In this document: piece after piece, positions 1-64,000 of the stretch | How positions within the stretch are numbered: position 1 is the stretch's first letter | How the letters are laid out: every line of letters begins with the position of its first letter | From: an uncultured delta proteobacterium | Lineage (GTDB): Bacteria; Desulfobacterota; Binatia; DP-6 | Direction of reading: 5' to 3' | DNA: 64,000 nucleotides | Assembly: GCA_963815115.1 (NCBI GenBank) | Contig: CAWFFN010000012.1 | Location: forward strand, 543,260 to 607,259 | Program-made: the position numbers and the translations under genes | The notes under the pieces: model-generated | Database searches by the model: none | Seen by the model: only the letters and a program-made list of their open reading frames with translations | What the model was told of the DNA's origin: nothing

Positions 1-176
1 AGGCGGCGCTCGTCGGTGTCGCGCTCCGCAAAGCGCTCCCGGTAGTCGTGCAGGGAGATCAGGACAGCCGCGGGCTGCCGGCCGCGCTGGACCAGGATCG
101 GCGCACCGCCACGTTCCAGTCGCCGTAGCACCCGACCGAGCGACTGGCGCAGCTCGAGGGCGTTCACGGACTTCAT
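1..176 (-). CDS. Phd/YefM-like type II antitoxin, N-terminal part; the gene continues beyond the window start
   Basis: ATG at 176 on the minus strand. Translation MKSVNALELRQSLGRVLRRLERGGAPILVQRGRQPAAVLISLHDYRERFAE fits the Phd/YefM N-terminal pattern (ARxxLxxxLxxVxxGExVxITRRGKPVAVLVS). TTGACA-N19-TATGTC lies directly upstream on the minus strand. Confidence 0.45.
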   Translation of the reverse strand, partial: MKSVNALELRQSLGRVLRRLERGGAPILVQRGRQPAAVLISLHDYRERFAERDTDERR

Positions 177-220
177 AAGCCTGACATAGGGCTTGCACAC
201 AGCCGGGTGTCAACGTGCTG

Positions 221-1078
221 TCAGCCAGGCGGCGGCCCCGGAAACTGCGGCAGGTCATCGTCGATGTCGAACCACGACGCCTTCGAGTCGACGAAGATGT
301 GTCGTTCGGGCCGGACGCCGGGATCGTCGTCGAGCGCGCCCATCGGGACGACCGCGATGTTCCGCTCGCGATCGAAGCGCGGCAGCTTCGAGCCGCAGCG
401 ACGGCAGAAGACGCTCGAGAAGAACCGAGCCTCCGGGACCTTGTACGACTCGAGCAGCTCCTCGCCGGCGGTGATGCGCACGCCGTCGAAGCTGGTGAAG
501 AGGTTCGACCCGTGGGCGGCGCCGCGCGCCTTGCGGCAGCGCTGGCAGTGACAGTTCTGGACGCGCAGCGGCTCGCCCTCGATGACGAAGGTGACCCCGC
601 CGCAGAGGCAGCTCCCGCGCGGCTTGCCGGTGGCGCCGGCGCGGGGAGGGATGTCGGGCAGCACTGCGGTGTCGACGCCCGGGGGGTAGGCCTCCCAGGT
701 CGGCAGCCCCGGCGGGATGTCGTACCAGGGCGCCTTCGAGCCGACGAAGATGTGTCCCATCGGCCGGATGCCGGGATCGTCGTCGAGCGCGCCCGCAGGC
801 AGGAAGAGCTTGCCCTCCCACGGCTTCGTGTCGTCCGGAACGGGAGAGCCGCACCGCCCGCAGAAGGCGCGCGAGAGGCTCGGCGACGACTCGTAGCGCG
901 CGATCCGGTCGCGACCCCGGGTGAAGCGGAAGTCGGCGGCGTCGCACATGACCTCGGTCGAGAACGCCGACCCGTGCGCCTTGCGGCAGCGGGAGCAATG
1001 GCAATGGGACATGAACTCGAGCGGCCCGGCGTTCTCCCACGCCACGTCGCCGCAGAGACAGCTGCCGTGAACCGTCAC
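221..1078 (-). CDS. GFA-family (glutathione-dependent formaldehyde-activating / CENP-V-like) protein with two tandem GFA domains
   Basis: GTG start at 1078 preceded by GGAGGGG. Both domains carry the Cys motifs (GSCLCG...HCHCSRC and GSCLCGG...NCHCQRCRK). The start overlaps the rpiA stop by 4 nt (GTGA). The long ORF upstream of the GTG is low-complexity Arg/Gly and overlaps rpiA. Confidence 0.7.
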   Translation of the reverse strand: MTVHGSCLCGDVAWENAGPLEFMSHCHCSRCRKAHGSAFSTEVMCDAADFRFTRGRDRIARYESSPSLSRAFCGRCGSPVPDDTKPWEGKLFLPAGALDDDPGIRPMGHIFVGSKAPWYDIPPGLPTWEAYPPGVDTAVLPDIPPRAGATGKPRGSCLCGGVTFVIEGEPLRVQNCHCQRCRKARGAAHGSNLFTSFDGVRITAGEELLESYKVPEARFFSSVFCRRCGSKLPRFDRERNIAVVPMGALDDDPGVRPERHIFVDSKASWFDIDDDLPQFPGPPPG

Positions 1079-1797
1079 GATGCCCCTCCTTCCCGTGTGC
1101 GAACCTCGACGCGGCCGTCCGGATGGCCGACCAGCACGCGTTCGGCCGTGCCGAGGAAGAGTCCCGTGTCGACCACGCCGGGGATGGCGAGGATCGCGGT
1201 CTCGAGCTTCCGCGCCGCCGCGCCGTCGGCGAGCGCCTCGCGTGGCGCGCAGTCGAGGGTGAAGTTGCCGTTGTCGGTGCAGAACGGGGCGCCGTCGGCT
1301 CCGGGGCGAACGGTCGGCGTGAGCCCGAGCGCCCGCAGCTCGCGGGACACCAGACCGCGCGCCAGCGGAATCACCTCGACGGGGATGCGGCCGCGCTGTC
1401 CGAGTCGCTCGACGAGCTTCTCGGGACCCACCAGGATGACCTGCCGTCGCGACGCCGCCGCGACGATGCGCTCGCGCACCAGCGCGCCGCCCCATCCCTT
1501 CACCAGGTCGAGGTTGGGCGCCACCTCGTCGGCGCCGTCGACGGTGAGGTCGAGAATCACGTTCTCGTCGAGATCGATCATCGCGATGCCGAGGGCCTCG
1601 GCCTGCCTCGCCGTGGCCTCCGAGGTCGCTGCACCGACGACGCGCAGGCCCTGACGCACGCGGGCGCCCAGCTCGTCCACGAACGCCGCGGCGGCCCGGC
1701 CCGTGCCGAGACCCACCTTGGCGCCGTCGGTCACCATCGCGGCGGCCTGGCGAGCGACGGCGAGCACGGCGGGGTCCGGCGTCGCGGCTGGCGGCAT
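1075..1797 (-). CDS. rpiA: ribose-5-phosphate isomerase A
   Basis: 240 aa. KVGLGTGRAAAAFVDELG aligns with the RpiA GxGTGST motif, with the typical VDGADE and GGALxRE motifs and a C-terminal PGVV-TGLF. Confidence 0.85.
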   Translation of the reverse strand: MPPAATPDPAVLAVARQAAAMVTDGAKVGLGTGRAAAAFVDELGARVRQGLRVVGAATSEATARQAEALGIAMIDLDENVILDLTVDGADEVAPNLDLVKGWGGALVRERIVAAASRRQVILVGPEKLVERLGQRGRIPVEVIPLARGLVSRELRALGLTPTVRPGADGAPFCTDNGNFTLDCAPREALADGAAARKLETAILAIPGVVDTGLFLGTAERVLVGHPDGRVEVRTREGGAS

Positions 1798-2052
1798 GCG
1801 GTTCTCTTTAGCCTGCCTGCAGAGCCAGTACAGCCTCTCGAAACACCCGGCCGCCCGGCTCGGCGGGCTGGGCTGCTCCTCCAGAGCGGCGCCGGTGGTG
1901 GGGTTGCACGCTTCGAACGCTGCGCCACGCCGGCCACCACCGCGAGTTCCGTTGCTCCCGCGTACGCGCGCTTCTGCGCTTGCCAGTGAGGGCCGTATCG
2001 ACGCAAGGAGGTCCGCGCGGGTCGAGTCTCTGCCGAAGAGGTGCCGCGGCCG

Positions 2053-4587
2053 CTACCGCGCCCACAGGATCTGCGCCGCCTCCAGCGGCACAATCGCCCC
2101 GGGGTGGTCCGGAATCACCCGCGGCGTCCAGTCGCTCGCCGGTCGCGTCGCGGCGATGCGAGCGGTGAACACGTAGCCGTTTGCGTTTCCCTCGATACGA
2201 CCCGCCCGCGTCATCGCGACCAGCTCGGGCGGCCCGCCGTTGCGGCCGTCGGCGTACAGCTCGACGCGTACGGCGTCCGGGGGCAGCGTCCCGAGCTGCA
2301 CGCCGACGCGATAGACGTGCGAGTCGCCGTCGCGCTCGACGTGCGTCTCGCCGTAGCGGACGCCGTGCCAGCCCTCGGCGAGCGCGTGTTGCCAGGCGAC
2401 CAGCGCGGAGCCGGCCGCGCCGCGGTCCGCCGCCCGGGCGCGGTAGCGCGCCGCTGCCGGCAGGTAGTAGCCCTCGGTGTACTCGCGCACCGCGCGGCTG
2501 GCGGAGAAGCGCGGCGTGAGCTCGGCCATGCTCCGGCGCATGCGGGCGATCCAGGCGGTCGGCACGCCATCGGCGCCACGCTGGTAGAAGTCGGGTACGA
2601 CCTGCCGCTCCAGGATCTCGTAGAGGGCCTGCGCCTCGCTCGCGTCCCACGCGGGATCGTCGCCGTGCTCGCGACCGTCGCCGAGCGCCCAGCCGACCTC
2701 CGCCGAGTACGCCTCCGCCCACCAGCCGTCCAGCTCGGAGAGGTTGAGGCCACCGTTCACCAGCACCTTCATGCCGCTCGTGCCGCACGCCTCCCAGGGG
2801 CGGCGCGGCGTGTTGATCCAGACGTCCACCCCCTGCACGAGCTGCTCGGCGAGCAGCATGTCGTAGTCGGCGAGGAACACGACCGAGCGCGCGACCTCGG
2901 GCCGGCGCGTGAACTCGATCCACTGCTTCACCATGAGCTGCCCCGCCGTGTCCGCCGGGTGCGCCTTGCCCGCCACCGCGAGCTGCACCGGGCGGTCGGG
3001 GTCGGTGAGGAGCCGCACGAGGCGGTCGGGATCGTGCAGCAGGAGATTGGGCCTCTTGTAGGTCGCGAAGCGTCGCGCGAAGCCGAGCGTCAGCGCGTCG
3101 GACCGGAAGACCTGCGCCACCTCCTGCACCTCGGCCGCCGTCGCCCCGGTGGCGGCGCGCTGGCGCGACAATCGGTAGCGCACGTCTGCGACCAGCGCAG
3201 CGCGATTCGCGTTCCGCAGCCCCCACAGATCGGCGTCGCGGACCGACTTGAGGGAGTCCGCCGGTGCGCCCTCGGGCGCGTCGACCCAGCGATTCTTGCC
3301 GCACGCGCGCGTCCAGAGGTCGTCGGCGGCCGCCGAATCCCAGCTCGGGGCGTGAACGCCGTTGGTGACGTAGCCGATCGGGATCTCGTCTCGGGGCCAG
3401 CGCGGGAACAGCGACTGGAAGATGCTGCGGCTCACCTGGCCGTGCAGACGGCTGACACCGTTGACCGCGGTGCTGCACCGCATCGCGAGGAGCGCCATGT
3501 TGAAGGCCTCGGAGGCATCGTCGGGACGCTCGCGGCCGAGCGCCAGGAGCTGCTCCACGGGGATGCCGAGTCCCTTGCGCGCGTAGCCGTCGAGCGCCCG
3601 CGCCACGAGGTCGGGCGCGAAGCGGTCGAACCCGGCGGCGACGGGCGTGTGCGTGGTGAACACGTTGCCGCCGCGGGTGACGGCGAGCGCCACGTCGAAT
3701 GGCTGGCCGGTCGTCTCCATGAAGTCGCGCGCCCGCTCCAGGACCGCGAACGCCGCGTGTCCTTCGTTCAGATGGCACACGTCGGGGTGCAGGCCGAGCC
3801 GGCGCAGCAGATGCCAGCCGCCGATGCCGAGCGCGATCTCCTGGATCAGCCGGAGCGCCGGGCCGCCGCCGTACAGCTCGCTGGTGATGCCGCGGTCGGC
3901 GGGGGTGTTGGCCGGGTCGTTCGAGTCGAGGAGATAGAGCGTCGTCCTGCCCACGCGCGCCTGCCAGGCACGCAGCCAGACTCGGCGCCCCCGCGTGGTC
4001 ACCTGGAGGCGGAGCCATTCGCCGTCGGGCTCCCGCACCGGCGTGATGGGAAGGAAGGTCGGCTGGTTCGGCGGGTAGAGCGCGCGCTGCGAGCCGTCGG
4101 GTTCGATGACCTGCCGGAAGTAGCCCTCCTGGTAGAGGAGCCCGACGCCGACCACCGGCACGCCGAGATCGTGCGCCGCCTTCAGCTGATCGCCGGCGAC
4201 GTTGCCGAGGCCGCCCGAGTAGATCGGGAGCGCCTCGCTCAGTCCGAACTCCATGCTGAAGTAGGCGACGCACCCGAGCGGCGCCTCCGGCTGCGTGCGC
4301 TGGAACCAGGCTGGAGCGGTGAGGTAGCTGCGGCGTCCCGCGACCAGCGCTTCGAGTCGGCTCCGGAAGGCCGGGTCGCGCAGGGCGTCTTCCAGCCGGG
4401 TCCGGGCGACGGTCTGCAGCACGAGCCACGGATTGTGGGTGAGCGCCCACAGCTCGGCGTCGAGCTGGCCCCACAGCTCGTCGGCGGAGTGCTCCCAGGT
4501 GGAGCGCAGGTCGAGCGCCAGCTCGACGAGCTGCTCGATGCCTGGCACGTCGGCGTGAGGCCAGTAGGGGGCGAGCGGGCGGTCCAT
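2053..4587 (-). CDS. glgP: alpha-glucan (glycogen/maltodextrin) phosphorylase, GT35 family
   Basis: 844 aa from the ATG at 4587 with GGAGGG as RBS. Motifs YFSMEFGL, GGLGNVAGDQLKAA, TTHTPVAAG and the EACGTSGMK pyridoxal-phosphate lysine motif are present. The 1218-aa ORF in the track has a spurious N-terminal extension. Confidence 0.9.
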   Translation of the reverse strand: MDRPLAPYWPHADVPGIEQLVELALDLRSTWEHSADELWGQLDAELWALTHNPWLVLQTVARTRLEDALRDPAFRSRLEALVAGRRSYLTAPAWFQRTQPEAPLGCVAYFSMEFGLSEALPIYSGGLGNVAGDQLKAAHDLGVPVVGVGLLYQEGYFRQVIEPDGSQRALYPPNQPTFLPITPVREPDGEWLRLQVTTRGRRVWLRAWQARVGRTTLYLLDSNDPANTPADRGITSELYGGGPALRLIQEIALGIGGWHLLRRLGLHPDVCHLNEGHAAFAVLERARDFMETTGQPFDVALAVTRGGNVFTTHTPVAAGFDRFAPDLVARALDGYARKGLGIPVEQLLALGRERPDDASEAFNMALLAMRCSTAVNGVSRLHGQVSRSIFQSLFPRWPRDEIPIGYVTNGVHAPSWDSAAADDLWTRACGKNRWVDAPEGAPADSLKSVRDADLWGLRNANRAALVADVRYRLSRQRAATGATAAEVQEVAQVFRSDALTLGFARRFATYKRPNLLLHDPDRLVRLLTDPDRPVQLAVAGKAHPADTAGQLMVKQWIEFTRRPEVARSVVFLADYDMLLAEQLVQGVDVWINTPRRPWEACGTSGMKVLVNGGLNLSELDGWWAEAYSAEVGWALGDGREHGDDPAWDASEAQALYEILERQVVPDFYQRGADGVPTAWIARMRRSMAELTPRFSASRAVREYTEGYYLPAAARYRARAADRGAAGSALVAWQHALAEGWHGVRYGETHVERDGDSHVYRVGVQLGTLPPDAVRVELYADGRNGGPPELVAMTRAGRIEGNANGYVFTARIAATRPASDWTPRVIPDHPGAIVPLEAAQILWAR

Positions 4588-4595
4588 ACGCGAAG

Positions 4596-6250
4596 TCAGC
4601 CCTCCACCACGGCGAAGGCCTCCCGGAGGATCGCGTCCGCGTCCTCCTGGATGCGGCGGAGGTGATCGGGACCGCGGAAGCTCTCGGCGTAGACCTTGTT
4701 CACGTCCTCGGTCCCCGACGGGCGGGCGGCGAACCAGCCGTGCTCGGCGATCACCTTGACGCCGCCGATCGGCGCGCCGTTGCCCGGTGCGGTGGAGAGG
4801 ACCCGCTGGATGGGCTCGCCGCCGAGCTGCCGCGCGCGCACGTGCTCCGGCGCCAGCGTGCCGAGCGCGGCCTTCTGCTCGGGCGTCGCGGGCGAGTCGG
4901 TGCGCTCGTACGCAGGCTCGCCGAACTCCCGCGTGAGCTCGCGCCAGTGCTCGCCGGGATCGCGACCCGTCCTGGCGGTGATCTCGGCGGCGAGCAGGCA
5001 CGGGATGATGCCATCCTTGTCCGTCGTCCAGACCGTGCCGTCGCGCCGCAGGAACGACGCGCCCGCGCTCTCCTCGCCGGCGAAGCCGAACCCGCCGTCG
5101 AGCAGGCCCTCGACGAACCACTTGAACCCCACCGGCACCTCGACCAGCCGGCGGCCGAGCTTCGCGGCGACGCGGTCGATCATGCCGCTCGACACCACGG
5201 TCTTGCCGACGGCGGCCTTCGCCGGCCAGCCGGGCCGGTTCGCGAACAGGTACGCGATGGCAACGCTCAGGTAGTGGTTCGGATTCAGCAGCCCCTCGCT
5301 CCGGCTGACGATGCCGTGGCGATCGGCATCGGTGTCGCACGCGAAAGCGACGTCGAAGCGGTCCTTCAGCTCGACCAGGCGCGCCATGGCCCAGGGTGAC
5401 GACGGATCCATGCGGATCTTGCCGTCCCAGTCGACGGTCATGAAGCGGAAGGTCGGATCGACCGCGCGGTTCACCACCTCGAGCCGCAGCCCGTAGCGCT
5501 CGGCGATCGCGTCCCAGTAAGCCACGCTGGCGCCGCCGAGCGGATCCACGCCCAGGCGGACGCTCGCGCCGCGGACGGCGTCGAGGTCCACCACGGTGCC
5601 GAGGGAGCCGACGTAGGTCTCGAGATAGTCGTGCGGGTGCGTGGTCGCCGCCTTGCGCGCGCGCTGCGTACGGGATGCGCCGCACGCCGCGCAGGCCCTC
5701 CGCCAGCAAGCGCGTTCGCCTGCTCCTGGATCCACCCGGTCACGCTCGTGTCGGCCGGGCCGGCCTCCGGCGGGTTGTACTTGAAGCCGCCGTCGGTGGG
5801 CGGGTTGTGCGACGGCGTGATCACGATGCCGTCGGCGCGACCGGTGGTGCGACCGCGGTTGTAGGTGAGGATGGCGTGCGAGATCACCGGGGTCGGCGTG
5901 TAGCCGGCGGTCCGGTCGACCATGACCTCGACCTCGTGTGCGGCCAGGACCTCGAGGGCGCTCGCGAACGCGGGCTCGGAGAGGGCGTGCGTGTCGATGC
6001 CGATGAAGAGCGGGCCGTCGGTGCCCTCCTTGGCGCGATGGCGGCAGATGGCCTCGGTGGTGGCGAGGATGTGGGCCTCGTTGAAGGCGACGTCGAAGGA
6101 CGAGCCGCGGTGGCCCGAGGTGCCGAACGAGACGCGCTGCGCGGGCACCGCGGGATCGGGCTGGCCCGTGTAGTACGCGGTCACCAGCCGCGGCACGTTG
6201 ACCAGCAGCGCGGGGTCGGCCGGCTTGCCGGCCAGCGGGCTCGTCGCCAT
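4596..6250 (-). pseudogene. pgm: phosphoglucomutase (alpha-D-glucose phosphate-specific) reading through three frames; two apparent +1 frameshifts near 5640-5710
   Basis: N-terminal frame (ATG 6250): [13 protein letters not shown]...FGTSGHRG...[29 protein letters not shown]. Middle frame: [20 protein letters not shown], matching E. coli LADGLKGVKRISLDEA. C-terminal frame: [14 protein letters not shown]...GVDPLGG...[15 protein letters not shown]...GEESAG... to the stop at 4596. The 1655 nt span is not a multiple of 3. Confidence 0.8.
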
Positions 6251-6254
6251 GACC

Positions 6255-6383
6255 TCAGTCCGCCCACACCGGGTCGCGCAGCGGGTTGTCCTGCAGGTGG
6301 ATCTGCCCGACCACCAGGTAGTTGGCGGCGTCCCAGTACGCCTGCATGCGGGCGAGCTGCACCTCGGAAAGCGGACCTGCCAT
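6255..6383 (-). CDS. 42-codon ORF with a strong RBS, encoding an N-terminal relic of phosphoketolase (Xfp)
   Basis: [42 protein letters not shown] matches the Xfp N-terminus (...[27 protein letters not shown]). GAGGAGAACG-ATG RBS. It lies in the 161 bp gap between the tkt stop and the pgm start, so there is no room for a full 800-aa Xfp. Confidence 0.5.
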
Positions 6384-6411
6384 CGTTCTCCTCGGGGGTT
6401 CTCCGGGCGGG

Positions 6412-8490
6412 CTACTTCGTGGCGCGCGCGCGGGCGAGCTGCTCTCGTGCCGCCTCGAGCACGCGGTCGGGAGTGAAGCCGAACTTCTTGAGGAGCTGCT
6501 TGAGCGGCGCCGAGGCACCGAAGGTGTGCATGCCGATGCTCTCCCCGTGGGTTCCCACGTAGCGGCTCCAGCCGAGCGTCGACGCCTGCTCGACCGAGAC
6601 GCGCGCGGTGACCTCCGGCGGCAGGACCGAGTCGCGGTACTCCTGCGGCTGGCGGTCGAACAGCTCGAGGCACGGCATGCTGACCACGCGCGCCCGCACG
6701 CCCTCCTTGACGAGCTGCTCGTAGGCGCCGACGCACAGGCTCACCTCGCTCCCGGTGGCGAGCAGCAGGACCTCCGGCTGGCCGCCCGGGGCGTCCGCGA
6801 GCACGTAGGCTCCCCGCGCGACCCCCGACGCGGCCGCGTAGCGCGTGCGATCGAGCGTGGGCAGCGCCTGGCGGCTGAGGATCATCGCGACCGGCTCGTG
6901 CCGCAGCTGCATGACGGTGCGCCAGGCCTCGACCACCTCGTTGGCATCCGCGGGCCGGATGGTGAGCAGCCCCGGGATGGCGCGCAGGGACGCCAGGTGC
7001 TCGACCGGCTGGTGCGTAGGACCGTCCTCGCCCACACCGATCGAATCGTGGGTGAAGATGAAGATGACCGGGATCTCCATGAGCGCCGCCAGCCGGATGG
7101 TGGGCCGGCAGTAGTCGCTGAAGATCAGGAATCCCGACCCGAACGGACGGACCTTGGTGAGCGCCATGCCGTTCACGATCGCACCCATGGCGTTCTCGCG
7201 GATGCCGAAGTGGAAATTCCGGCCGCCGGGGTCCGCGGCGGAGAGATCGCCGGCCCCTTCGAAGGTGAGGCGGGTCTTCGTCGACGGCGACAGGTCGGCG
7301 GCGCCGCCGAGCAGCCACGGCACGTGCTGCGCGAGCGTGTTGAGCACCTTGCCCGAGGACTCGCGGCTGCCGAGCCCCTTGGCATCGGTCGGGAACGGCG
7401 CCAGGCCCGCGTCCCAGCCCGCGGGCAGCTCGCGGCGCTGCATGCGTTGCATCTGATCGGCCAGGTCCGGGAACTGCGCCCGGTACGCCTCGACCTTGTC
7501 GGCCCAGGCTTCGCGGAGCCCGCGCCCGCGCCTGCCCACGCCGGCGGCGAAGTGCTCGCGCACGCCGTCGGGGACGAGGAACTGCGCGTCCTCGGGCCAG
7601 CCGTAGGATCGCTTGGCCAGCCGCACTTCCTCCTCACCCAGCGGCTCGCCGTGAGCGGCGCTGGTGTCCTGCTTGTGGGGCGCGCCGTAGCCGATGTGGC
7701 TGTCCACGATGAGCAGCGTCGGCCGGTCGGTCGTGCGCTTGAAAGTGGCAAAGGCGCGCTCGAGCATGTCGAGGTCGTTGGCGTCGCCCACGCGTACCAC
7801 GTTCCACCCGTATGCCAGGAAGCGGCAGGCGACGTCGTCGCTGAATGTGAGATCCGTGTGACCTTCTATGGTCACGTGGTTGTTGTCGTAGATCCAGCAC
7901 AGGTTCGGGATGCGCAGGTGGCCGGCGAACGACGCGGCCTCGTTCGAGATGCCCTCCATCATGCAGCCGTCGCCGCACAGCGCGTAGACGTCGAAGTCGA
8001 AGAGGTCGAAGCCGGGCCGGTTGAAGTGCCGCGCCATCCAGCGCCCGGCGACGGCCATGCCGACGCTGTTGGAGACGCCCTGGCCGAGCGGCCCGGTGGT
8101 GCACTCGACCCCGGAGACGATGTGGTACTCCGGGTGACCCGGGCAGCGGCTGCCGAGCTGGCGGAAGCTCTTGATGTCGTCGAGCGACACGGAGGGTTGG
8201 CCGAGCACCTCGTAGTCGGGATCGACGGCCTGCACCCCGGTCAGGTGAAGCAGGGAGTAGAGGAGCATGGACGCGTGACCCGCGGAGAGCACGAACCGGT
8301 CTCGGTTGGGCCAGATCGGATCGCTCGGGTCGAAGCGCAGGAAGCGCTGCCAGAGACAGTACGCCACGGGCGCCATGCCCATGGGCGTGCCGGGGTGACC
8401 GGACTCGGCCTTCTGGACGGCGTCGATGCAGAGGGTGCGAATCGTGTTGACGCACAGCCGGTCGAGGTCGTGCGGATCGCTCTGGGGCAC
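6412..8490 (-). CDS. tkt: transketolase
   Basis: 692 aa from a GTG start at 8490 with GGGAGGG as [22 protein letters not shown] (the TPP-binding GHPG motif), [13 protein letters not shown] and the C-terminal domain are all present. Confidence 0.9.
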
Positions 8491-8758
8491 GTCGAGCCCT
8501 CCCGGGCCGGTTACTTGGGAGTCGACCGGCGGTCGCGCGCGACGCTCGAGCCGGCGACGAACTCGGGAGCGAACCGGACGCTCCCCAGTCGGCGTGCCCC
8601 GGGGACTCGGGGCAAACCATGGCGTCTCAGCACTGGAACGACCATGGCGAGATGCTCGCTGCTCGCGCGAGGCACCTTCTCCGCAACCGGCACCCGTCCA
8701 CGTCCATCCATGGTGGTGAACGCACCTGCTATACCAGATTCCCGAGGCGCGCCACCGG

Positions 8759-9454
8759 TCAGGACTTGGCGGGTGCGGGGCGGGTCGCCGCGCGTAGCGC
8801 CTCCAGCTCCCAGCCTACGAGCTCGCCGATGCGCTCGAGGGTGACGTCGGGCGACGGCTGGCCGGCGAGCGCCGCCGCGTCGTGTGCGTAGTGTCCCTGA
8901 CGCGGGAACACCGTGGTGACCCGCTCGCTCCAGTGGGCCTTGATGGCGGTGCAGAGCCGCGGCTTGTCGTCCACGAAGACGTAGTGCTCCGCCGGAAAGC
9001 GCGCCTCGACGTCGGCCAGCTCGAGCTCCTTGTGGACGTAGATCAGGACGTTGCCCTCGACCGCCTCGAACAGCCCCGAGTGCTGCACCTTGAGAGGCTG
9101 GAACACGACGTCGCCGTCGGAGAGGATGGCCACCGGTCCCCAGGAGCGCGCGTGCTCGATCGCGTCGAGCGACCCCGGAAACAGCCGATTGGCGAACGCG
9201 TAGCCCAGCAGGAAGGTCGAGACCGCGAGCAGGTGGGGGCGGTGCGGATCCTCGATCCGGAAGCGCTGCAGGGCGCCGAGGTAGTCGGCGTAGCCGAGCT
9301 CCTGGCGGAGCTGCTCGAAGAGCTCCCAGTAGCGCTTCTGCTGGTCCTCGCCGACGGTTCGCCCGAGGTGGCGGCGCATGTCGGCGACGATGTGGTCGTT
9401 GTCGAGCAGCGTGTTGTCGACGTCGAAGAGCGTCACCACCGCGGAACGCGACAT
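8759..9454 (-). CDS. HAD-superfamily hydrolase
   Basis: N-terminal FDVDNTLLD is the DxDxT motif I. Motifs II-IV (ILSDGD, VFVDDKP) are present. Confidence 0.75.
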   Translation of the reverse strand: MSRSAVVTLFDVDNTLLDNDHIVADMRRHLGRTVGEDQQKRYWELFEQLRQELGYADYLGALQRFRIEDPHRPHLLAVSTFLLGYAFANRLFPGSLDAIEHARSWGPVAILSDGDVVFQPLKVQHSGLFEAVEGNVLIYVHKELELADVEARFPAEHYVFVDDKPRLCTAIKAHWSERVTTVFPRQGHYAHDAAALAGQPSPDVTLERIGELVGWELEALRAATRPAPAKS

Positions 9455-9513
9455 CGAGCGCTCTACAGCACAGCCCGCGCCCTCGCGCTACCCCCCGACC
9501 CGCGCGCCGGCGG

Positions 9514-10632
9514 TCAGGTCGTCAGGCCCCAGAAGCGCGCGGCATTGCTGCACACGATCTTGCGGCGCTCGTCCTCCGGCAGATCGCCGAACAGCGAGTC
9601 GATCACGCGCCGCGAGTACGGCCAGTCGTTGCCGTGGTGCGGGAAGTCGGTCGACCACGCCATGTTGTCGACGCCCACCTGGTGGCGAACGCTGACCCCG
9701 CTGCGATCGACGATGAAGGTGGCGAGCCAGTGATCGCGGAAGTAGTCGCTCGGCACCTTCTTGATCTTCGTCCCCGCCCACAGGCGGTTCCGCCACCAGC
9801 GGTCGTCGGTCATCTCGAGGAAGTGCGGGATCCAGCCCACGCCCGTCTCGACCGCCGCCATGCGCAGTCGCGGGAAGCGATCGAAGATTCCCTGGAAGAT
9901 CGTCTCGGTGATCAGCGGCATGGTGAGCGCGAACGCGGTGGCGCCGATCGCGACGGCCGCCTGCTTCGATGCCGCCGTCTTCGTCTGCTGCGCGGCGAGC
10001 AGCAGGTGGATGCTGACGGGCATGTCGAGCTGGGCGGCGGCATCCCAGAACGGATCGTCCTCGGCGCGCAGGTTGTCGCCTCCCGACGGCCAGGCCGAGA
10101 TGGCGACGCCGCGGAAGCCCTCCTTCTTCGCCCGCTCGAGCTCCGCGACCGACGTCTCGATGCCGACGTTCGGAATCTGGAAGATGCCGATCAGGCGCTC
10201 GGGATCCGCCGCGCAGAAGCCGTCCTTCAGCCAGCGGTCGTAGGCGCGGATGCCGGCGAGGTGGGCGTCGACGTCCTTGTTCTTCATGAACGTGAGCATC
10301 GCGCGCTGCGGCGGGTAGAGCATCTCGGCGTCGACGCCGTCCTGGTCCATGATCTTCAAGCGCTCGGCGCCGTCGTAGCACGACGGGTGGATGTTCACGC
10401 CGTAGCGCTTGCCGGTCCACTTGAGCTCCTCGGGATGCGTGCCGACGCAGGTGACCAGGCCGAGCGGCTCGGGCGTGGTCGAGCCCATGTAGAGCCAGGC
10501 GTGGCCACCGTCGCCGTCGTCGACCAGCTTCGGGGCCGTGTCGAGATACTTCCGCTCGAGCCACCGCTCCCACAGGTCGGGCGGCTCGACGGTGTGGGAG
10601 TCTGCCGAGATGACGCGATAGCTACGGGCCAT
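9514..10632 (-). CDS. amidohydrolase-2 family (ACMSD-like TIM-barrel metal-dependent hydrolase)
   Basis: N-terminal RVISADSHTVEPPDLW and the later VDNMAWSTDFPH are typical of amidohydrolase_2 proteins. Confidence 0.8.
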   Translation of the reverse strand: MARSYRVISADSHTVEPPDLWERWLERKYLDTAPKLVDDGDGGHAWLYMGSTTPEPLGLVTCVGTHPEELKWTGKRYGVNIHPSCYDGAERLKIMDQDGVDAEMLYPPQRAMLTFMKNKDVDAHLAGIRAYDRWLKDGFCAADPERLIGIFQIPNVGIETSVAELERAKKEGFRGVAISAWPSGGDNLRAEDDPFWDAAAQLDMPVSIHLLLAAQQTKTAASKQAAVAIGATAFALTMPLITETIFQGIFDRFPRLRMAAVETGVGWIPHFLEMTDDRWWRNRLWAGTKIKKVPSDYFRDHWLATFIVDRSGVSVRHQVGVDNMAWSTDFPHHGNDWPYSRRVIDSLFGDLPEDERRKIVCSNAARFWGLTT

Positions 10633-10641
10633 CCGAGAGCA

Positions 10642-11580
10642 CTAGCAGGCCCGGCGGCTCGCAGGGAAGAGCGGACGAAAAAGTCGGGCCGGGACAGGCA
10701 ATCGCCCGTCCCGGCCCGGTTGATGGACCGCGCGGCGCGCGGCGAGGGTTGCGGTTAGTTGTCGAGGAACGCGCCGCTGGGCGACGCCGCAGAAGCTGTC
10801 CGGCGAGGTGTTGGCGAGGATGCCAGTGATGAGGCCGGTGAGCTGGGTTCCGGTAGTCAGTGCGTAGCACGGAGGCGTGGCTCCCGGGACGTCGGCGCAG
10901 ACCTTGTCGATCGAGTCGGCGGTCTTCCCCGCCGCCTTGTCGATGGCCGCCTGCGTGGCGGGGTCGGGCACCGTCGGCGGCATGCCGGCGAACACGCACT
11001 GATTCGCGCCGATCTTCCCGTTGAACGCGTTGGTCACGCACTTGGAGACGGCCTTGCCGAAGCTGCCGACGTACTTCACGAGGGCCTTGGCGACGCCGTC
11101 CTCACACTTGGCCTGATCCTTGGTGGGCGTCATGTTGGTGTTCTCGAGGCAGAACACCGCAGGGCCGACGGTATCGACGTTGGTCTCGGCCGAGGCCACG
11201 AAGCCAGTGCCACCCGGACAGTCACTCGGAGTGTTGTCCGCGTAGCAGTCGGGACAGTCCTTCGTGCAGCCCTTCGTGATCCCCGCCACGGCCTTCTGCT
11301 CGGCGCCCTTGCCGGTGATGGCGTCGCTGATGCAGGTGGCCGTCGTGCCGCCATAGGGGGGCGTGCAATCGGTGTAGGGGCCATTGGTCTTGCGCGCCGT
11401 CGAGAGGCACTTCATGGCGCACTTGGCCTTCGAGCTGACGAACTTCGCGCTCGTCTTCGACTGGCCGGTCTCGCACTTGAGCTCGTCCTTGTTTCCGGGT
11501 GCCACCTGGGCAAAGACCGGGGACGTGACGAAGCAGAGCGCTCCTGCCGCCAGGGCGATTCCCCGGAGACGTCCTTTCAT
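10642..11580 (-). CDS. secreted Cys-rich protein (helical K/A-rich domain with paired cysteines)
   Basis: ATG at 11580 with GGAGGG as RBS. Signal peptide MKGRLRGIALAAGALCFVTSPVFAQ. Repeated KCxxxxKxxAKxxxxKxKC patterns resemble the N-domains of the 26237 and 60382 proteins. Confidence 0.6.
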   Translation of the reverse strand: MKGRLRGIALAAGALCFVTSPVFAQVAPGNKDELKCETGQSKTSAKFVSSKAKCAMKCLSTARKTNGPYTDCTPPYGGTTATCISDAITGKGAEQKAVAGITKGCTKDCPDCYADNTPSDCPGGTGFVASAETNVDTVGPAVFCLENTNMTPTKDQAKCEDGVAKALVKYVGSFGKAVSKCVTNAFNGKIGANQCVFAGMPPTVPDPATQAAIDKAAGKTADSIDKVCADVPGATPPCYALTTGTQLTGLITGILANTSPDSFCGVAQRRVPRQLTATLAARRAVHQPGRDGRLPVPARLFRPLFPASRRAC

Positions 11581-11651
11581 AGTGTGTCCCTCCCTCTCTC
11601 GACGTTGTGTGTGGTGTCGCGGCGCGCGCACCACGCGCACGCCAAACATCA

Positions 11652-11661
11652 GTCACGTGAC
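11652..11661. promoter_or_regulatory. perfect 10-bp palindrome GTCACGTGAC upstream of the Cys-rich secreted protein gene
   Basis: Self-complementary 10-mer about 70 nt upstream of the ATG at 11580. A TTGACA hexamer lies further upstream on the sense (minus) strand. Confidence 0.3.
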
Positions 11662-11920
11662 GAAATACGCTTAGGGTGGGACCGGAACCCTGTCAACGGA
11701 AAAAGTGCACGGTCTAGGAGAAATCTGGCGCCATGCGACGGATGATGCGCACGCGTATCGCGTCACGCAGAGCACATGCGCACACGCGGCATTTCATTCG
11801 ATTCTTGGCTGATCATCATCGCGCAATGCGAAGATGCGTCACGCTCCTGCACCCCTGCAGTCCTGACGTCGCAGTACCGTCCGGGATGAAGACGCCGATG
11901 CCATCGCGTAGACTGCTGCG

Positions 11921-12514
11921 ATGGACGCGGATCTTCTAGGCGAACTCGGTGTGGCCTCCGGGGCGGCTGCGGCGTCCGGTCTTCGTCTCTACGGGACGGT
12001 CGCCGCGCTCGGCTTGCTGGACCACCTCGGCGTCTTGCACCTGCCAGGCAGTCTCGCGGTGCTCGGGCACCCCGCCATCATCGGACTGGCCGCGACGCTC
12101 TATCTGGCCGAGTTCGTCGCCGACAAGATTCCGGTGTTCGACTCGGTCTGGGACGCGATCCACACCTTCGTTCGCATCCCCGCGGGCGCTGTCCTCGCGT
12201 TCGCGCTCCTGCACGACGTGCAGGAGCCCTGGCGCACGGCGGCGGCGCTCCTCGGCGGCGCAGTGGCGCTGTCGGCTCACGGCCTGAAGGCGAGCGCACG
12301 ACTCGCGGCGAACGCAAGCCCCGAGCCCTTCTCCAACTGGGGTCTGTCGTTCTCGGAGGAGCTGGCCGTCGTCGGCGTGCTGTGGCTCGCGGTGGCCCAT
12401 CCGCTGGCCGCCGTCGCGATCGGTCTCGCCCTGCTGGTGTGTGCCGGCCTCGCCGCCGGGTGGATACTGCGGGCCCTCCGGCGTCTCTTCCGCCGCCGGC
12501 CAGCGCCGGCATGA
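11921..12514 (+). CDS. DUF4126-family integral membrane protein
   Basis: 197 aa, 4-5 predicted TM helices, a Gly/Ala-rich N-terminus and the pattern LLDHLGVLHLPGSLAVLGHP typical of DUF4126. Confidence 0.6.
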   Translation: MDADLLGELGVASGAAAASGLRLYGTVAALGLLDHLGVLHLPGSLAVLGHPAIIGLAATLYLAEFVADKIPVFDSVWDAIHTFVRIPAGAVLAFALLHDVQEPWRTAAALLGGAVALSAHGLKASARLAANASPEPFSNWGLSFSEELAVVGVLWLAVAHPLAAVAIGLALLVCAGLAAGWILRALRRLFRRRPAPA

Positions 12515-12595
12515 GAACGTTGCGGTCTGCCGTGGCGTGGTCGAGGTGCGCGAAGCTACGCGCCAGGCGTGTGACGGCGTGCGGGGCGGTGTCGC

Positions 12596-12625
12596 TTGAC
12601 GCCCGCATTGCCGGCGGCGTACTTG
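12596..12625 (+). promoter_or_regulatory. candidate sigma70-type promoter for comA (TTGACG-N18-TACTTG)
   Basis: Hexamers lie about 10 nt upstream of the comA GTG start (12636); short-leader or leaderless arrangement. Confidence 0.3.
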
Positions 12626-12635
12626 AAGGCCGCCC

Positions 12636-13490
12636 GTGGCAACGCAGACGAGAGTCATCGCCGGCGCTCAGGGCGCGGAGCTTTTCCGCGACCCGCGACG
12701 CACGCTGAAGCCGCGCAAGACCGGCCTCACGCAGGTGCTCGACAAGGGTCTCTCGATCGCCGAGGCCGAAGGCATGCTCGAGGTGGCCGAAGGGTACGTC
12801 GACTTCGTGAAGTTCGGCTGGGCCACCTCGGTGGTGGTGGAGAACTTCGAGGCCAAGCTCGAGACATTTCGCCGCCACGGCATCGACGTGTGCTGCGGCG
12901 GCAGTCTCTTCGAGCTCGCCGTGCACCGCAAGCAGCTGAAGGAGTACATCGCCTTCCTGCTCGATCACGGGTTCAAGTTCGTCGAGGTCTCCGACGGCAC
13001 CATCGTGATCCCGCTTGCCGAGAAGCTCCGCTACATCGAGCGTATGGCGAAACACTTCACGGTGTTCTCCGAGGTCGGGCGCAAGGATCGTACCCACGTC
13101 GTCGCGCCGCGGCGCTGGGTCGATCAGATCAAGAGCGAGCTGGGGGCAGGGGCGTGGAAGGTGATCGTCGAGGGGCGCGAATCGGGGACCGTCGGAATCT
13201 ACTACTCGTCGGGAGAGATCAAGGCAGGCCTGATCGACGAGATCCAGATGCAGATCGAGACGAGCCGCATCATATTCGAGGCGCCTCGAAAGCCCCAGCA
13301 GGTATGGTTCATCAAGCACTTCGGTCCAAACGTGAATCTCGGCAACATCCCGCCCGAGGACGTGATCTCGGTCGAGACCATCCGTCAGGGGCTGCGCGCC
13401 GACACCTTGCTGTTCGATCATGATGGTCATCCGTCGCCACCGACTGCTCAGCGGCGCACGGGAAGCCCGCGGCGTCGCGGTCGTCATTGA
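12636..13490 (+). CDS. comA: (2R)-phospho-3-sulfolactate synthase
   Basis: GTG start. GLTQVLDKGL, YVDFVKFGWATS, KVIVEGRESG, IIFEAPRKPQQVWFIKHFGPNVNLGNI and VISVETIRQGLRADT align closely with archaeal ComA (VLDKGL / DFVKFGW / IIEGRESG / IFEAPQKSQQV / VNLANI / ETLRRGLRGDT). Confidence 0.85.
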   Translation: MATQTRVIAGAQGAELFRDPRRTLKPRKTGLTQVLDKGLSIAEAEGMLEVAEGYVDFVKFGWATSVVVENFEAKLETFRRHGIDVCCGGSLFELAVHRKQLKEYIAFLLDHGFKFVEVSDGTIVIPLAEKLRYIERMAKHFTVFSEVGRKDRTHVVAPRRWVDQIKSELGAGAWKVIVEGRESGTVGIYYSSGEIKAGLIDEIQMQIETSRIIFEAPRKPQQVWFIKHFGPNVNLGNIPPEDVISVETIRQGLRADTLLFDHDGHPSPPTAQRRTGSPRRRGRH

Positions 13491-14112
13491 CGTCTTCCGG
13501 GCTTTCAGCACCGCCGCCTATGCCTTCGAGCGGGGCGCGACCGAGGTGGTGCTGGTCGGGCCCGTCGAGGATGCCTTCGCGCTCCGCCGGCGATGGCCGG
13601 ATGCGCTCATCATGGGCGAGGTGGACGGCCGGCGCGTCGAGGGATTCGACTTCGGCAACTCGACGAGCGTCATCGCGCACGCCGAGCTGCGCGGCCGGCG
13701 GCTGATCCAGCGCACCAGCGCCGGCACCCAGGGCGTGCTCGCGGCACGGGGGGCCGACGAGATCGTGCTCGGGAGCTTCGTGTGCGCCGGCGCGATCGTG
13801 CGCCACGTCCGGCGGCGCGACCCGGCGGAGCTCTCCCTGGTCGCCATGGGGGTCCGGGGCGAGCGCCCGGCCGCCGAGGACGAGGCCTGCGCCGATCTGC
13901 TCGAGGCGCGCCTCGACGGGACGCCGCTCGACGAGGCCGCGCTGCTCCACCGCCTCGAATGCGGCGGCGCGGGCGAGCGCTTCGAGGAGGACTCGGACGA
14001 CTTCCCACGCGCCGACGTGCCGCACTGTCTCAGGCTGGATGCGTTCGACTTCGTGCTCACGGTGGCGCGTCGGGACGGGCTTCTGGTCGCCACGCCGCAG
14101 GCGGTTCCGTGA
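13420..14112 (+). CDS. comB: 2-phosphosulfolactate phosphatase
   Basis: VAVVIDVFRAFSTAAYAFERGA, VEGFDFGNS and CAGAIV match ComB motifs (VVIDVLRAxTT, EGFDxGNSP). It overlaps the comA 3' end by 71 nt, so the start is uncertain. Confidence 0.75.
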   Translation: MMVIRRHRLLSGAREARGVAVVIDVFRAFSTAAYAFERGATEVVLVGPVEDAFALRRRWPDALIMGEVDGRRVEGFDFGNSTSVIAHAELRGRRLIQRTSAGTQGVLAARGADEIVLGSFVCAGAIVRHVRRRDPAELSLVAMGVRGERPAAEDEACADLLEARLDGTPLDEAALLHRLECGGAGERFEEDSDDFPRADVPHCLRLDAFDFVLTVARRDGLLVATPQAVP

Positions 14113-14124
14113 TCGATTGCCCGA

Positions 14125-15402
14125 TTGGTTGACCACCGACGGCAGGCAGACGTACATTCCGCCGCCGCGATGCAGCGAGGACCGGAGGGAAGTGGCGCAC
14201 AGCTCGTTGCGCCGGCGGGCGATGCCGCTTCCCGGCGCGTCCTCTTCCTGGAGAGCAGCGTCGGCGGGGGCGTGATCGGCGGCTCCCTGACCGGCATCCT
14301 CGAGCTGCTGCCGCACCTCGATCGCGCCCGCTGGAATCCGGCGCTCGTGCTGGCGGAGCCGAAGCCCGCCCTCGACCCCGCAGGCGTTCCGGTGCACGTC
14401 CTGACCCCGCGGCGCGGCTCGGGAGGGGTGGACCGTGGCGCGCTGCCGGTGCGCGTGCTGCGCCGGGCATCGGAGGTGCTGGGGATCGTGGCGCCGCGCG
14501 CCCGCGAGCTGCTGCCGCTCTTCCGTCGCGAGCGGCCCGCGCTGGTCTATCTGGCGAGCGGTCTCACCTCGAATCTGGCCGGGGTACTGGCCGCCGCTCG
14601 TTGCGGTGTCCCGGTGGTGTGCCATTTCAAGGGCTTCCGGCGCGTGGGACCCGTCGATCGATTCTGCTCGCGCTGGATCGACACCGCCGTCTGCATGACC
14701 GACGAGATCTCCGAGCACTATCGCAGCCGGCGCATTCATGCGCGCCGCTTCGTCACCATCTACGACGGCATCGACGTCGCCCGCTTCGCGAGTGGGGGTG
14801 GCGCGACCGTCCGGCGCGAGCTCGACATCCCGGCGGCGGCGCCGCTGGTCGCCATCGTGGGCCACGTGCAGGAGTGGAAGGGCCAGCTCCTGGTGGCTGA
14901 GGCGGTCGCGCGGGCGCGCCGGCGCATCCCCGAGCTGCGCTGTCTGATCGTCGGCGGCATTCATCGGCTCGGCGCGGAGTACGGCGAGCGCCTGAAAGAA
15001 CGCGTGGCGGCTCCCGACCTGGCCGGTCACGTGCTGCTCACCGGCGCCCGGCGCGACGTCGCCGCCTGCATGGACGCAGCCGACCTCGTGATCCACGCCT
15101 CCAATCGTGAGCCCTTCGGGCGCGTCCTCCTCGAGGCCATGGCGGCGAGCCGTCCGGTGATCGCGCCCCGCGAAGGCGGACCGCGCGAGATCGTCGTCGA
15201 CGGCAAGACGGGCGTGCTGGTGCCGCCGCGCGACCCCGAGGCGCTCGCCTCGGCGATGGTCGCGCTGCTCGAGGACCCGGCGCGGCGTGCCGCCATCGCA
15301 CGCGCCGCCCGCACGCGCGTGGCGGAGGTCTTCGACATCAGCCGGCATGCGCGCGCAATCGAGGCCCTGTTCGACGACGTCGCGTCCCGGGTGCCGGCAT
15401 GA
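14125..15402 (+). CDS. GT4-family glycosyltransferase (glycosyl transferase group 1)
   Basis: N-terminal RRVLFLESSVGGGV, then the C-terminal GT4 core: the EX7E-like motif and GHVLLTGARRDVAACMDAADLVIHASNREPFGRVLLEAMAASRPVIAPREGGPREIV. The true start may be the internal ATG at 14170. Confidence 0.8.
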   Translation: MVDHRRQADVHSAAAMQRGPEGSGAQLVAPAGDAASRRVLFLESSVGGGVIGGSLTGILELLPHLDRARWNPALVLAEPKPALDPAGVPVHVLTPRRGSGGVDRGALPVRVLRRASEVLGIVAPRARELLPLFRRERPALVYLASGLTSNLAGVLAAARCGVPVVCHFKGFRRVGPVDRFCSRWIDTAVCMTDEISEHYRSRRIHARRFVTIYDGIDVARFASGGGATVRRELDIPAAAPLVAIVGHVQEWKGQLLVAEAVARARRRIPELRCLIVGGIHRLGAEYGERLKERVAAPDLAGHVLLTGARRDVAACMDAADLVIHASNREPFGRVLLEAMAASRPVIAPREGGPREIVVDGKTGVLVPPRDPEALASAMVALLEDPARRAAIARAARTRVAEVFDISRHARAIEALFDDVASRVPA

Positions 15403-16619
15403 GCAGCCGGCGCAAGGTCCTCGTGCTCGGCAAGAGCGACTCGAGCTTCCTGACCGTCATCCGGTCGCTCGGCCGCCAGGGCATCGAGGTCCACATCGCC
15501 TGGTGCCCGTCCATCGAGGTCGCCCGTCGGTCGCGCTACGTGCACACGGTTCACGAGCTGCCGCCGTTTCGCCCCGGCGACGACGCATGGAAGTGGGCGT
15601 TCCTCGATCTCTGCGAGCGTGAGCGCTTCGATCTCGTGATCCCGACCAACGATCCGACCATCATCCCGTTGCAGGAGCACCGCTCCGATCTCGAGCCGCA
15701 CGCGCGCATCTACCTGCTGAACGAGCGCGCCTACCGCGTGGGCTACGACAAGCAGCGCAGCTACGAGGTCTGTCGCGAGATCGGCGTCCGGGTCCCGAAT
15801 CACCTCATCCTGCCCGTGCCGGCCGAGCCGGCGGATGTGCTGCGCGAGTTCTCGCTACCCGTGGTGGTGAAGGCGCGCTCGTCGTTCCGCTCGGAGGATC
15901 TCGGCGATCGGCGCCGCACGCGCGTGGCGCGCGATCCGGACGCGCTTCGCCAGTGGCTGCACGTCCTGATCGGTCGCGCCGACGAGGTGCTCATCGAGGA
16001 GTACTTCGAGGGAGAGGGCGGCGGCATCGACCTGCTGTGCGCCGACGGCCAGGTGCTGCACGCCTTCCAGCACCTCCGGCTGCACGAGGGTCGCGGCTAC
16101 TCGTCGGCGCCGTACCGGCTGAGCGAGCCGGTGCACCAGGGGATGCTGGCCGACGCGCGCAAGTTCGTGCGCGCGCTCGACTACACGGGCGTCCTGATGA
16201 TGGAGTTCCGCATCAATCGCGCGACCGACCAGTGGCTGTTCCACGACTTCAACGCGCGCTTCTGGGCGGCGCTGCCGCTCACCGTCGCGTCGGGCGCGGA
16301 CTATCCGTACTGGCTCTACCAGGTGCTGGTCGAGGGAAAGCGCGACTTCCCCGCGGAGTATCGGTCCGGAATCTCCTGCCGCAACTGGCGCCTCGACCTG
16401 CTCTGGGTGAAGGAGAACTTGTCGCTGCCGCGCCACGAACGCACGCCCGTGCGCGAGCTGGCGAAGGAGGCCTGGCGCTTCGTCACCCTGCGCGAGTGGA
16501 GCGACACGCTGGTGCGCGACGATCCCGTGCCGGGCCTCGTCGACCTGTCGCGCATCGCCGGCCGGCTCGGCCGCACCATCGGCCGCGGCGGGCGGCTGTT
16601 CCCCTCGTCGGCGAGATAG
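15399..16619 (+). CDS. ATP-grasp domain ligase
   Basis: KVLVLGKSDSSFLTVIRSLGRQGIEVHIA is the pre-ATP-grasp N-domain. LPVVVKARSSF, EEYFEGEGG and MMEFRIN are the ATP-grasp core. The ATGA junction overlaps the GT4 stop. Confidence 0.75.
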   Translation: MSSRRKVLVLGKSDSSFLTVIRSLGRQGIEVHIAWCPSIEVARRSRYVHTVHELPPFRPGDDAWKWAFLDLCERERFDLVIPTNDPTIIPLQEHRSDLEPHARIYLLNERAYRVGYDKQRSYEVCREIGVRVPNHLILPVPAEPADVLREFSLPVVVKARSSFRSEDLGDRRRTRVARDPDALRQWLHVLIGRADEVLIEEYFEGEGGGIDLLCADGQVLHAFQHLRLHEGRGYSSAPYRLSEPVHQGMLADARKFVRALDYTGVLMMEFRINRATDQWLFHDFNARFWAALPLTVASGADYPYWLYQVLVEGKRDFPAEYRSGISCRNWRLDLLWVKENLSLPRHERTPVRELAKEAWRFVTLREWSDTLVRDDPVPGLVDLSRIAGRLGRTIGRGGRLFPSSAR

Positions 16620-16695
16620 CCCGGCAGCGAGCTCCCGTTCCCGCACCCGCTCTGCCTCCTTGACGCCGGGGCGGAGTGCCTCGTACGCCGGCGGC

Positions 16696-17490
16696 ATGAG
16701 CACGCTCGATGAGAGCCCGGTTCCGGACTATCCCGCGCTCGTTCGCCTCGACGGCCGCGGCTTCATCGTCGCCGGCGCGGGCCAGGGCATCGGCAGGCAG
16801 ACGGCCCACGCCCTTGCGGCGGCCGGGGCACGGATCGTGTGCGCCGACGCCGACCGCGAGCGTGCAGAGGCCGTCGCGGCCGAGGTGCGAGGCGCGGCGT
16901 GGGTGGGCGACGTGCGAGACCGGGCCGCGGTCGAGGGGCTCGTCGCCGGTGCCGGGCGCACGCTCGGGCCCCTCGACGGCCTGATCGACATCGTCGGCGA
17001 AGCCCGCTTCGGTCCGTTCCTCGATTGCACCGACGAGGACTGGGACTGGAGCTTCGGGATGGTACTGCGTCACGCGTACCTGGCGGCGCAGATCGCGGGT
17101 CGCGCCATGGCCGATCGTGGCGGGGTGATGGTCTTCGTGGCGTCGGTGAGCGGGCTCACCAGTGCGCCGCGCCATGCCGCGTACGGAGCCGCCAAGGCGG
17201 CCCTCATGTCCCTCGTGCGCACGGTTGCGGTGGAGCTCGGACCGCGCGGGGTTCGCGTCAACGCCGTGGCGCCGGGTGCGGTGTGGACGCCGCGTGTCGC
17301 CGCGCTTCTCGGCGAGGAGGGCAGGGCGCGCAACCTCGCCAACGCCCCGTTGCGCCGGATCGGAACTCCCGCTGACGTGGCGAGCACCATCCTGTTTCTC
17401 GCCTCGGACCTGTCGTCCTATCTGACCGGCCAGACGCTCGTGCTCGACGGCGGCGTCGGTGCCAAGTTTCCCTATCCCTCCGGGGCGTGA
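16696..17490 (+). CDS. SDR-family oxidoreductase
   Basis: GFIVAGAGQGIGRQTA is the TGxxxGxG motif. NAG-like IDIVG, the YGAAKAAL catalytic YxxxK and VNAVAPGAVWTP are present. Confidence 0.75.
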   Translation: MSTLDESPVPDYPALVRLDGRGFIVAGAGQGIGRQTAHALAAAGARIVCADADRERAEAVAAEVRGAAWVGDVRDRAAVEGLVAGAGRTLGPLDGLIDIVGEARFGPFLDCTDEDWDWSFGMVLRHAYLAAQIAGRAMADRGGVMVFVASVSGLTSAPRHAAYGAAKAALMSLVRTVAVELGPRGVRVNAVAPGAVWTPRVAALLGEEGRARNLANAPLRRIGTPADVASTILFLASDLSSYLTGQTLVLDGGVGAKFPYPSGA

Positions 17491-17600
17491 GGCGAAGGCG
17501 CCGGTCGACGACGCGGGCACGTGCTGGGCGGCGACGTTCTCCACCGCCAGATCGAACGACGGGACGGCGTTCGAGGCGAAGACGAGCTGAGACTCGGCCG

Positions 17601-18941
17601 CTACGCGGCCTTCCCACCCTGCAGGCGCGCGGCCATGCGGCGCGCCGCGCGCGCCATCTCGCCGATCTCCGCCGGCCGGACGAGCAGCGTCTCCAGGACG
17701 GAGTGCCCCGAGTCGCGCACGAAGGCGACGAGCAGCACGAGCGCGGCGGTGCCGTAGGACAGGCCGTTGGCGAGCGCGGCGCCGGAGATGCCGTAGCGCG
17801 GGATGAGGAAGATGTTCAACGTCACGTTGAGCGTGAGGGCGAGGCAAGCGGCCAGGATGTTGATCTCCTGCTTGCCCCGGCTGGTGAAGTTCCGGGTGAG
17901 CAGCTGGTAGAGCGCCATCATGAGCAGGCCGGGCAGGAGGATGAGCAGCGGCTTGATGGCGCCGTCGTAGCGGTGACCGTAGAGGATGGGGATCAGGAGG
18001 GGGCCGCCGACGGCGAATCCCAGGACGCCGAGGGCGAGGATGAAGAGCGTGGAGCGGGTGACGCGCGTGGTGGCGGCGTGGGCGTCGCGATCGGCGGAGC
18101 CGGCCAGGCGCGGGAACATCACGGTGCCGGTCGCCTCCGGAATCTTGAGGAGCAGGCTGCCGAAGTTGACCGCGATCGCGTAGAGGCCGACCTGGGCGGG
18201 GGGCAGGAAGAAGGCGCAGATGTACTGGTCGATGCGCAGGTGGAGCGTCGCCGCCAGCGTCTGCACGTAGGACTTGCTGCCGAACGACAGCATCCCGCGG
18301 GCGAGCGGCCGGTTCCAGTGCAGGTGCAGCGGCGCTTCACGGTGCACCCGCCAGGTCATCCACAGCGTCATGAAGACCTGGATCACGACCTGCACGATGA
18401 CCGCGCCGACGAGCCCCATGTGGAGCAGCACCAGCGTGATCAGGAGGCCGACCAGGCTGAGCACGTTCGGCACGATCTGGCGGACGTTGTATTCGCGGAA
18501 ACGCTCCTGCGCCTGCGCGACGCCCAGCAGATAGAACTGGAGCGTGACGAACGGGATCAGCGCCAGCGAGGGCGGGATGAGCGACGGGGGCGTGTCCTTC
18601 AGGAACTTCGCGATCAGCCAGTCGCGGCCGAGGTAGCACACCAGCGCGGCAACGGTGCCGCTGACGAAGGCGAACCAGATCGAGTTCGATGCGACGTCCG
18701 ACGCGGACGCCCCGCGCCGCCGCATGTAGTACACGCTTGCCTGCGGGATGCCGAGCTTGACGAAGTTCGACAGCATGATCGGCAGCAGCACGAGGAGCTG
18801 GAAGCGGCCGCGATCGGCCGGCCCGAGCCAGCGCGCCGTGATGATGCCGTTCACGATGCCGATGGCCATCATGGCCACCTGACCGCCGAGGACCTGGAGT
18901 GAGTCTGCGGCGAAGTGCCGGCGGGCCTTGTGCTCAGCCAT
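17601..18941 (-). CDS. polysaccharide biosynthesis flippase (Wzx/MOP-superfamily)
   Basis: 446 aa from the ATG at 18941, about 12 TM helices. N-terminal FAADSLQVLGGQVAMMAIGIVNGIITARWLGPADRGRF is typical of the oligosaccharide flippase family. Confidence 0.7.
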   Translation of the reverse strand: MAEHKARRHFAADSLQVLGGQVAMMAIGIVNGIITARWLGPADRGRFQLLVLLPIMLSNFVKLGIPQASVYYMRRRGASASDVASNSIWFAFVSGTVAALVCYLGRDWLIAKFLKDTPPSLIPPSLALIPFVTLQFYLLGVAQAQERFREYNVRQIVPNVLSLVGLLITLVLLHMGLVGAVIVQVVIQVFMTLWMTWRVHREAPLHLHWNRPLARGMLSFGSKSYVQTLAATLHLRIDQYICAFFLPPAQVGLYAIAVNFGSLLLKIPEATGTVMFPRLAGSADRDAHAATTRVTRSTLFILALGVLGFAVGGPLLIPILYGHRYDGAIKPLLILLPGLLMMALYQLLTRNFTSRGKQEINILAACLALTLNVTLNIFLIPRYGISGAALANGLSYGTAALVLLVAFVRDSGHSVLETLLVRPAEIGEMARAARRMAARLQGGKAA

Positions 18942-20814
18942 GCGAGCTCTCCGCGGCGCCAGGCGGGAGTGCGTAGAGGGCGGACCCGCCGGCACGCACC
19001 ACGGGAGCGCCTGCCCGGTCGAGGAACGCCCGCCACAGCCCGGTGACCTGGGCCTCGTAGGGATCGCCGGCCGCCTTCAGGTCGTTCTCATCCACGGCGA
19101 CGTGCGTCGCGCCGAGCCGGCGGGCTGCGTCGCCGAGAGCATCGACCGTGTTCACGTGCCGGTAGTCGACGAGACCCTGCTCGAGGTAGCTCATCAGCAC
19201 GAAGGGCCGCTCGATGAAGTAGGGGTGGGGGATCTTCTCGAACACGAGCACGCGTCCGGTCGCGGGGATGGCCTGGTTGGCCTGGTGCCAGAAGACATAG
19301 CGGTCCGAGTAGCGGGAAAGGAAGACCTCGGGGGCGAGGCGCCCGAAGGCGACGCGCACCTGGTCCGGCCACATGGGGCGGAGCATGCGGCTCACGAGGA
19401 GCAGGTTGCCGCCGACGGTGACCGCCACCACCAGACAGAACAGGCGCCGCCCGCACAGCGCCCGCGCCGCCGGCGTCGCGGCCGCGATCAGGAGCGCGAG
19501 CCCGGGAAGCACGTAGCGCGGGTGCGCCCACGCCCCGACTGCGATGATCGCGACGTAGCCGGCTCCGATCGCGGCCACCGCCAGCGCGGCGCCCCGTCGC
19601 TCCCGGAGCAGGACCAGCGCCGGGAGGAAGGCCAGGCTCCACGGGCTCGTGTCCTGTCCCTGTCGCTTGCCCTTCTCGAACGACTCCGGATGCATGGTGA
19701 GATCCCACGGGAAGCGCGCCACCTCGGTGCCCCGGTAGGGCTTGCCGCCGCGCTGCGAGGCCTCCGTGGTGCGGTACTGGTCGTAGTACAGGTCGAGATA
19801 CGCGGCCGCCTCGGTACTCCAGTTGCGCCCCGCGAACACCCTCTGGCCGAAGGGGTAGAGAGGATTTCCGGTCTCGACCAGGTTGCGTACGTACCAGGGC
19901 GAGAGCAGCACGAGCGCGAGCACGCCGAAGCTCAGCGCGGCGCCGCCGGCGCGTCCGAGCGCGAGGCGGCGGCGGGCGAGGACGGCGAGGACGCCGATGC
20001 CCACCAGCGTCGGCACGAGCAGCGCCATGATCTTGGAGCCGCCCGCGAGACCGGCCATGATGCCCGCGCGTCGCAGGTCGCCCGCCCGCTCGCTGCTTGC
20101 CCAGTCGAGCAACGCCGAGACGGCGAGCGCGGCGTAGAGCACCACGCTCGTGTCGGTTCCTGCGCGGGTCATCTGCGACCAGCACATCCCGGTGGTGAAG
20201 AACACGGCGCCGGCGACGGCTCCCAGCCGATCACCGAGATGGCGGCGAGTGAGCGTCGCCAGGGCGAGCGCAGCCATCACGCCGGCGACGGCGTTCAGCA
20301 GCCGCGCCAGGACGTCGCCGCGCAGCGCGAAGGCGATCGTGAAGAGAAAGTTCTCGAGCCACTGCTGCTGTCCCCAGAAGGTCCAGGGTGTGGGCACGAG
20401 GCCGCCGGCGAGCGCGTAGAGCCGCGGGTAGACGAGATGGTACTTCTCCTGGTCGCCGCCCACCGGCGGCGCGAACCACGTCGGCGCCTCGATGAGCAGC
20501 AGCAGGGCACAAGCGGCCACGAGAACCCACGTCATGAGCCCGCGCGGCGCGCGCACCGCGCGCAGGGCAGCGATGAGAGGCGAGCCGCCCGCGACGAGCG
20601 CGATCGCGCCCGCGATCGCGAGGGGCAGGGGGCGGAGCACTCCGGCGGCGGCGAGCCCGAGCCCGACCAAGCTGGCCAGCCCGAGGCCGGTGGCGAGGCC
20701 CGCCAGCAGATGCTCGTGGGGCTGGTTCGGCAGCGCGCTCGCGGCGCGCAGCGCGAGCAACCCGGCCGCGGCGCTGGCTGCGAGCACCGCGAGCAGCAGG
20801 AGCAGATCGATCAC
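18934..20814 (-). CDS. GT39/PMT-ArnT-like membrane glycosyltransferase with a C-terminal soluble domain
   Basis: Multi-TM N-terminal half with PMT/ArnT-like loop motifs (ALAGGLVPTPWTFWGQQQW; TGNPLYPFG). Overlaps the flippase start by 8 nt. The start is uncertain; a GTG at 20814 was chosen. The long upstream extension is low-complexity. Confidence 0.55.
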   Translation of the reverse strand: MIDLLLLLAVLAASAAAGLLALRAASALPNQPHEHLLAGLATGLGLASLVGLGLAAAGVLRPLPLAIAGAIALVAGGSPLIAALRAVRAPRGLMTWVLVAACALLLLIEAPTWFAPPVGGDQEKYHLVYPRLYALAGGLVPTPWTFWGQQQWLENFLFTIAFALRGDVLARLLNAVAGVMAALALATLTRRHLGDRLGAVAGAVFFTTGMCWSQMTRAGTDTSVVLYAALAVSALLDWASSERAGDLRRAGIMAGLAGGSKIMALLVPTLVGIGVLAVLARRRLALGRAGGAALSFGVLALVLLSPWYVRNLVETGNPLYPFGQRVFAGRNWSTEAAAYLDLYYDQYRTTEASQRGGKPYRGTEVARFPWDLTMHPESFEKGKRQGQDTSPWSLAFLPALVLLRERRGAALAVAAIGAGYVAIIAVGAWAHPRYVLPGLALLIAAATPAARALCGRRLFCLVVAVTVGGNLLLVSRMLRPMWPDQVRVAFGRLAPEVFLSRYSDRYVFWHQANQAIPATGRVLVFEKIPHPYFIERPFVLMSYLEQGLVDYRHVNTVDALGDAARRLGATHVAVDENDLKAAGDPYEAQVTGLWRAFLDRAGAPVVRAGGSALYALPPGAAESSHG

Positions 20815-21019
20815 GACGACCCCCGGAGGTAGCCGAGCCAGTAGATCGCGTAGATCGCCGCGGCCCAGACGGCGAGCACCAGCCGGAGGATCACGGCGGC
20901 GCTCCGGCGAGGGGCTCCTGGGGGCACATGGGCGCGGGAGAATAGCGGGAAGCCTCCCGGATGACGAGAGCAACGAAGCCCGCTTACGTTGTGGCACCTG
21001 CGGGGGTCCAGCGACGCTG

Positions 21020-21049
21020 TTCCCAATCCCGACGGTGCCCGCGTATACT
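21020..21049 (+). promoter_or_regulatory. candidate promoter TTCCCA-N18-TATACT for the mntA-hepT operon (leaderless start)
   Basis: An AT-rich TATACT box sits 6 nt before the GTG at 21056 in a 70% GC background. Confidence 0.3.
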
Positions 21050-21055
21050 GCGCCG

Positions 21056-21463
21056 GTGACCGCCATTGACGACATCCGCGGCGTACTGGATCAGCGCGAC
21101 GATGTCCGCCTCGCGTACGTCTTCGGTTCCGTCGCCCGCGGGCACGCCCGGCCCCGCAGTGACGTCGACGTGGCGGTGCTCTTCGAGGGGGAGGCCACGC
21201 CGGGGGTGCTGGACCATTTCACCGAGGACCTCGAAGACGCTGCGGGCCGACGGGTCGATCTCATCGATCTCGCGACGGCTCCTCCCCTTCTGGCGCATCA
21301 GGTCGTGTCCACGGGCACCTGCATCGTGTGTCGCAACCCGAGGGAGCGTGCGTCCTTCGAGACCAGGACCGTCATCCGCTATCTCGACACTGCGCATCTC
21401 CGAAAGCTCCAGCACAGGTATCTCGCCAAACGCGTACAGGCGCGTCATGACGATCGAGCCTGA
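21056..21463 (+). CDS. mntA: MntA-type nucleotidyltransferase antitoxin (type VII TA)
   Basis: GTG start. AYVFGSVARGHARPRSDVDVAVLF is the GSxxRGxxxxxSDxD minimal nucleotidyltransferase motif. 135 aa. Confidence 0.75.
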   Translation: MTAIDDIRGVLDQRDDVRLAYVFGSVARGHARPRSDVDVAVLFEGEATPGVLDHFTEDLEDAAGRRVDLIDLATAPPLLAHQVVSTGTCIVCRNPRERASFETRTVIRYLDTAHLRKLQHRYLAKRVQARHDDRA

Positions 21464-21875
21464 CGTCGTCAGGCGCAAGCTTCTCGAGATCAACGAGGCC
21501 ACGGGGCACCTGCGTTCGTGGATCCCGGTTACAATCGAGCGGCTCGAGACGGACCAGCAACTCCGCTGGGCCGTCGAGCGGGGCCTGCAGGTCGCCGCCG
21601 AGGCGCTTTTCGACGTCGGGGCGCACATTCTTACAGCCGAATTCCAGGAGGCTGTGGACGAATACCGGCACATTCCGAAGCGACTCCTAGCCCGAGGCGT
21701 CCTGTCGTCGGAGACCGCTGCAAAGCTGAAAGGCCTCGCCGGCTTTCGCAATGTCCTTGTGCACGAGTACGCCGAGATCGACCTGAAGCGCGTTCACGCT
21801 GGGCTCGAGCGACTCGGCGACTTCGACGCGTTCGTCTCGGACGTGGAGCGCTGGCTGCAAGAGAGGACGGGGTGA
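21447..21875 (+). CDS. hepT: HepT-type (DUF86) RNase toxin
   Basis: The RX4HXY motif is RNVLVHEY. 142 aa. Overlaps the mntA 3' end by 17 nt. Confidence 0.8.
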   Translation: MTIEPDVVRRKLLEINEATGHLRSWIPVTIERLETDQQLRWAVERGLQVAAEALFDVGAHILTAEFQEAVDEYRHIPKRLLARGVLSSETAAKLKGLAGFRNVLVHEYAEIDLKRVHAGLERLGDFDAFVSDVERWLQERTG

Positions 21876-22151
21876 GGAGGTGATGACGGGGCTGCTCGAG
21901 CGACACGGCCCCGGGTGGCTCGGGGCAGGACACCCTATTTCTTGATCATGACGTGCTCTCCTTGAGGTATGAATTGAGGTACGAACGTCGGCGACGGCCT
22001 GCGCAGGCGCCGGAGGTTCGATCGGCCATCGATCACGCGGACCGCGCGCAACGGTGTCATGCTCGTGAGCCGTACAGTTTCGTGCGAGACACCTGCCGAT
22101 CTGCGCGCGCTGCGCAGCCCGCTCCCGCTGTGTGTGGGCCCGCGATATTCA

Positions 22152-23018
22152 CTATAGGGAGATATGGAAGCAAGAACACGGGAAATTGTCAGCACCCACA
22201 CAGGATGATCCAATAGGACAATGGCCGCCGCATTGGGGAAACGTACCCCCGCAGACGGGGGGTGGGGCACAGCCGCACGTTCCACCGAAGTTGACGCCCA
22301 CACATCTCATCCCGTTAGGGCAAGTGCCGTTGCAGGCCGGCCTAGATCCCCTACACGTGAAGATCATCGTGGTCGTTGTGGTCGTGGTCGTTGTGGTCGT
22401 GGTCGGGGTCATCGGCGGTGAGCAGGTGCCCTCGGTCACCGGCTTTGCAACCTTGAACTGCTTCGTGCCGTCGTTGGTGACCTGCCCGTCCGCGAAGCGA
22501 ACGTCGTAGGTGTCGCCGCCCTCCCCGACCTCGAGCCGCATGCAGCCGTCCGTGCCGGGGTTGGGTGGCAACACGGCAATCGCCCCGAGCTGGCCGATGG
22601 CGACGGCCTTGATCCGGAAGACCCCGCCACCCGATCTCTTCAGCTGCGCGACTTTGACCGGGCCATTCTCGCCCTTCGAGTCCTTGTACTTGAAGCCCCT
22701 GACGGCATCGCCGCTCCAGAACGGCTGCCCGGTCAGTGCGCTCGTGCCTCCGGGCAAGGTGAACGTCTGCTCGCTCGACGTACCGCCGTTGGCCGTGAGC
22801 GTGAGGGTCGCACCCGAGCCGGCGGGGTCACCCACGATGGTATCGGGGCTCCCCACCTCCCTCGCTTTGACCACGACCTGCCGCCTGGCGGGCGTGCTCG
22901 GATTCTTCACTACGAGCTGGTCGCCGAGGATGGTCTGGTCGGCGGCGCCGGCGGGCCGTGCCGCCGTCACCGTCAGGGCAAGCAGCAGGGCGATGTGGGT
23001 CGTCGGACGATGAAACAT
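22152..23018 (-). CDS. secreted protein with a poly-Thr (T13) linker and a C-terminal Cys-rich CPxGxxC module
   Basis: ATG at 23018 with GAGGAGG as RBS. Signal peptide MFHRPTTHIALLLALTVTAARPAGAA. An (ACC/ACG)13 tract at 22371-22412 precedes CNGTCPNGMRCVG...CGGHCPIGSSCVG. The last ~25 codons have atypically low GC3. Confidence 0.6.
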   Translation of the reverse strand: MFHRPTTHIALLLALTVTAARPAGAADQTILGDQLVVKNPSTPARRQVVVKAREVGSPDTIVGDPAGSGATLTLTANGGTSSEQTFTLPGGTSALTGQPFWSGDAVRGFKYKDSKGENGPVKVAQLKRSGGGVFRIKAVAIGQLGAIAVLPPNPGTDGCMRLEVGEGGDTYDVRFADGQVTNDGTKQFKVAKPVTEGTCSPPMTPTTTTTTTTTTTTMIFTCRGSRPACNGTCPNGMRCVGVNFGGTCGCAPPPVCGGTFPQCGGHCPIGSSCVGADNFPCSCFHISL

Positions 23019-23166
23019 GGCCGGAGTCCTCCTCGCGGTTGGTCGTCGGTGGTGTTCGGATGCCCGAAGCAGACTGCGGCGTCTCACCCTGGGGGCGTCG
23101 AAGGCCGCCGTTTCTGGGCCTCGTCAAGGACCGGTCGGATCAATGAACCTCCTCCGAAAGGGGAAC

Positions 23167-23208
23167 GTGACAACGGTGGGAACATGGGTGTGACGCGGCT
23201 GGGAACAT
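23167..23208 (-). promoter_or_regulatory. ATGTTCCC-N5-TGTCAC motif (two to three copies) upstream of the 22152..23018 gene
   Basis: On the sense (minus) strand: ATGTTCCCaccgtTGTCAC at 23185-23167, ATGTTCCCagccgcgTCACA at 23208-23189, and a further GATGTTCC at 23220-23214. Confidence 0.45.
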
Positions 23209-23668
23209 CACCGGAACATCACCGGGGGCTGAGGATGGCGCTTGTCCGGTCCCGGCCCTGCCGGTCCCCGCCCGGCGCAACCGTGCCCCACGGACTGCGC
23301 TGTCCTACAGCGCGGCCCCGAAGCGGCCGGAGGCGGTCGAGGCGGTGCAGGTCTTGCCGAGGCGCCCCGTCACGTGCTGCCGCAGGTCGCTTGCGCGGGG
23401 AAGATAGAGCTTTCAAGGGCCGATTCGGCCCTCGCGCCTTCTACCAGCCCCCGTCGCTCTGTAACGACGTGTGGGGTGTCCCGTGTTCCTCGGAGCGCTC
23501 CGCCGAGACGACACCCAAGGGACGCCCTAGTGTCGCGTCGAGGACAAGTCCGCTACGAAATGGGCTACGGAACGGTTCATCGCCGCGCGATAGCTTGCGG
23601 GTGCCTCCGCCGCACACCCGGGAGGGGTCTCGCGATCGCCGGGCCGAGTGTCCGTGGCCTGGGCGGTG

Positions 23669-23710
23669 ATGTTCCCTTCCGTGTCACATGCATGTTCCCT
23701 GCGCTGTCAC
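23669..23710 (+). promoter_or_regulatory. tandem ATGTTCCC-N5-TGTCAC motif (x2, 23-nt register) upstream of the haloperoxidase-like gene
   Basis: gATGTTCCCttccgTGTCACatgcATGTTCCCtgcgcTGTCAC, 25 nt before the ATG at 23735. Confidence 0.45.
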
Positions 23711-23734
23711 GGTTCCATGGCGAAGGGAGAAACC

Positions 23735-25075
23735 ATGAACTCAGTGCACGCACGTTTTTCCGCAGTGCTCGTAGGCGTCGTCGGGCTCGCGGCCGTCGTC
23801 GTGACGACGAGCCGCGATGCCGGGGCGGTGCTGCCGCCCGGCAACACGGTGCAGCAGTGGAACAAGATCGCAGAGGACACGGTCGTTGGCTCGGGCGCGT
23901 TCCAGGTCGAAGGCCTGATCTACATGGCCTACGTGTCCGCTGCCGTGTATGACGCGGTGACCTCGATCGAGGGTGGCTACGAACCGTACGCGACCGATAT
24001 CCCGGCGCCGCCAGGGGCATCGACGGAGGCGGCGGTGGTCGAGGCCGCCTACCGAACGCTTCTCAACTACTTCCCGACGCAGGGAGCGACACTCATGCCG
24101 CTCTATGACGGAAGCCCTGGCGCTCATCGCCGACGGGAAGGCGAAGGATGATGGCAAGGCGATCGGGCTCACGGCTGAGGACGGCATCATCGCTCTCCGT
24201 ACGGGCGACGGGCGCCTGACGCCGATCGGCACGACATCGCCGTTCCCGACGCTGCCGCAGGGCCCGGGCGTCTGGCGGTTGACGCCCCCTGGGTTCCTCG
24301 TGCCGCAGGTACCCTGGGCGGGATCGGTCACGCCCTTCGTGCTCGAGCGAGGAGACCAGTTCCTGCCCGGTCCTCCGCCCTCGCTCGGGAGCAAGCGGTG
24401 GGTGAGGGACTTCAACGAGATCAAGACCTACGGTGCGGCGAGCGGTAGCGCTCGGACCGACGAGCAAACTGCGGCCGCGCGGTTCTGGACGGCGAACGTC
24501 ATCAGGCAGTACAGCCGCCTGCTCCGTGACGTCGCCGATGCCCACGCACTTGATCTGCTCCAGACGGCGCGGCTCGCGGCGATGGTCGAGCTCGTCGGCG
24601 CCGATGCGGGAATCTCGGTGATCAACGCCAAGTACCACTACCTCTTCTGGCGGCCGGTGACGGCGATCAACCAGACCGCGGTCACGGCCTGACGGCTTCG
24701 GGCCGGTGCCCGGGTTCGACGACGGGAATCCGGCGACGATCGAAGACACCACGTGGCAGCCGCTCCTCACGACGCCGAACCATCCCGAGTACCCCAGCGC
24801 CCACGGCGTGTTGACCTCGGCGATGGCGGAGGTGTTCCGCAAGTTCCTGGGGACGAGCAAGGTCGATCTCGACATCCACGGCTTCGACGCGGCGGGGCTC
24901 GCCAGGGAACCTGGACGCCGTGCGCCACTTCCACAAGATAGGCGCGCTCCCCAGGGAGATCATCGAGGTGAGGATCTGGGGAGGCCTCCACTACCGCAAC
25001 TCGGATGAAGTGGGCGTCGCGGTCGGCCAGAAGGTTGCCCGCTACGACTTGGGGCACGCTTTCAAGGCGCGTTGA
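23735..25075 (+). pseudogene. vanadium-dependent haloperoxidase / PAP2 acid-phosphatase-like secreted protein, disrupted by at least 3 frameshifts
   Basis: Frame 1: signal peptide MNSVHARFSAVLVGVVGLAAVVV...LNYFPTQGATL. Frame 2: TEALALIADGKAKDDG...AKYHYLFWRPVTAIN. Frame 3: GNPATIEDTTWQPLLTTPNHPEYPSAHG. Frame 4: NLDAVRHFHKIGALPREIIEVRIWGGLHYRNSDEVG...AFKAR*. WRPVTAI, HPEYPSxH and GxHYRxD are the conserved VHPO/PAP2 motifs. Frame switches fall near 24100, 24700 and 24905. Confidence 0.6.
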
Positions 25076-25213
25076 ACAGACGCAGTCGAGATGAAGGGAG
25101 CCGGGCCCGCGGTGGGGCCCGGCTCGCCCTCCGTTGACAGGCCACGTCAGCGATGCAGTGACGGGAGGCTCCGGTGAGCACGTCAGCCCGTGTAGAGAGG
25201 CGTGATCGCGGGT

Positions 25214-25780
25214 TCAACCTGCTCGTCGCGGCAGGAGCGAGCGGGACCACACGCGACTCGATCTCCGGCTGCCGGCGCTCGTCGAGCACCCGGCGCAGTG
25301 GCGTGCGCCGCGCGACGACCTGAGCTTGCTGCTCCGCGCCGTGACGAAGATCTTCGCAGTCCTCCTGATCAGGTCGGCCACACTCCTCAGATCGTTGTTC
25401 TCCATGAACGAGCGGCCGAGCATCAGCACGCGCCTGGTGCGCGCGCGGACGACGAAGAAGCCGCTCTCGGGCACCAGGCCGTTCTAGCCGCGAGACAGCA
25501 GCAGGTACTTGCCGCCCAGGCCGCGATCGGGGCCGGGCAGCCGAAATCGATGACCCAGCGCCATCAGAAATCGTCGATCGTGCCGAGCGTATCGGGCGGC
25601 GTTTCGAGCATCATCGGCCCCTTGCTCAGGTCGATGACGCCGACGAAATAGCGTGTCCGCGTTCGCCGTCAGGAACAGCGACTTGGCATGGATCAGCTCG
25701 GAGAAGATGAGGATATCGCTATCCTTCACGCCGGCGTCGCCGAAACCTTTGTGAACGGCTGCCGCGTTGACGCCCTGCAT
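25214..25780 (-). pseudogene. phospholipase-D-like (HKD) gene fragments in two frames
   Basis: ...IHAKSLFLTANAD... is HxK-like and ...MLGRSFMENNDLRS... resembles GSANxDxRS. The pieces are short, interrupted and in different frames. Confidence 0.3.
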
Positions 25781-25990
25781 AGCTGCTCGGCGCTGGGCGC
25801 GACTGCCCTCGGTGACGTGCTACAGCGCGGCGACGGCGGCAACGACTATCGCGGAGGTGGGGTGCGGTGCTGCCGAGCTGTACACCGAGCGCCTGGTCAC
25901 CACTCAGGGTGACCGACCGATAGCGGCCGTGCTGTTCGGTTCGGCGACCCGACGACCGGTACTCCTCCTTCCTTCTGGGCCCGCGCGACG

Positions 25991-26032
25991 ATGTTCCCTG
26001 TCGCGTTCCATGCATGTTCCCTTGGTTGTCAC
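25991..26032 (+). promoter_or_regulatory. ATGTTCCC ... ATGCATGTTCCC-N5-TGTCAC motif upstream of the 26237 gene
   Basis: gATGTTCCCtgtcgcGTTCCatgcATGTTCCCttggtTGTCAC, same orientation and register as the 23669 copy. Confidence 0.45.
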
Positions 26033-26236
26033 ACCTCCATCTCGGGGCCGGCGGGCCCGTCCAGGATGCACCGACGGCACCCTCGTCCAGAAGTTCGCAT
26101 GCCCAATAGAGGCCGTCGGCCGGCTGTTACGGGAGATCCCCCCAAAAGGAAGGTGCCACATGAATCGGACGCTTTGCAGCCGCCATCCTGCTTCGCTCAG
26201 AATATCCGCATATCCGCCCGCCGGATTTCGGCGGCC

Positions 26237-27069
26237 ATGGTGCCCGGCTCTCTCCGCCGCCTCGCCTGGCTCGTTCCCCTCTGCGCCCTGATCGGCTCCG
26301 CTGGAGCGGCGGGCGCAGGCACCCCCGCGCAGACGTGTGCCGCCGCGAAGCTGAAGGCGGCGGGCACGGAAATCGGGGGCGAGATGGGCTGCTACGGGAA
26401 GGCGAAGCAGGCGGGCGTTGCCGTCGATGGGGGCTGTCTCTCGAGGCAACGGATGAAGGCGGACAGGCGGATCAACTCGCTTGACGGCGCCTGCTCCGGC
26501 ACGGCGGCGGCCATCGACGCGGCCGTCGATAATTGCGTGGCCGCGTTCCTCAGCGACGACCCCGGCAACGGGGTGTGCCCGGCGGCGAGCGCGCAGAAGA
26601 TCGGCAAGGGCGGGAAGGCGGAACTCGCGTGTCAGGCGAAGGAAGTCTTGAGGCCGGGCATGTTCGCGGCGTGTGATGAGAAAGCCGACGGCAAGACGGG
26701 CGCGGGCCTAGAGAACGCGGGCGGCTGCGTGAATCCGACGGCCGTCCTCACGGACATCGACAACTGCAACACCGCCATTGACGCCATCATCGAGCAGACG
26801 ACGACCACCACCACCGAGCGACGACCACCAGCGAGCAGACGACCACCACCGAGCAGACGACCACCACCACCATCCCGTCCCCCTGCACTAGTAGTTCCGG
26901 TGGTAGTCCCTGCGATGCTTCTTGCCCTGGCTCTGTTTGCGCCCCGGAGTCGCCGCCTCCCACGGGGCATGGGCATCGCTGTCCATCGCCCCCCCAGCAC
27001 CTTAGCCCCGGGGATGCCTGCGTAGATGCAGACATCTGCGATTATGTTGAGTGCCAGCTCGGACGGTGA
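26237..27069 (+). CDS. secreted Cys-rich protein with an (EQTTTT)4 linker; frameshifted inside the linker repeat (likely pseudogene or assembly indel)
   Basis: Signal peptide MVPGSLRRLAWLVPLCALIGSAGAAGA, then a K/A-rich paired-Cys helical domain. At about 26819, gagcGacgacc replaces the expected gagcAGacgacc. After the shift the frame reads QTTTSEQTTTTEQTTTTTIPSPCTSSSGGSPCDASCPGSVCAP...CVDADICDYVECQLGR* with a stop at 27067-27069. Confidence 0.55.
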
Positions 27070-28282
27070 CTGTGGCTCGGGCAAGGTCTGCTTGAGGCCC
27101 TTTCCCGTCCCCTTCGGCAGCTGCAATGGTCCAGTTACAACGTGCTGCTCCTCATGCGCATCCTATTCTTGCTTGATTTCCCAGGCGCCCGCGTGCGGCG
27201 GCACGTGCCCGAGCGGACAGGTCTGCGCGGTGACTCCGGTGACTCATGCGTCCTGGCGTCCGACCAACACGTGGACTTCCTCACCACGTGGGGCAGCCCG
27301 GGCAGCGTGTGACGGACAGTTCAGCGGGCAGTTCTGCGGCAGCCCATGGCGTCGCCGCGGATGCGAGCGGGCAGGTCTTCGTGGCAGACTCCGGGAACAT
27401 CCGCATCCAGAAGTGCACTGCATCGTGCCCGTTCGTCACCAAGTGGGGCAGCTGCGGGCAGCGGGGACGGGCAGTTCAACCACCCGGTGGGGGTCGCCGT
27501 GGATGGGAGCGGGAACGTCTTCGTCGCCGACAATTCGGCAACCACCGCATCCAGAAGTTCGACAACACCGGGACGTTCGTGACCACGTGGGGGAGCGCGG
27601 GCAGCGGGGACGGGCAGTTCATTAACCCGGTGGGGGTCGCCGTGGATGGGAGCGGGAACGTCTTCGTCGCCGACTCGCGCAACAACCGCATCCAGAAGTT
27701 CACGAACACCGGCACCTTCCTCACCACGTGGGGCAGCCTGGGCAGCGGGGACGGGCAGTTCCATACCCCGCAGCGGGGTTGCCGTGGATGGGAGCGGGAA
27801 CGTCTTCGTCGCCGACGTCGCCAACAACCGCATCCAGAAGTTCACGAACACCGGCACGTTCTTGACCAAGTGGGGCAGAATGGGCAGCGGGGACGGGCAG
27901 TTCAATGAGCCCCATTGGCCTCGCCGTGGATGGGAACGGGAACGTCTTCGTCGCCGACACGCAACAACCGCATCCAGAAGTTCACGAACACCGGCACGTT
28001 CTTGACCAAGTGGGGCAGCGCGGGCAGCGGGGACGGGCAGTTCGACCAGTCCCGTCGACGTCGCCGTGGATGGGAGCGGGAACGTCTTCGTCGCCGACTC
28101 CGCCAACAACCGCATCCAGGAGTTCGACGAACACCGGTACCTTCCTCGCCACGCGAGGCTGCCCGGGCAGCGGGGAGGGGCAGTTCAATTTCCCGCACGG
28201 CGTCGCCGTCGGATGCTCCAGCGGAAATGTGTTCGTCGCCGACGAGTTCAACAACCGCATCCAGAAGTTCGCGTGTCCATAG
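27026..28282 (+). pseudogene. NHL-repeat (six-bladed beta-propeller) gene with seven tandem 141-144 nt repeats, about one indel per repeat. Probably the continuation of the 26237 gene.
   Basis: The Cys-rich lead-in (DCGSGKVCLRPFPVPFGSCNGPVTTCC...CGGTCPSGQVCAV) follows the previous stop in another frame. The repeats encode TKWGSxGSGDGQFNxPxGVAVDGSGNVFVADSxNNRIQKFTNTGTFLT but are scattered over six overlapping ORFs in three frames. The last repeat ends ...NNRIQKFACP*. Confidence 0.55.
27281..28282 (+). repeat. 7 tandem DNA repeats (about 141-144 nt) encoding NHL blades
   Basis: Blocks such as ggcagcggggacgggcagttc and gtcgccgtggatgggagcgggaacgtcttcgtcgccgac recur at approximately 27433, 27577, 27721, 27862, 28001 and 28144. 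Confidence 0.75.
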
Positions 28283-28459
28283 TGATAGGCATTGGGCTAC
28301 GTCGCCCAGCGCGAGCAGCTCCTCGCCCCTTCCCGGACCGCTCCGGGTTCGCGGCGTGGGGCTGCAACAGTGCGAGGTGCCTGCGACGTCCCGGGGTGAG
28401 AGGCGACATTCCCGCCCGCCTCGCCGCCGCCGCGGGTGGCTCGCCGCGCGCGGTCGGCC

Positions 28460-29962
28460 TCAGTCCCCGCCGCGCTGCGAGTACGCGAACGGGCCGGCGA
28501 CCTCGACGTGGAGGGTGCCATCGGGGTCGGTCGTCATGCCGCGCGCGCTGGTGAGCTGACGGAGTCCCGTGGCGTCCGGCCGCATCGCGAAGAGCTGATC
28601 CCCGAACGGGTTGGCGCCGACGGGATCGCAGCTCGACTCGAACAGCACCGTCCCGGTGACCTGATCGACCGCGGGGCTGAGTTCAAAGATTCCGCACCCC
28701 GGGGCGTTAAACACGCAGCCCTGCTCGGTCCGCCGGCCGTCCCACGGGAGGTGGGTGAGCTGGCGCAGGTGGTCACCGCGGGTGCTGATGGTGAAGAGCT
28801 GGCAGATCTCGCCTGGGTTCTCGCCGAAGGGGTTCGCCGACGCTGCGATGAGCACCTGGCCGCGAACCATCGGGGAGACGCCTTGCGCGCCGCCGGTGAA
28901 GGTGTCGGAGCGGTTGAATGCGGTCAGCTGCACGATGCTCTTGCCGTCGATCAGGAAGATCTCGCGCGCGAAAGCATCAGGATCGTCAGGGCGATTCACC
29001 GCAGGCCTGTCGGGAAAGAGAACCAGGACGGTATGCGGGTGCGCACCTGTGACGCCGAACTGCGACACGAGCTGCGCGCCGGGGGCCACGGTGATTGGCG
29101 GGACCTCCGTCTCCCTTCCACCATGGATCCCGACCTGGAAAGCCCTCCAGGAGTCATCACTGGTGGAACCGGAGTAGAAGCCGATGGTCCGGCGGTTGAG
29201 GAAGCTTGGAACCGAGATACCGGGATCATCGAACTCCAAATTCGCGACCCGCGGTTGATGCGTGAGCTGGCGTCGCCGGCCGGAGCGCGAGTCGAGGAGA
29301 AAGACTTGCGGCGCTTCGTACCCGGCCGTGGCTGGGCCGAGGTCGACGAATACGATCGTCCGGCCGTTGGGACTGACTCCCCACCGGACTCCCCCAAATA
29401 TTGTGTAAATGCGGCTGGCTGGCCCGAGCCGCCGGAGCCCCGTTCCGTTTGCCTTGACGAAGAAGATGCCCTCCTCGGGCGGCTCGGGCGTGGCGGCCGG
29501 CAGCTCTGAGAACTCCTTCGTCACGTCGAAGACCACCCCGGAGCCATCCGGTAGCACCGCCATGTTCTGGAAGACGCCCATACGGATGAACCAAGCGCCC
29601 AAGCGGCTTCCGCCCAATTCGAGGCACAGCCCGGTCGGATCGGGCGCCGGCATCGAGGGTCCGACCGCCATGACCGGGACCGGGTCGCAGTTCCCGCGCC
29701 GGATGAGGAGCATCTGTTGCAGCGAGGTCCGACCCTGCGGGTCGGTGGTGCACTCGTTCACCACGTAGGCCAGCGTCCGGATGCGCGCGCCCGGCGCGGT
29801 GCAGGTGCTCCGCTCGCCGCAGGTCGCTCGGCAGTCTCGCCGCTCCTGACCGCCCCCGGGACACGTCTGCTTGCACGCGGCCAGCTGCTCCGTGCAGGTG
29901 CTGGGGCACGCCGCCGCCGCCGCAGGTCTTCGCGTGGCTCCGAGCGATAGCTCGACGATCAC
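28460..29962 (-). CDS. secreted hypothetical protein (N-terminal Cys-rich stretch plus beta-propeller-like body)
   Basis: 500 aa from a GTG at 29962. No canonical start gives a signal peptide, but in-frame upstream codons CTG...SRRLAVVLAVIVELSLGA would. An in-frame stop sits at 30026-30028. Confidence 0.5.
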   Translation of the reverse strand: MIVELSLGATRRPAAAAACPSTCTEQLAACKQTCPGGGQERRDCRATCGERSTCTAPGARIRTLAYVVNECTTDPQGRTSLQQMLLIRRGNCDPVPVMAVGPSMPAPDPTGLCLELGGSRLGAWFIRMGVFQNMAVLPDGSGVVFDVTKEFSELPAATPEPPEEGIFFVKANGTGLRRLGPASRIYTIFGGVRWGVSPNGRTIVFVDLGPATAGYEAPQVFLLDSRSGRRRQLTHQPRVANLEFDDPGISVPSFLNRRTIGFYSGSTSDDSWRAFQVGIHGGRETEVPPITVAPGAQLVSQFGVTGAHPHTVLVLFPDRPAVNRPDDPDAFAREIFLIDGKSIVQLTAFNRSDTFTGGAQGVSPMVRGQVLIAASANPFGENPGEICQLFTISTRGDHLRQLTHLPWDGRRTEQGCVFNAPGCGIFELSPAVDQVTGTVLFESSCDPVGANPFGDQLFAMRPDATGLRQLTSARGMTTDPDGTLHVEVAGPFAYSQRGGD

Positions 29963-30241
29963 CGCGAGGACAACTGCGAGACGACGGGACAGGCTTGACA
30001 GGTTACTGCCATACTCCGCGGCGCGTCAACTAGGCGGCTCCCGATCAATCCTCGCCCGGTCGATCGCGATACCGAACCCCGCACCAGCCTCGCCAACCGC
30101 CGGCGCTCACCGCGAGGACGCGAAAAGCCAGCGACTAGCGACGCGACGCAGGGATGAGAAGCTCTTCGACGGCACCTGAGAAGCCTTGACGCCCAGAGCC
30201 GATCGCTGTATCGAGTTTAAACCTGATAATTCCCTGCTGAG

Positions 30242-30541
30242 GTGCACATGGTACAGCTCTCCGACATCTTCTCCGTCACTGACTTTCAACGAAACACCAA
30301 GGATCACCTCAAGCGCTTGGAGCGGTCAAAGCGTCCCCTCGTCCTCACGCTCAACGGCCGGGCAAAGGCCGTCGTCATGGACGCTGACAGCTATGAGCGG
30401 ATCATGGCCATAGTTGATCAGGCCGAGACCCTCTCCGCCGTCGCCGAGGGTCTTGAGGATGCGAAGCATGGCCGCACGAAGCCTGCTCGGGCTTTTCTGG
30501 AGCAGATGCGCCGAAAGCACAAGCTGCCCAGGAGCGCATGA
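30242..30541 (+). CDS. Phd/YefM-family type II antitoxin
   Basis: VQLSDIFSVTDFQRNTKDHLKRLERSKRPLVLTLNGRAKAVVMDADSYERI is the classic Phd fold sequence. It lies in a low-GC patch. Confidence 0.8.
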   Translation: MHMVQLSDIFSVTDFQRNTKDHLKRLERSKRPLVLTLNGRAKAVVMDADSYERIMAIVDQAETLSAVAEGLEDAKHGRTKPARAFLEQMRRKHKLPRSA

Positions 30542-30843
30542 GGTTCGGCGTCGAGGTCACACGACGGGCCGAGCGAGACATTGACCGAGCGTATGCGTGG
30601 TACAAGAAGCGCTCGCCGCAGGGGGCAGATGCCTGGCACACAGACATCCTTGCGGCGATCGAGAGATTGGAGACTCTCCCCCGTCGCTGTCCGGTAGCCG
30701 AGGCCGAATCTGAAGCGTTCGGGGTCGAGGTCCGACAGCTCCTCTGCCGTGAGGACCGCGTTCTGTTCAGCGTGGAGAAAGAGACCGTCTTCCTCCTGAC
30801 GGTGCGCCACACGAAGCGGAAACCGCTGGGACCTGCTTCCTGA
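30538..30843 (+). CDS. RelE/ParE-family type II toxin
   Basis: 101 aa. N-terminal VEVTRRAERDIDRAYAWY and the C-terminal VLFSVEKETVFLLTVRHTKRK match ParE. The ATGA junction overlaps the Phd stop. Confidence 0.8.
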   Translation: MRFGVEVTRRAERDIDRAYAWYKKRSPQGADAWHTDILAAIERLETLPRRCPVAEAESEAFGVEVRQLLCREDRVLFSVEKETVFLLTVRHTKRKPLGPAS

Positions 30844-30915
30844 TGACCGAAGCCCGACTCTACGGATGCCGCCGTGCCTCCGATCAGCCTGGTCCCGGTC
30901 CGCGAACAATGACCC

Positions 30916-32427
30916 TCACCGTGCCGACGCGAACAGCCACCGCCCGTTCACCTGCCGCAGCGTCTTCGTCAGCCGCACCGACACGTGCCCGGGGCGCCCG
31001 GTCTGCACGTCGACGAAGTCGTCCGTGCGGGTGTAGCTCACCACGGCCTCCTCGCCGACGACGGCGGCCTCCACGTGATCGATAGCGATCCGGAGGTCGC
31101 GCACGCCGGCGAAGTAGCGTTCGAGGGCGGCGTGCTGCGCGGGGGAGAACGAGGTGTACATGGTGGCGAGCGCGTCGACGTCGTGCGCCTCGGTGGCGCG
31201 TCGGTACTGATCCAGGAACACGGTGATCTCGCGCACCGTGTCATCGGCGCGGGCCTCGCCAGGCTCGAGAAGGTCGCGGAGCCAGGAGTGCCCATCGTCG
31301 GTTCCCCCGGTCGGCGCCACGGGTGGTGACGGCGGCTCCGATTCCCCCTCGACGTCGAGGAGGCGCTTGAGCGCTTCGAGGTCACTTGCCCGGCGGGCGG
31401 CGAGCCGGCGCTCCTCGTCCGCCGAGAGGCTGATGGGCAGGGAGGCGATCACGCCGAGGACGAGGTCGTTCTCGAGCCTCAGGAAGTCTTGCGTCCGGCC
31501 GCTCTCGACGTGGGCCCCGTCGAGGATCCCCGTGACCACGTCCACGACCCGGGCTTCGACCCGCACCGTGTCGCCCACCATCACCACCGAACCACTCACC
31601 ATCTTCCCGATACCGAGGCGCTGCGCGACCTCGATCGCGCTCAGGTTCTCCCGGGTCATCACGAAATCCATGAACTCGTCCGAGAACACGCGCACGCCCG
31701 AGAGCTCCGTCAGCTGCGTGTTGAGCCCGTCTCGCAGGGCAGGTCCGATCCAGGCGCTCCCCTGATCTGCCCCCGACGACCGGAACGGACCTACGCCGAT
31801 CGTCAGGTTGCGCCCCTCGGGACCCCGCGGCGCGCGATGCGTTACGATCCAAGCGATGGCGCCTGTCCCGCCGACGGCCGCGGCGCCCGCCAGGAGCGCC
31901 ACCATCCGGCGCCGGGCAAGCACCGGTGGCGACCACTGCGGGACGACCAGGTGCACGCCTTGTTGAATTCCCGCCAGCTCGATGGTGTCGAGATGCTCGA
32001 AGATCGCGTCGCGAAGGTGACCGATGACGGGAAGCGCGTCCCCGGTGACGGCGGTGGTCCCCGGGCGGGCGACCCGCGCCAGTGCCGTGGCTCGATCGAT
32101 CGCCGCCAGGGTGGCCGTACCTTCCGCGGTCATCTCGAGGTCGGCGACGTCCACCCCGGCCCGCCACCGAACCGCCGCCTTCACGCTCATGACGTGCAGG
32201 TGGAGCCCGGTCGCAGCGGTCACCGCCTGCGTCGGCTCATCGAATACCGCCACCACCGCGTTCGCTGCGAGGGCCTCGGCATCTCCGCCGGCGATGCGAA
32301 GGAACTGCACCGCATCGGCCACGACGTTCGGCGCCTCCGCAGCGGCCGGTGGCGCCGCCGCCTCGTGCTCGGCGACCAGGACGGCGCCCACGCGCCGCAC
32401 GAACCGCCGGTCGTCGGCCTCGGCCAT
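30916..32427 (-). CDS. multidomain protein: N-terminal cyclase-homology-like region (possibly inactive), one TM segment, periplasmic middle region, C-terminal NTF2/SnoaL-like (DUF4440) domain
   Basis: 503 aa. TM helix RRRMVALLAGAAAVGGTGAIAWIV. C-terminus ITVFLDQYRRATEAHDVDALATMYTSF...RLTKTLRQVNGRWLFAS is NTF2-like. The N-terminal assignment is weak. Confidence 0.5.
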   Translation of the reverse strand: MAEADDRRFVRRVGAVLVAEHEAAAPPAAAEAPNVVADAVQFLRIAGGDAEALAANAVVAVFDEPTQAVTAATGLHLHVMSVKAAVRWRAGVDVADLEMTAEGTATLAAIDRATALARVARPGTTAVTGDALPVIGHLRDAIFEHLDTIELAGIQQGVHLVVPQWSPPVLARRRMVALLAGAAAVGGTGAIAWIVTHRAPRGPEGRNLTIGVGPFRSSGADQGSAWIGPALRDGLNTQLTELSGVRVFSDEFMDFVMTRENLSAIEVAQRLGIGKMVSGSVVMVGDTVRVEARVVDVVTGILDGAHVESGRTQDFLRLENDLVLGVIASLPISLSADEERRLAARRASDLEALKRLLDVEGESEPPSPPVAPTGGTDDGHSWLRDLLEPGEARADDTVREITVFLDQYRRATEAHDVDALATMYTSFSPAQHAALERYFAGVRDLRIAIDHVEAAVVGEEAVVSYTRTDDFVDVQTGRPGHVSVRLTKTLRQVNGRWLFASAR

Positions 32428-32428
32428 T

Positions 32429-33724
32429 CTACCGGGCCGGGTGGCTGGGCTCCGGTGCGGGATTCGCGGCGCCGTCAGGACGGTAGGTGCAGTAGTAGCC
32501 CGTGGTCACGGTGGCCGCGAGGTGCTCGCCGAGCGACGGGTGGTGCTTGGCAATCTGTGTCATTGCCGACCGGATGCGGCGCGTGATCGCGACTCGCTCG
32601 CGCTCGACGTCGGCCGAGACCCGCCGCACGCGACCAGCGGGTCCCACGGCCGCCTGCAGCTCGTCGACGAGCAGGTCGAGCTCGGAGCGGAGGGTCTCGG
32701 CGCGGCCGAGGTCGTTGCGCTGCTCCGCGTCCTCCAGCTCCTCGCGCAGCTCGACAACCCGGCGGCGATACTCGGCTCTCGCTTGCGCGTCGAGTACCTC
32801 GCCGCCGTCACCGGGCAAGGGAAGTATCCCTGCATCCGGCGCAGGAGCGTCTCTCGCCACCGCGGATCCGCCGGAGGGCGTGATGGAGTCGAGCTCGCGC
32901 ACGTGAATGTCCCGGCCCGGACAATGCACGAGGTGCGCCAGGAGCGCGAGACCGCGAGAATGGCGCAGCAGCACGGTCGTCCCCCCATATCCGATCCGCC
33001 AGAAGTCTCCGTCCTGCTCGAGGACGGGCGACGCGGCCTCCGGACTGGCCGATATGGCTTCCTCGGTTTCACCGGTCGCTTCGCGGCGTGCCGCGAGCGC
33101 TCGCTCGAGAAGCCAGCGAAATCCGGCGCCGGCCTCCTCTTCGGCGGCGAGGTTGCCGCGTGCAACGCGCCTCCGCTCCAGCACGTGGGCAACCGCCACG
33201 GCGATCGGCAACAGCACCCAGCCAGCGACCGGCATGTTGCCCGCGTGTGACACTGCGAGCAGGGCGGTGGCCGCGACGAGCCCGGCGATCACGGCGGGGG
33301 CCGGACGGGCGGCCTCAGTCCAGGACACGGTGTACTCGCAGGCTGGCTGGTCCTCTGCCAGGCATCCTTCTTCTCGCAGCGTGGCCCGCTTGCCTCCGTG
33401 GCGCTCCACGACGCCGAGTGCCCAGGCCTGCCGCCCGAGGCACGCCGCCCGATCGCCCTTGTCGGATGAGCTGTAGCGCAGGTGTGCCCGGCCCGGACCG
33501 TGATCGACGACGACGAGGTGCCCGCTCGCCGCCCCACGCGATCGCCGCCGCGCCGCCATCCGGTACGTGACGCCGGGCGCCACCAGACGGAAGAGGAGAC
33601 GCCGCCACCCATGCGCGCGCTGCCGCGCAACGTCGGCTGCAATCGCGTGACCCATGGAACCGGACACGACCCGAAACTTAGCAGGCTTACCGTTCTCGGA
33701 CCCGCCTTGTCTACCCATTGGCAC
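32429..33724 (-). CDS. hypothetical protein with two TM helices, probably co-transcribed with the 30916 gene
   Basis: 1-nt gap to the downstream start. TM segments VIAGLVAATALLAVSHAGNMPVAGWVLLPIAVAVAHVL. The N-terminal region is low-complexity and the start is uncertain. Confidence 0.35.
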   Translation of the reverse strand: MPMGRQGGSENGKPAKFRVVSGSMGHAIAADVARQRAHGWRRLLFRLVAPGVTYRMAARRRSRGAASGHLVVVDHGPGRAHLRYSSSDKGDRAACLGRQAWALGVVERHGGKRATLREEGCLAEDQPACEYTVSWTEAARPAPAVIAGLVAATALLAVSHAGNMPVAGWVLLPIAVAVAHVLERRRVARGNLAAEEEAGAGFRWLLERALAARREATGETEEAISASPEAASPVLEQDGDFWRIGYGGTTVLLRHSRGLALLAHLVHCPGRDIHVRELDSITPSGGSAVARDAPAPDAGILPLPGDGGEVLDAQARAEYRRRVVELREELEDAEQRNDLGRAETLRSELDLLVDELQAAVGPAGRVRRVSADVERERVAITRRIRSAMTQIAKHHPSLGEHLAATVTTGYYCTYRPDGAANPAPEPSHPAR

Positions 33725-33805
33725 GTGGAGCTGATCCGTCTAGAAGTCATCTTGTGTGTGGCGCCGGGCCGTGCGATGTTCCGCACGGTCGGCGGGAGGG
33801 TGATC

Positions 33806-35053
33806 ATGTCTGCCCCGGGGGGTGGCCGAGCGCGTCCTTGCGGCGGTCGCCGCCGGCCTCGCCGCGTGATGGGCTGCCTCACCCTGGCCTGCACTCTCCT
33901 CGGCGTGATCGCGGGATCGGCCGCCGCCAGCCAGTCGCTGTCCGACATCTTCCGCAGCCCGCGCTTCGCCCACCTGGGACTCGCACCGCTCGGCCCCGTG
34001 CTCGCGAGCACCGTCGCGTCGACGTATCCGGTGGCGTCGGCGAGCTCCAGCGTCACCTTCGTCTACAATCGCGACCTCGACACGGTCGAACGCCGCTCCG
34101 GTCCGCTCGGTCCCATCCTGGGCGAACGTGCGGAGACCATCGGCAAAGGCCAGTTCGACCTGGCGCTCACCTACTCGTTCGTCGACCTCACCACCATCGA
34201 TGGAGAGCCGCTGAACCACCTCGTCAACAAACCGCTGGTCAACGGGCGTTTCCTGTTCTTCCGGATCCCGGGCGGCACCACGCTGAAGGACGGTCGCTTC
34301 GCCACCGTGCTCCCCGTTCACGTCGCTCTCGATCTCGGCGTCGAGGCGCACATCGTCTCACCGAGCGTCACCTATGGTGTCACCCCGAACCTGGACGTGA
34401 ACATCACCGTTCCCATCGTCCGCACGTCCCTCGACCTGAGTACGCGCAGCCGCATTCCCGACCCGCGATTGCCCGCGTTCATGCTGGCGCGCGGCAATCC
34501 GCTGGCGGGCACCGACGTGCAATCGGCCTCGGGGAGCAGCGTCGGCGTGGGCGACCTCCTCCTGCGCGCCAAGTACGTCGTGCATCGCGGAGACCCCGTC
34601 GACGTGGCGGGTGGTTTTGCCCTCAGCCTGCCCAGCGGCCGCGCCGACGACTTCCAGGGCGCGGGGACGACGCGCGTCGAGCCCGGAATCATCGCGTCGC
34701 GTGTCTTCGGCGGCTGGCTCGAGCTTCTCGCCAACGCCGGCATCGCGCTCGACGCGGAGGATGTCGGCCGGAGCGTGGTGCAGTGGGCGATCGGGGGAAC
34801 GGTGATGCCGGTCGAGCAGGTGGCGGTGCCGATCGTTTTCTTCGGGCGCGATCAGCTCGGCGCTCCGGCGGAGCCGATCGCCAATCCGTTCTTCTTCCAG
34901 ATCGAGCGCAGCGACATCTTCGAGGCGTCCGTCGGTATCCGATGGCAGTTCGCGCGCGCGGCCGTGGTGTCGGCGAACGCGCTCATGCCACTGAATCGCC
35001 AGGGCCTCCAGGCATCCTTCATCCCGACGCTCGAGGTTGAGTGGACGTTCTGA
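33806..35053 (+). CDS. outer-membrane beta-barrel protein
   Basis: ATG at 33806 with GGGAGGG as RBS. R-rich n-region plus signal peptide, alternating amphipathic beta strands, C-terminal ...LEVEWTF with a terminal Phe. Confidence 0.55.
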   Translation: MSAPGGGRARPCGGRRRPRRVMGCLTLACTLLGVIAGSAAASQSLSDIFRSPRFAHLGLAPLGPVLASTVASTYPVASASSSVTFVYNRDLDTVERRSGPLGPILGERAETIGKGQFDLALTYSFVDLTTIDGEPLNHLVNKPLVNGRFLFFRIPGGTTLKDGRFATVLPVHVALDLGVEAHIVSPSVTYGVTPNLDVNITVPIVRTSLDLSTRSRIPDPRLPAFMLARGNPLAGTDVQSASGSSVGVGDLLLRAKYVVHRGDPVDVAGGFALSLPSGRADDFQGAGTTRVEPGIIASRVFGGWLELLANAGIALDAEDVGRSVVQWAIGGTVMPVEQVAVPIVFFGRDQLGAPAEPIANPFFFQIERSDIFEASVGIRWQFARAAVVSANALMPLNRQGLQASFIPTLEVEWTF

Positions 35054-35122
35054 GCTGCGGGATCCCACCCGATTGACAGCGCGGTCGCGGGTGCGGTCTA
35101 AGCCCGCCGTCCACGAAGCGCC

Positions 35123-36727
35123 ATGCGCGGCATCCGTCTCGCCGTCCTCGTCCTGTCCCTTGCCCTCGCGGCGACCGCCCTGGCCGAGCCGCGCATCGTG
35201 AACGGCGTGTTCACCTCGCTCTATCCCTCCACGGGCGCGCTGCTGTTCGGCAACGACCCGGCCACCGCCTTCACCTACTGCTCGGGCACGCTGATCGGGT
35301 GCGACACCTTCCTGACGGCCGCCCACTGCGTATGCGATACCACGGGCCCGGACTGTCAGTCTCTCGATCCGGCCAGCCGCATGGTCTTTCTCCAGCACGC
35401 CGGCTTCTTCCAGCTGTCGAGCATCGCCGTGCGGACGGATTTCAACTTCCCGGTGGGTGATGTCGCCGTCCTGAAGCTCGCGACTCCCGTCACGGCCATC
35501 CGGCCGTCGCCGATCGCCCAGTCGGCTCCGTCGATCGGGACGGCGGGGACGATCGTCGGCTTCGGTCGGAGCGGCGGCGGAAACCTGGACTACGGCCTCA
35601 AGCGTGCCGCCTCGGTGACGACCGCGGGGTGCTCGTTCGGCATCTCCAACACCACCTCGGTGTGCTGGAGCTTCACCGGCGCCGGTGGCAACACCTGCAA
35701 CGCCGACTCGGGCGGCCCTCTCTTCATCGGCTCCGGCGGTGGCCTCACCGTCGCTGGCGTGACGTCGGGGGGCTCGTCGAACAGCTGCCTGCCGACGGAC
35801 AACAGCTTCGACGCGAACGTCGCGCACTACGCGTCGTACATCGCCCAGCAGGGCGGCTCGGACCTGAATCACACCACCTGCGGCGCCGGCCCGCAGGCGG
35901 GCGATCCGGGAGCGACCATCGACGCCATCGTCGGGGCGCTCTCGGTCGACGTGCCGGCGCAGCTGCAGGCCTTCAAGGTGACGGCCGGCACGCAGGAGCT
36001 GCGCATCGCGATGAATGCGGTCGACGACGGCGTCTCCGATTTCGACATGTACGTGAAGCACGGTGCTGCGCCGACGATGACCGACTTCGATTGCCGCCAG
36101 GACGGCCAGGGCCAGTTCGGGTTCTGTGACTTTCCGGCACCCGCCACGGGCATCTGGTACGTCATCGTGCAGCGATTCTCGGGGCAGGGCACCTACCAGC
36201 TGACGGCGACCATGATCGGCGGGCAACCCACTGTGTGCGGCGACGGCGTGCGCGAGGGCAGCGAGCAGTGTGACGGTGGCGACGATCTCGCCTGCCCCGG
36301 CTTCTGCGGCACCGGCTGCACCTGCAGCCCGGCGTGCAACCTGACCGACCTCACGGTGACTCGCCTGCGCGCGAGCCGCAGCCTCAGCGCGCGCCTGACG
36401 CTCGCCAACACGCACGGCACCTACGACGGCCTCGATCCGCGCAGCTCGCCGCTGACGCTGGTGCTCGACGACGGCGGGACGCCCGTTCGCATCACCATCC
36501 CCGCGAACGATCCCGGCTGGGAGAGGTCGAACCCCGCGCGCGGCTCGTACCAGTGGCGTGGGGACGGAACGCTCGCGGGCCTGCGACGCGTGACGGTCCG
36601 CGACAAGACCGCGTCCCGGGGACGCCTCGAGATGCGCTTCACCGGGCGCGACACGCCGACGATCGACGAGACGAGCGCGCGGGTGACGCTCGTCCTCGGC
36701 GGGTTCTGCGTCGCCAGCGCGCCGTGA
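35123..36727 (+). CDS. secreted trypsin-like S1 serine protease with a PPC domain and a Myxococcus-type Cys-rich repeat
   Basis: Signal peptide, IVNG, TAAHC and DSGGPL catalytic-triad motifs, then CGDGVREGSEQCDGGDDLACPGFCGTGCTC. Confidence 0.8.
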   Translation: MRGIRLAVLVLSLALAATALAEPRIVNGVFTSLYPSTGALLFGNDPATAFTYCSGTLIGCDTFLTAAHCVCDTTGPDCQSLDPASRMVFLQHAGFFQLSSIAVRTDFNFPVGDVAVLKLATPVTAIRPSPIAQSAPSIGTAGTIVGFGRSGGGNLDYGLKRAASVTTAGCSFGISNTTSVCWSFTGAGGNTCNADSGGPLFIGSGGGLTVAGVTSGGSSNSCLPTDNSFDANVAHYASYIAQQGGSDLNHTTCGAGPQAGDPGATIDAIVGALSVDVPAQLQAFKVTAGTQELRIAMNAVDDGVSDFDMYVKHGAAPTMTDFDCRQDGQGQFGFCDFPAPATGIWYVIVQRFSGQGTYQLTATMIGGQPTVCGDGVREGSEQCDGGDDLACPGFCGTGCTCSPACNLTDLTVTRLRASRSLSARLTLANTHGTYDGLDPRSSPLTLVLDDGGTPVRITIPANDPGWERSNPARGSYQWRGDGTLAGLRRVTVRDKTASRGRLEMRFTGRDTPTIDETSARVTLVLGGFCVASAP

Positions 36728-36740
36728 GCCGCCGCGGGGC

Positions 36741-37706
36741 TCAGACCAGCAGCTGCAGGAACCCCTGCTTCCGCAACGCCTCGACGAACGACTGATCGTA
36801 GGCCGTCTCCGGCGATTCACGGACCTGGTGGTCGATCGCGCGAGCGTCGTCGCCGACGAGGATGCGCCAGGCGTCGTTGCGGACGCCGTCGAGGATGATG
36901 GTCGCCGCCTGATCCGCGCTCAGCGGCGCGTTGTCGCGGAAGCCGAGCGCGAGCTGGTGCACCAGCGATCGGATCTGATCGTCGTCCAGGTCGGCGGCGG
37001 GGAAGCCGCGCTTGAGCATCTGCTCCCGCACCCGGGCGACGTCCTGCGCCGACATCTCCAGCGCCGGTTTCCCGAGCTGCTTCATGGTGTTGATCACGAT
37101 CGACGTGCCGACGTGTCCCGGCATCACGACCGCGGCCTTGACGTGCGGCGCCTCGAGACGCAGCTCGACGAGCAGCGCTTCCGTGAATCCCTTCACCGCG
37201 AACTTGGCGGTGCTGTAGGCGGAATGCGCGGTGCCGGGTCCGAGGCAGGCCCAGAAGCCGTTCACGCTGCTCGTGTTGACGATGTAGCCGTCGTCACTCG
37301 CCACCAGTAGGGGCAGAAAGGCGCGCGAGCAGTAGTAGACGCCGAACCAGCAGACCCCGAACGTCCGCTCCCACTCGGCGCGGTCGTCCAGCAGGAAGCT
37401 TGCGCCGCCCCCGATGCCGGCGTTGTTGAACAGCAGGTTGATGTGATCGGTCTCGTGGGTCGCCTTCACGGCATCACGAAAGGCCGTCACCTGGCGTTCG
37501 TCGGAGACGTCGCAGGCATGGGTGCTGACGCGCACGCCCGAGGGTGCCCGCGCCTCGCATAGCCGTCGGGTCTCCTCCATGTTCTCGGTCGAGACGTCGC
37601 ACATCGCGACGTGACAGCCCTCGGCCGCCAGCTGCTCGGCCAGGGAACGCCCCATGCCCGTTCCGCCGCCGGTGATGACGGCGATCCTGCCTCGAAAGTC
37701 CTTCAT
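36741..37706 (-). CDS. SDR-family oxidoreductase
   Basis: IAVITGGGTGMGRSLA, NNAG and the YSTAKFAV YxxxK motif. Confidence 0.8.
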   Translation of the reverse strand: MKDFRGRIAVITGGGTGMGRSLAEQLAAEGCHVAMCDVSTENMEETRRLCEARAPSGVRVSTHACDVSDERQVTAFRDAVKATHETDHINLLFNNAGIGGGASFLLDDRAEWERTFGVCWFGVYYCSRAFLPLLVASDDGYIVNTSSVNGFWACLGPGTAHSAYSTAKFAVKGFTEALLVELRLEAPHVKAAVVMPGHVGTSIVINTMKQLGKPALEMSAQDVARVREQMLKRGFPAADLDDDQIRSLVHQLALGFRDNAPLSADQAATIILDGVRNDAWRILVGDDARAIDHQVRESPETAYDQSFVEALRKQGFLQLLV

Positions 37707-37804
37707 CCGTACACGTCCCTTCGCCGCCCGGGATCCCGGCGAGGGTGACCTGGCGCGCGCGCCGGCCTCGCCGCGCCGGTCGTTCTCGAGAGTCGCTGCA
37801 GCGC

Positions 37805-38275
37805 CTACGATTTCGGCGGGATGCGGAGGACCTGACCCGGGTAGATCTTGTTCGGGTCCTTCAGCATCGGCTTGTTGGCCTCGAAGATCGCCTGGTACTT
37901 GTTGCCGTCGCCGTACTGCGCCTTGGCGATCGCCGACAGCGTATCGCCCTTCTGGACCGTGTAGAGGTTCGCCGCGGTCGCCGCCGCCGCGCCCTCGACG
38001 ACGAGCTTGTCGTCGACCTTCCCGACGCCGGGCGTGTTGCCGACGGCAAGGACGATCTTCTCCTTGTCGCTGCTCGATCCCACGGTCCCGCCCACCGTCG
38101 CCACCGGATCGGCGAAGTCGACCTTCAGGTCCTTCACCGGGATGCCGAGGATGTCGACCTGCTGCTTCAGGATGTCCGTGGTGACCGGCTTCGCGTGCGT
38201 CGCCGCGATGGCGTTGCCCGCGCCAGCGCCGAACAGATAGGCGCCGGCTTCCTTGATGAAGCTGATGAGGCCCAT
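37805..38275 (-). CDS. BON- and LysM-domain protein (Kbp/YgaU-like)
   Basis: C-terminal YTVQKGDTLSAIAKAQYGDGNKYQAIFEANKPMLKDPNKIYPGQVLRIP is a LysM domain. A BON domain precedes it. Confidence 0.8.
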   Translation of the reverse strand: MGLISFIKEAGAYLFGAGAGNAIAATHAKPVTTDILKQQVDILGIPVKDLKVDFADPVATVGGTVGSSSDKEKIVLAVGNTPGVGKVDDKLVVEGAAAATAANLYTVQKGDTLSAIAKAQYGDGNKYQAIFEANKPMLKDPNKIYPGQVLRIPPKS

Positions 38276-38382
38276 GTGTAGTCCTCCCTTCGGCGACGAG
38301 GCTACGTCAGCGCGTGCTCTCTGCCTAGCCGGGTCTGCGGGACGCTCGAACCGCGGCGCGACGCCCCCCGTTGACGGGATGC

Positions 38383-39357
38383 ATGGAACATGCGAACGGC
38401 GACGGCGTGCACGGCGCGAGCATCTTCGCCCCCGCCGGCGCTCCGGCTGACGCGATCCGGACGCTATCGCTCCTCGTGTTGGCGATCACCGGCGTCATCT
38501 TCGTGATCGTCGGGGGGTTGCTCGTCTACTGCCTCGTTCGCTACCGACGCCGCCCGGGCGACGACGGACGCGAGCCGCCGCAGGTCTACGGCAGCAATCC
38601 GGTGGAGCTGGCGTGGACCGTCGTCCCGATCCTCATCGTCTTCGTCCTGATCACCACGGCGACGCGCACCACCTTCGAGATCCAGGCCGCCCCGCCGCCC
38701 GCGGATGCCATCCAGGTGCGCGTCGTCGGCCACCAGTGGTGGTGGGAGTTCCAGTATCCTGCGCTCGGGGTGATGACGGCGAACGAGCTGCACATCCCGG
38801 TGAGCGACCCGGCGCGGCCGACCCCGACGTACCTCACCCTCGAGTCGGCCGACGTCGCCCACAGCTTCTGGATCCCCCAGCTTTCCGGCAAGACCGACCT
38901 CATCCCGAATCGCCGTAACGTCATGTGGATGGCGCCCGCGAAGCCCGGTACCTACCTCGGGCAGTGCGCCGAGTTCTGCGGCACCCAGCACGCCAAGATG
39001 CTGCTGCGCGTGGTGGTGCATCCGGCCGACGAGTTCGCTCGCTGGGTACAGGCGCAGAGCCGGCCCGCGGCGAAGCTGCCCCAGGCCGAGGCGGGACGGC
39101 GGCTCTTCGAGACCACGGCCTGCGTCAGCTGCCACACGGTGCGCGGCACCAGTGCCGACGGCCGCTTCGGACCCGACCTGACGCATCTCATGAGCCGCGA
39201 CACGCTCGGTGCGGGCGCGGCGCAGAACGACTCGACCACCCTGCGCGCGTGGGTGGAGGATCCGAGCCGGTTCAAGCCGGGGGTGCTCATGCCGGCGATG
39301 CAGCTCACGCAGCCCGAGCTCGACCAGGTGGTCTCCTACCTGGCCTCGTTGCGCTGA
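38383..39357 (+). CDS. coxB: cytochrome c oxidase subunit II with a fused C-terminal cytochrome c domain (caa3-type)
   Basis: Two N-terminal TM helices, the CuA site (HSFWIP...CAEFCGTQHAKM) and a C-terminal CVSCH haem c motif. ATG at 38383; the ORF track uses TTG at 38371. Confidence 0.85.
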   Translation: MEHANGDGVHGASIFAPAGAPADAIRTLSLLVLAITGVIFVIVGGLLVYCLVRYRRRPGDDGREPPQVYGSNPVELAWTVVPILIVFVLITTATRTTFEIQAAPPPADAIQVRVVGHQWWWEFQYPALGVMTANELHIPVSDPARPTPTYLTLESADVAHSFWIPQLSGKTDLIPNRRNVMWMAPAKPGTYLGQCAEFCGTQHAKMLLRVVVHPADEFARWVQAQSRPAAKLPQAEAGRRLFETTACVSCHTVRGTSADGRFGPDLTHLMSRDTLGAGAAQNDSTTLRAWVEDPSRFKPGVLMPAMQLTQPELDQVVSYLASLR

Positions 39358-39359
39358 CG

Positions 39360-41039
39360 ATGGGCGTCCTCGATCGAGCCGTTCCCGCTGCCGAGCCGGT
39401 CGTCGAGGGGCCGTCGCTCGCCACCCGTCTGCACGGCTGGGTGGTCACGGTCGACCACAAGCGGCTCGGGATCATGTACATCCTCAGCGGCGTCCTCTTC
39501 CTGCTCGTCGCCGGCACGATGGCGACGGTCATCCGGCTGCAGCTCGTGATCCCCAACGCCCAGCTCGTGCCTCCCCAGGTGTTCAACCGCCTGATGACCA
39601 TGCACGGCACGACGATGATCTTCTTCGTCGCCGTCCCGATCCTGTTCGGCTTCGGGAACTACCTGTTCCCGCTCATGCTCGGCGCGCGCGACGTGGCCTT
39701 CCCGCGGCTCAACGCCTTCGGCTTCTGGCTCTTCCTGTTCGGCGGGCTCCTGCTCTACTTCAGCTACGTCGCCGGCGACGGCCTCTATGGCGCGGGCTCG
39801 GCGCCCGACGTCGGCTGGTTCGCCTACGCGCCCCTCACCGAGCGGCCCTTCTCCCGCGGCAGCAGCACCGACTACTGGATCCTGGGCATCGCGCTCGCCG
39901 GGATCGGGACGACCGCGACCGCCGTCAACCTCCTCGCGACGACGGCGTCGATGCGCTGCCGGGGCATGACGCTCGGGCGCATGCCGCTCTTCGTCTGGCT
40001 GGTGCTCGTGGCCGCGGCGATGCTGCTCATCGCCCTGCCTCCGCTCACGGCGGCGCAGGTCATGCTGCTCCTCGACCGCTTCCTGGGCGCGCACTTCTTC
40101 GACACCCAGGCCGGAGGCTCGGCGGTACTCTGGCAGCACTTCTTCTGGCTCTTCGGGCATCCCGAGGTCTACATCCTCGTCCTGCCAGCGTTCGGCATCG
40201 CGTCGGAGATCATTCCGGTGTTCTCACGAAAACCGATCTTCGGTTACCCGATCATGGTTGCCGCGTCGGTTGCGATCGGCACCATCAGCATCTCGGTGTG
40301 GGCCCACCACATGTTCGCCGTCGGCATGGGTCCCGCGGCCAACAGCTTCTTCATCACCTCGACGCTGCTGGTGGCCGTGCCGACGGGCATCAAGCTCTTC
40401 AACTGGCTCGCCACCATGTGGGGCGGGAAGATCCGCTTCGCCACCCCGATGCTCTTCTGCGTCGCCTTCCTCTTCCAGTTCCTCTGTGCCGGTCTCACCG
40501 GCGTCATGCTCGGCGTGGCGCCGTTCGACTGGCAGCTGACGGACTCGTACTTCGTGGTCGCGCACTTCCACTACGTCGTCGTCGGGGCGATCCTCTTCAA
40601 CATCTTCGCCGCCGTCTACTACTGGTTCCCCAAGATCACCGGGCGCCTGATGAGCGAGCGCCTCGGCCGCTGGCATTTCTGGCTGATGGTGGTGGGCTTC
40701 AACCTCACGTTCGGTCCGCTGCACATCGCGGGCATCCTCGGCATGCCCCGGCGCATCTATACCTATGACGCCGGACGGGGCTGGGAGATCTGGAACCAGC
40801 TGGCGTCGCTCGGGGCCCTCATCCAGGCGGCCGCGGTGCTCGTGTTCGCCTGGAACGCGATCGTCTCGCTGCGGCGAGGAGCGATCGCCGGCAACGATCC
40901 GTGGGACGCCTGGACGCTCGAATGGAGCACGACGTCGCCGCCACCGGAGTACAACTTCGCTTCCCTCCCGGAGGTGCGTAGCCGCCGTCCGCTCTGGGAT
41001 CTGAAGCACCCCGACGATCCGGACTGGCCATATGAGTGA
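39360..41039 (+). CDS. coxA: cytochrome c oxidase subunit I
   Basis: 559 aa. WFFGHPEVY-type motifs (LWQHFFWLFGHPEVYILVLPAFG, VWAHHMF, FHYV). Starts 3 nt after the coxB stop. Confidence 0.9.
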   Translation: MGVLDRAVPAAEPVVEGPSLATRLHGWVVTVDHKRLGIMYILSGVLFLLVAGTMATVIRLQLVIPNAQLVPPQVFNRLMTMHGTTMIFFVAVPILFGFGNYLFPLMLGARDVAFPRLNAFGFWLFLFGGLLLYFSYVAGDGLYGAGSAPDVGWFAYAPLTERPFSRGSSTDYWILGIALAGIGTTATAVNLLATTASMRCRGMTLGRMPLFVWLVLVAAAMLLIALPPLTAAQVMLLLDRFLGAHFFDTQAGGSAVLWQHFFWLFGHPEVYILVLPAFGIASEIIPVFSRKPIFGYPIMVAASVAIGTISISVWAHHMFAVGMGPAANSFFITSTLLVAVPTGIKLFNWLATMWGGKIRFATPMLFCVAFLFQFLCAGLTGVMLGVAPFDWQLTDSYFVVAHFHYVVVGAILFNIFAAVYYWFPKITGRLMSERLGRWHFWLMVVGFNLTFGPLHIAGILGMPRRIYTYDAGRGWEIWNQLASLGALIQAAAVLVFAWNAIVSLRRGAIAGNDPWDAWTLEWSTTSPPPEYNFASLPEVRSRRPLWDLKHPDDPDWPYE

Positions 41040-41607
41040 GGAATCGGACGGCTGGACGCTGCCGTCCCGCGGGCGTGCCGGGATGGTCGGGCTCATCATC
41101 ACGGAGGCGGCGTTCTTCGCGATCTTCGTCGTCGCGTACCTGTTCTACGTCGGGAAGAGCGTGAGCGGTCCCACGCCCGCCGCCGTGCTCCACACGCCCG
41201 TCCTGGCGTCGATCCTGCTGCTCTCGAGCAGCTGGACCATCGTGCTCGCCATGCGCGCCCTGCGCGCCGGCGCCACCGGCCGCTTCGCACGCTGGTGGTC
41301 TGCCACCCTCCTGCTCGGCGTGGGCTTTCTCGCGCTGACGGCGCGCGAATGGGCGCGCCTCATCGGCCACGACGGCCTCACCATCGCGACCAACCTCTTC
41401 GGCACCACCTTCTACACCCTGGTGGGCCTTCACGCGCTGCACGTCACCCTGGGCCTGACGCTCATCGCGCTCGTGCTGGCGCTCACGCTGCGCGGGCACG
41501 TCGACGCGCGGCACGCGGAGCGGACCGAGATGCTGTCCTGGTACTGGCACTTCGTCGACGGGGTGTGGGTGATCGTGTTCCTCACGGTCTACGTGGTGGG
41601 GCGGTAG
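41032..41607 (+). CDS. coxC: cytochrome c oxidase subunit III (short form)
   Basis: 191 aa, 5 TM helices, C-terminal HFVDGVWVIVFLTVY motif. Overlaps coxA by 8 nt. Confidence 0.8.
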   Translation: MSEESDGWTLPSRGRAGMVGLIITEAAFFAIFVVAYLFYVGKSVSGPTPAAVLHTPVLASILLLSSSWTIVLAMRALRAGATGRFARWWSATLLLGVGFLALTAREWARLIGHDGLTIATNLFGTTFYTLVGLHALHVTLGLTLIALVLALTLRGHVDARHAERTEMLSWYWHFVDGVWVIVFLTVYVVGR

Positions 41608-41613
41608 GCGGCC

Positions 41614-42426
41614 ATGGCACCGGCCAGCCGCATCGAGGTCCCGGCGCCCACCGCGTGGCCGATGATCGCCGCATTCGGCATCACGCTCGTCTGCGCGGGT
41701 CTGGTGACCGATGCGCTCGTGTCCGTCGTCGGGGTCGTCGCCATGCTGGCCGGCGCGGTCGGCTGGTTCCGCGCCGTCCTGCCGGTGGAGGACTGCGAGT
41801 CGGTGGCGGTCGAGCCCGAGGTCCCGGTCGCGATCGCGCGCAGCGAGGTGACCCATCTCGAGATCGGCGAGGCGGGGCACCGCGCGCGCCTCCCGATCGA
41901 GATCTACCCCTACTCGGCGGGCGTGAAGGGCGGGATCGTCGGCGGCATCGCCATGGCGTTCCTCGCCATGCTCTACGGTGTGCTCTTCCATGGCAGCGTC
42001 TGGTACCCGATCAACCTGCTGGCGGCGGGCACGATGGCCTCGCTCGCGAGCGCCGACACGGCGGAGCTCATGCGATTCAATGCCGGCGCGCTCGTGGTCG
42101 CGGCGGTGATCCACGGCCTGGGGTCGCTGCTGGTCGGGCTGCTCTACGGCGTGCTGCTGCCGATGTTGCCGAGACGTCCGATTCTCTTCGGCGGAATCGT
42201 CGTGCCGGCGCTCTGGACGGGGCTGATCTGGGCGTCCCTCCGCATCGTGAACCCGACCCTCAACGCGCGCATCGACTGGCCGTGGTTCGTGGCCTCGCAG
42301 ATCGCCTTCGGCATCGCCGCCGGGATGGTGGTCGCGCGCTCGGAGAAGATGGCCACCCTCCAGTCTGCCCCGTTCGCGGTGCGCGCGGGGATGGAGTTCC
42401 CGCGCGAGCGGGGCGGGGCATCGTGA
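41614..42426 (+). CDS. unknown polytopic membrane protein embedded in the cox/bc cluster
   Basis: 270 aa, about 6 TM helices, no recognisable motif. GTGA overlap with the next gene. Confidence 0.5.
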   Translation: MAPASRIEVPAPTAWPMIAAFGITLVCAGLVTDALVSVVGVVAMLAGAVGWFRAVLPVEDCESVAVEPEVPVAIARSEVTHLEIGEAGHRARLPIEIYPYSAGVKGGIVGGIAMAFLAMLYGVLFHGSVWYPINLLAAGTMASLASADTAELMRFNAGALVVAAVIHGLGSLLVGLLYGVLLPMLPRRPILFGGIVVPALWTGLIWASLRIVNPTLNARIDWPWFVASQIAFGIAAGMVVARSEKMATLQSAPFAVRAGMEFPRERGGAS

Positions 42427-43097
42427 GACCTGCCGCCGCCGTGCTGCTCGCGGCCGCACTCCTGGCGGCGTGCGACCGGTTGCCCGGCCGGCCGCGCGAG
42501 GCGGACCGGCCTCTGCGCCCGCACGACGTGACCAGCTTCGCGGAGCTCTACGGAGCGAACTGCGCCGGCTGCCACGGATCGAACGGCACGCTCGGCGCGG
42601 CCGCTGCCCTCGCCAACCCCACGTACCTCGCCTGGGTGGACGACGCGACGGTGCGGCGCGTGATCACCGAGGGCATCCCGGGCACGTCCCAGCCCGCCTT
42701 CGCCATCAGCGCGGGGGGATCGCTCACCGACGCCCAGGTCGACGTCCTGGTGCGCGGCATGCGGACGCAGTGGCCGGCGCCGCCGCCGGCCGGCACGTTG
42801 CCGCCGTACGCGGCCGACGGCGGAGGTGACGTCGCGCGCGGCGGAGCGCTGTACGCGCAGCGCTGTGCACTCTGCCACGACCCGGGTGGCAAGGGGTCGC
42901 CGAAGGGTGGCTCCGTGGTCGATCCGGACTACCTCGCGCTGGTGAGCGACCAGGCGCTCCGCACCGCCGTGGTGGCGGGCCGACCCGACCTCGGCATGCC
43001 GGACTGGCGTGGCGCGCCCCCGTGGCCGGCGCTCGCGCCGCAGCAGGTCTCGGACCTGGTCGCATGGATGGCGTCGCATCGGAAGGGAGGAGCATGA
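42423..43097 (+). CDS. dihaem cytochrome c lipoprotein
   Basis: GTG start. Lipobox LLAAC, then two CxxCH motifs (CAGCHG, CALCHD). Confidence 0.75.
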   Translation: MRPAAAVLLAAALLAACDRLPGRPREADRPLRPHDVTSFAELYGANCAGCHGSNGTLGAAAALANPTYLAWVDDATVRRVITEGIPGTSQPAFAISAGGSLTDAQVDVLVRGMRTQWPAPPPAGTLPPYAADGGGDVARGGALYAQRCALCHDPGGKGSPKGGSVVDPDYLALVSDQALRTAVVAGRPDLGMPDWRGAPPWPALAPQQVSDLVAWMASHRKGGA

Positions 43098-43594
43098 GCG
43101 AGGAGGGAGTCAGCCGGCGCGGCGTCCTGCTCACCCTGGGGATCGCCCTCAACGCCGTCGCGGCGGCGCTGCTCGCCGTGCCGCTGCTGGGGTTCATCCT
43201 GTCACCGGCACGACGCTGGTCATGGCAGCGGTGGGTGCCGCTCGGGCCCGTGTCCGACTTTCCGGAGAACCAGACACGGCTCGCCACCTATCGAAACCCG
43301 TTCTCGCGTCCCTGGGACGGCGAGACGGCGAACATCCCGTGCTGGGTGCGGCACGTGTCGGGTGACGAGTTCCTGGTCTTCGCCATCAACTGTACCCATC
43401 TCGGCTGCCCGGTGCGCTGGTTCGAGGGCGCCGGTCTGTTCATGTGCCCGTGTCACGGCGGGGTCTACTACTCCGACGGCGAACGGGCGTCGGGGCCGCC
43501 GCCGCGCGCGCTCTACCGCTACGAGCACAAGCTCGAGAGCGGACAGCTCTGGGTGCTCGGCGGGCAGCTGCCCACGCTGTCGGAGCACGTCTGA
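43094..43594 (+). CDS. Rieske [2Fe-2S] iron-sulfur protein
   Basis: Tat motif SRRGVLL. CTHLGC...CPCHG Rieske boxes. ATGA overlap with the preceding stop. Confidence 0.85.
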   Translation: MSEEGVSRRGVLLTLGIALNAVAAALLAVPLLGFILSPARRWSWQRWVPLGPVSDFPENQTRLATYRNPFSRPWDGETANIPCWVRHVSGDEFLVFAINCTHLGCPVRWFEGAGLFMCPCHGGVYYSDGERASGPPPRALYRYEHKLESGQLWVLGGQLPTLSEHV

Positions 43595-43595
43595 C

Positions 43596-45053
43596 ATGGA
43601 GCCGCTGCGCGCGTTCGCCGACTGGATCGACCAGCGCCTGGGCCTCGGCGAGCCGCTCGCCGAGGTCGCCGGGCACCGTGTCCCGCGCGACACGGCGAGC
43701 TGGTGGTACGTCTTCGGCAGCGGGACGCTCGTCCTCTTCATCATCCAGGTCGTGACCGGCATCTGTCTCGCCACGGTCTACGTTCCCTCGGCCGCCGGCG
43801 CCTGGCAGAGCCTCGAGGTGCTCAACTACGAGCAGCCGCTCGGCTGGTATCTCCGCGCCGTGCACGGCTGGGGCTCGAACTTCATGGTCGCGATGATGAG
43901 CGTCCACGTCGCCCAGGTCTTTCTCTTCGGCGCCTACAAGTATCCGCGCGAGCTCACCTGGATCGCCGGGGTGTTCCTGCTGCTGTGCACGCTCGGCATG
44001 GCGTTCACGGGGCAGGTCCTGCGCTTCGATCAGGACGCCTACTGGGGCCTCGGCATCGGGGCGGCGATCGCGGGGCGGATGCCGCTGCTCGGGCGCGAGG
44101 TCGTCCACCTGCTGCTCGGCGGCCCGATCATCGCGGGCGAGACCCTGTCGCGCTTCTTCACCATGCACGTCTTCGTGGTGCCCGGGCTCCTGATCGCCTT
44201 CGTCCTGGTGCACCTCCTGCTCGTGCTCCGTCTCGGCGTCAACGAGTGGCCCATGCCGGGCCGGGTGGTGAGCCGCGCGACCTACCGCCGCGACTACGAG
44301 GAGCTGGTCAAGCGCGACGGGGTGGCGTTCTTCCCGCACGCAGCGAAGCGCGACATCGTCTTCGCGGGAATCCTGATCTGCGCTGTGCTCGCATGCGCCG
44401 CGATCTTCGGGCCCTTCGGGCCGAACGGCCAGCCCGATCCCACCATCATCCAGACCACGCCGCGCCCGGACTTCTACTTCCTCTCGCTGTTCTCGGTCTT
44501 CGCGCTCCTGCCGCCGTGGACCGAGACCGTCCTCATCCTCACCGCGCCGGTGCTCGGGATCATCGCGCTCTTCGCGCTGCCGTTCATCTCCGGCACCGGC
44601 GAGAAGAGCTGGCTCCGCCGCCCCGTGTCGGTCCTGGGCATCGTGCTCGTCTTCCTGACCCTGGCGACGCTCACCTGGCTCGGGCTCTCCTCGCCGTGGT
44701 CGCCGCACATGGAGGCGTGGAGCGAGGCGCCGACGCCGGTCGAGTACGTGCGCGGCCGCTCGCCGCTCGAGCTGCAGGGTGCGCTCCTGGTGCAGAGCAA
44801 GCAGTGCCGGAACTGCCACGCGCTCGGCGGCGAAGGCGGCCTGCGCGGGCCCGCGCTGGACGACGTCGCCACGCGGCTCACGCGCGACCAGCTGGTGCGT
44901 CAGATCATCCAGGGCGGTGGCAACATGCCGGCGTACGGCAAGAACCTGAGTCCGGCCGAGGTCACGGCGATCGTCGCCTTCCTGCGCACCATGCACCCGC
45001 CGGAGCAGGCGCCGGCGCAAGACGCCTCGCAGCTGCTGCGCTCCGCCCGCTGA
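43596..45053 (+). CDS. cytochrome b with a fused C-terminal monohaem cytochrome c domain
   Basis: 485 aa, about 8 TM helices with the His ligands of the b-type fold ([20 protein letters not shown]), and a C-terminal CRNCH. Confidence 0.85.
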
Positions 45054-45061
45054 CGTTGGTC

Positions 45062-47239
45062 GTGGGTTCCGTGGCGCAGGCGGTTCTCGCGTCGTGGTCG
45101 CTCGCTCCCGGGCTCGCCGCCGTCCTGCTCGTGCTCGCCACGCTCTATGTCCGCGGCTGGGGCGTGTTGCGCCGCCAGATGCCCGAGCGCTTCCCGGCCT
45201 GGCGGCTCGGCTGCTTCCTCGTCGGGCTCGCGACCCTCTACGTGGCCGTGGCCTCGCCGATCGACGCCTTCGCCGGCCTGCTGCTCCAGGTGCACATGCT
45301 CCAGCACCTGCTGCTCATGATGGTCGCGCCCCCGCTGGTCCTCCTCGGGGCGCCGGGAGTGCCGCTGCTGCGCGGGCTGCCGCCCCGCCTGGCGAAGGAC
45401 GCGCTCGGGCCGTTTCTCGCCTGGCCAGCGCTGCGCCGCGTGGCGGCGGCGCTCACCCATCCCGTGGTGTGCTGGTGCGGGCTCGTCGCGGCCACCTGGC
45501 TGTGGCACCTGCCCGCCCTCTACCAGCTCGCGCTCCGCAGCCCCGCCTGGCACGCCGTCGAGCACGCGACCTTCCTGTCGACGGGCCTGCTCTTCTGGTG
45601 GCCGGTGGTGCAGCCGTGGCCGAGCCGCGCTCGCTGGCCGCGCTGGACCATCCCCCTCTACCTCCTCCTCGCCGACGTGCAGAACACGATCTTCTCCGCC
45701 CTGCTCGCGTTCTCCGAGCGCCTCTTCTACCCCGTGTACGCGGGCGTCCCCCGGCTCGGCGGTCTCTCCGCGCTCGACGATCAGGTGGCGGCTGGCGCGC
45801 TCATGTGGGTGCCGGGGTCGATCGTCTTCCTGGTGCCGACCGCGCTGATCACGGCGCGCCTGCTGTCGCCGCAGCCGCCCCCGCTGCCCGCGGCGGCTCG
45901 CCGGAGCGTTCACGTGCAGCGATCGCCCCGCGACGTGCTCCGCATCCCCGTGATCGGACCTGCGCTGCGCCAGCCGCTCGCGCGGCGCGCGGCGCAGGCG
46001 GTGATGCTGCTCCTCGCCGCCGCGGTGGTCGCCGACGGACTGCTCGGACCCGCGATGAGCCCGATGAACCTCGCCGGCGTGCTGCCGTGGACGGGCTGGC
46101 GTGCGCTCACCGTGCTGGCGCTCCTCGTCGCCGGCAACGTCTTCTGCTTCGCCTGTCCCTTCATGCTGCCGCGGGAGCTGGCCCGCCGCATCGCCGCGCC
46201 CGCTCGCCGGCTTCCCCGCCTGCTGCGGACCAAGTGGCTGGCGATCGGACTGCTGATCGCCGGCTTCTGGGTGACGGAGACCTGCGCGCTGTGGGATGGA
46301 CCGCGCGCCACCGCCTGGCTGATCGTCGGGTACTTCGCCGCTGCGACGATCGTCGATTCCACCTGGCGGGGCGCGAGCTTCTGCAAGTACGTCTGCCCGA
46401 TCGGACAGTTCCACTTCGTCAGCTCCCTCGTCTCGCCGCTCCAGGTCCGCGCCCGGGCGCCGGCGGCGTGCGCGTCCTGTACGACCCACGACTGCCTGCG
46501 CGGCAATCCTGCTCGGCGGGGCTGCGAGCTCGACCTCTTCATGCCGCGCAAGGTCGGCAACCTCGACTGCACGTTCTGCCTCGACTGCGTGCATGCCTGC
46601 CCGCACGACAACGTCGGCCTCTTCGTCGCCGCTCCGGGAAGCGATCTCGTGCACGATGCCCGGCGCTCGTCGATCGGGCGGCTCTCGCAACGGCTGGACG
46701 TGGTGGCACTCGCCGTCCTGCTCGTGGTGGCCGCCTTCGTCATGGCGGGCGTGATGGTCGTGCCGGTCTCCGCGCCGTGGCTGCTCGCCTTGCTGGCGGC
46801 TGCGCCGATCGCGGTGGGGGCGCTCGTCCTGGTCGCGCCGCCTCGCCGCGCGCGGGTGAGCCGCTTCGCACTCGCGCTCGTGCCGCTCGGGGTGTCGATG
46901 TGGGCGGCGCACTTCCTCTTCCACCTGCTCACCGGCTGGCACGCCTTCGCCCCCGTCCTGCGGCGCCCGCTGGCCGACCTGGGACTTCTCGATCCGCCGA
47001 GCTGGACGGCCGCGGCGGGCGCGGTCGCGCCCGGCGGCGTGCTCGGGCTCGAGCTGTTGCTGCTCGACCTCGGGCTTCTCCTGACGCTGTGGGTGGTCTG
47101 GCGCGTGGCCCGCGATCGCGGCCCGGGCCCGCTCGCACCGCTCATCCCCTGGGCGAGCGCCGCGACGGCGCTGTGGGCGGCCGGCGTGTGGATCGTCTGC
47201 CAGCCGATGGCGATGCGGGGGATGATGTCGCATCCGTGA
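45062..47239 (+). CDS. single ORF fusing a CtaG/CopD-like caa3 assembly-type membrane domain to a NapH/CcoG-like polyferredoxin membrane domain
   Basis: N-terminal half: [19 protein letters not shown] ... HAVEHATF (CtaG_Cox15/CopD-like). C-terminal half: [30 protein letters not shown] (CxxCxxCxxxCP ferredoxin motifs). No stop between the halves. The start is uncertain (TTG 45056, GTG 45062 or GTG 45071). Confidence 0.55.
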
Positions 47240-47275
47240 GCCCGCGCGCGCTTGCCGGACCGCATCCGACGTGCC

Positions 47276-48247
47276 ATGAGCCGACTCGTCGTGGCGCAGG
47301 CGCGCATCGTCGAGACGACGGTCGACGGCTTCATGGCGCGCAAGCTCGTGTCGCCGAGCGGCACGCTGGACGCGACGTTCGTGGTGGGCGCCGGCATGGT
47401 CGGCAGCTCGCTGCGACACGAGGGGGCGGAGCTGCTCGACCCGCGAGGCGGCGTGACACGTTACGCCGCGCAGGGGGCGACCATGGGCCTTCCGCTGCTG
47501 CACCCCTGGGCGAACCGGCTGGACGGCCTTCGCTACGCCGTCGCCGGGCGGCAGGTCGTCCTCGGCCCCGACTCGGGCGTTCTGCACCTCGACGGCAACG
47601 GCCTGCCCATTCACGGCCTGCTGCCGGGACGCTCGCGCTGGGAGCTGGTCCACGCGGAGGCGACGCCCGCCGCCGCGCGGCTCGAGGCACGTCTGGTGTT
47701 CTCGCCCGACCCCGCGCTGCTTGCGGCCTTCCCGTTTCCGCATCGGCTGCAGCTCGGGCTCTTGCTGCGCGACGACGCGCTCGTGGTCGAGACCACGCTG
47801 GCGGCGGCCGGCGACGTCGCCGTGCCGGTGGCGTTCGGGTTCCATCCCTACCTGCGGTTGCCCGGCGTCCCGCGCGAGCAGTGGACGGTCGAGCTGCCGG
47901 TGCACGAGCAGCTCGTGCTCGACGCGCGCCAGCTTCCCACCGGCGCGCGCGAGGCGGTGCGCATCGATCCGGCACCGCTCGGCGAACGCACCTTCGACGA
48001 CGCCTTCGTCGCGCCGCGCGACGCGGCGCCCTTCGTCGTCGCCGGGGGCGGACGGCGCATCGCGGTGGAGTTCGTGCGCGGCTACACGGTCGCGCAGGTG
48101 TTCACCCCGCCGCGCGCGTCCTTCATCTGCTTCGAGCCCATGACGGCGCCCGCGAACGCGCTCGTGCGCGGCGGACCCGATCTGCGGCTCGTCGAGCCCG
48201 GAGAGCGCTTCACGGCCGCGTTCGCGATCCGTGTCGGGCGCGCCTGA
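47276..48247 (+). CDS. aldose 1-epimerase (galactose mutarotase-like) family protein
   Basis: Motifs of the mutarotase-like fold ([33 protein letters not shown]). ATG at 47276; a TTG at 47252 is possible. Confidence 0.7.
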
Positions 48248-48306
48248 CGAGGGCGTGCCACCGCGACCGGGGTCATGCTAGGAGAAGAGCCTCGGAGGTC
48301 GTCGTC

Positions 48307-48978
48307 ATGGCGGTGTTCGCGCGCAAGCTGAGGGTTCCGTCTGCCGCCGAGGCGCTGCCCGGCCGCACCGAGCGCATGCGCGTGCCGGCCCGGCACTTCG
48401 TTCTGGGCACCCCGCTCGAGCCGCCGTTCCCCGAAGGGCTCGAGCGAGCGGTGTTCGGCATGGGCTGCTTCTGGGGCGCCGAGAAGACGTTCTGGCAGGC
48501 AGACGGTGTGTACACCACCGCGGTGGGATACGCCGCCGGCCACACCCCGAACCCGACCTACGAAGAGGTGTGCTCCGGCCTCACCGGGCACTCCGAGGTC
48601 GTACTCGTGGTCTTCGATCCACGACGCACGAGCTACGGCGAGATGCTTCGCATCTTCTGGGAGCACCACGATCCGACCCAGGGCATGCGACAGGGCAACG
48701 ACGTCGGGACCCAGTACCGCTCCGGCATCTACTGGCACTCCGAAGCGCAGCGCGCAGCGGCCGAGTCGTCGCGCGCCGCGTATCAGCACGCCCTCGCAGC
48801 GAGCCGGTTCGGCACCATCACCACGGAGATCCTGCCTGCCTCCGAGTTCTACTACGCCGAGGACTACCATCAGCAGTACCTGGCGAAGAACCCCGCCGGC
48901 TACTGCGGGCTCGGCGGGACGGGTGTCAGCTGCCCGGTCGGACTCGTGTCTGCGCCCGGCTCGGGCTCGGCGTCCTGA
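48307..48978 (+). CDS. msrA: peptide methionine sulfoxide reductase A
   Basis: The GCFWG active site has Cys, not Sec. GYAGG, QYRSGIY and AEDYHQQYL are present. GGAGG as RBS. Confidence 0.9.
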
Positions 48979-49050
48979 GCCGGACCGCGCTCGCTTGCTT
49001 CGGCACTCCGCGTCCGGCTCATCTCAGAAAACCGCCGGACAGGAGGGGAC

Positions 49051-49683
49051 ATGATCGATCTCTACACATGGACCACGCCGAACGGACGGAAGATCTCCAT
49101 CATGCTCGAGGAGACGGGCCTTCCGTACAAGGTGATCCCGGTCGATCTGGGGAAAGAGGAGCAGATGACCCCGAGCTTCACCGCGCTCAACCCGAACCGC
49201 AAGATACCGACCATCGTCGACCACGACGTCCCGGGCGGTCCGCTCGCGCTGTTCGAGTCGGGCGCGATCCTGATCCACCTGGCCGAGAAGACGGGCCGCT
49301 TCCTGCCCAGGGACGTGCGAGCCCGCGCGCTCACGATGCAGTGGCTGATGTTCCAGATGAGCCAGGTCGGGCCGATGATCGGCCAGGCAGGGCACTTCGT
49401 GAACCAGGCGCCGGAGCGCATCCCCTACGCCATCCAGCGTTTCATCGGCGAGTCCGTGCGGATCCTCGGAGTCCTCGAGACCGCGCTGCGCGACCGAGAG
49501 CATCTCGCCGGGGACTACTCGATCGCGGACATCGCGACCTATCCGTGGGTCACCGCGGCGTGGGGCCCGCTTCAGGCGACCTTGCCCGACGAGATCGGCA
49601 AGCTCGGCGGCGTGAAACGCTGGCTGGACCTGATGGCCGCGCGGCCGGCGGTGCAGCGCGGGATGGCGGTACCGGCCGCCTAG
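49051..49683 (+). CDS. glutathione S-transferase (Nu-class/YfcG-like)
   Basis: KIPTIVDH, ESGAILIHLAEK (G-site), C-terminal H-site helix. CAGGAGGGGAC-ATG RBS. Confidence 0.85.
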   Translation: MIDLYTWTTPNGRKISIMLEETGLPYKVIPVDLGKEEQMTPSFTALNPNRKIPTIVDHDVPGGPLALFESGAILIHLAEKTGRFLPRDVRARALTMQWLMFQMSQVGPMIGQAGHFVNQAPERIPYAIQRFIGESVRILGVLETALRDREHLAGDYSIADIATYPWVTAAWGPLQATLPDEIGKLGGVKRWLDLMAARPAVQRGMAVPAA

Positions 49684-49713
49684 GCGTTGTCGCGTCTCGC
49701 GTGACGGGTGAAG

Positions 49714-49809
49714 TGGCGGAGAAGGGAAGGAGTCGAACCTTCCATCCCGCACCAGGCGGGACATCGCGGTTTTGAAGACCGGTGAGGCCACCGGGCCTCT
49801 TCCTTCTCC
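49714..49809 (-). tRNA. selC: tRNA-Sec (selenocysteine tRNA, anticodon UCA)
   Basis: 96 nt: GGAGAAGG-AA-GAGGCC-CGGT-GGCCTC-ACCGGT-CTTCAAA-ACCGCG-ATG-TCCCGC-CTGGT-GCGGGA-TG-GAAGG-TTCGACT-CCTTC-CCTTCTCC-G-CCA. It has an 8-bp acceptor stem, a 6-bp D-stem with a 4-nt loop, anticodon loop CU-UCA-AA, a long variable arm with a 6-bp stem, a 5-bp T-stem with TTCGA loop (8/5 bacterial Sec architecture), discriminator G and an encoded CCA. The anticodon stem has one C-C mismatch. Confidence 0.7.
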
Positions 49810-49924
49810 ATCCGGGGAACGTCGCGGAGTAGCGTGCCTCCCGGGCGACGGCAAGGCACCCGGTCGCGGTCCGCGACTCTTGCCAGTACCTCGCGGCGAT
49901 GCGGGGAACGATCACGACGTCGAC

Positions 49925-49953
49925 TTTCCTACCCGCTCGACTAGGGCTAGAAT
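49925..49953 (+). promoter_or_regulatory. candidate sigma70 promoter TTTCCT-N17-TAGAAT
   Basis: About 25 nt upstream of the ATG at 49978. Confidence 0.3.
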
Positions 49954-49977
49954 CCTTCCGACAAAGCTCTGCCCGTC

Positions 49978-50310
49978 ATGATTCCCGAGACCCTCGCACA
50001 GATTGAAGCCCGCGTCCGGCAGGCCGGATCGTTGTCCGAGGACAACAAGGCCGAGTTGCTGAAGTTGCTCGCGGCGCTGAGAACCGAGATTGGTGATCTC
50101 GCCCAGACGAAGAGCGACGAGGCGCACCGGATTGCCGCCATCGCCCGCATCTCGACCGAGGCGGCGATTCACGATCAGACCAATCCCGAATTGGTCAAGC
50201 AGTCGCTGGACCGGCTCGCGTCGACGGTGTCTGAATTCGAGGAGTCACATCCGCGGCTGGTGGAAGTCGTCAACCGTATCGCCACCATGCTCGCGGGCGC
50301 TGGTATCTAG
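49978..50310 (+). CDS. small helical protein, DUF4404-like
   Basis: 110 aa, predicted all-alpha, [10 protein letters not shown]...[14 protein letters not shown] pattern. GC3 typical of this genome. Confidence 0.5.
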
Positions 50311-50519
50311 GCCCGCGACGGATGGTCAGGCGACCGTGGGGCGCGTCGGATGGCGCGCTTGCGCGCGGCGATGGCCTTCTTCTTCCGTCGCACGCTCGGC
50401 TTCTCGTAGTGCTCCCGCTTGCGGAGCTCCTTCAGGATACCAGCCTTCTCGCACTGCTTCTTGAAGCGACGGATGGCGCTGTCGATAGGCTCGTTCTCTT
50501 TGACCCGAATCCATGCCAT
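50307..50519 (-). CDS. rpsU: 30S ribosomal protein S21
   Basis: [56 protein letters not shown] is a near-consensus S21. Confidence 0.9.
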
Positions 50520-50537
50520 GCCCGGTACTCACCCCCC

Positions 50538-51074
50538 TCAAGGAAGAGGAACGCCAGATGAGAGGCTCACCTGGAGACACTTTTGGCGCCCGACACGCAA
50601 CCGCCCGGCCAGGCCGTCACGGGCCATTGATCTGGTAGTGGAAAAATCGGACCCGCTCCCCTGGCGGCTGGCGTGACGTCGGGCTCGAGCAGGGTCGCCC
50701 TCGTCGAAGTACAGCGTGCCGGGCTCGTCGTCGGATTCCTCGTCCGGCTCGTCGTCCGAGTCCTCGTCGGGCTCGTCGTCGGGTTCCTCGTCTGGCTCGT
50801 CGTCGGACTCGTCGTCGGGCTCGTCGTCCGGCTCGGACACCATCGCCTCGATGGTGCCGACGAGCTCGTTTCCCGGAGCCGGCCGGGACCCGTCGCGGCG
50901 ACGGAGGGGGAGGTGGCCCATGGGATCACCGGCGCGGCTTCCCGATGGCGACGGTCTCGATGCGAGCCCCAGCGCGTCGCCGAGGCCGCCCTCGTAGGGC
51001 CGGCCCAGGGTCGGGCGATCTCGTTCCTCGACGATGGCCTGCACCCTCCCTTCGGCTCGCGCGCGCTCGGTCAT
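50538..51074 (-). CDS. hypothetical acidic-repeat protein, (E/D-P-D-D/E)n, immediately upstream of rpsU
   Basis: ATG at 51074 with GGGAAGGTG as RBS. The repeat frame EPDDEPDDESDDEPDEEPDDEPDEDSDDEPDEESDDEP has 100% GC3 and high GC1, which favours it over the alternative SPTT or Ser-rich frames. The rest of the protein is low-complexity, so confidence is modest. Confidence 0.35.
   Translation of the reverse strand: MTERARAEGRVQAIVEERDRPTLGRPYEGGLGDALGLASRPSPSGSRAGDPMGHLPLRRRDGSRPAPGNELVGTIEAMVSEPDDEPDDESDDEPDEEPDDEPDEDSDDEPDEESDDEPGTLYFDEGDPARARRHASRQGSGSDFSTTRSMARDGLAGRLRVGRQKCLQVSLSSGVPLP
50716..50860. repeat. tandem 12-nt repeats (ctcgtcgtcggg-like) encoding the acidic (EPDD)n tract
   Basis: About 12 imperfect tandem copies. 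Confidence 0.7.
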
Positions 51075-51378
51075 CACCTTCCCAACCGTGGACGCCCTGA
51101 AGGATACCGTCGTGCCTCCCGCGATGGCGGCCTGGATCACACCAACCGCGCGCAGGCCAGTGAGCGCGAGGCGGTCTTGGGGGCTCCGCCGAGGTCAGCG
51201 GAGACGACGGGATCACGCTAGTCTCAACCGCACCCCCCGTCAAATTTCCGGCGCGACGGTCAGTGTGACGGCCCTGAGGGCGCTTCGCGCCGTCAGCACG
51301 CGCCGGGACACTCCACTCCCAGCCGTTCACAGCCCCCGCTCTGGCACGCACCCTGGGTCCGGAGCGCGCCCGGGAGCA

Positions 51379-51573
51379 TCAGGCAGCCTGGGACGTGAAG
51401 CTCGCGCCCAGCGCGTCGAGAACGTCCTTCGGCGAGCCAGCGACGTTGTAGACCTTGCCATCGACAAGGCGCATCGCGGTCGTGTGGGTCGACTCCCGGG
51501 CGACGCCGATGACGGCGCTCGGACGCAGCCAGATGTCCCCGTGGTTGGTCTTGAACTGGATGAAGTCGGTCAT
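51379..51573 (-). CDS. small hypothetical protein (64 aa)
   Basis: ATG at 51573 with GAGGAG as RBS. MTDFIQFKTNHGDIWLRPSAVIGVARESTHTTAMRLVDGKVYNVAGSPKDVLDALGASF. Directly downstream of the basic protein gene. Confidence 0.45.
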   Translation of the reverse strand: MTDFIQFKTNHGDIWLRPSAVIGVARESTHTTAMRLVDGKVYNVAGSPKDVLDALGASFTSQAA

Positions 51574-51586
51574 GGTCGGTCTCCTC

Positions 51587-51994
51587 TCAGTGGCCCGGTT
51601 GCTCACCGCTCGTCTGTGGGCTGGCGGTTCCAGCGGGAGAGGGTTCAGGTGTGACTGCGGTCATCGCGCCGTGGAGGGCTCCACTCATGGCGCCCTTGGC
51701 GGCGCCCGTCGCGGCCCCGACGAGGGCTTTTCGGACCGTGGTGGCGGCGTGCGCAATGGCGGCGCCCGCCCTCCTCGTGACCGTTTGCTTACCTGCCCGC
51801 GACTTCGTGCTCGTGCCTTTCGCTTGCTTCGCGCCGGCCCGCTTGGTGGCGACCCTCGTCGTCGCTCTCCTCTTGCGAGCGGGTGGCTTCTTGGCGGAAG
51901 GCTTCTTCCGCTTGGAGCGAACGGCTCGTGCTCTGGACGTCCTGCCTCGCGAGGCTGCGGCGCCTCTCTTCTTTTTCGGTTTTCGCGTCGGCAT
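51587..51994 (-). CDS. basic Lys/Arg/Ala-rich histone-H1-like nucleoid-associated protein
   Basis: ATG at 51994 with AGGAGGAG as RBS. MPTRKPKKKRGAAASRGRTSRARAVRSKRKKPSAKKPPARKRRATTRVATKRAGAKQAKG... (135 aa). Confidence 0.5.
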   Translation of the reverse strand: MPTRKPKKKRGAAASRGRTSRARAVRSKRKKPSAKKPPARKRRATTRVATKRAGAKQAKGTSTKSRAGKQTVTRRAGAAIAHAATTVRKALVGAATGAAKGAMSGALHGAMTAVTPEPSPAGTASPQTSGEQPGH

Positions 51995-52255
51995 GGCCAT
52001 CTCCTCCTGCGCCGGGTGGAGCGCGATCGTCACGGCGCCTTGGCAACCCGCACGGGGACGAGCTGTCCCTCGCCGTCTTCCCCTCTTCTCATAGCTCTCC
52101 AGGGACGTCACCTGCCACACGCGGTTCCTGTCTTCTTCGGCCGTCGCCGCGCGCACTCGGTGATCGGGTGCGGGCTTGCCTTTTGGCGCCAGGTTCCCTC
52201 CAGACCTGGCGCGCGGTAGCGCCGCCTGGTAACTGATCTGGTGGAGGAGGCGCGG

Positions 52256-53071
52256 ATGCGGCGAGCAACGGCGATGGCGGTGCTGGTGGTCGGCGTCCTG
52301 TGGGTGGCGGTGGGGCATGCGCAGCGCAGGGAGCCTCCTGCTTCGCCCTTCGGGTACGCCGTGTTCTCCCTGGGTGACGTCCAGCTGCGCGACGGGGTGC
52401 GTGCCGTGGACGGGGACGTCGGCTCCAACAACGGCACCGCCAACGTCGGGAAGAACGTCCGCGTGGCGGGGTCGATCGTCGGCAGGACGGTCAAGCTGCG
52501 GCAGGGTGCCCGGCCCGATTCGCTCTTCTGCCTGCTGCTGCAGGGAAGCATCGCCGGCCTGTCCTGCCAGGCAGTCGACCTGCCAGTGGTCAACGCCAGC
52601 CAGCTTCCGCCGGTCCAGGTCGTACCCGGTGCCCAGGCGGTCAAGGTCCCCGCTGGCAGCAGCACGTCACCCATCCCGGCCGGCGCCTACGGCAATGCCA
52701 GGGTTGCCTCCCGGGCCACGCTGGTGCTGGAGGGCGGTGTCTACGTGTTCCGGTCGATCCGGGTGCGATCGCAGGCCCAGCTGCTGTGCGCCGCTCCCTG
52801 CCAGATCGGTGTCGCCGACACGGTCCAGGTACAGTCCAACGCCGTGCTGGGTGGCACCGGCGGCACGCGCGCCGAGGACATCCGCGTGAATGTCGCGAGG
52901 ACATCCAGGAACACGGTGTTCTCGGCCGGCCAGCGCTCGACTGTCTCCGCGGTCGTGTACGCGCCCGGTGGCCGTATCGAGCTGCGCCGGCGTGGCAACT
53001 TCGTCGGGTCGTTCGTGGGCGGCGTCGTCAAGGTCGACAAGGCCGCCATCGTGCAGGCCAGAAGCCCCTGA
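52256..53071 (+). CDS. secreted hypothetical protein (Gly/Val-rich, beta-helix-like)
   Basis: GGAGGAGG as RBS. Signal peptide MRRATAMAVLVVGVLWVAVGHAQ. Repetitive GxVxVxG patterns. Confidence 0.55.
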   Translation: MRRATAMAVLVVGVLWVAVGHAQRREPPASPFGYAVFSLGDVQLRDGVRAVDGDVGSNNGTANVGKNVRVAGSIVGRTVKLRQGARPDSLFCLLLQGSIAGLSCQAVDLPVVNASQLPPVQVVPGAQAVKVPAGSSTSPIPAGAYGNARVASRATLVLEGGVYVFRSIRVRSQAQLLCAAPCQIGVADTVQVQSNAVLGGTGGTRAEDIRVNVARTSRNTVFSAGQRSTVSAVVYAPGGRIELRRRGNFVGSFVGGVVKVDKAAIVQARSP

Positions 53072-53084
53072 CCTCGTCGAAACG

Positions 53085-53930
53085 TTGTCGCCACGGCTCT
53101 TCCGGTGCGTGCCGGCGCTCCTCGCCGTCCTGCTGCTCGTCGCGCGGGGGGCGCACGCCGTGGAGGGTGCGACCCGGCTCCCGGCCTCGGAGGACACCGC
53201 GAAGGAGCGACTCGAGCACTCCCCGCGCCACGGTGAGTTCGTCAACGTCGACGTGGCCGGCACGCCGGTGCGCGTGTGGGTGGTCTACCCCGAGCGCAAG
53301 GACAAGGCGCCGGTCGTCGTCGTGATCCACGAGATCTTCGGTCTGACCGACTGGATCCGCGCCGTGGCCGACCAGCTCGCGGCCGACGGCTTCATCGCGG
53401 TGGCGCCCGACCTGCTGTCGGGCAAGGGCGCGAGCGGCGGTGGCACCGAGGCGTTCCCGAGCCGTGACGACGCGGTCAAGGCGGTCTCGGCGCTGCCGCG
53501 CGACGAGGTCGTCACGCGGCTGAACGCCGTCCGCGATCATGCGCTCTCGCTTCCGGCGGCGAACGGCAAGAGCGCCTCGGCCGGGTTCTGCTGGGGCGGC
53601 TCGACCAGCTTCGCCTACGCCGTCGCGCAGCCCGCCCTCGACGCCGCGGTGGTGTACTACGGTGCTGCGCCCGAGGACCTCGGGACGCTCGCGGCGGTGA
53701 AGGCGCCGGTCCTCGGTCTCTACGGCGGAAGCGACGCGCGCGTCGGCGCGACGCTCGATGCGACGCAGGCCGCCATGCAGGCCAAGGGCAAGTCCTACGA
53801 GCGCCACGTCTTCGACGGCGCGGGCCACGGCTTCCTGCGCGCACAGAGCGGACAGGACGGCGCCAACCTGCGTGCCACCCAGCAGGCGTGGCCCCTGACG
53901 CTCGCCTTCCTGCGCAAGCACCTGCACTAG
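53085..53930 (+). CDS. dienelactone hydrolase-family protein (secreted)
   Basis: VVVIHEIFG, the GFCWGG nucleophile elbow, and the C-terminal His region HVFDGAGHGF. TTG start at 53085; a GTG at 53109 is the alternative. Confidence 0.75.
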   Translation: MSPRLFRCVPALLAVLLLVARGAHAVEGATRLPASEDTAKERLEHSPRHGEFVNVDVAGTPVRVWVVYPERKDKAPVVVVIHEIFGLTDWIRAVADQLAADGFIAVAPDLLSGKGASGGGTEAFPSRDDAVKAVSALPRDEVVTRLNAVRDHALSLPAANGKSASAGFCWGGSTSFAYAVAQPALDAAVVYYGAAPEDLGTLAAVKAPVLGLYGGSDARVGATLDATQAAMQAKGKSYERHVFDGAGHGFLRAQSGQDGANLRATQQAWPLTLAFLRKHLH

Positions 53931-53983
53931 CCGCTCCGGACCGGGGTTGACTTCGTCGCCCGGCCGACCGTACCTCCGCCCCG

Positions 53984-54979
53984 ATGCGACAGACGACGCG
54001 CGGTCTGACGGCTGCCGTCATCCTCGTCGGGGCAGCCGCGGCCCACGCCGAGGGGCTGGAGCGAAACGCGCTCGGTCCCCGCACCGTGCGCTACACCTAC
54101 GAGGTGACCGTCGCACCCCCCGCGCAGGCGAAGCTGGTCGAGATCGCCATGCCGATGCCTCGCGAGGACGATCAGACGGTGCTCGACATCGACCTCGCCG
54201 GTCCCGGCGCGGCGAGCGTGCGCCCGCTTCCGGGCGGCGATCGCATGGCCTACTGGCGAGTCGAGGAACCGAGCGACCCGCTGGTGATGCGGCAGACCGG
54301 GACGGTGGCTCGACGCGAGGTACACGGCGAGACGGCGCGTGCCGACGGCACGGCGATCGATCCGGACGTGTTCGCCGCCGCGCTGGCCGCGTCGCCGTCG
54401 GTGCAGATCAACGACGAGATCCGCGCCATCGCGCAGCGCCAGACCGCCGGCAAGGAGGGCGTCGTGGGTCGGGCGCACGCGCTCTACGACTGGGTCTACG
54501 AGCACATGGCCTACGACAAGACGGTTCCGGGCTGGGGGCTGGGTGACATTCCGTACTGTCTCAAGGTGGGAAAAGGGAACTGTACCGACTTCCACACCCT
54601 CTTCATCGCGCTGGCACGCGCGAACGGCATTCCCGCGCGTTGGAACATCGGGTTTCCGCTGGCCTATGCCGACGGCACGCCGCGCCCTGCAGATCCCGTC
54701 CTGGTGGCCGGCTATCACTGCTGGGCCGAGTTCTTCGCTCCGGGAGCGGGCTGGGTGCCGGTCGACATCTCGGAGGCGCGCAGGCATCCCGAGCTGCGCG
54801 ACTACTTCTTCGGTACCCTGTCCGGAAACCGGATCCTCTTCAGCCGCCTGCGCGACGGTGCGCTGGCGCTCGGCGACGCTGATCCCGCTCGCAACTACTT
54901 CATCTACCCCGTGGCCCGTGCCGACGGCGCCGAGCTGAAGGACGGCGTCACCTGGCGCTTCACGTACGAGGATCGCTGA
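53984..54979 (+). CDS. transglutaminase-like cysteine peptidase-family protein (secreted)
   Basis: Signal peptide. GKGNCTDFHTLFIALARANGIPAR is the Cys core; downstream His and Asp are present (HCWAEFF, VPVD). Confidence 0.8.
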   Translation: MRQTTRGLTAAVILVGAAAAHAEGLERNALGPRTVRYTYEVTVAPPAQAKLVEIAMPMPREDDQTVLDIDLAGPGAASVRPLPGGDRMAYWRVEEPSDPLVMRQTGTVARREVHGETARADGTAIDPDVFAAALAASPSVQINDEIRAIAQRQTAGKEGVVGRAHALYDWVYEHMAYDKTVPGWGLGDIPYCLKVGKGNCTDFHTLFIALARANGIPARWNIGFPLAYADGTPRPADPVLVAGYHCWAEFFAPGAGWVPVDISEARRHPELRDYFFGTLSGNRILFSRLRDGALALGDADPARNYFIYPVARADGAELKDGVTWRFTYEDR

Positions 54980-55058
54980 CTCGCTACCGGGCGACGATCT
55001 CGACCCGGCGGTTCTGCCAGCATCGCCGGCGAACACGAAGCTCGGACCGGTGAGAGTC

Positions 55059-55391
55059 TCAATCCCCCCGCCGATTCGTGACCGGAGCAGGCGGGGGCGG
55101 CGGAGGCGGCGGCGGTGGCGGGACCTCGGGGGGCAGCTCGCAGAAGTAGGAGTTGCCGAGTGCCCACCCGACCAGCCCGCCAACGATCGCTCCCCCGACG
55201 CCCGCGCCCGCGCCGGCGGCTCCGTTCTTCGCACCGATGCCGACGCCCGCGCCGACGCCGGCGCCACCGATGATCGCACCCAGCACCGTCGCGCTCACCA
55301 CGCATGAATCCTGGTTTTCGCGCGTCGGGGCGCAGCCGGTCATCGCCAATGCCACCAGGGCCGCGATCGCAGTCCGTCCGCCAGCATCCAT
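55059..55391 (-). CDS. glycine-zipper lipoprotein (17-kDa surface-antigen-like) with a C-terminal poly-Pro tail
   Basis: Lipobox LAMTGC. GAIIGGAGVGAGVGIGAKNGAAGAGAGVGGAIVGGLVG glycine zipper. The tail is PPPPPPPPPPPP. Confidence 0.65.
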   Translation of the reverse strand: MDAGGRTAIAALVALAMTGCAPTRENQDSCVVSATVLGAIIGGAGVGAGVGIGAKNGAAGAGAGVGGAIVGGLVGWALGNSYFCELPPEVPPPPPPPPPPPAPVTNRRGD

Positions 55392-55593
55392 CCTTGCCCT
55401 CCGTTCTTCCGTCCGGCGCCTTGCCAGCTGCGCGAGTCCGTGAAGCGCCTAGCGGGACGGACCGGTGCCGTTCAAGGGCCACCATGCCGCCCGTCGTTAA
55501 ATGTTGATGACGTTTTGCGGAGGCGGAATGAGCCTGCTTGCTCCGGGTCGGTCCCGCGTCAGCCCGGGAGCGAGACCTCTACCGGCACGCCGC

Positions 55594-55878
55594 TCAGAAG
55601 CATCGGTTCTCCGGTGCGCGCTCGACCGTCAGCGGCTCCGGACCGCGCGCCCGAACCCGATCGAGGATCGTCTCCACGGACCGGATGTCGCGGTCGTCTG
55701 CGGCGGCCGCAGGCATCTCGACCCCGCGCATCGGCGCGACGAAGGGATGCAGCAGAAGCCCCGACACCGCGCGGACGATCTCCGTCGGCTCGGGCCGGAT
55801 CTCCGCCACCAGCGACGCCAAGCGGCCCGGGTCCGACCAGCGGCTCTGGGTGCGATAGACGTCGACGTTCTCTGCCAT
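55594..55878 (-). CDS. small hypothetical protein (94 aa) downstream of the TPR membrane protein gene
   Basis: ATG at 55878, 17 nt after the upstream stop, with GAGGAGG as RBS. Balanced composition (MAENVDVYRTQSRWSDPGRLASLVAEIRPEPTEIVRAVSGLLLHPFVAPMRG...). Confidence 0.45.
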   Translation of the reverse strand: MAENVDVYRTQSRWSDPGRLASLVAEIRPEPTEIVRAVSGLLLHPFVAPMRGVEMPAAAADDRDIRSVETILDRVRARGPEPLTVERAPENRCF

Positions 55879-55895
55879 GGAAGGCCTCCTCGCGG

Positions 55896-57827
55896 TCACC
55901 CGCCGAGCAACTGCCGCATCTGCCGGACGCCCGCATCGGTCGGAAACAGCCGCTCGGCGGCGGCCTGCGCCGATCGTGCGTCCTGCTCGCGGCCCGCCGC
56001 GCGCAGGAAGGTCACCAGGCCCACCCGCACGGCCGGATTCCCGGGGAGCAGGGTGACGAGGACCTCGAACTGGTCCGCGGCCTCGGCATACCGTCCCGCT
56101 CCGCGGAGCAGCGTCGCGTAGTTCATCCGCGCCAGGGCGTTGCGCGGAGCGAGCCGGATGGTCTCGAGATACTCGACCTCCGCCTCGGCCTGATGCCCCT
56201 GGCGCAGGAGGGCGTTGGCAAGGTTCAGGTGCAGGTCCGGCATCCGGGGATCGATGGCGAGCCCGCGGCGGAACACGGCCTCGGCCGCGGCCTCGTCGCC
56301 GTGCTCGCTGAAGGCACCGCCCAGATTGACGTAGGCGCTCACCAGATCGGGCTGGCGGTCGAGGGAGCGTTGGTATGCGTCGATCGCCTCCGCATAGCGT
56401 TTCGCCCGGACGAGAACGTTGCCGAGATTGTACAGGGTCATCGGCTCGTCGGGGGCGAGCCGGAGCGAGGTCTCGATCTCCGCGACCGCCTCGTCGTTCC
56501 GGTTCTCCTCGCTGAGAAGGAGCGCCAGCTCGCGGTGGCTGCGCGCGCTGCGGGGCGCGTCCGCCACCATGGTCCGAAAGAAGATCGGCGCGTCGCGCCA
56601 CACCGTGTTGCGCTCGATGGTACGCGCGCCGTACAGCGCGACGACGAGCGCGGCGAGTGCGGCCGTCAGCCTCGTTCCGCGTCCGATGGTCGTGATCCCG
56701 AACGCCAGCAGCAGACAGAATCCGGCGGACGGGAGATAGAGCAGCCGCTCCGCCATGATCGTGCCGATCAGGACGACGGCGTTGGACACGATCGAGAACG
56801 TGAGCGCGGAGAAGGCGATCGCGAAGCACACGTGGCGCTCGCGATACCAGCCCCACGCGGCGAGGCCGCCAGCGACCAGGAGCACGGCGACGCCCGCGCC
56901 GACGCGCGGGTCGGCGAGCGAGGTCGCGAGCTCGAATTGGGGGAACGAGTAGTCTGCGGACAGACGGACCGGCCAGATCAGGAGCCGGGCGTACGCTGCG
57001 ACGATCGCGAGGGCGCTGTACAGCCGCGATCCCGGCGACGCCGTTCCGAGCGGGTTGTCGAGCTGCAGCGGGAGCGGGGCGACACCATGCATGACGGCGG
57101 TGCGGATCAGGAGCGCGGCGATCGCGCCCAGCGCGAGCGCTCCGTATCCCCGGACGTCGAGCCGGCGCCGGTAGATCAGATCGGCCGCGATCGCGACCGC
57201 GACGATCGTGATCGCATTCTCCTTCGCGAGCACGCCGGCGAACAGCGTCAGCGCGGCCGCGGCATGCGCCGGCACGCTGCGCCGGGTGAGAACGATCCAC
57301 CACGCCAGGAGGGCGAGGAGGGCCGCCAGCACCTCGGCGCGGCCGACGACGCTCGCCACCGCCTCGGTGTGCACGGGATGGGCGGCGAACAGGAACGCCG
57401 CCAGGAGCGCGAGCGTCGCATCGCGGGTGACTCGAGCCAGCAGCAGCGCCAGCACGACGCACACGGCCGCGTGCAGGACGACGTTGACCGCGTGGTAGCC
57501 GAGGGGCGCCGCGCCGTGGATCGCGTAGTTCGCCGCGAAGCTTGCCGTCGTCACCGGGCGGTAGACGTCCATGTAGCCGTTCGGCGTGAACCATGATCCG
57601 GTCGTCACGATGCGCGCCAGGTCGACCTCCGCCACTGCCGGGTTCCGGACGATCGCGTTCACGTCGTCGTAGATCAGCCCCCCGCGCAGCGTGTTCAGGT
57701 AGCAGCCCAGCGCCACCGCCACGAGCAAAGCCAGGAGCAGGCCCGGGGGATGCCCGGCCGCCCGCACGCTCCCGGAAGGCGGCGGCGCACCGGTCCGGAC
57801 GTGCCGCCCGCCGCGGACGGCCGTCAT
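55896..57827 (-). CDS. TMTC/DUF1736-like polytopic membrane protein with C-terminal TPR repeats (PMT-like glycosyltransferase fold)
   Basis: N-terminal ...YLNTLRGGLIYDDVNAIVRNP is characteristic. About 10 TM helices. C-terminal TPR repeats (YNLGNVLVRAKRYAEAIDAYQRSLDRQPDLVSAYVNLG...). Confidence 0.75.
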   Translation of the reverse strand: MTAVRGGRHVRTGAPPPSGSVRAAGHPPGLLLALLVAVALGCYLNTLRGGLIYDDVNAIVRNPAVAEVDLARIVTTGSWFTPNGYMDVYRPVTTASFAANYAIHGAAPLGYHAVNVVLHAAVCVVLALLLARVTRDATLALLAAFLFAAHPVHTEAVASVVGRAEVLAALLALLAWWIVLTRRSVPAHAAAALTLFAGVLAKENAITIVAVAIAADLIYRRRLDVRGYGALALGAIAALLIRTAVMHGVAPLPLQLDNPLGTASPGSRLYSALAIVAAYARLLIWPVRLSADYSFPQFELATSLADPRVGAGVAVLLVAGGLAAWGWYRERHVCFAIAFSALTFSIVSNAVVLIGTIMAERLLYLPSAGFCLLLAFGITTIGRGTRLTAALAALVVALYGARTIERNTVWRDAPIFFRTMVADAPRSARSHRELALLLSEENRNDEAVAEIETSLRLAPDEPMTLYNLGNVLVRAKRYAEAIDAYQRSLDRQPDLVSAYVNLGGAFSEHGDEAAAEAVFRRGLAIDPRMPDLHLNLANALLRQGHQAEAEVEYLETIRLAPRNALARMNYATLLRGAGRYAEAADQFEVLVTLLPGNPAVRVGLVTFLRAAGREQDARSAQAAAERLFPTDAGVRQMRQLLGG

Positions 57828-58305
57828 CGTGCCCGGGCGCCCCGGGCCGGGATGCCGGCGTCACCGTGAGGGACTCGTGGAACCCCAGGCGCGCGTCTCG
57901 TCATGGTTCTCCACCCGAGCCGCGGCCATCCCGGGCGCGACGCGACCGTGGCTCGGTTCGGATGCGAAACGCTGGCAGCGATCGCTTCGTCTTGTCAACG
58001 CCCTCAGCCGCGCAGTCGGTCCTCGATCGCCTCGCGCACGAAGTCGTCGAGGGTCTTGGCGCCGAGCGCGGCCTGCAGGCGGATCGATCGTAGGCGGGAG
58101 ATGGGGAGGCGGATGTCGAGGGAGGAGAAGTCAGGGAGGAAGCCGGTCGTGCCTGCGTGGTCGTTCGTCGCGCGCGGTCGTGGCTTCTTGGTTCTCACCG
58201 GGACCTTCTTGCTGGGCATATGGTATGGTGCTCGATACCCGTGGCGCACGAGCCGCGTCTTGTCCGTGGGGGCCATTCTGTTGTCTAAGTGGGCCAAGTG
58301 CCGGG

Positions 58306-58858
58306 ATGGCAGAGCGGACCGTAGGCGTCCTGCAGCTGCTCGACCTGCTGAAGGCCTTGCGTTCGGTGGGGGCCGATTCCGGCCGCTTGTGCCGCGCGGC
58401 CGGTCTCGCGCCGGGTACGTTGCGGGATCTCGGCGCGAGGGTGCGGGGCTCCGACCCCATCGGTGTTTGCCAACCCGCTGGCGGCCGAACGGATCGAGGA
58501 TCTCGCCATCACCCTCGAGAAGCGGGCCGCTCGGACAAGTGAACGGGCCAGGGTGACGGACGTGGTGCGCACGATGGCGATCTCGGGCGTTCGCGCGCAT
58601 CGCCTGCGGGTCGCGCGCCAGCTCGGCATGAGCGGGCGAACGCTCCAGCGCGCCCTCGCCCGGGAAGGCGTGACCTTCACGGACGTCCGGGCCGAGGTGC
58701 TCTGGGACGCAGTGCCTTCGCTGCTCGCGAACCCGTCGTGCAAGGTGCAGGCGGTCGCGATGCAAGCCGGCTTCGCCGATGCGGCGGGCTTCTCGAAGGC
58801 GTTCCGACGGCGGATGGGCTGCTCGCCCAGCGACTACCGGAAGCGGCTCGCCAGGTAG
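58306..58858 (+). pseudogene. AraC-family regulator. The Arabinose_bd-type N-domain is reduced to about 50 aa and frameshifted relative to an intact C-terminal HTH domain.
   Basis: N-terminal frame (ATG 58306): MAERTVGVLQLLDLLKALRSVGADSGRLCRAAGLAPGTLRDLGARVRGSDPIGV, the start of an AraC-binding-like domain. C-terminal frame (GTG 58463): ...HRLRVARQLGMSGRTLQRALAREGVTFTDVRAEVLWDAV...QAGFADAAGFSKAFRRRMGCSPSDYRK, the AraC HTH. The 131-aa HTH-only ORF could alternatively be a stand-alone protein. Confidence 0.5.
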
Positions 58859-58931
58859 CGAGGCGCGCTGCGGGGCGCATCTTGACCTCGATCGGGGGAG
58901 GGGTGAAGGTCCAGTCGAGGAGGTGATCGAC

Positions 58932-59555
58932 ATGGCGACCTGGGCGGCCAAGGGGCAGTACATGGAGGCGTGTAGCTGCGATTTTCTCTGTCCGTGCGTT
59001 CCAAAGAACGCGACCACGCCGGCGACCCACGATTTCTGCAAGGTCGCCCTGACGTTCGCGATCGATTCCGGACGGTACGGCGACGTCCCGCTCGACGGGG
59101 TGCGTTTCGTCTTCTTCGCGCAGTCGAAGGCCATCATGACCCACGGCGACTGGATCGGCGGGGTGGTCATCGATTCCGCCGCCAGCGACGCGCAGGCCGA
59201 GGCCGTCGGGGCCCTCGCCAGCGGCGCGGCCGGCGGTCCTCTCGGGCTGTTCGCACCCTTGCTCGGCGATTTTCGAGGCGTGCAGCGGCATCCCATCCAC
59301 GTCACGCAGGACGGCCACAACGTGAGCGTCAGGATCGACGGCCTGCTCGATCAAAGCGTCGTCGGGGTCGAGAGCGTGTCGGTGCCGGGCGCGTGCGTCG
59401 CCATCGACAACACCTTCCACCCGGTGAACAAGCGGCTGAACCTCGCCACCGCGCTGCGCAACGTGATCAGCGCCTTCGGGATCGAGTGGAAGGGAGAGCC
59501 GGGAAGGACCAACGGACACTTCGCGCCCTTCGACTGGAGGGGCGAGACTGCGTGA
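58932..59555 (+). CDS. DUF1326-family protein
   Basis: GAGGAGG as RBS. N-terminal MATWAAKGQYMEACSCDFLCPCV (the CxC...CPC motif of DUF1326). 207 aa. Confidence 0.75.
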   Translation: MATWAAKGQYMEACSCDFLCPCVPKNATTPATHDFCKVALTFAIDSGRYGDVPLDGVRFVFFAQSKAIMTHGDWIGGVVIDSAASDAQAEAVGALASGAAGGPLGLFAPLLGDFRGVQRHPIHVTQDGHNVSVRIDGLLDQSVVGVESVSVPGACVAIDNTFHPVNKRLNLATALRNVISAFGIEWKGEPGRTNGHFAPFDWRGETA

Positions 59556-60310
59556 ATGTCCGGTTCTCGCGGCTCCTGACCTTCGCCGTTCTCGTCGCGA
59601 TCGGCGGGATCGCATGGGCGTTCCTGGTACGCAGCGAGGAGGCCATGACGACCATGGCGGGCGACGGGCCGATCGTCCGGCTGATGTGGCTGATGATGCG
59701 GCCGGCGGAGTTCCTGCCATACTTCTTCGCCGCGGCGCTCATGTGGGTGATCATGATGATCGCCATGATGGTGCCTGCCGTGGTGCCGATGGTCATGGTG
59801 ATGCGCGGCGTCGACGGCGGCCCGCATCGCGAGCGCGACACGCTGCTGTTCGCCGCGGGGTATCTCATCGGATGGAGCGCGTTCGGCCTGGTGGCGGCAT
59901 TCCTCCAGCTCTGGCTGCACGCCCGCGGCGTGCTCGGCGGCGATCGGCTGGCGGTCGGCGCGCTCGGCGCCGGACTGCTCCTGCTCGCGGCGGGCATGTA
60001 CCAGCTCACTCCGTGGAAGGCGGCCTGCCTGCGTCACTGCCGCAGCCCGGCGAGCTTCTTCCTCGAGCACTGGTCGCCCGGTGGCCGCGGCGCTCTCGCC
60101 ATGGGGCTGCGCCACGGCCTCTACTGCGTCGGCTGCTGCTGGGTGCTGATGCTGCTGATGTTCGTCGGCGGCACGATGAGCGTGCTCACGATGGCGGCGC
60201 TGTGCGCCTTCATCCTCGCCGAGCGCCTGCTGCCGGACGGGCCGTGGGTCTCGCGCATCCCCGGCACGGCGATGATCGTGTCGGGCGCGCTCTTGATTGC
60301 GTCGCGCTGA
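59552..60310 (+). CDS. DUF2182-family predicted metal-binding integral membrane protein
   Basis: GTGA start/stop overlap with the DUF1326 gene. About 6 TM helices and the conserved Cys/His pattern (CLRHCRSP, HGLYCVGCCW). It is the usual genomic partner of DUF1326. Confidence 0.7.
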   Translation: MNVRFSRLLTFAVLVAIGGIAWAFLVRSEEAMTTMAGDGPIVRLMWLMMRPAEFLPYFFAAALMWVIMMIAMMVPAVVPMVMVMRGVDGGPHRERDTLLFAAGYLIGWSAFGLVAAFLQLWLHARGVLGGDRLAVGALGAGLLLLAAGMYQLTPWKAACLRHCRSPASFFLEHWSPGGRGALAMGLRHGLYCVGCCWVLMLLMFVGGTMSVLTMAALCAFILAERLLPDGPWVSRIPGTAMIVSGALLIASR

Positions 60311-61320
60311 GGCGACGGACCCCGGCGCCGGCCAGGAGAGCCGGCGCCGGGGGTTGGGGTCGCTAGAACCGCAGCGTGTGGCTACGGCACGGCGAAGAAC
60401 TGCGCGTTCCCGGGCAGGCTGAGCGAGCCCGGGCCCGGCAGATCGGCGAGCCCGTCGAGGGCCAGGCTGCCGGTCTGCGGGATGCAGAAGTTGCTCACGA
60501 GCACGCCGGCGTGCGGCGCGCCGTCGGAGAGATCACCCGCCGGCGATCCGTTCTGCGTGATCGCCTGCGTCGCCGCCTGCCCGAAGGCGCCCGCGTGCGG
60601 CTGCGCCGGGCAGAAGAGCCCGTCGGCCGCCGTGGTCGTCACCGGGGCCGAGGTCAGCGGGTTGAGGCTGATGGGCAGCGTGGCCACGAAGGTCCCAGGA
60701 TCCGGTAGACAATCGACCGACGTCTGCGTGCTGTTGCCGGTCGTGCAGGGCTGGCCGGCGCTGGGGCCGGAGTTGCAGAACCCGCCGTCGCAGATCGGGC
60801 AGATGGTGGGCTTGCCGAGCGTCAGGTAGACGAACGACGCCAGCTCGATGTCGACCGTCGACTCGCCCGTGGCGACGTTGAGCGTCCCGCTGGCATCCTG
60901 CGCGAAGGCGTTCACCACGCAGCTCGGCGGGAAGCCGTTCACCAGGACCGGCGGGCCGAAGTAGCAGGTCGGATCGGTCTGGCAGCCGCCCGGCGCGAAG
61001 CATGCCGAGTCGTCGGTGCACTCGACCGCCGGGTTGTTGACGCAGTGCTTGACGGAGCCCTGCGGCCCCACCGAGCAGTCCGTCCGGCTCGTCCCCAGGC
61101 TGCCGGACAACGTCGTGCCGTCGGGGCTGTCGAGGACCGTGGTGGCGTTCTCCGGAATGATCGACGGGTTCACCGTCGCCGCGCCGCCACCGATGTAGAG
61201 GCAGCCCGCTCCGAGGTCGACGAGCTTCGTGCCGACGAGGTCGGAGTCGAGCTCACCCGAGAAGGGCGGATCGGCCGGCGTGCCGAACCCGTTCGCGCCG
61301 CAGTTGGCCGTGCCTGCGCT
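60308..61320. repeat. copy 1 of a >1 kb direct repeat (3' half of the secreted-protein gene plus terminator hairpin)
   Basis: 100% identical to 63061..64000 across the CDS. Only the 70 nt flank shows a few mismatches (offset 2679 nt). Confidence 0.85.
60320..60352. terminator. bidirectional terminator-like hairpin between convergent genes (13-bp perfect stem, 7-nt loop, no U-tract)
   Basis: CCCCGGCGCCGGC-caggaga-GCCGGCGCCGGGG. Confidence 0.5.
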
Positions 61321-62532
61321 CGTCGTGAACGACAGGTGCTGGCCGAGCGGCGGCGGGGCGGTCGTCGTCGTCGTGCTCGTCGTGGTGGTCGTGGTGCTGG
61401 TGGTGGGCACGCTCTGCTGGCGATTCAAGTCGATCGAGAACTGGTCGATGAGCTGCTCGAGCGGCGCGAGCTGCGTCGGCGTGCCGCACGCCTTCAAGGA
61501 CGAGTTGAACGACGCGCCGGCCTTCGTCACACACGCCGGGTCCGTCGCGGTGCCGCTCTTGGCGCCCGACGAGAAGCACTTGGCGACGGCCTGGAGCTTC
61601 TTGCCGATCGACGTGAGCTTCTTGCCGAAGCAGACGTCCGGTCCCGGCGACCCGCCGGTCACGATCTGGATCGCCTGCCCGATGACGGCGTTGACCGACG
61701 CCCCGGTGGCGTCGGCGTCCGGGCTCACCAGGCAGTCGCCCTTCTTCTGCGCATTGGTGAAGCCCTTGGTCAGCGTGTCGGTCGCCTTCTGGAGACAGGC
61801 GTCGTCCACCGGCAGGCCCTTCTGGAGGGCCTTGGCGTAGCAGCTCGCGACCGCCTTCGCCTGCTTCCCGGCGGCGTCGTCGAGGCCCTGCGCGCACTTG
61901 CTCGCCGGCTGGGCCACCGACACGAAGGCGACGTTGTCCATGCTGAAGATCTCGACCCCGAAGAAGAGATCGCCCGGCACCCCGCAGCTGTGGCTGCTGG
62001 TGACGACCACCTGCTCCGCGCCCGGCGGTGGCAGTGTGAGGGAGAGGGTCTCGCCCGCCATGTCGGCGGTCTGGGTGTCGGAGTCCAGGAGGGTGCCGTC
62101 ATGCGCGAAGCCCTGGATCGTCACGATGCTGGCTCCCATGCAGTCGATCCCGAACGTCCCCGTGTCGAACTGGAAATACTGGATCGGCGGATAGAAGGTG
62201 AGGAACTCGGGCGATTGGGCGAGTCCGCCGGTGACCACCGGGAACGCGCTCAGGAAGTAGATGTTGTTCGGCAGGGAGATGTACGGCACTTCCTCGGGGT
62301 TGAACGCTGGGTTGAAGAGACCGCCGCTGTTCTGTCCGAACCCGGCGAACTGGACTCCCCGGTTCACGTACTGGTCGGTGACGACGAGGAAAGGGATCTG
62401 CTGGTTCGGTCCGAGATCGATGTCGTCGAAGTTGACCAGCGTCGCGGTCACCGGCGGAGGCATGAGCTGCGCCCCCGCGCTACCGGCGAGCGCCGTGAGC
62501 AGCAGGGCGCTCGCGATCCGTGAGATTCTCAT
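60382..62532 (-). CDS. large secreted Cys-rich protein: K/A-rich paired-Cys helical domain, poly-Thr linker, Cys-rich C-terminal domain
   Basis: 716 aa. Signal peptide MRISRIASALLLTALAGSAGAQ. ...KCAQGLDDAAGKQAKAVASCYAKALQKG..., linker TTSTTTTTTSTTTTT, and a C-terminal half with about 30 cysteines. Confidence 0.7.
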   Translation of the reverse strand: MRISRIASALLLTALAGSAGAQLMPPPVTATLVNFDDIDLGPNQQIPFLVVTDQYVNRGVQFAGFGQNSGGLFNPAFNPEEVPYISLPNNIYFLSAFPVVTGGLAQSPEFLTFYPPIQYFQFDTGTFGIDCMGASIVTIQGFAHDGTLLDSDTQTADMAGETLSLTLPPPGAEQVVVTSSHSCGVPGDLFFGVEIFSMDNVAFVSVAQPASKCAQGLDDAAGKQAKAVASCYAKALQKGLPVDDACLQKATDTLTKGFTNAQKKGDCLVSPDADATGASVNAVIGQAIQIVTGGSPGPDVCFGKKLTSIGKKLQAVAKCFSSGAKSGTATDPACVTKAGASFNSSLKACGTPTQLAPLEQLIDQFSIDLNRQQSVPTTSTTTTTTSTTTTTAPPPLGQHLSFTTSAGTANCGANGFGTPADPPFSGELDSDLVGTKLVDLGAGCLYIGGGAATVNPSIIPENATTVLDSPDGTTLSGSLGTSRTDCSVGPQGSVKHCVNNPAVECTDDSACFAPGGCQTDPTCYFGPPVLVNGFPPSCVVNAFAQDASGTLNVATGESTVDIELASFVYLTLGKPTICPICDGGFCNSGPSAGQPCTTGNSTQTSVDCLPDPGTFVATLPISLNPLTSAPVTTTAADGLFCPAQPHAGAFGQAATQAITQNGSPAGDLSDGAPHAGVLVSNFCIPQTGSLALDGLADLPGPGSLSLPGNAQFFAVP

Positions 62533-62986
62533 ACGAAGCCCCCCTGACGTTGTGCAGCGTTGGACGAATGCTTCGTCGCCGGCGCGTGAGGCGCCGGCGC
62601 GATCCCCGGGGCCTCGGGTCAGGCAGCTCCCATGGGTTCACCCTCCTGAAGGCGCCTGACCTGGATACATTCGCTGCGTGTCCCGGAGGGCTCAGCATGC
62701 GCCGCGGGCACCTTCGTCACACGAGACGGCGGGCTGGCTGCGCTCGAGCGAAGTGACAGCTTCGCCCGGTCTCCGGCTGCTTCGGGGTGAAGCCGAGCGC
62801 TCGAGATCGTCCGGGATGCACCGACGAACATGCCGTCGACATCCCGTCGAGCCCCGGCGGAGCAGGTGGATACTGACACGTCAGTTTCCGGGGTGGCGGG
62901 TACTCCCCCTCGGAGACGGATGTCAAGCATCCTACCGCCTGGACCGAGCCACCCGGCGCGTGAACGTCGCCCATTCTCCAACGAAG

Positions 62987-64000
62987 TGAGGCGACGGACC
63001 CCGGCGCCGGCCAGGAGAGCCGGCGCCGGGGGTTGGGTCGCCCAGAACCGCAGCGTGCTGCTACGGCACGGCGAAGAACTGCGCGTTCCCGGGCAGGCTG
63101 AGCGAGCCCGGGCCCGGCAGATCGGCGAGCCCGTCGAGGGCCAGGCTGCCGGTCTGCGGGATGCAGAAGTTGCTCACGAGCACGCCGGCGTGCGGCGCGC
63201 CGTCGGAGAGATCACCCGCCGGCGATCCGTTCTGCGTGATCGCCTGCGTCGCCGCCTGCCCGAAGGCGCCCGCGTGCGGCTGCGCCGGGCAGAAGAGCCC
63301 GTCGGCCGCCGTGGTCGTCACCGGGGCCGAGGTCAGCGGGTTGAGGCTGATGGGCAGCGTGGCCACGAAGGTCCCAGGATCCGGTAGACAATCGACCGAC
63401 GTCTGCGTGCTGTTGCCGGTCGTGCAGGGCTGGCCGGCGCTGGGGCCGGAGTTGCAGAACCCGCCGTCGCAGATCGGGCAGATGGTGGGCTTGCCGAGCG
63501 TCAGGTAGACGAACGACGCCAGCTCGATGTCGACCGTCGACTCGCCCGTGGCGACGTTGAGCGTCCCGCTGGCATCCTGCGCGAAGGCGTTCACCACGCA
63601 GCTCGGCGGGAAGCCGTTCACCAGGACCGGCGGGCCGAAGTAGCAGGTCGGATCGGTCTGGCAGCCGCCCGGCGCGAAGCATGCCGAGTCGTCGGTGCAC
63701 TCGACCGCCGGGTTGTTGACGCAGTGCTTGACGGAGCCCTGCGGCCCCACCGAGCAGTCCGTCCGGCTCGTCCCCAGGCTGCCGGACAACGTCGTGCCGT
63801 CGGGGCTGTCGAGGACCGTGGTGGCGTTCTCCGGAATGATCGACGGGTTCACCGTCGCCGCGCCGCCACCGATGTAGAGGCAGCCCGCTCCGAGGTCGAC
63901 GAGCTTCGTGCCGACGAGGTCGGAGTCGAGCTCACCCGAGAAGGGCGGATCGGCCGGCGTGCCGAACCCGTTCGCGCCGCAGTTGGCCGTGCCTGCGCTC
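62987..64000. repeat. copy 2 of the direct repeat, running off the window end
   Basis: Includes a second hairpin at 62999..63031 identical to 60320..60352. Confidence 0.85.
63061..64000 (-). CDS. paralogous secreted Cys-rich protein; only the C-terminal part is in the window and the gene continues past 64000
   Basis: Translation is identical to the C-terminal 313 aa of the 60382..62532 protein. The reading frame stays open to the window edge. Confidence 0.7.
   Translation of the reverse strand, partial: SAGTANCGANGFGTPADPPFSGELDSDLVGTKLVDLGAGCLYIGGGAATVNPSIIPENATTVLDSPDGTTLSGSLGTSRTDCSVGPQGSVKHCVNNPAVECTDDSACFAPGGCQTDPTCYFGPPVLVNGFPPSCVVNAFAQDASGTLNVATGESTVDIELASFVYLTLGKPTICPICDGGFCNSGPSAGQPCTTGNSTQTSVDCLPDPGTFVATLPISLNPLTSAPVTTTAADGLFCPAQPHAGAFGQAATQAITQNGSPAGDLSDGAPHAGVLVSNFCIPQTGSLALDGLADLPGPGSLSLPGNAQFFAVP

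What the first reader, a model, noticed from the sequence alone, without database searches (positions are those of the whole stretch)
49714..49809. selC (tRNA-Sec) present; no selenoprotein evident in the window
The structure has an 8-bp acceptor, a 6-bp/4-nt D-arm, a UCA anticodon, a long variable arm and discriminator G, which are diagnostic for bacterial tRNA-Sec. This implies selA, selB and selD and at least one selenoprotein elsewhere.

The adjacent MsrA has Cys in its GCFWG active site, so it is not a selenoprotein. The anticodon stem carries a C-C mismatch, which is worth verifying.
Basis: partly seen in the sequence, partly recalled or inferred. Interest (0 to 1): 0.5.

Follow-up and report, generated by a model that had tools for sequence, protein, structure and literature searches.

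The report
Ordinary bacterial selenocysteine tRNA gene
This is a normal, intact bacterial selenocysteine tRNA gene (selC) on the minus strand of a high-GC soil bacterium, and its odd-looking anticodon stem is a known type of one-base bulge, so the finding is correct but ordinary.

Summary
ARAGORN calls a tRNA-SeC (anticodon UCA) at exactly 49714..49809, on the minus strand. Rfam's tRNA-Sec model scores 65.8 bits against a gathering score of 47. The RNA has the canonical bacterial layout: 8-bp acceptor stem, 5-bp T stem, 6-bp D stem with a 4-nt loop, 7-bp variable stem, discriminator G and an encoded CCA.

In 37 distinct relatives, 95.6% of cells are paired and 18 of 32 pairs show compensatory changes.

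The reported C-C mismatch is better read as a one-base bulge. In all 15 relatives where this base cannot pair, the next base is a G that can pair with C27. Such bulges are known in bacterial tRNA-Sec (PMC3711452).

The tRNA is 96-100% identical across 14 related contigs, while the flanking DNA is 76-93% identical. This argues that the gene is functional.

The window holds no selA, selB or selD, and no credible in-frame TGA gene. MsrA has Cys in GCFWG. Whether the genome has the rest of the selenocysteine machinery cannot be tested here. Novelty and interest are low.

The parts
49714..49809 (-). tRNA-Sec gene (selC), 96 nt including the encoded 3' CCA
   Evidence: ARAGORN calls tRNA-SeC. Rfam RF01852 scores 65.8 bits against a gathering score of 47. 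It is collinear with E. coli selC, with one gap in the variable loop.
49802..49809 (-). acceptor stem, 5' strand (RNA 1-8, GGAGAAGG); pairs with 49718-49725
   Evidence: Eight Watson-Crick pairs read from the sequence. Across 37 relatives this helix is 98% paired, and 2 pairs show compensatory change.
49784..49799 (-). D arm: 6-bp stem GAGGCC/GGCCUC with 4-nt loop CGGU (RNA 11-26)
   Evidence: The helix is 100% paired in 37 relatives, and 4 of 6 pairs show changes on both sides. This arm is the SelA-recognition feature according to PMC7609411.
49764..49783 (-). anticodon arm (RNA 27-46): A27, CCGGU, loop CUUCAAA, ACCG, bulged C44, G45, A46
   Evidence: The Rfam alignment inserts the C. In 15 of 15 variant relatives the base after the non-pairing position is a G that can pair with C28.
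49773..49775 (-). anticodon UCA (reads TGA on the + strand)
   Evidence: ARAGORN places the anticodon at RNA position 35. The sequence confirms it.
   Evidence: The closest precedent is the flipped-out U43a in the A. aeolicus tRNA-Sec crystal structure (PMC3711452).
49744..49762 (-). variable (extra) arm: 7-bp stem GUCCCGC/GCGGGAU with 5-nt loop
   Evidence: All 7 pairs show compensatory change in relatives, and the helix is 95.4% paired. The MFE fold also predicts it.
49726..49742 (-). T arm: 5-bp stem GAAGG/CCUUC with loop UUCGACU
   Evidence: The helix is 100% paired, and 2 pairs show compensatory change.
49714..49717 (-). discriminator G (49717) and encoded CCA (49714-49716)
   Evidence: Read from the sequence. 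CCA follows the discriminator in nearly all relatives.
49051..49683 (+). context: glutathione S-transferase gene, convergent with the tRNA, 30 nt from its 3' end
   Evidence: Pfam GST_N and GST_C domains. The gene is present between MsrA and the tRNA in L124 and L131, and next to the tRNA in L123, L128 and L130, whose contigs end before MsrA.
48307..48978 (+). context: MsrA, Cys form ([10 protein letters not shown]), linked to tRNA-Sec throughout this lineage
   Evidence: Pfam PMSR, E 3.6e-62. Translations. Synteny is seen in L044, L022, L124, L126, L131, L132 and L133.
49978..50310 (+). context: DUF4404 gene, divergent from the tRNA; not shared with any relative
   Evidence: Pfam DUF4404. No tblastn or tblastx match in the related loci.

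Best explanation
Window 49714-49809 (minus strand) is a functional bacterial selC gene encoding tRNA-Sec(UCA).

By analogy with the established bacterial pathway, it would work as follows (all steps inferred, none shown here):
1. [quoted passage not shown]
2. SelA converts Ser to Sec on the tRNA, recognising the 6-bp D stem with its 4-nt loop.
3. SelB delivers it to UGA codons that are followed by a SECIS hairpin. SelB relies on the 13-bp 8+5 acceptor/T helix, which also keeps EF-Tu off.

The apparent C-C mismatch in the anticodon stem is a single bulged C one position from the 43a bulge known in other bacterial tRNA-Sec. It does not indicate a pseudogene.

What is shown: the sequence, the fold geometry, covariation, and conservation stronger than in the flanks. 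What is inferred: charging, conversion, decoding, and the presence of selA, selB, selD and selenoprotein genes elsewhere in the genome.
For: - Detection: ARAGORN tRNA-SeC. Rfam tRNA-Sec at 65.8 bits against a gathering score of 47, winning within the tRNA clan.
- Geometry (8/5, 6-bp D stem with 4-nt loop, 7-bp variable stem, G73, CCA) read directly. It matches the published definition (PMC7609411; PMC3711452).
- The RNA is collinear with annotated E. coli selC.
- Covariation in 37 distinct relatives: 95.6% of cells paired, against 47-59% when partners are slid. 18 of 32 pairs have changes on both sides, and 0 of 500 shuffles reach the observed values.
- Purifying selection: 14 contigs of the same lineage carry a tRNA that is 96-100% identical, while the flanking DNA is 76-93% identical. 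ARAGORN calls tRNA-SeC in all 8 that were tested.
- Bulge: in 15 of 15 distinct sequences whose position 43 (C, A or U) cannot pair with C27, position 44 is G. In the 62 standard sequences it is never G.
- More distant relatives with the same acceptor stem have selA (18 loci), selB (12) or selD (8) next to the tRNA. This tRNA type therefore belongs to working Sec systems.
Against: - No selA, selB, selD, fdhA or other selenoprotein candidate occurs in the 64 kb or in the short contigs of the closest relatives.
- No sigma-70-like promoter or intrinsic terminator was found around the gene.
- The promoter-like element shared by six relatives is absent upstream of the window's copy.
- The window and six metagenome relatives have A at RNA position 46, which abolishes the A27:U46 pair kept by the other relatives.
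- The organism encodes an aa3-type oxidase and looks aerobic. Aerobes are said to retain selenoproteins rarely (PMC13188914).
- The single-sequence MFE fold does not reproduce the D and anticodon arms.
Confidence: 0.92

Rival explanations
1. It is a relic selC. The lineage has lost the selenocysteine trait, and the tRNA gene persists as an unexpressed or functionless remnant.
For: No sel genes or selenoprotein candidates occur in 64 kb. No promoter consensus was found. Homology to relatives stops exactly at the tRNA 5' end, so the upstream region has been replaced. The gene content looks aerobic.
Against: The tRNA is 96-100% identical in 14 contigs from different organisms whose flanking DNA is only 76-93% identical. 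A relic would drift. Every stem is intact, differences among relatives are compensatory or fall in loops, and CCA and G73 are retained. tRNA-Sec presence is reported to mark selenoprotein-containing genomes (PMC5330540). Sixty-four kilobases is a small fraction of the genome.
Confidence: 0.05
2. It is a tRNA-Sec look-alike: either a SelC*-type tRNA-Cys(UCA) or an allo-tRNA acting as an opal suppressor that inserts Cys or Ser at UGA.
For: Such tRNAs were found in delta-proteobacteria and Acidobacteria, the same broad groups as the MAG labels of the relatives. They can carry a UCA anticodon (PMC5389517).
Against: SelC* tRNA-Cys has discriminator U73 and an 8/4 branch, and allo-tRNAs have a 12-bp 8/4 or 9/3 branch (PMC5389517). 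Here the branch is 13 bp (8/5) with G73, and all five T-stem pairs are 100% paired in relatives. No selB*/cysS*-like gene lies downstream, and there is no SelB hit in the window.
Confidence: 0.02
3. It is a misclassified tRNA-Ser or a chance tRNA-like sequence.
For: [quoted passage not shown] No other evidence supports this reading.
Against: The anticodon UCA reads UGA, not a Ser codon. tRNA-Ser has a 7/5 branch and a 4-bp D stem with an 8-11-nt loop (PMC7609411), whereas this RNA has an 8/5 branch and a 6-bp D stem with a 4-nt loop. The Rfam tRNA-Sec model beats the general tRNA model within the clan. The pattern has zero matches in shuffled sequence.
Confidence: 0.01

Closest known systems
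Escherichia coli selC (tRNA-Sec UCA, b3658)
   Same: The architecture is the same and the two RNAs are collinear, with one gap in the variable loop: 8-bp acceptor, 2-nt linker, 6-bp D stem with CGGU loop, CUUCAAA anticodon loop, long variable arm, GGUUCGACUCC T arm, then G and CCA.
   Different: E. coli has an uninterrupted 6-bp anticodon stem (G26-U44, C27-G43). The window RNA has a bulged C before the G that pairs with C27, and A-A at the 26/44 position. In E. coli, selC is an island integration site. Here there is no integrase and no repeat of the tRNA 3' end (Pfam).
Aquifex aeolicus tRNA-Sec (crystal structure PDB 3W3S; PMC3711452)
   Same: It has the 8+5 fold, a 6-bp D stem with a 4-nt loop, and a 6-bp anticodon stem interrupted by a flipped-out bulged nucleotide on the 3' strand (U43a). 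The authors note that bulges at or near this position are frequent in bacterial tRNA-Sec.
   Different: Here the bulge sits one pair closer to the loop, between the 4th and 5th pair rather than the 5th and 6th. The 26:44 pair is A-A in the window but A-U in L044 and L022. The variable stem is 7 bp rather than 9 bp, and there is no D-stem bulge.
tRNA-Sec of uncultured 'delta proteobacterium' MAGs MFD04944.bin.1.34 (L044) and MFD09779.bin.1.362 (L022), and soil metagenome contig Ga0326731_1017693 (L123)
   Same: Identity is 92/93 for L044, 91/93 for L022 and 93/93 for L123, with the same bulged C. MsrA is linked on the 3' side in L044 and L022, and GST adjoins the tRNA in L123.
   Different: RNA position 46 is A in the window but U in L044 and L022. 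The genes between MsrA and the tRNA differ, and so does everything upstream of the tRNA.
SelC* tRNA-Cys and allo-tRNAs (PMC5389517)
   Same: They also have a long variable arm, an 8-bp acceptor stem, a possible UCA anticodon, and occur in delta-proteobacteria and Acidobacteria.
   Different: Those have a 12-bp branch (8/4 or 9/3), and SelC* has U73. The window RNA has a 13-bp 8/5 branch with G73.

Membership tests
Bacterial tRNA-Sec (Rfam RF01852; selC) | Covariance-model score at or above the curated gathering score | tested here: met
   65.8 bits against 47, E 3.6e-11, full-length model match. ARAGORN agrees.
Bacterial tRNA-Sec (Rfam RF01852; selC) | UCA anticodon in a 7-nt loop | tested here: met
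   The loop is CUUCAAA, with the anticodon at RNA 35-37, window 49775-49773.
Bacterial tRNA-Sec (Rfam RF01852; selC) | 13-bp acceptor/T domain in the bacterial 8+5 arrangement (PMC7609411, PMC3711452) | tested here: met
   There are 8 + 5 Watson-Crick pairs. The helices are 98% and 100% paired in 37 relatives, with compensatory changes.
Bacterial tRNA-Sec (Rfam RF01852; selC) | 6-bp D stem with 4-nt D loop (the SelA recognition element) | tested here: met
   The stem is GAGGCC/GGCCUC with loop CGGU. It is 100% paired, and 4 of 6 pairs covary.
Bacterial tRNA-Sec (Rfam RF01852; selC) | Long variable arm (6-9-bp stem) and discriminator G73 (SerRS identity) | tested here: met
   The variable stem is 7 bp, and all 7 pairs covary. 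G lies at 49717, followed by CCA.
Bacterial tRNA-Sec (Rfam RF01852; selC) | Co-occurrence with selA, selB, selD and at least one UGA-Sec gene in the same genome | not testable with these tools
   None occur in the 64-kb window or in the short contigs of the closest relatives. The rest of the genome could not be retrieved. More distant relatives do have selA, selB or selD beside the tRNA.
Bacterial tRNA-Sec (Rfam RF01852; selC) | Serylation by SerRS, conversion by SelA, delivery by SelB | not testable with these tools
   These are biochemical properties and are inferred only from the identity elements.
allo-tRNA (PMC5389517) | 12-bp acceptor branch in an 8/4 or 9/3 arrangement | tested here: not met
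   The branch is 13 bp (8/5). The fifth T-stem pair, G68:C84, is paired in 37 of 37 relatives.
SelC* tRNA-Cys (PMC5389517) | U73 discriminator, 8/4 branch (often with bulge A51a), and selB*/cysS* downstream | tested here: not met
   The discriminator is G, the branch is 8/5 without a T-stem bulge, and no SelB-like hit occurs in the window.
tRNA-Ser | 7/5 branch, 4-bp D stem with 8-11-nt loop, and a Ser anticodon | tested here: not met
   The RNA has an 8/5 branch, a 6-bp D stem with a 4-nt loop, and a UCA anticodon.
selC-associated genomic island (as in E. coli) | Integrase gene next to the tRNA 3' end, and a direct repeat of the tRNA 3' end bounding the insert | tested here: not met
   The 26-nt 3' end has no second copy in the window at up to 3 mismatches. 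No integrase domain appears in the Pfam scans of the main composition-supported ORFs. The gene content between MsrA and the tRNA does vary among relatives.

The most novel reading that the evidence does not exclude
The evidence does not exclude that this aerobic, high-GC soil lineage keeps a strongly conserved tRNA-Sec without the canonical machinery nearby because it serves an unusual purpose. Two versions are possible. It could decode a small, still unrecognised selenoproteome in an aerobe. Or the conserved MsrA-(variable slot)-tRNA-Sec linkage, seen in at least 8 contigs, could be a trace of an ancestral Sec-MsrA (GUFWG) that was later converted to Cys. The slot at the tRNA 3' end would then act as an integrase-free insertion hot spot.
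Probability: 0.05. Interest if true: 0.4.

Novelty: already known. Interest (0 to 1): 0.1.

Why it matters
The gene flags the source organism as a likely selenocysteine user. This is an uncultured soil lineage whose nearest database relatives are MAGs labelled 'delta proteobacterium', with Binatia MAGs next. Annotators should therefore expect at least one gene, most often fdhA, with an in-frame UGA that standard gene callers will truncate. Beyond that annotation hint, nothing here challenges current knowledge. The geometry, the identity elements and even the anticodon-stem bulge all have published precedents.

Tried and rejected
1. The first genome-collection scan returned nothing because my pattern had one N too many. 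The corrected pattern was checked on the window and then found 119 loci.
2. Recovering the source genome failed. Exact-protein look-ups for GST, DUF4404, the transglutaminase-like protein, the ATP-grasp protein and ORF 41614-42426 were not on record. Only COX3 matched: a 1.1-kb Logan contig from run ERR11523651, plus an unread 0.2-1 Mb contig. selA, selB and selD could therefore not be sought genome-wide.
3. In-frame TGA candidates were examined and rejected. TGA 17488 is the SDR stop, followed by the antisense frame of the minus-strand gene 17601-18995. TGA 47237 is the stop of a CtaG-domain ORF that happens to be in frame with the epimerase. TGA 48976 is the MsrA stop, in frame with GST. The others lack a coding partner and a redox motif.
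4. The genomic-island idea was rejected. There is no repeat of the tRNA 3' end, and no integrase domain in the Pfam scans of the main composition-supported ORFs.
5. A link between the neighbouring GST and E. coli yibF, the GST-like gene next to selA, was rejected. YibF has no tblastn hit in the window.
6. The promoter and terminator scan found nothing usable. Its one 'terminator' is the D arm read on the wrong strand.
7. Single-sequence folding recovers the acceptor, variable and T arms but mispairs the D and anticodon arms. The comparative structure was used instead.
8. MsrA as a selenoprotein was rejected. It has Cys in the window, L044 and L022.

Full report
**1. Is it there?**

Yes. ARAGORN reports exactly one tRNA in the 64-kb window: tRNA-SeC, anticodon tca, at 49714..49809. 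A scan of the whole window against Rfam at gathering thresholds gives a single hit, RF01852 (tRNA-Sec). It scores 65.8 bits against a gathering score of 47, with E 3.6e-11 and a full-length model match. Because overlapping matches within the tRNA clan are reduced to the best one, tRNA-Sec outscored the general tRNA model. A degenerate full-length pattern matches once in the window and never in 100 shuffles.

**2. Anatomy**

The RNA, read from the reverse complement, is:

GGAGAAGG | AA | GAGGCC CGGU GGCCUC | A | CCGGU CUUCAAA ACCG C G | AU | GUCCCGC CUGGU GCGGGAU | G | GAAGG UUCGACU CCUUC | CCUUCUCC | G | CCA

- The acceptor stem is 8 bp and the T stem is 5 bp, giving the bacterial 13-bp '8+5' branch.
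- The D stem is 6 bp with a 4-nt loop.
- The anticodon is UCA, at window 49775-49773.
- The variable stem is 7 bp.
- The discriminator is G, and CCA is encoded.

These are the published defining features of bacterial tRNA-Sec (PMC7609411; PMC3711452). The RNA is collinear with annotated E. coli selC, with a single gap in the variable loop.

**3. Relatives and covariation**

They contain 77 distinct sequences when the window's own is included.

- The nearest are two MAGs labelled 'uncultured delta proteobacterium': L044 at 92/93 and L022 at 91/93.
- Next come two Binatia MAGs (85/93 and 84/93). The remaining loci are labelled Binatia, delta proteobacterium, Acidobacteriota and related groups.
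- A metagenome scan added 12 short contigs of the same lineage. One of them, L123, carries an identical tRNA.

I counted pairs for the cloverleaf on a 37-sequence alignment:

- 95.6% of cells form standard pairs, against 47-59% when the 3' partners are slid by 1-3 columns.
- 18 of 32 pairs show changes on both sides.
- None of 500 shuffles reaches the observed values.
- All 7 variable-stem pairs and 4 of 6 D-stem pairs covary.

The pattern used for retrieval fixed some acceptor and loop positions. The evidence therefore comes from the D, anticodon, variable and T stems, which were left free.

**4. The 'C-C mismatch'**

The juxtaposition is real, but it is better read as a bulge. The 77 distinct sequences fall into two groups:

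- 62 have a standard 27:43 pair (C:G in 60, G·U wobble in 2). In these, position 44 is U or C and never G.
- 15 have a base at 43 that cannot pair with C27: C in nine, A in five and U in one. In all 15, position 44 is G.

The pairing G has therefore moved one position 3', leaving a single unpaired base. This is also how the Rfam alignment treats it.

For the sequences with A at position 26, which include the window's lineage, the bulge model adds C27:G and usually A26:U as well. The mismatch model adds nothing. For the group with C at position 26, a C26:G44 pair flanking a mismatch is an equally good reading.

The window has A at RNA position 46, so the outermost pair is A-A. The same A occurs in 6 of the 12 metagenome relatives and U in the other 6. 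It is therefore a sub-lineage trait, not a sequencing error.

The feature has precedent. The A. aeolicus tRNA-Sec crystal structure shows a 6-bp anticodon stem with a flipped-out bulge, U43a. Its authors state that bulges at or near this position are frequently seen in bacterial tRNA-Sec (PMC3711452). A 43a bulge is also common in tRNA-Sec with a 12-bp branch (PMC5330540).

**5. Is it functional?**

Function is inferred, but strongly. Across 14 contigs of the lineage, the tRNA is 96-100% identical to the window's. The adjacent coding DNA (epimerase, MsrA, GST) is 76-93% identical. ARAGORN calls tRNA-SeC in all eight relatives tested. A decaying relic would not be kept this clean.

More distant relatives with the same acceptor stem have selA (18 loci), selB (12) or selD (8) within a few kb of the tRNA. 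This tRNA type therefore belongs to working Sec systems.

The points against are as follows:

- No sigma-70-like promoter or intrinsic terminator was found.
- A TTGCAC-N18-TAAGTT element shared by six relatives just upstream of the tRNA is missing from the window.
- Homology to every relative, even L123, stops exactly at the tRNA 5' end.

**6. Context and selenoproteins**

The window is about 70% G+C, so genes were called by third-position GC and named with Pfam. The genes around the tRNA are:

| Coordinates | Strand | Gene |
|---|---|---|
| 38371-41607 | + | aa3-type oxidase (COX2, COX1, COX3) |
| 43022-45053 | + | Rieske protein and cytochrome b/c |
| 45053-47239 | + | CtaG-domain protein |
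| 47252-48247 | + | aldose 1-epimerase |
| 48307-48978 | + | MsrA |
| 49051-49683 | + | GST |
| 49714-49809 | - | tRNA-Sec |
| 49978-50310 | + | DUF4404 |

- MsrA has Cys in [10 protein letters not shown] in the window and in L044 and L022. It is therefore not the GUFWG selenoprotein form described in PMC13188914.
- E. coli SelA, SelB and SelD give no tblastn hit in the window at E ≤ 1e-4, nor in the closest relatives' contigs at E ≤ 1e-3.
- Two scans for TGA codons with coding-like composition on both sides found only ordinary gene ends and no CxxU/UxxC context.

Whether the genome holds the machinery could not be tested. Attempts to recover the source contig by exact-protein look-up failed, apart from one 1.1-kb Logan contig. 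[quoted passage not shown]

**7. Rivals**

- A relic gene is unlikely, given the conservation.
- SelC* tRNA-Cys and allo-tRNAs are excluded on their own defining features (U73; a 12-bp 8/4 or 9/3 branch; PMC5389517), because this RNA has G73 and an 8/5 branch.
- tRNA-Ser is excluded by the anticodon, the D arm and the acceptor length.
- A selC-linked genomic island is not supported, because there is no repeat of the tRNA 3' end and no integrase. However, the slot between MsrA and the tRNA 3' end holds no gene in L126, one or more genes in L022, L044, L132 and L133, and a single GST gene in the window, L124 and L131.

**8. Verdict**

This is a correct but ordinary annotation: a canonical bacterial selC gene in an uncultured, apparently aerobic, high-GC soil bacterium. 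The one feature flagged as odd is a known kind of anticodon-stem bulge. Novelty: already known. Interest: low. The useful practical consequence is to look for a UGA-containing fdhA or similar gene elsewhere in the assembly.

Noticed in passing
window 49810 (tRNA 5' end) and 48978-49714: Homology to all close relatives stops exactly at the tRNA 5' end, even for L123, which is 93% identical over GST and the tRNA. The slot between MsrA and the tRNA 3' end also varies. L126 has no gene there. The window, L124 and L131 have one gene (GST); GST also adjoins the tRNA in L123, L128 and L130, whose contigs end before MsrA. L044, L132 and L133 have a gap of about 2-2.6 kb (three genes in L044). L022 has a pyruvate-kinase-like gene. 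No integrase or att repeat is present.
   Followed up: partly
L122, L124, L125, L129, L131, L133 (about 10-50 nt upstream of their tRNA-Sec): These six relatives share a promoter-like element, TTGCAC-N18-TAAGTT, just upstream of the tRNA. The window lacks it and has only a weak TTGCCG-N17-TACTCC, roughly 17-45 nt upstream of the tRNA 5' end (about window 49826-49854).
   Followed up: partly
window 45053-47239 (+): This ORF has a Caa3_CtaG domain (aa 31-270) followed by about 450 residues with a strong coding signature but no Pfam hit. Its TGA stop at 47237 is in frame with the aldose-epimerase ORF 12 nt downstream.
   Followed up: partly
window 21066-28400: A HepT-like ribonuclease toxin domain lies at 21066-21875 (+), at the edge of a patch of lower G+C (about 0.66, against about 0.70 elsewhere). 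The ORFs in this patch have no Pfam hit. It may be foreign DNA or a toxin-antitoxin or defence region.
   Followed up: no
window 12636-14112 (+): Adjacent ComA (phosphosulfolactate synthase) and ComB-like (2-phosphosulfolactate phosphatase) genes are followed by glycosyltransferase, ATP-grasp and SDR genes. This sulfolactate-related cluster sits in what looks like a polysaccharide or glycolipid locus.
   Followed up: no
window 48976 and 49051: The MsrA stop codon (TGA at 48976) is in the same frame as the GST start 25 codons downstream. There is no redox motif and no conserved read-through in L044, so this is judged to be chance.
   Followed up: yes
L128 (metagenome contig Ga0066388_100033616), tRNA 353-448: [quoted passage not shown] It may be a sequencing error or a damaged copy.
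   Followed up: no
L120 (E. coli K-12 3756000-3762000): In E. coli, selA lies directly next to yibF, a GST-like gene, which is reminiscent of the GST next to tRNA-Sec here. However, YibF has no tblastn hit in the window, so this is a coincidence of family rather than orthology.
   Followed up: yes
window 38371-45053: An aa3-type cytochrome c oxidase operon (COX2, COX1, COX3) plus a Rieske protein and a cytochrome b/c fusion indicate aerobic respiration. This is a less common background for selenocysteine use. The exact COX3 protein occurs in a Logan assembly of run ERR11523651.
   Followed up: partly

Follow-up and report, generated by a model that had tools for sequence, protein, structure and literature searches.

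Recent partial gene conversion probably underlies a long identical repeat between two old tandem genes for secreted proteins in an uncultured bacterium

The question raised by the right-hand end of the window (the whole stretch of DNA analysed, 64,000 nt, from an uncultured and probably Binatia bacterium) is whether the long repeat found there is a very recent duplication or the product of tandem paralogues being homogenised by gene conversion, both of which the original prediction had offered. A repeat search placed two copies in direct orientation with a start-to-start offset of 2679 nt, and the features of the repeat are as follows.

60308 to 61321, no strand assigned: visible part of repeat copy 1, comprising the 3' flank and the last 313 codons of gene A
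62987 to 64000, no strand assigned: visible part of repeat copy 2, comprising the 3' flank and the last 313 codons of gene B; the window end cuts the copy
60359 to 60380 (partner 63038 to 63059), no strand assigned: diverged patch of 22 nt with seven mismatches, lying after the stop codon and before the hairpin
60320 to 60352, minus strand: hairpin (14-bp stem, 5-nt loop, GC only) downstream of gene A, where that gene and PpoB2 converge
62999 to 63031, minus strand: identical hairpin downstream of gene B, with no mismatch to the gene A hairpin

Base-by-base comparison of the two copies gave only seven mismatches, at 60359-60364 and 60379-60380 (about four or five events if indels are allowed), and not one difference in the 940 nt of coding sequence (60382-61321 compared with 63061-64000). 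The predicted repeat of more than 1 kb is thus real, and the identity of its coding parts holds with one correction, in that the first coding copy ends at 61321 and not at 61320. Likewise, a few differences past the stop codon had been expected, the hairpin included; they do occur, but none lies in the hairpin and all fall between the hairpin and the stop codon. To the left of 60308 and of its partner position the sequences are unrelated, and the sharp boundary coincides with the TGA of the upstream, convergent gene.

The coding parts of the repeat belong to two genes, which are listed here with the regions of gene A that the argument needs.

60382 to 62532, minus strand: gene A, 716 aa, an ORF whose product is an exact database match to P0001
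63061 to 64000, minus strand: gene B, C-terminal 313 codons only, from base comparison with gene A; P0088 (716 aa) is probably its complete product
60382 to 61968, minus strand: putative converted part of gene A, about 1587 nt from codon 189 through the stop; the last residue that differs between A and B is 188
61918 to 62469, minus strand: region encoding the N-terminal CBM-like beta-sandwich, which stays different between the paralogues (A and B 82% identical)

The gene B segment was 100% identical to gene A over residues 405-716 by tblastn. Another protein, P0088, is encoded on the same 908,230-bp contig as gene A and differs from the gene A product at 35 residues, all of which lie within residues 3-188, with none at 189-716; its B-type residues are also present in the positional B copy of a related genome, L001. 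P0088 is probably the full product of gene B. With this assignment, the upstream parts of the paralogues differ, as the original prediction had allowed, at 35 positions in the N-terminal 188 residues, and the identity very probably runs for ∼650 nt past the window, because P0088 equals copy A over residues 189-716. The homogenised tract would thereby be probably ∼1.6 kb long and cover three of the protein's four modules; it includes the C-terminal domain, to which the original prediction had assigned the homogenisation, and also takes in the helical middle domain and the linker. Verification at the DNA level covers 60382-61321, and the remainder of the tract rests on the P0088 protein, which we infer to be that of copy B.

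The age of the pair bears directly on the first of the two explanations. Had the gene, or just its 3' 1.6 kb, been duplicated very recently and no conversion between old copies taken place, the perfect identity over at least 940 nt and the sharp left boundary at 60308 would be accounted for. However, the tandem pair is found at the same locus, adjoining PpoB2, DUF1326 and the TMTC/TPR gene, both in L001, the closer relative (∼92% nucleotide identity), and in L003, a more distant one whose gene A product is 81% identical; the duplication is therefore older than the divergence of these genomes. Further, the period of 2679 nt is that of a whole gene unit including its leader, as in L001 (2687 nt), and the N-terminal domains differ at 35 of 188 residues, each grouping with a gene of another genome. 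We regard a recent duplication as extremely improbable.

Consistent with an old pair, the same 940 nt of the window show 70 and 56 differences to the two orthologous copies of L001, whose own A and B copies differ at 52 sites, which excludes chance identity. The dS of the tract against L001 is 0.20-0.25, with synonymous sites free to vary. The two paralogues of the window are thus more alike in the tract than either is to its orthologue, synonymous sites included. The L001 copies themselves contain 100-nt windows of 100% identity inside an overall identity of 91%. Because no identical run among the paralogues in the other genomes examined exceeded 149 nt, a run of 940 nt or more is unusual for the family.

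The trees also depended on the region from which they were built. In bootstrapped neighbour-joining analysis, the N-terminal domain of window gene A grouped with that of gene A of L001 (72%) and the N-terminal domain of gene B with that of gene A of L003 (86%), whereas in the middle and C-terminal partitions gene A grouped with gene B (99.5%), and the two L001 copies grouped together in the middle partition (77%). The family is mosaic in other members too: identity for one group of homologues is 44-50% in the N-terminal part and 81-89% in the C-terminal part, for another it is 76-82% in the former and 68-79% in the latter, and A-type and B-type residues are mixed at small scale within the N-terminal domains across genomes. 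At four other loci, the N-terminal domain is likewise the least similar part of the paralogue pairs. Positive selection on the N-terminal domain is not supported (dN/dS 0.18-0.31). Because the tandem pair is shared with relatives and the trees disagree by region, recent partial conversion is favoured and recent duplication is rejected, and of the two predicted explanations it is the homogenisation of tandem paralogues by gene conversion that is borne out.

Unequal crossing-over between the tandem copies could also have produced the shared 3' part: the array would have grown to three copies or shrunk to a chimera, and a later loss or re-duplication would have restored the pair. Such recombination is favoured by direct tandem repeats of 2.7 kb that are 80-95% identical, and loci with three family copies occur in L002 and L004. 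However, at least two events would be needed to regain two copies, the original flanks and distinct N-terminal domains, and the small-scale mosaic of A and B residues in those domains suits short conversion tracts better. We consider this route very unlikely.

Recent partial gene conversion between old tandem duplicates therefore stands as the likely explanation of the repeat, and we hold it with considerable confidence. An old tandem duplication would have produced a unit of ∼2.68 kb, made up of a 716-codon gene with its promoter and leader in front and a hairpin at the 3' end, leaving two adjacent same-strand paralogues for secreted three-domain proteins. Very recently, a non-reciprocal homologous recombination in this genome, that is, an intrachromosomal gene conversion, presumably RecA-dependent repair with the neighbouring copy as template, would have replaced ∼1.6 kb of one copy, starting near codon 189 and ending at the stop codon, by the sequence of its partner. 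The helical, Thr-rich linker and C-terminal barrel modules would thus have become identical, and the N-terminal beta-sandwich, which differs at 35 of 188 residues, would have been spared. At its 5' end the tract would stop at the drop in similarity between the paralogues; because the N-terminal domains are the most diverged part of the family, heteroduplex extension and mismatch tolerance would end there, and selection for two different heads may contribute. The 3' edge lies directly past the stop codon, where the 22-nt patch at 60359-60380 marks the end of the conversion tract.

An assembly or polishing artefact, in which two real copies with slightly different 3' parts had one consensus written twice by bubble popping or mis-mapped reads, has a small chance of being correct. 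The 908-kb contig from which the window derives was assembled from a metagenome, and a graph assembler or a polisher could merge copies that truly differ by ∼1-2% into 100% identity; frameshift-type indels, typical of error-prone long-read assemblies, are present in related contigs such as L001, and the 149-nt ceiling on identical runs elsewhere in the family points the same way. An independent Logan assembly of ERR11523651 (a 4-kb contig) matches the window at 100% and ends at 60143, before the repeat. On the other hand, that assembly reproduces the flank base for base, and both the 22-nt patch, with its seven mismatches between identical stretches, and the 35 differing residues of the N-terminal domains stayed distinct, which indicates that the assembler resolved the copies where they are different. 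Moreover, a true identity of ∼98% would still require conversion, as it exceeds both the 94% of the same tract in L001 and the similarity of the N-terminal domains. An expansion artefact, with a single real copy, is unlikely because of the conserved two-copy synteny and the distinct N-terminal domains. The caution in the original prediction about assembly is nevertheless well placed, and the repeat marks a spot of unreliable assembly and read mapping.

Gene conversion between paralogues is a known phenomenon, and the window pair is an ordinary signature of its recent action on old tandem duplicates. The tufA and tufB genes of Salmonella are one example, and in Helicobacter pylori babA and babB, an adhesin pair with shared ends and different binding regions, undergo exchange by conversion. 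The pair described here resembles babA/babB in having a variable putative binding module with a homogenised remainder and in that recombination between paralogues makes mosaics, but differs in that its N-terminal domain, at the dN/dS given above, is without sign of diversifying selection and in that surface location, adhesion and host interaction are putative here. Recurrent concerted evolution and gene conversion between paralogues have been catalogued across prokaryotes (PMC6053082), and conversion in duplicated PE_PGRS pairs and other repeats has been described in Mycobacterium tuberculosis (PMC1762029, PMC12046097). As in known cases of concerted evolution, the tract is identical including synonymous sites, orthologues differ, tract and flank trees conflict, and the duplication predates speciation. 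Unlike them, the event is confined to part of the gene and follows domain limits, taking in three of four modules; the two copies lie side by side and are not dispersed, and the family is uncharacterised and belongs to an uncultured lineage. The pair would be a clean, well-controlled case of domain-respecting conversion in an uncultured lineage, its identity reflecting biological history and not a fresh duplication.

The homogenised and the distinct parts correspond to recognisable modules of the protein. Gene A encodes a signal peptide, an N-terminal beta-sandwich (residues 22-205), a Cys-stapled helical bundle (212-374), a Thr-rich linker (377-395) and a C-terminal beta-barrel (396-716), and its AlphaFold2 model has a pLDDT of 86.5; the signal peptide and 20 or more conserved Cys agree with the predicted secreted, Cys-rich protein. 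Searches of the gene A protein against Pfam and NCBIfam gave no match, as did those of 61 family members (0 of 61), a PDB sequence search returned nothing relevant, and a scan of a genome collection with gene A as query found no relative. The neighbours at this locus are PpoB2, which is convergent to gene A, DUF1326 and a TMTC/TPR gene.

60385 to 61347, minus strand: region encoding residues 396-716, the C-terminal domain, whose eight strands form a beta-barrel with loops rich in Cys; many proteins end in this module

The barrel is antiparallel and confidently modelled, its closest structural matches are 8-stranded barrels, and it is represented by 760 cluster representatives. Compared with the outer-membrane barrels NspA, OmpW and the OmpA/OprF N-domain and with the soluble 8-stranded barrels YceI and PsbO, however, it shows only 5-8% sequence identity and no Pfam match, and it is distinguished from these small barrels by its 320 residues, its long loops rich in conserved Cys, its position after a Thr-rich linker and its lack of Trp. 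Relative to the beta-signal of outer membrane proteins, gene A ends in ...GNAQFFAVP, with aromatics near the end but not terminal. The strand faces, read from the sequence, alternate between hydrophobic and polar, which suits a membrane or a soluble barrel alike. A 12-stranded autotransporter (type V) beta-domain was rejected, as there was no Pfam Autotransporter match and the best structures are 8-stranded. With the full-length model, Foldseek returned CBM4, CBM6, CBM51, CBM61 and BtuJ matches (probability ∼1, target TM-scores 0.4-0.55, E-values 1e-4 to 3e-3), which vanish when the C-terminal domain is used alone and are thus placed on the N-terminal domain by elimination. The modelled N-terminal domain appears to be a CBM-like beta-sandwich, with a possible similarity of its beta-sandwich/jelly-roll to CBM4, CBM6, CBM51, CBM61 and BtuJ/DUF4465, but with an identity of 6-16% and no Pfam match.

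Each repeat unit also carries a conserved leader of ∼400 nt with a 4-codon mini-ORF.

62533 to 62930, minus strand: conserved non-coding leader of gene A, ∼400 nt, within the 2679-nt repeat unit (86% mean column identity, five copies)
62619 to 62647, minus strand: AGGAGGG, a strong Shine-Dalgarno-like motif, then the mini-ORF ATG GGA GCT GCC TGA (62619-62633), inside the leader

All 11 instances of the leader lie upstream of family genes. It contains a -35-like TTGACA (62921-62926) and, at 62872-62885, the inverted repeat ACTGAC-GT-GTCAGT, as well as a conserved hairpin GGGCGAAG-CTGTCA-CTTCGCTC. ATG-N9-stop is present in 10 of the 11 leaders, one copy having TAA in place of TGA, and the codons vary (MGAA, MKAA, MRSP, MRIT, MRFG and MRSV). 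A small protein gene, in the form of a 120-aa ORF ending at the mini-ORF stop, was rejected because the frame is interrupted in other copies and the substitutions follow no codon periodicity (24/30/33). A search of Rfam found no match to the leader, the only two hits being at chance level (E 0.4 and 0.9) and outside it. Long-range pairing of AAGGUGCC with GGCGCCUU was rejected by eye, as L002 and L009 change one side with no compensation, and RNAalifold on a diverse set of leaders found no more than three short, weakly covarying helices, from which we claim no structure.

A bolder reading, which we think rather doubtful, is that the genes encode a cell-surface pair built on an undescribed C-terminal beta-barrel anchor/export module, with CBM-like heads kept different, stalk and anchor kept identical by recurrent conversion, and both genes under the control of a new structured 5' leader in which a 4-codon mini-ORF serves for translational sensing or attenuation. 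If true, an anchor/export module of this kind would form the C-terminal end of proteins in hundreds of clusters from Binatia-like soil bacteria. Aside from this reading, the barrel domain, the modular secreted family, which shuffles domains between paralogues, and the mini-ORF leader, each unannotated so far, recur in soil metagenomes and offer tractable annotation leads for Binatia-type genomes, though they leave long-standing questions unanswered.

The hairpin 3' of the genes had been predicted as a 13-bp terminator stem; both copies have the same 14-bp stem with a 5-nt loop. It has no U-tract, the next sequence being GUCCGUCGCC, and is missing from the output of the terminator scan; promoter and terminator scans around the repeat gave nothing usable. 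A dispersed repeat element was rejected, with two occurrences only within the window. The 91-nt hairpin region has a folding energy of -56.5 kcal/mol (z = -5.7), with a stable GC-rich stem just past the stop codon. Both window copies and both L001 copies have the hairpin, and because it is conserved, its being the same in genes A and B does not necessarily need conversion.

A repeat search of the window revealed a direct repeat of two copies with a period of 2679 nt, comprising the 3′ parts of two tandem genes, here called A and B:

60382-62532, minus strand: gene A, 716 aa, with a Sec-type signal peptide, >20 conserved cysteines and a TTSTTTTTTSTTTTT linker
Window end: gene B, of which only the last 313 codons lie inside the window
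60320-60352 and 62999-63031: hairpin with a 14-bp GC-only stem and a 5-nt loop, of the same sequence in both copies

When each base was compared with its partner 2679 nt downstream, 60308-61321 matched 62987-64000 except at seven positions (60359-60362, 60364, 60379, and 60380), and the two sequences were unrelated left of 60308. The coding part (60382-61321 compared with 63061-64000) contained 0 differences over 940 nt, confirming the original prediction of nucleotide-for-nucleotide identity. The 3′ flank was predicted to contain a 13-bp hairpin and to differ at a few positions; the mismatches are indeed few and the hairpin is present, but its stem has 14 bp, and the mismatches all lie between hairpin and stop codon rather than within the hairpin. 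The window has a G+C content of 69.8%, and the hairpin fold scored far above shuffled sequence (z = -5.7).

The gene A product has an exact match in the protein database (P0001), which is encoded on a contig of 908,230 bp. The same 90% cluster and the same contig include P0088, likewise 716 aa long, which differs from the gene A product at 35 residues, all within residues 3-188 and none within 189-716. We take P0088 as the putative product of gene B because it is the sole other cluster member on the P0001 contig, because its C terminus equals the visible part of B, and because its B-type residues (e.g. TLGADCAGASIVT, PAPGAEQ, PGTLFFGV, and AQTPEF) are common to the positional B copy of L001, an ENA contig with ∼92% nucleotide identity to the window and a repeat period of 2687 nt. 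If this is correct, the coding sequences would be identical over ∼1.59 kb, from codon 189 through the stop (window 61968-60382), and not over 0.94 kb.

The gene A protein had no sequence match in Pfam, NCBIfam, or PDB, and an AlphaFold2 model built with 61 homologues was confident (pLDDT 86.5). From the N to the C terminus, the model contains:

Residues 22-205: beta-sandwich (N-domain)
Residues 212-374: six-helix bundle with conserved Cys pairs
Between helix bundle and C-terminal domain: disordered Thr-rich linker
C-terminal domain: beta-rich

Foldseek searches with the whole model matched CBM4/6/51/61 modules and BtuJ/DUF4465 (E 1e-4 to 3e-3). As a best guess, the protein may be secreted or exposed at the surface, with a variable head that would bind glycans or ligands and with a stalk and base in common. 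Among family members, the few that carry an organism name come mostly from Candidatus Binatia, and the cytochrome oxidase subunit I encoded in the window has its greatest similarity (73-74%) to the subunits of Candidatus Binatia/Binataceae MAGs. A TMTC_DUF1736/TPR protein (protein O-mannosyltransferase-like; 55896-57827, minus strand) is syntenic with the gene pair, and the Thr-rich linker could be O-glycosylated. A PMT_2-type glycosyltransferase is also present in the window (18934-21075, minus strand).

The same-strand tandem pair also occurs in two other assemblies, on L001 and on the JGI soil contig L003, where it shares as neighbours a PpoB2-type copper chaperone, DUF1326, and the TMTC/TPR protein; the duplication is therefore older than the divergence of these genomes. 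Overall identity between the two L001 copies is 91% (per 100 nt, 75-93% in the N-domain and 87-100% elsewhere). Across the 940 nt without differences in the window, 52 sites separate the L001 copies from each other, and 70 and 56 sites separate them from the window sequence; because of frameshift-type indels, base-level comparisons with L001 overstate divergence slightly. For the C-terminal domain, window and L001 have a synonymous divergence of 0.20-0.25, with dN/dS at 0.1-0.3 in every part of the gene, so protein constraint does not explain the zero differences. All four copies, two in the window and two in L001, keep the 3′ hairpin, and thus its identity need not stem from the proposed conversion described below. 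Both L001 copies (6911-12221) are split by the indels into two called genes each, which suggests an error-prone long-read assembly.

Neighbour-joining trees with bootstrap were built for three partitions. In the N-domain tree, the window copies were not sisters, A pairing with L001-A (72%) and B with L003-A (86%), whereas in the helical and C-terminal trees A and B were sisters (99.5%). The two L001 copies were likewise sisters in the helical-domain tree (77%). A very recent duplication is rejected by this N-domain split, by the 35 N-terminal differences, and by the presence of the pair in L001 and L003, and we regard it as extremely improbable.

L003-A and L003-B lie far apart, with affinities swapped between partitions: compared with the window genes, L003-A is 80-94% identical in the N-domain and helical domain but only 76% in the C-terminal domain, and L003-B is 52-59% identical in the former and 86% in the latter. 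Similarly, identity to gene A in the N-domain and in the C-terminal domain is 44-50% and 81-89%, respectively, for one set of homologues, and 76-82% and 68-79% for another. Within N-domains, A-type and B-type residues are further exchanged among genomes in short patches. This mosaic, together with the exchanged patches, indicates that recombination between paralogues is recurrent in the family. The window tract is unusually long and fresh for the family; the longest identical run between paralogues at four other loci was 35-149 nt. In other genomes, three family members are clustered (L002 3519-10172; L004 1930-10611), two of them in L004 just 105 nt apart, and the leader described below is present at only some of these copies.

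Recent partial gene conversion between old tandem paralogues, the simplest account of the tract, is the probable source of the identity. In such an event, ∼1.6 kb would have been copied non-reciprocally from one paralogue onto the other, with a 5′ end near the junction of N-domain and helical domain and a 3′ end at the stop codon, beyond which a 22-nt patch is diverged. The N-domain always has the lowest paralogue similarity (50-77% nucleotide identity at other loci), and so the end of the tract at this place would have a mechanical cause; selection that keeps the heads distinct may add to this. Along the shared tract, similarity is to L001-A in one stretch and shifts to L001-B in the following one. 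Unequal crossing-over between the tandem copies could yield the same outcome but needs more steps, and we consider it very unlikely. Assembly collapse of nearly identical copies is somewhat less improbable but still unlikely: the 22-nt patch and the N-domains came out of the assembly as distinct sequences, and conversion would be needed even if the true identity were ∼98%. Window 56103-60143 was matched with 0 differences by an independent Logan assembly of run ERR11523651, which ends before the repeat. Gene conversion and concerted evolution of bacterial paralogues are well documented, in a prokaryote-wide survey (PMC6053082) and in M. tuberculosis repeats (PMC12046097, PMC1762029); the window pair adds an example from an uncharacterised family to a known kind of phenomenon.

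The repeat unit also includes a leader, instances of which were found by iterated nhmmer:

62533-62930, minus strand: leader of gene A, ∼400 nt, non-coding
62921-62926, minus strand: conserved TTGACA at the leader 5′ end
62872-62885, minus strand: inverted repeat ACTGAC-GT-GTCAGT, ∼35 nt downstream of TTGACA
62619-62647, minus strand: AGGAGGG (strong Shine-Dalgarno-like), then a 4-codon mini-ORF (MGAA)
L001 6905-7324 and 9591-10014; L003 135-557 and 2827-3248; L005 1612-2036: leader instances
L004 1670-1863 and 5827-6033; L021 812-1022; L002 3271-3452; L009 568-730: leader instances

The 11 instances each lie 50-250 nt upstream of a family gene and reach the distant loci L002, L004, L009, and L021. 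Mean column identity over five copies (window, L001, and L003) is 86%, and conservation is higher in the leader than in the coding sequence; between the L003 paralogues, N-domain identity is just ∼55% despite the conserved leader. Its substitutions lack codon periodicity, and it had no Rfam match. A conserved block, AGGCGCCTTC(A/G)GG(A/G)GGG, is followed by ATG-N9-stop. The length and stop of this mini-ORF are kept in 10 of the 11 leaders with variable codons (MKAA, MRSP, MRIT, MRFG, MRSV), one copy having TAA for TGA and one ATT for ATG. Beyond the mini-ORF, some 90 nt ahead of the main start codon, is a GC-rich hairpin. The TTGACA, the inverted repeat, and a hairpin that has a CTGTCA loop and shows some compensatory changes are further conserved blocks, and the consensus fold of the diverse leader set was weak. 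The leader is a candidate cis-regulatory element that may represent a new cis-regulatory RNA or operator region. The inverted repeat may serve as an operator, and a gene for an AraC-family regulator is found close by (58463-58858).

The C-terminal domain is itself an unannotated module (proteins P0090-P0234):

60385-61347, minus strand: C-terminal 320-aa Cys-rich beta-barrel domain

At E<=1e-3, 760 representatives of 50%-identity clusters contain it, in nearly every case as the domain at the very C terminus of proteins of 300-1400 aa, joined to varied N-terminal parts and sometimes repeated; among metagenome contigs of JGI and GenBank, 223 relatives were detected. Of the solved structures, 8-stranded outer-membrane barrels come closest in fold, and the domain itself may be membrane-embedded or soluble.

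Elsewhere in the window, an ORF (25991-27025) and the gene A helical Cys domain share weak similarity (28% over 111 aa, E 7e-5); a short way downstream of this ORF, a ∼141-nt unit occurs in five tandem copies (60-87% identity; 27393-28125). A 63-nt direct repeat (76% identity; 23656-23718 and 25978-26040) upstream of ORFs contains GATGTTCCCT...ATGCATGTTCCCT...TGTCAC motifs and may be a shared regulatory site.
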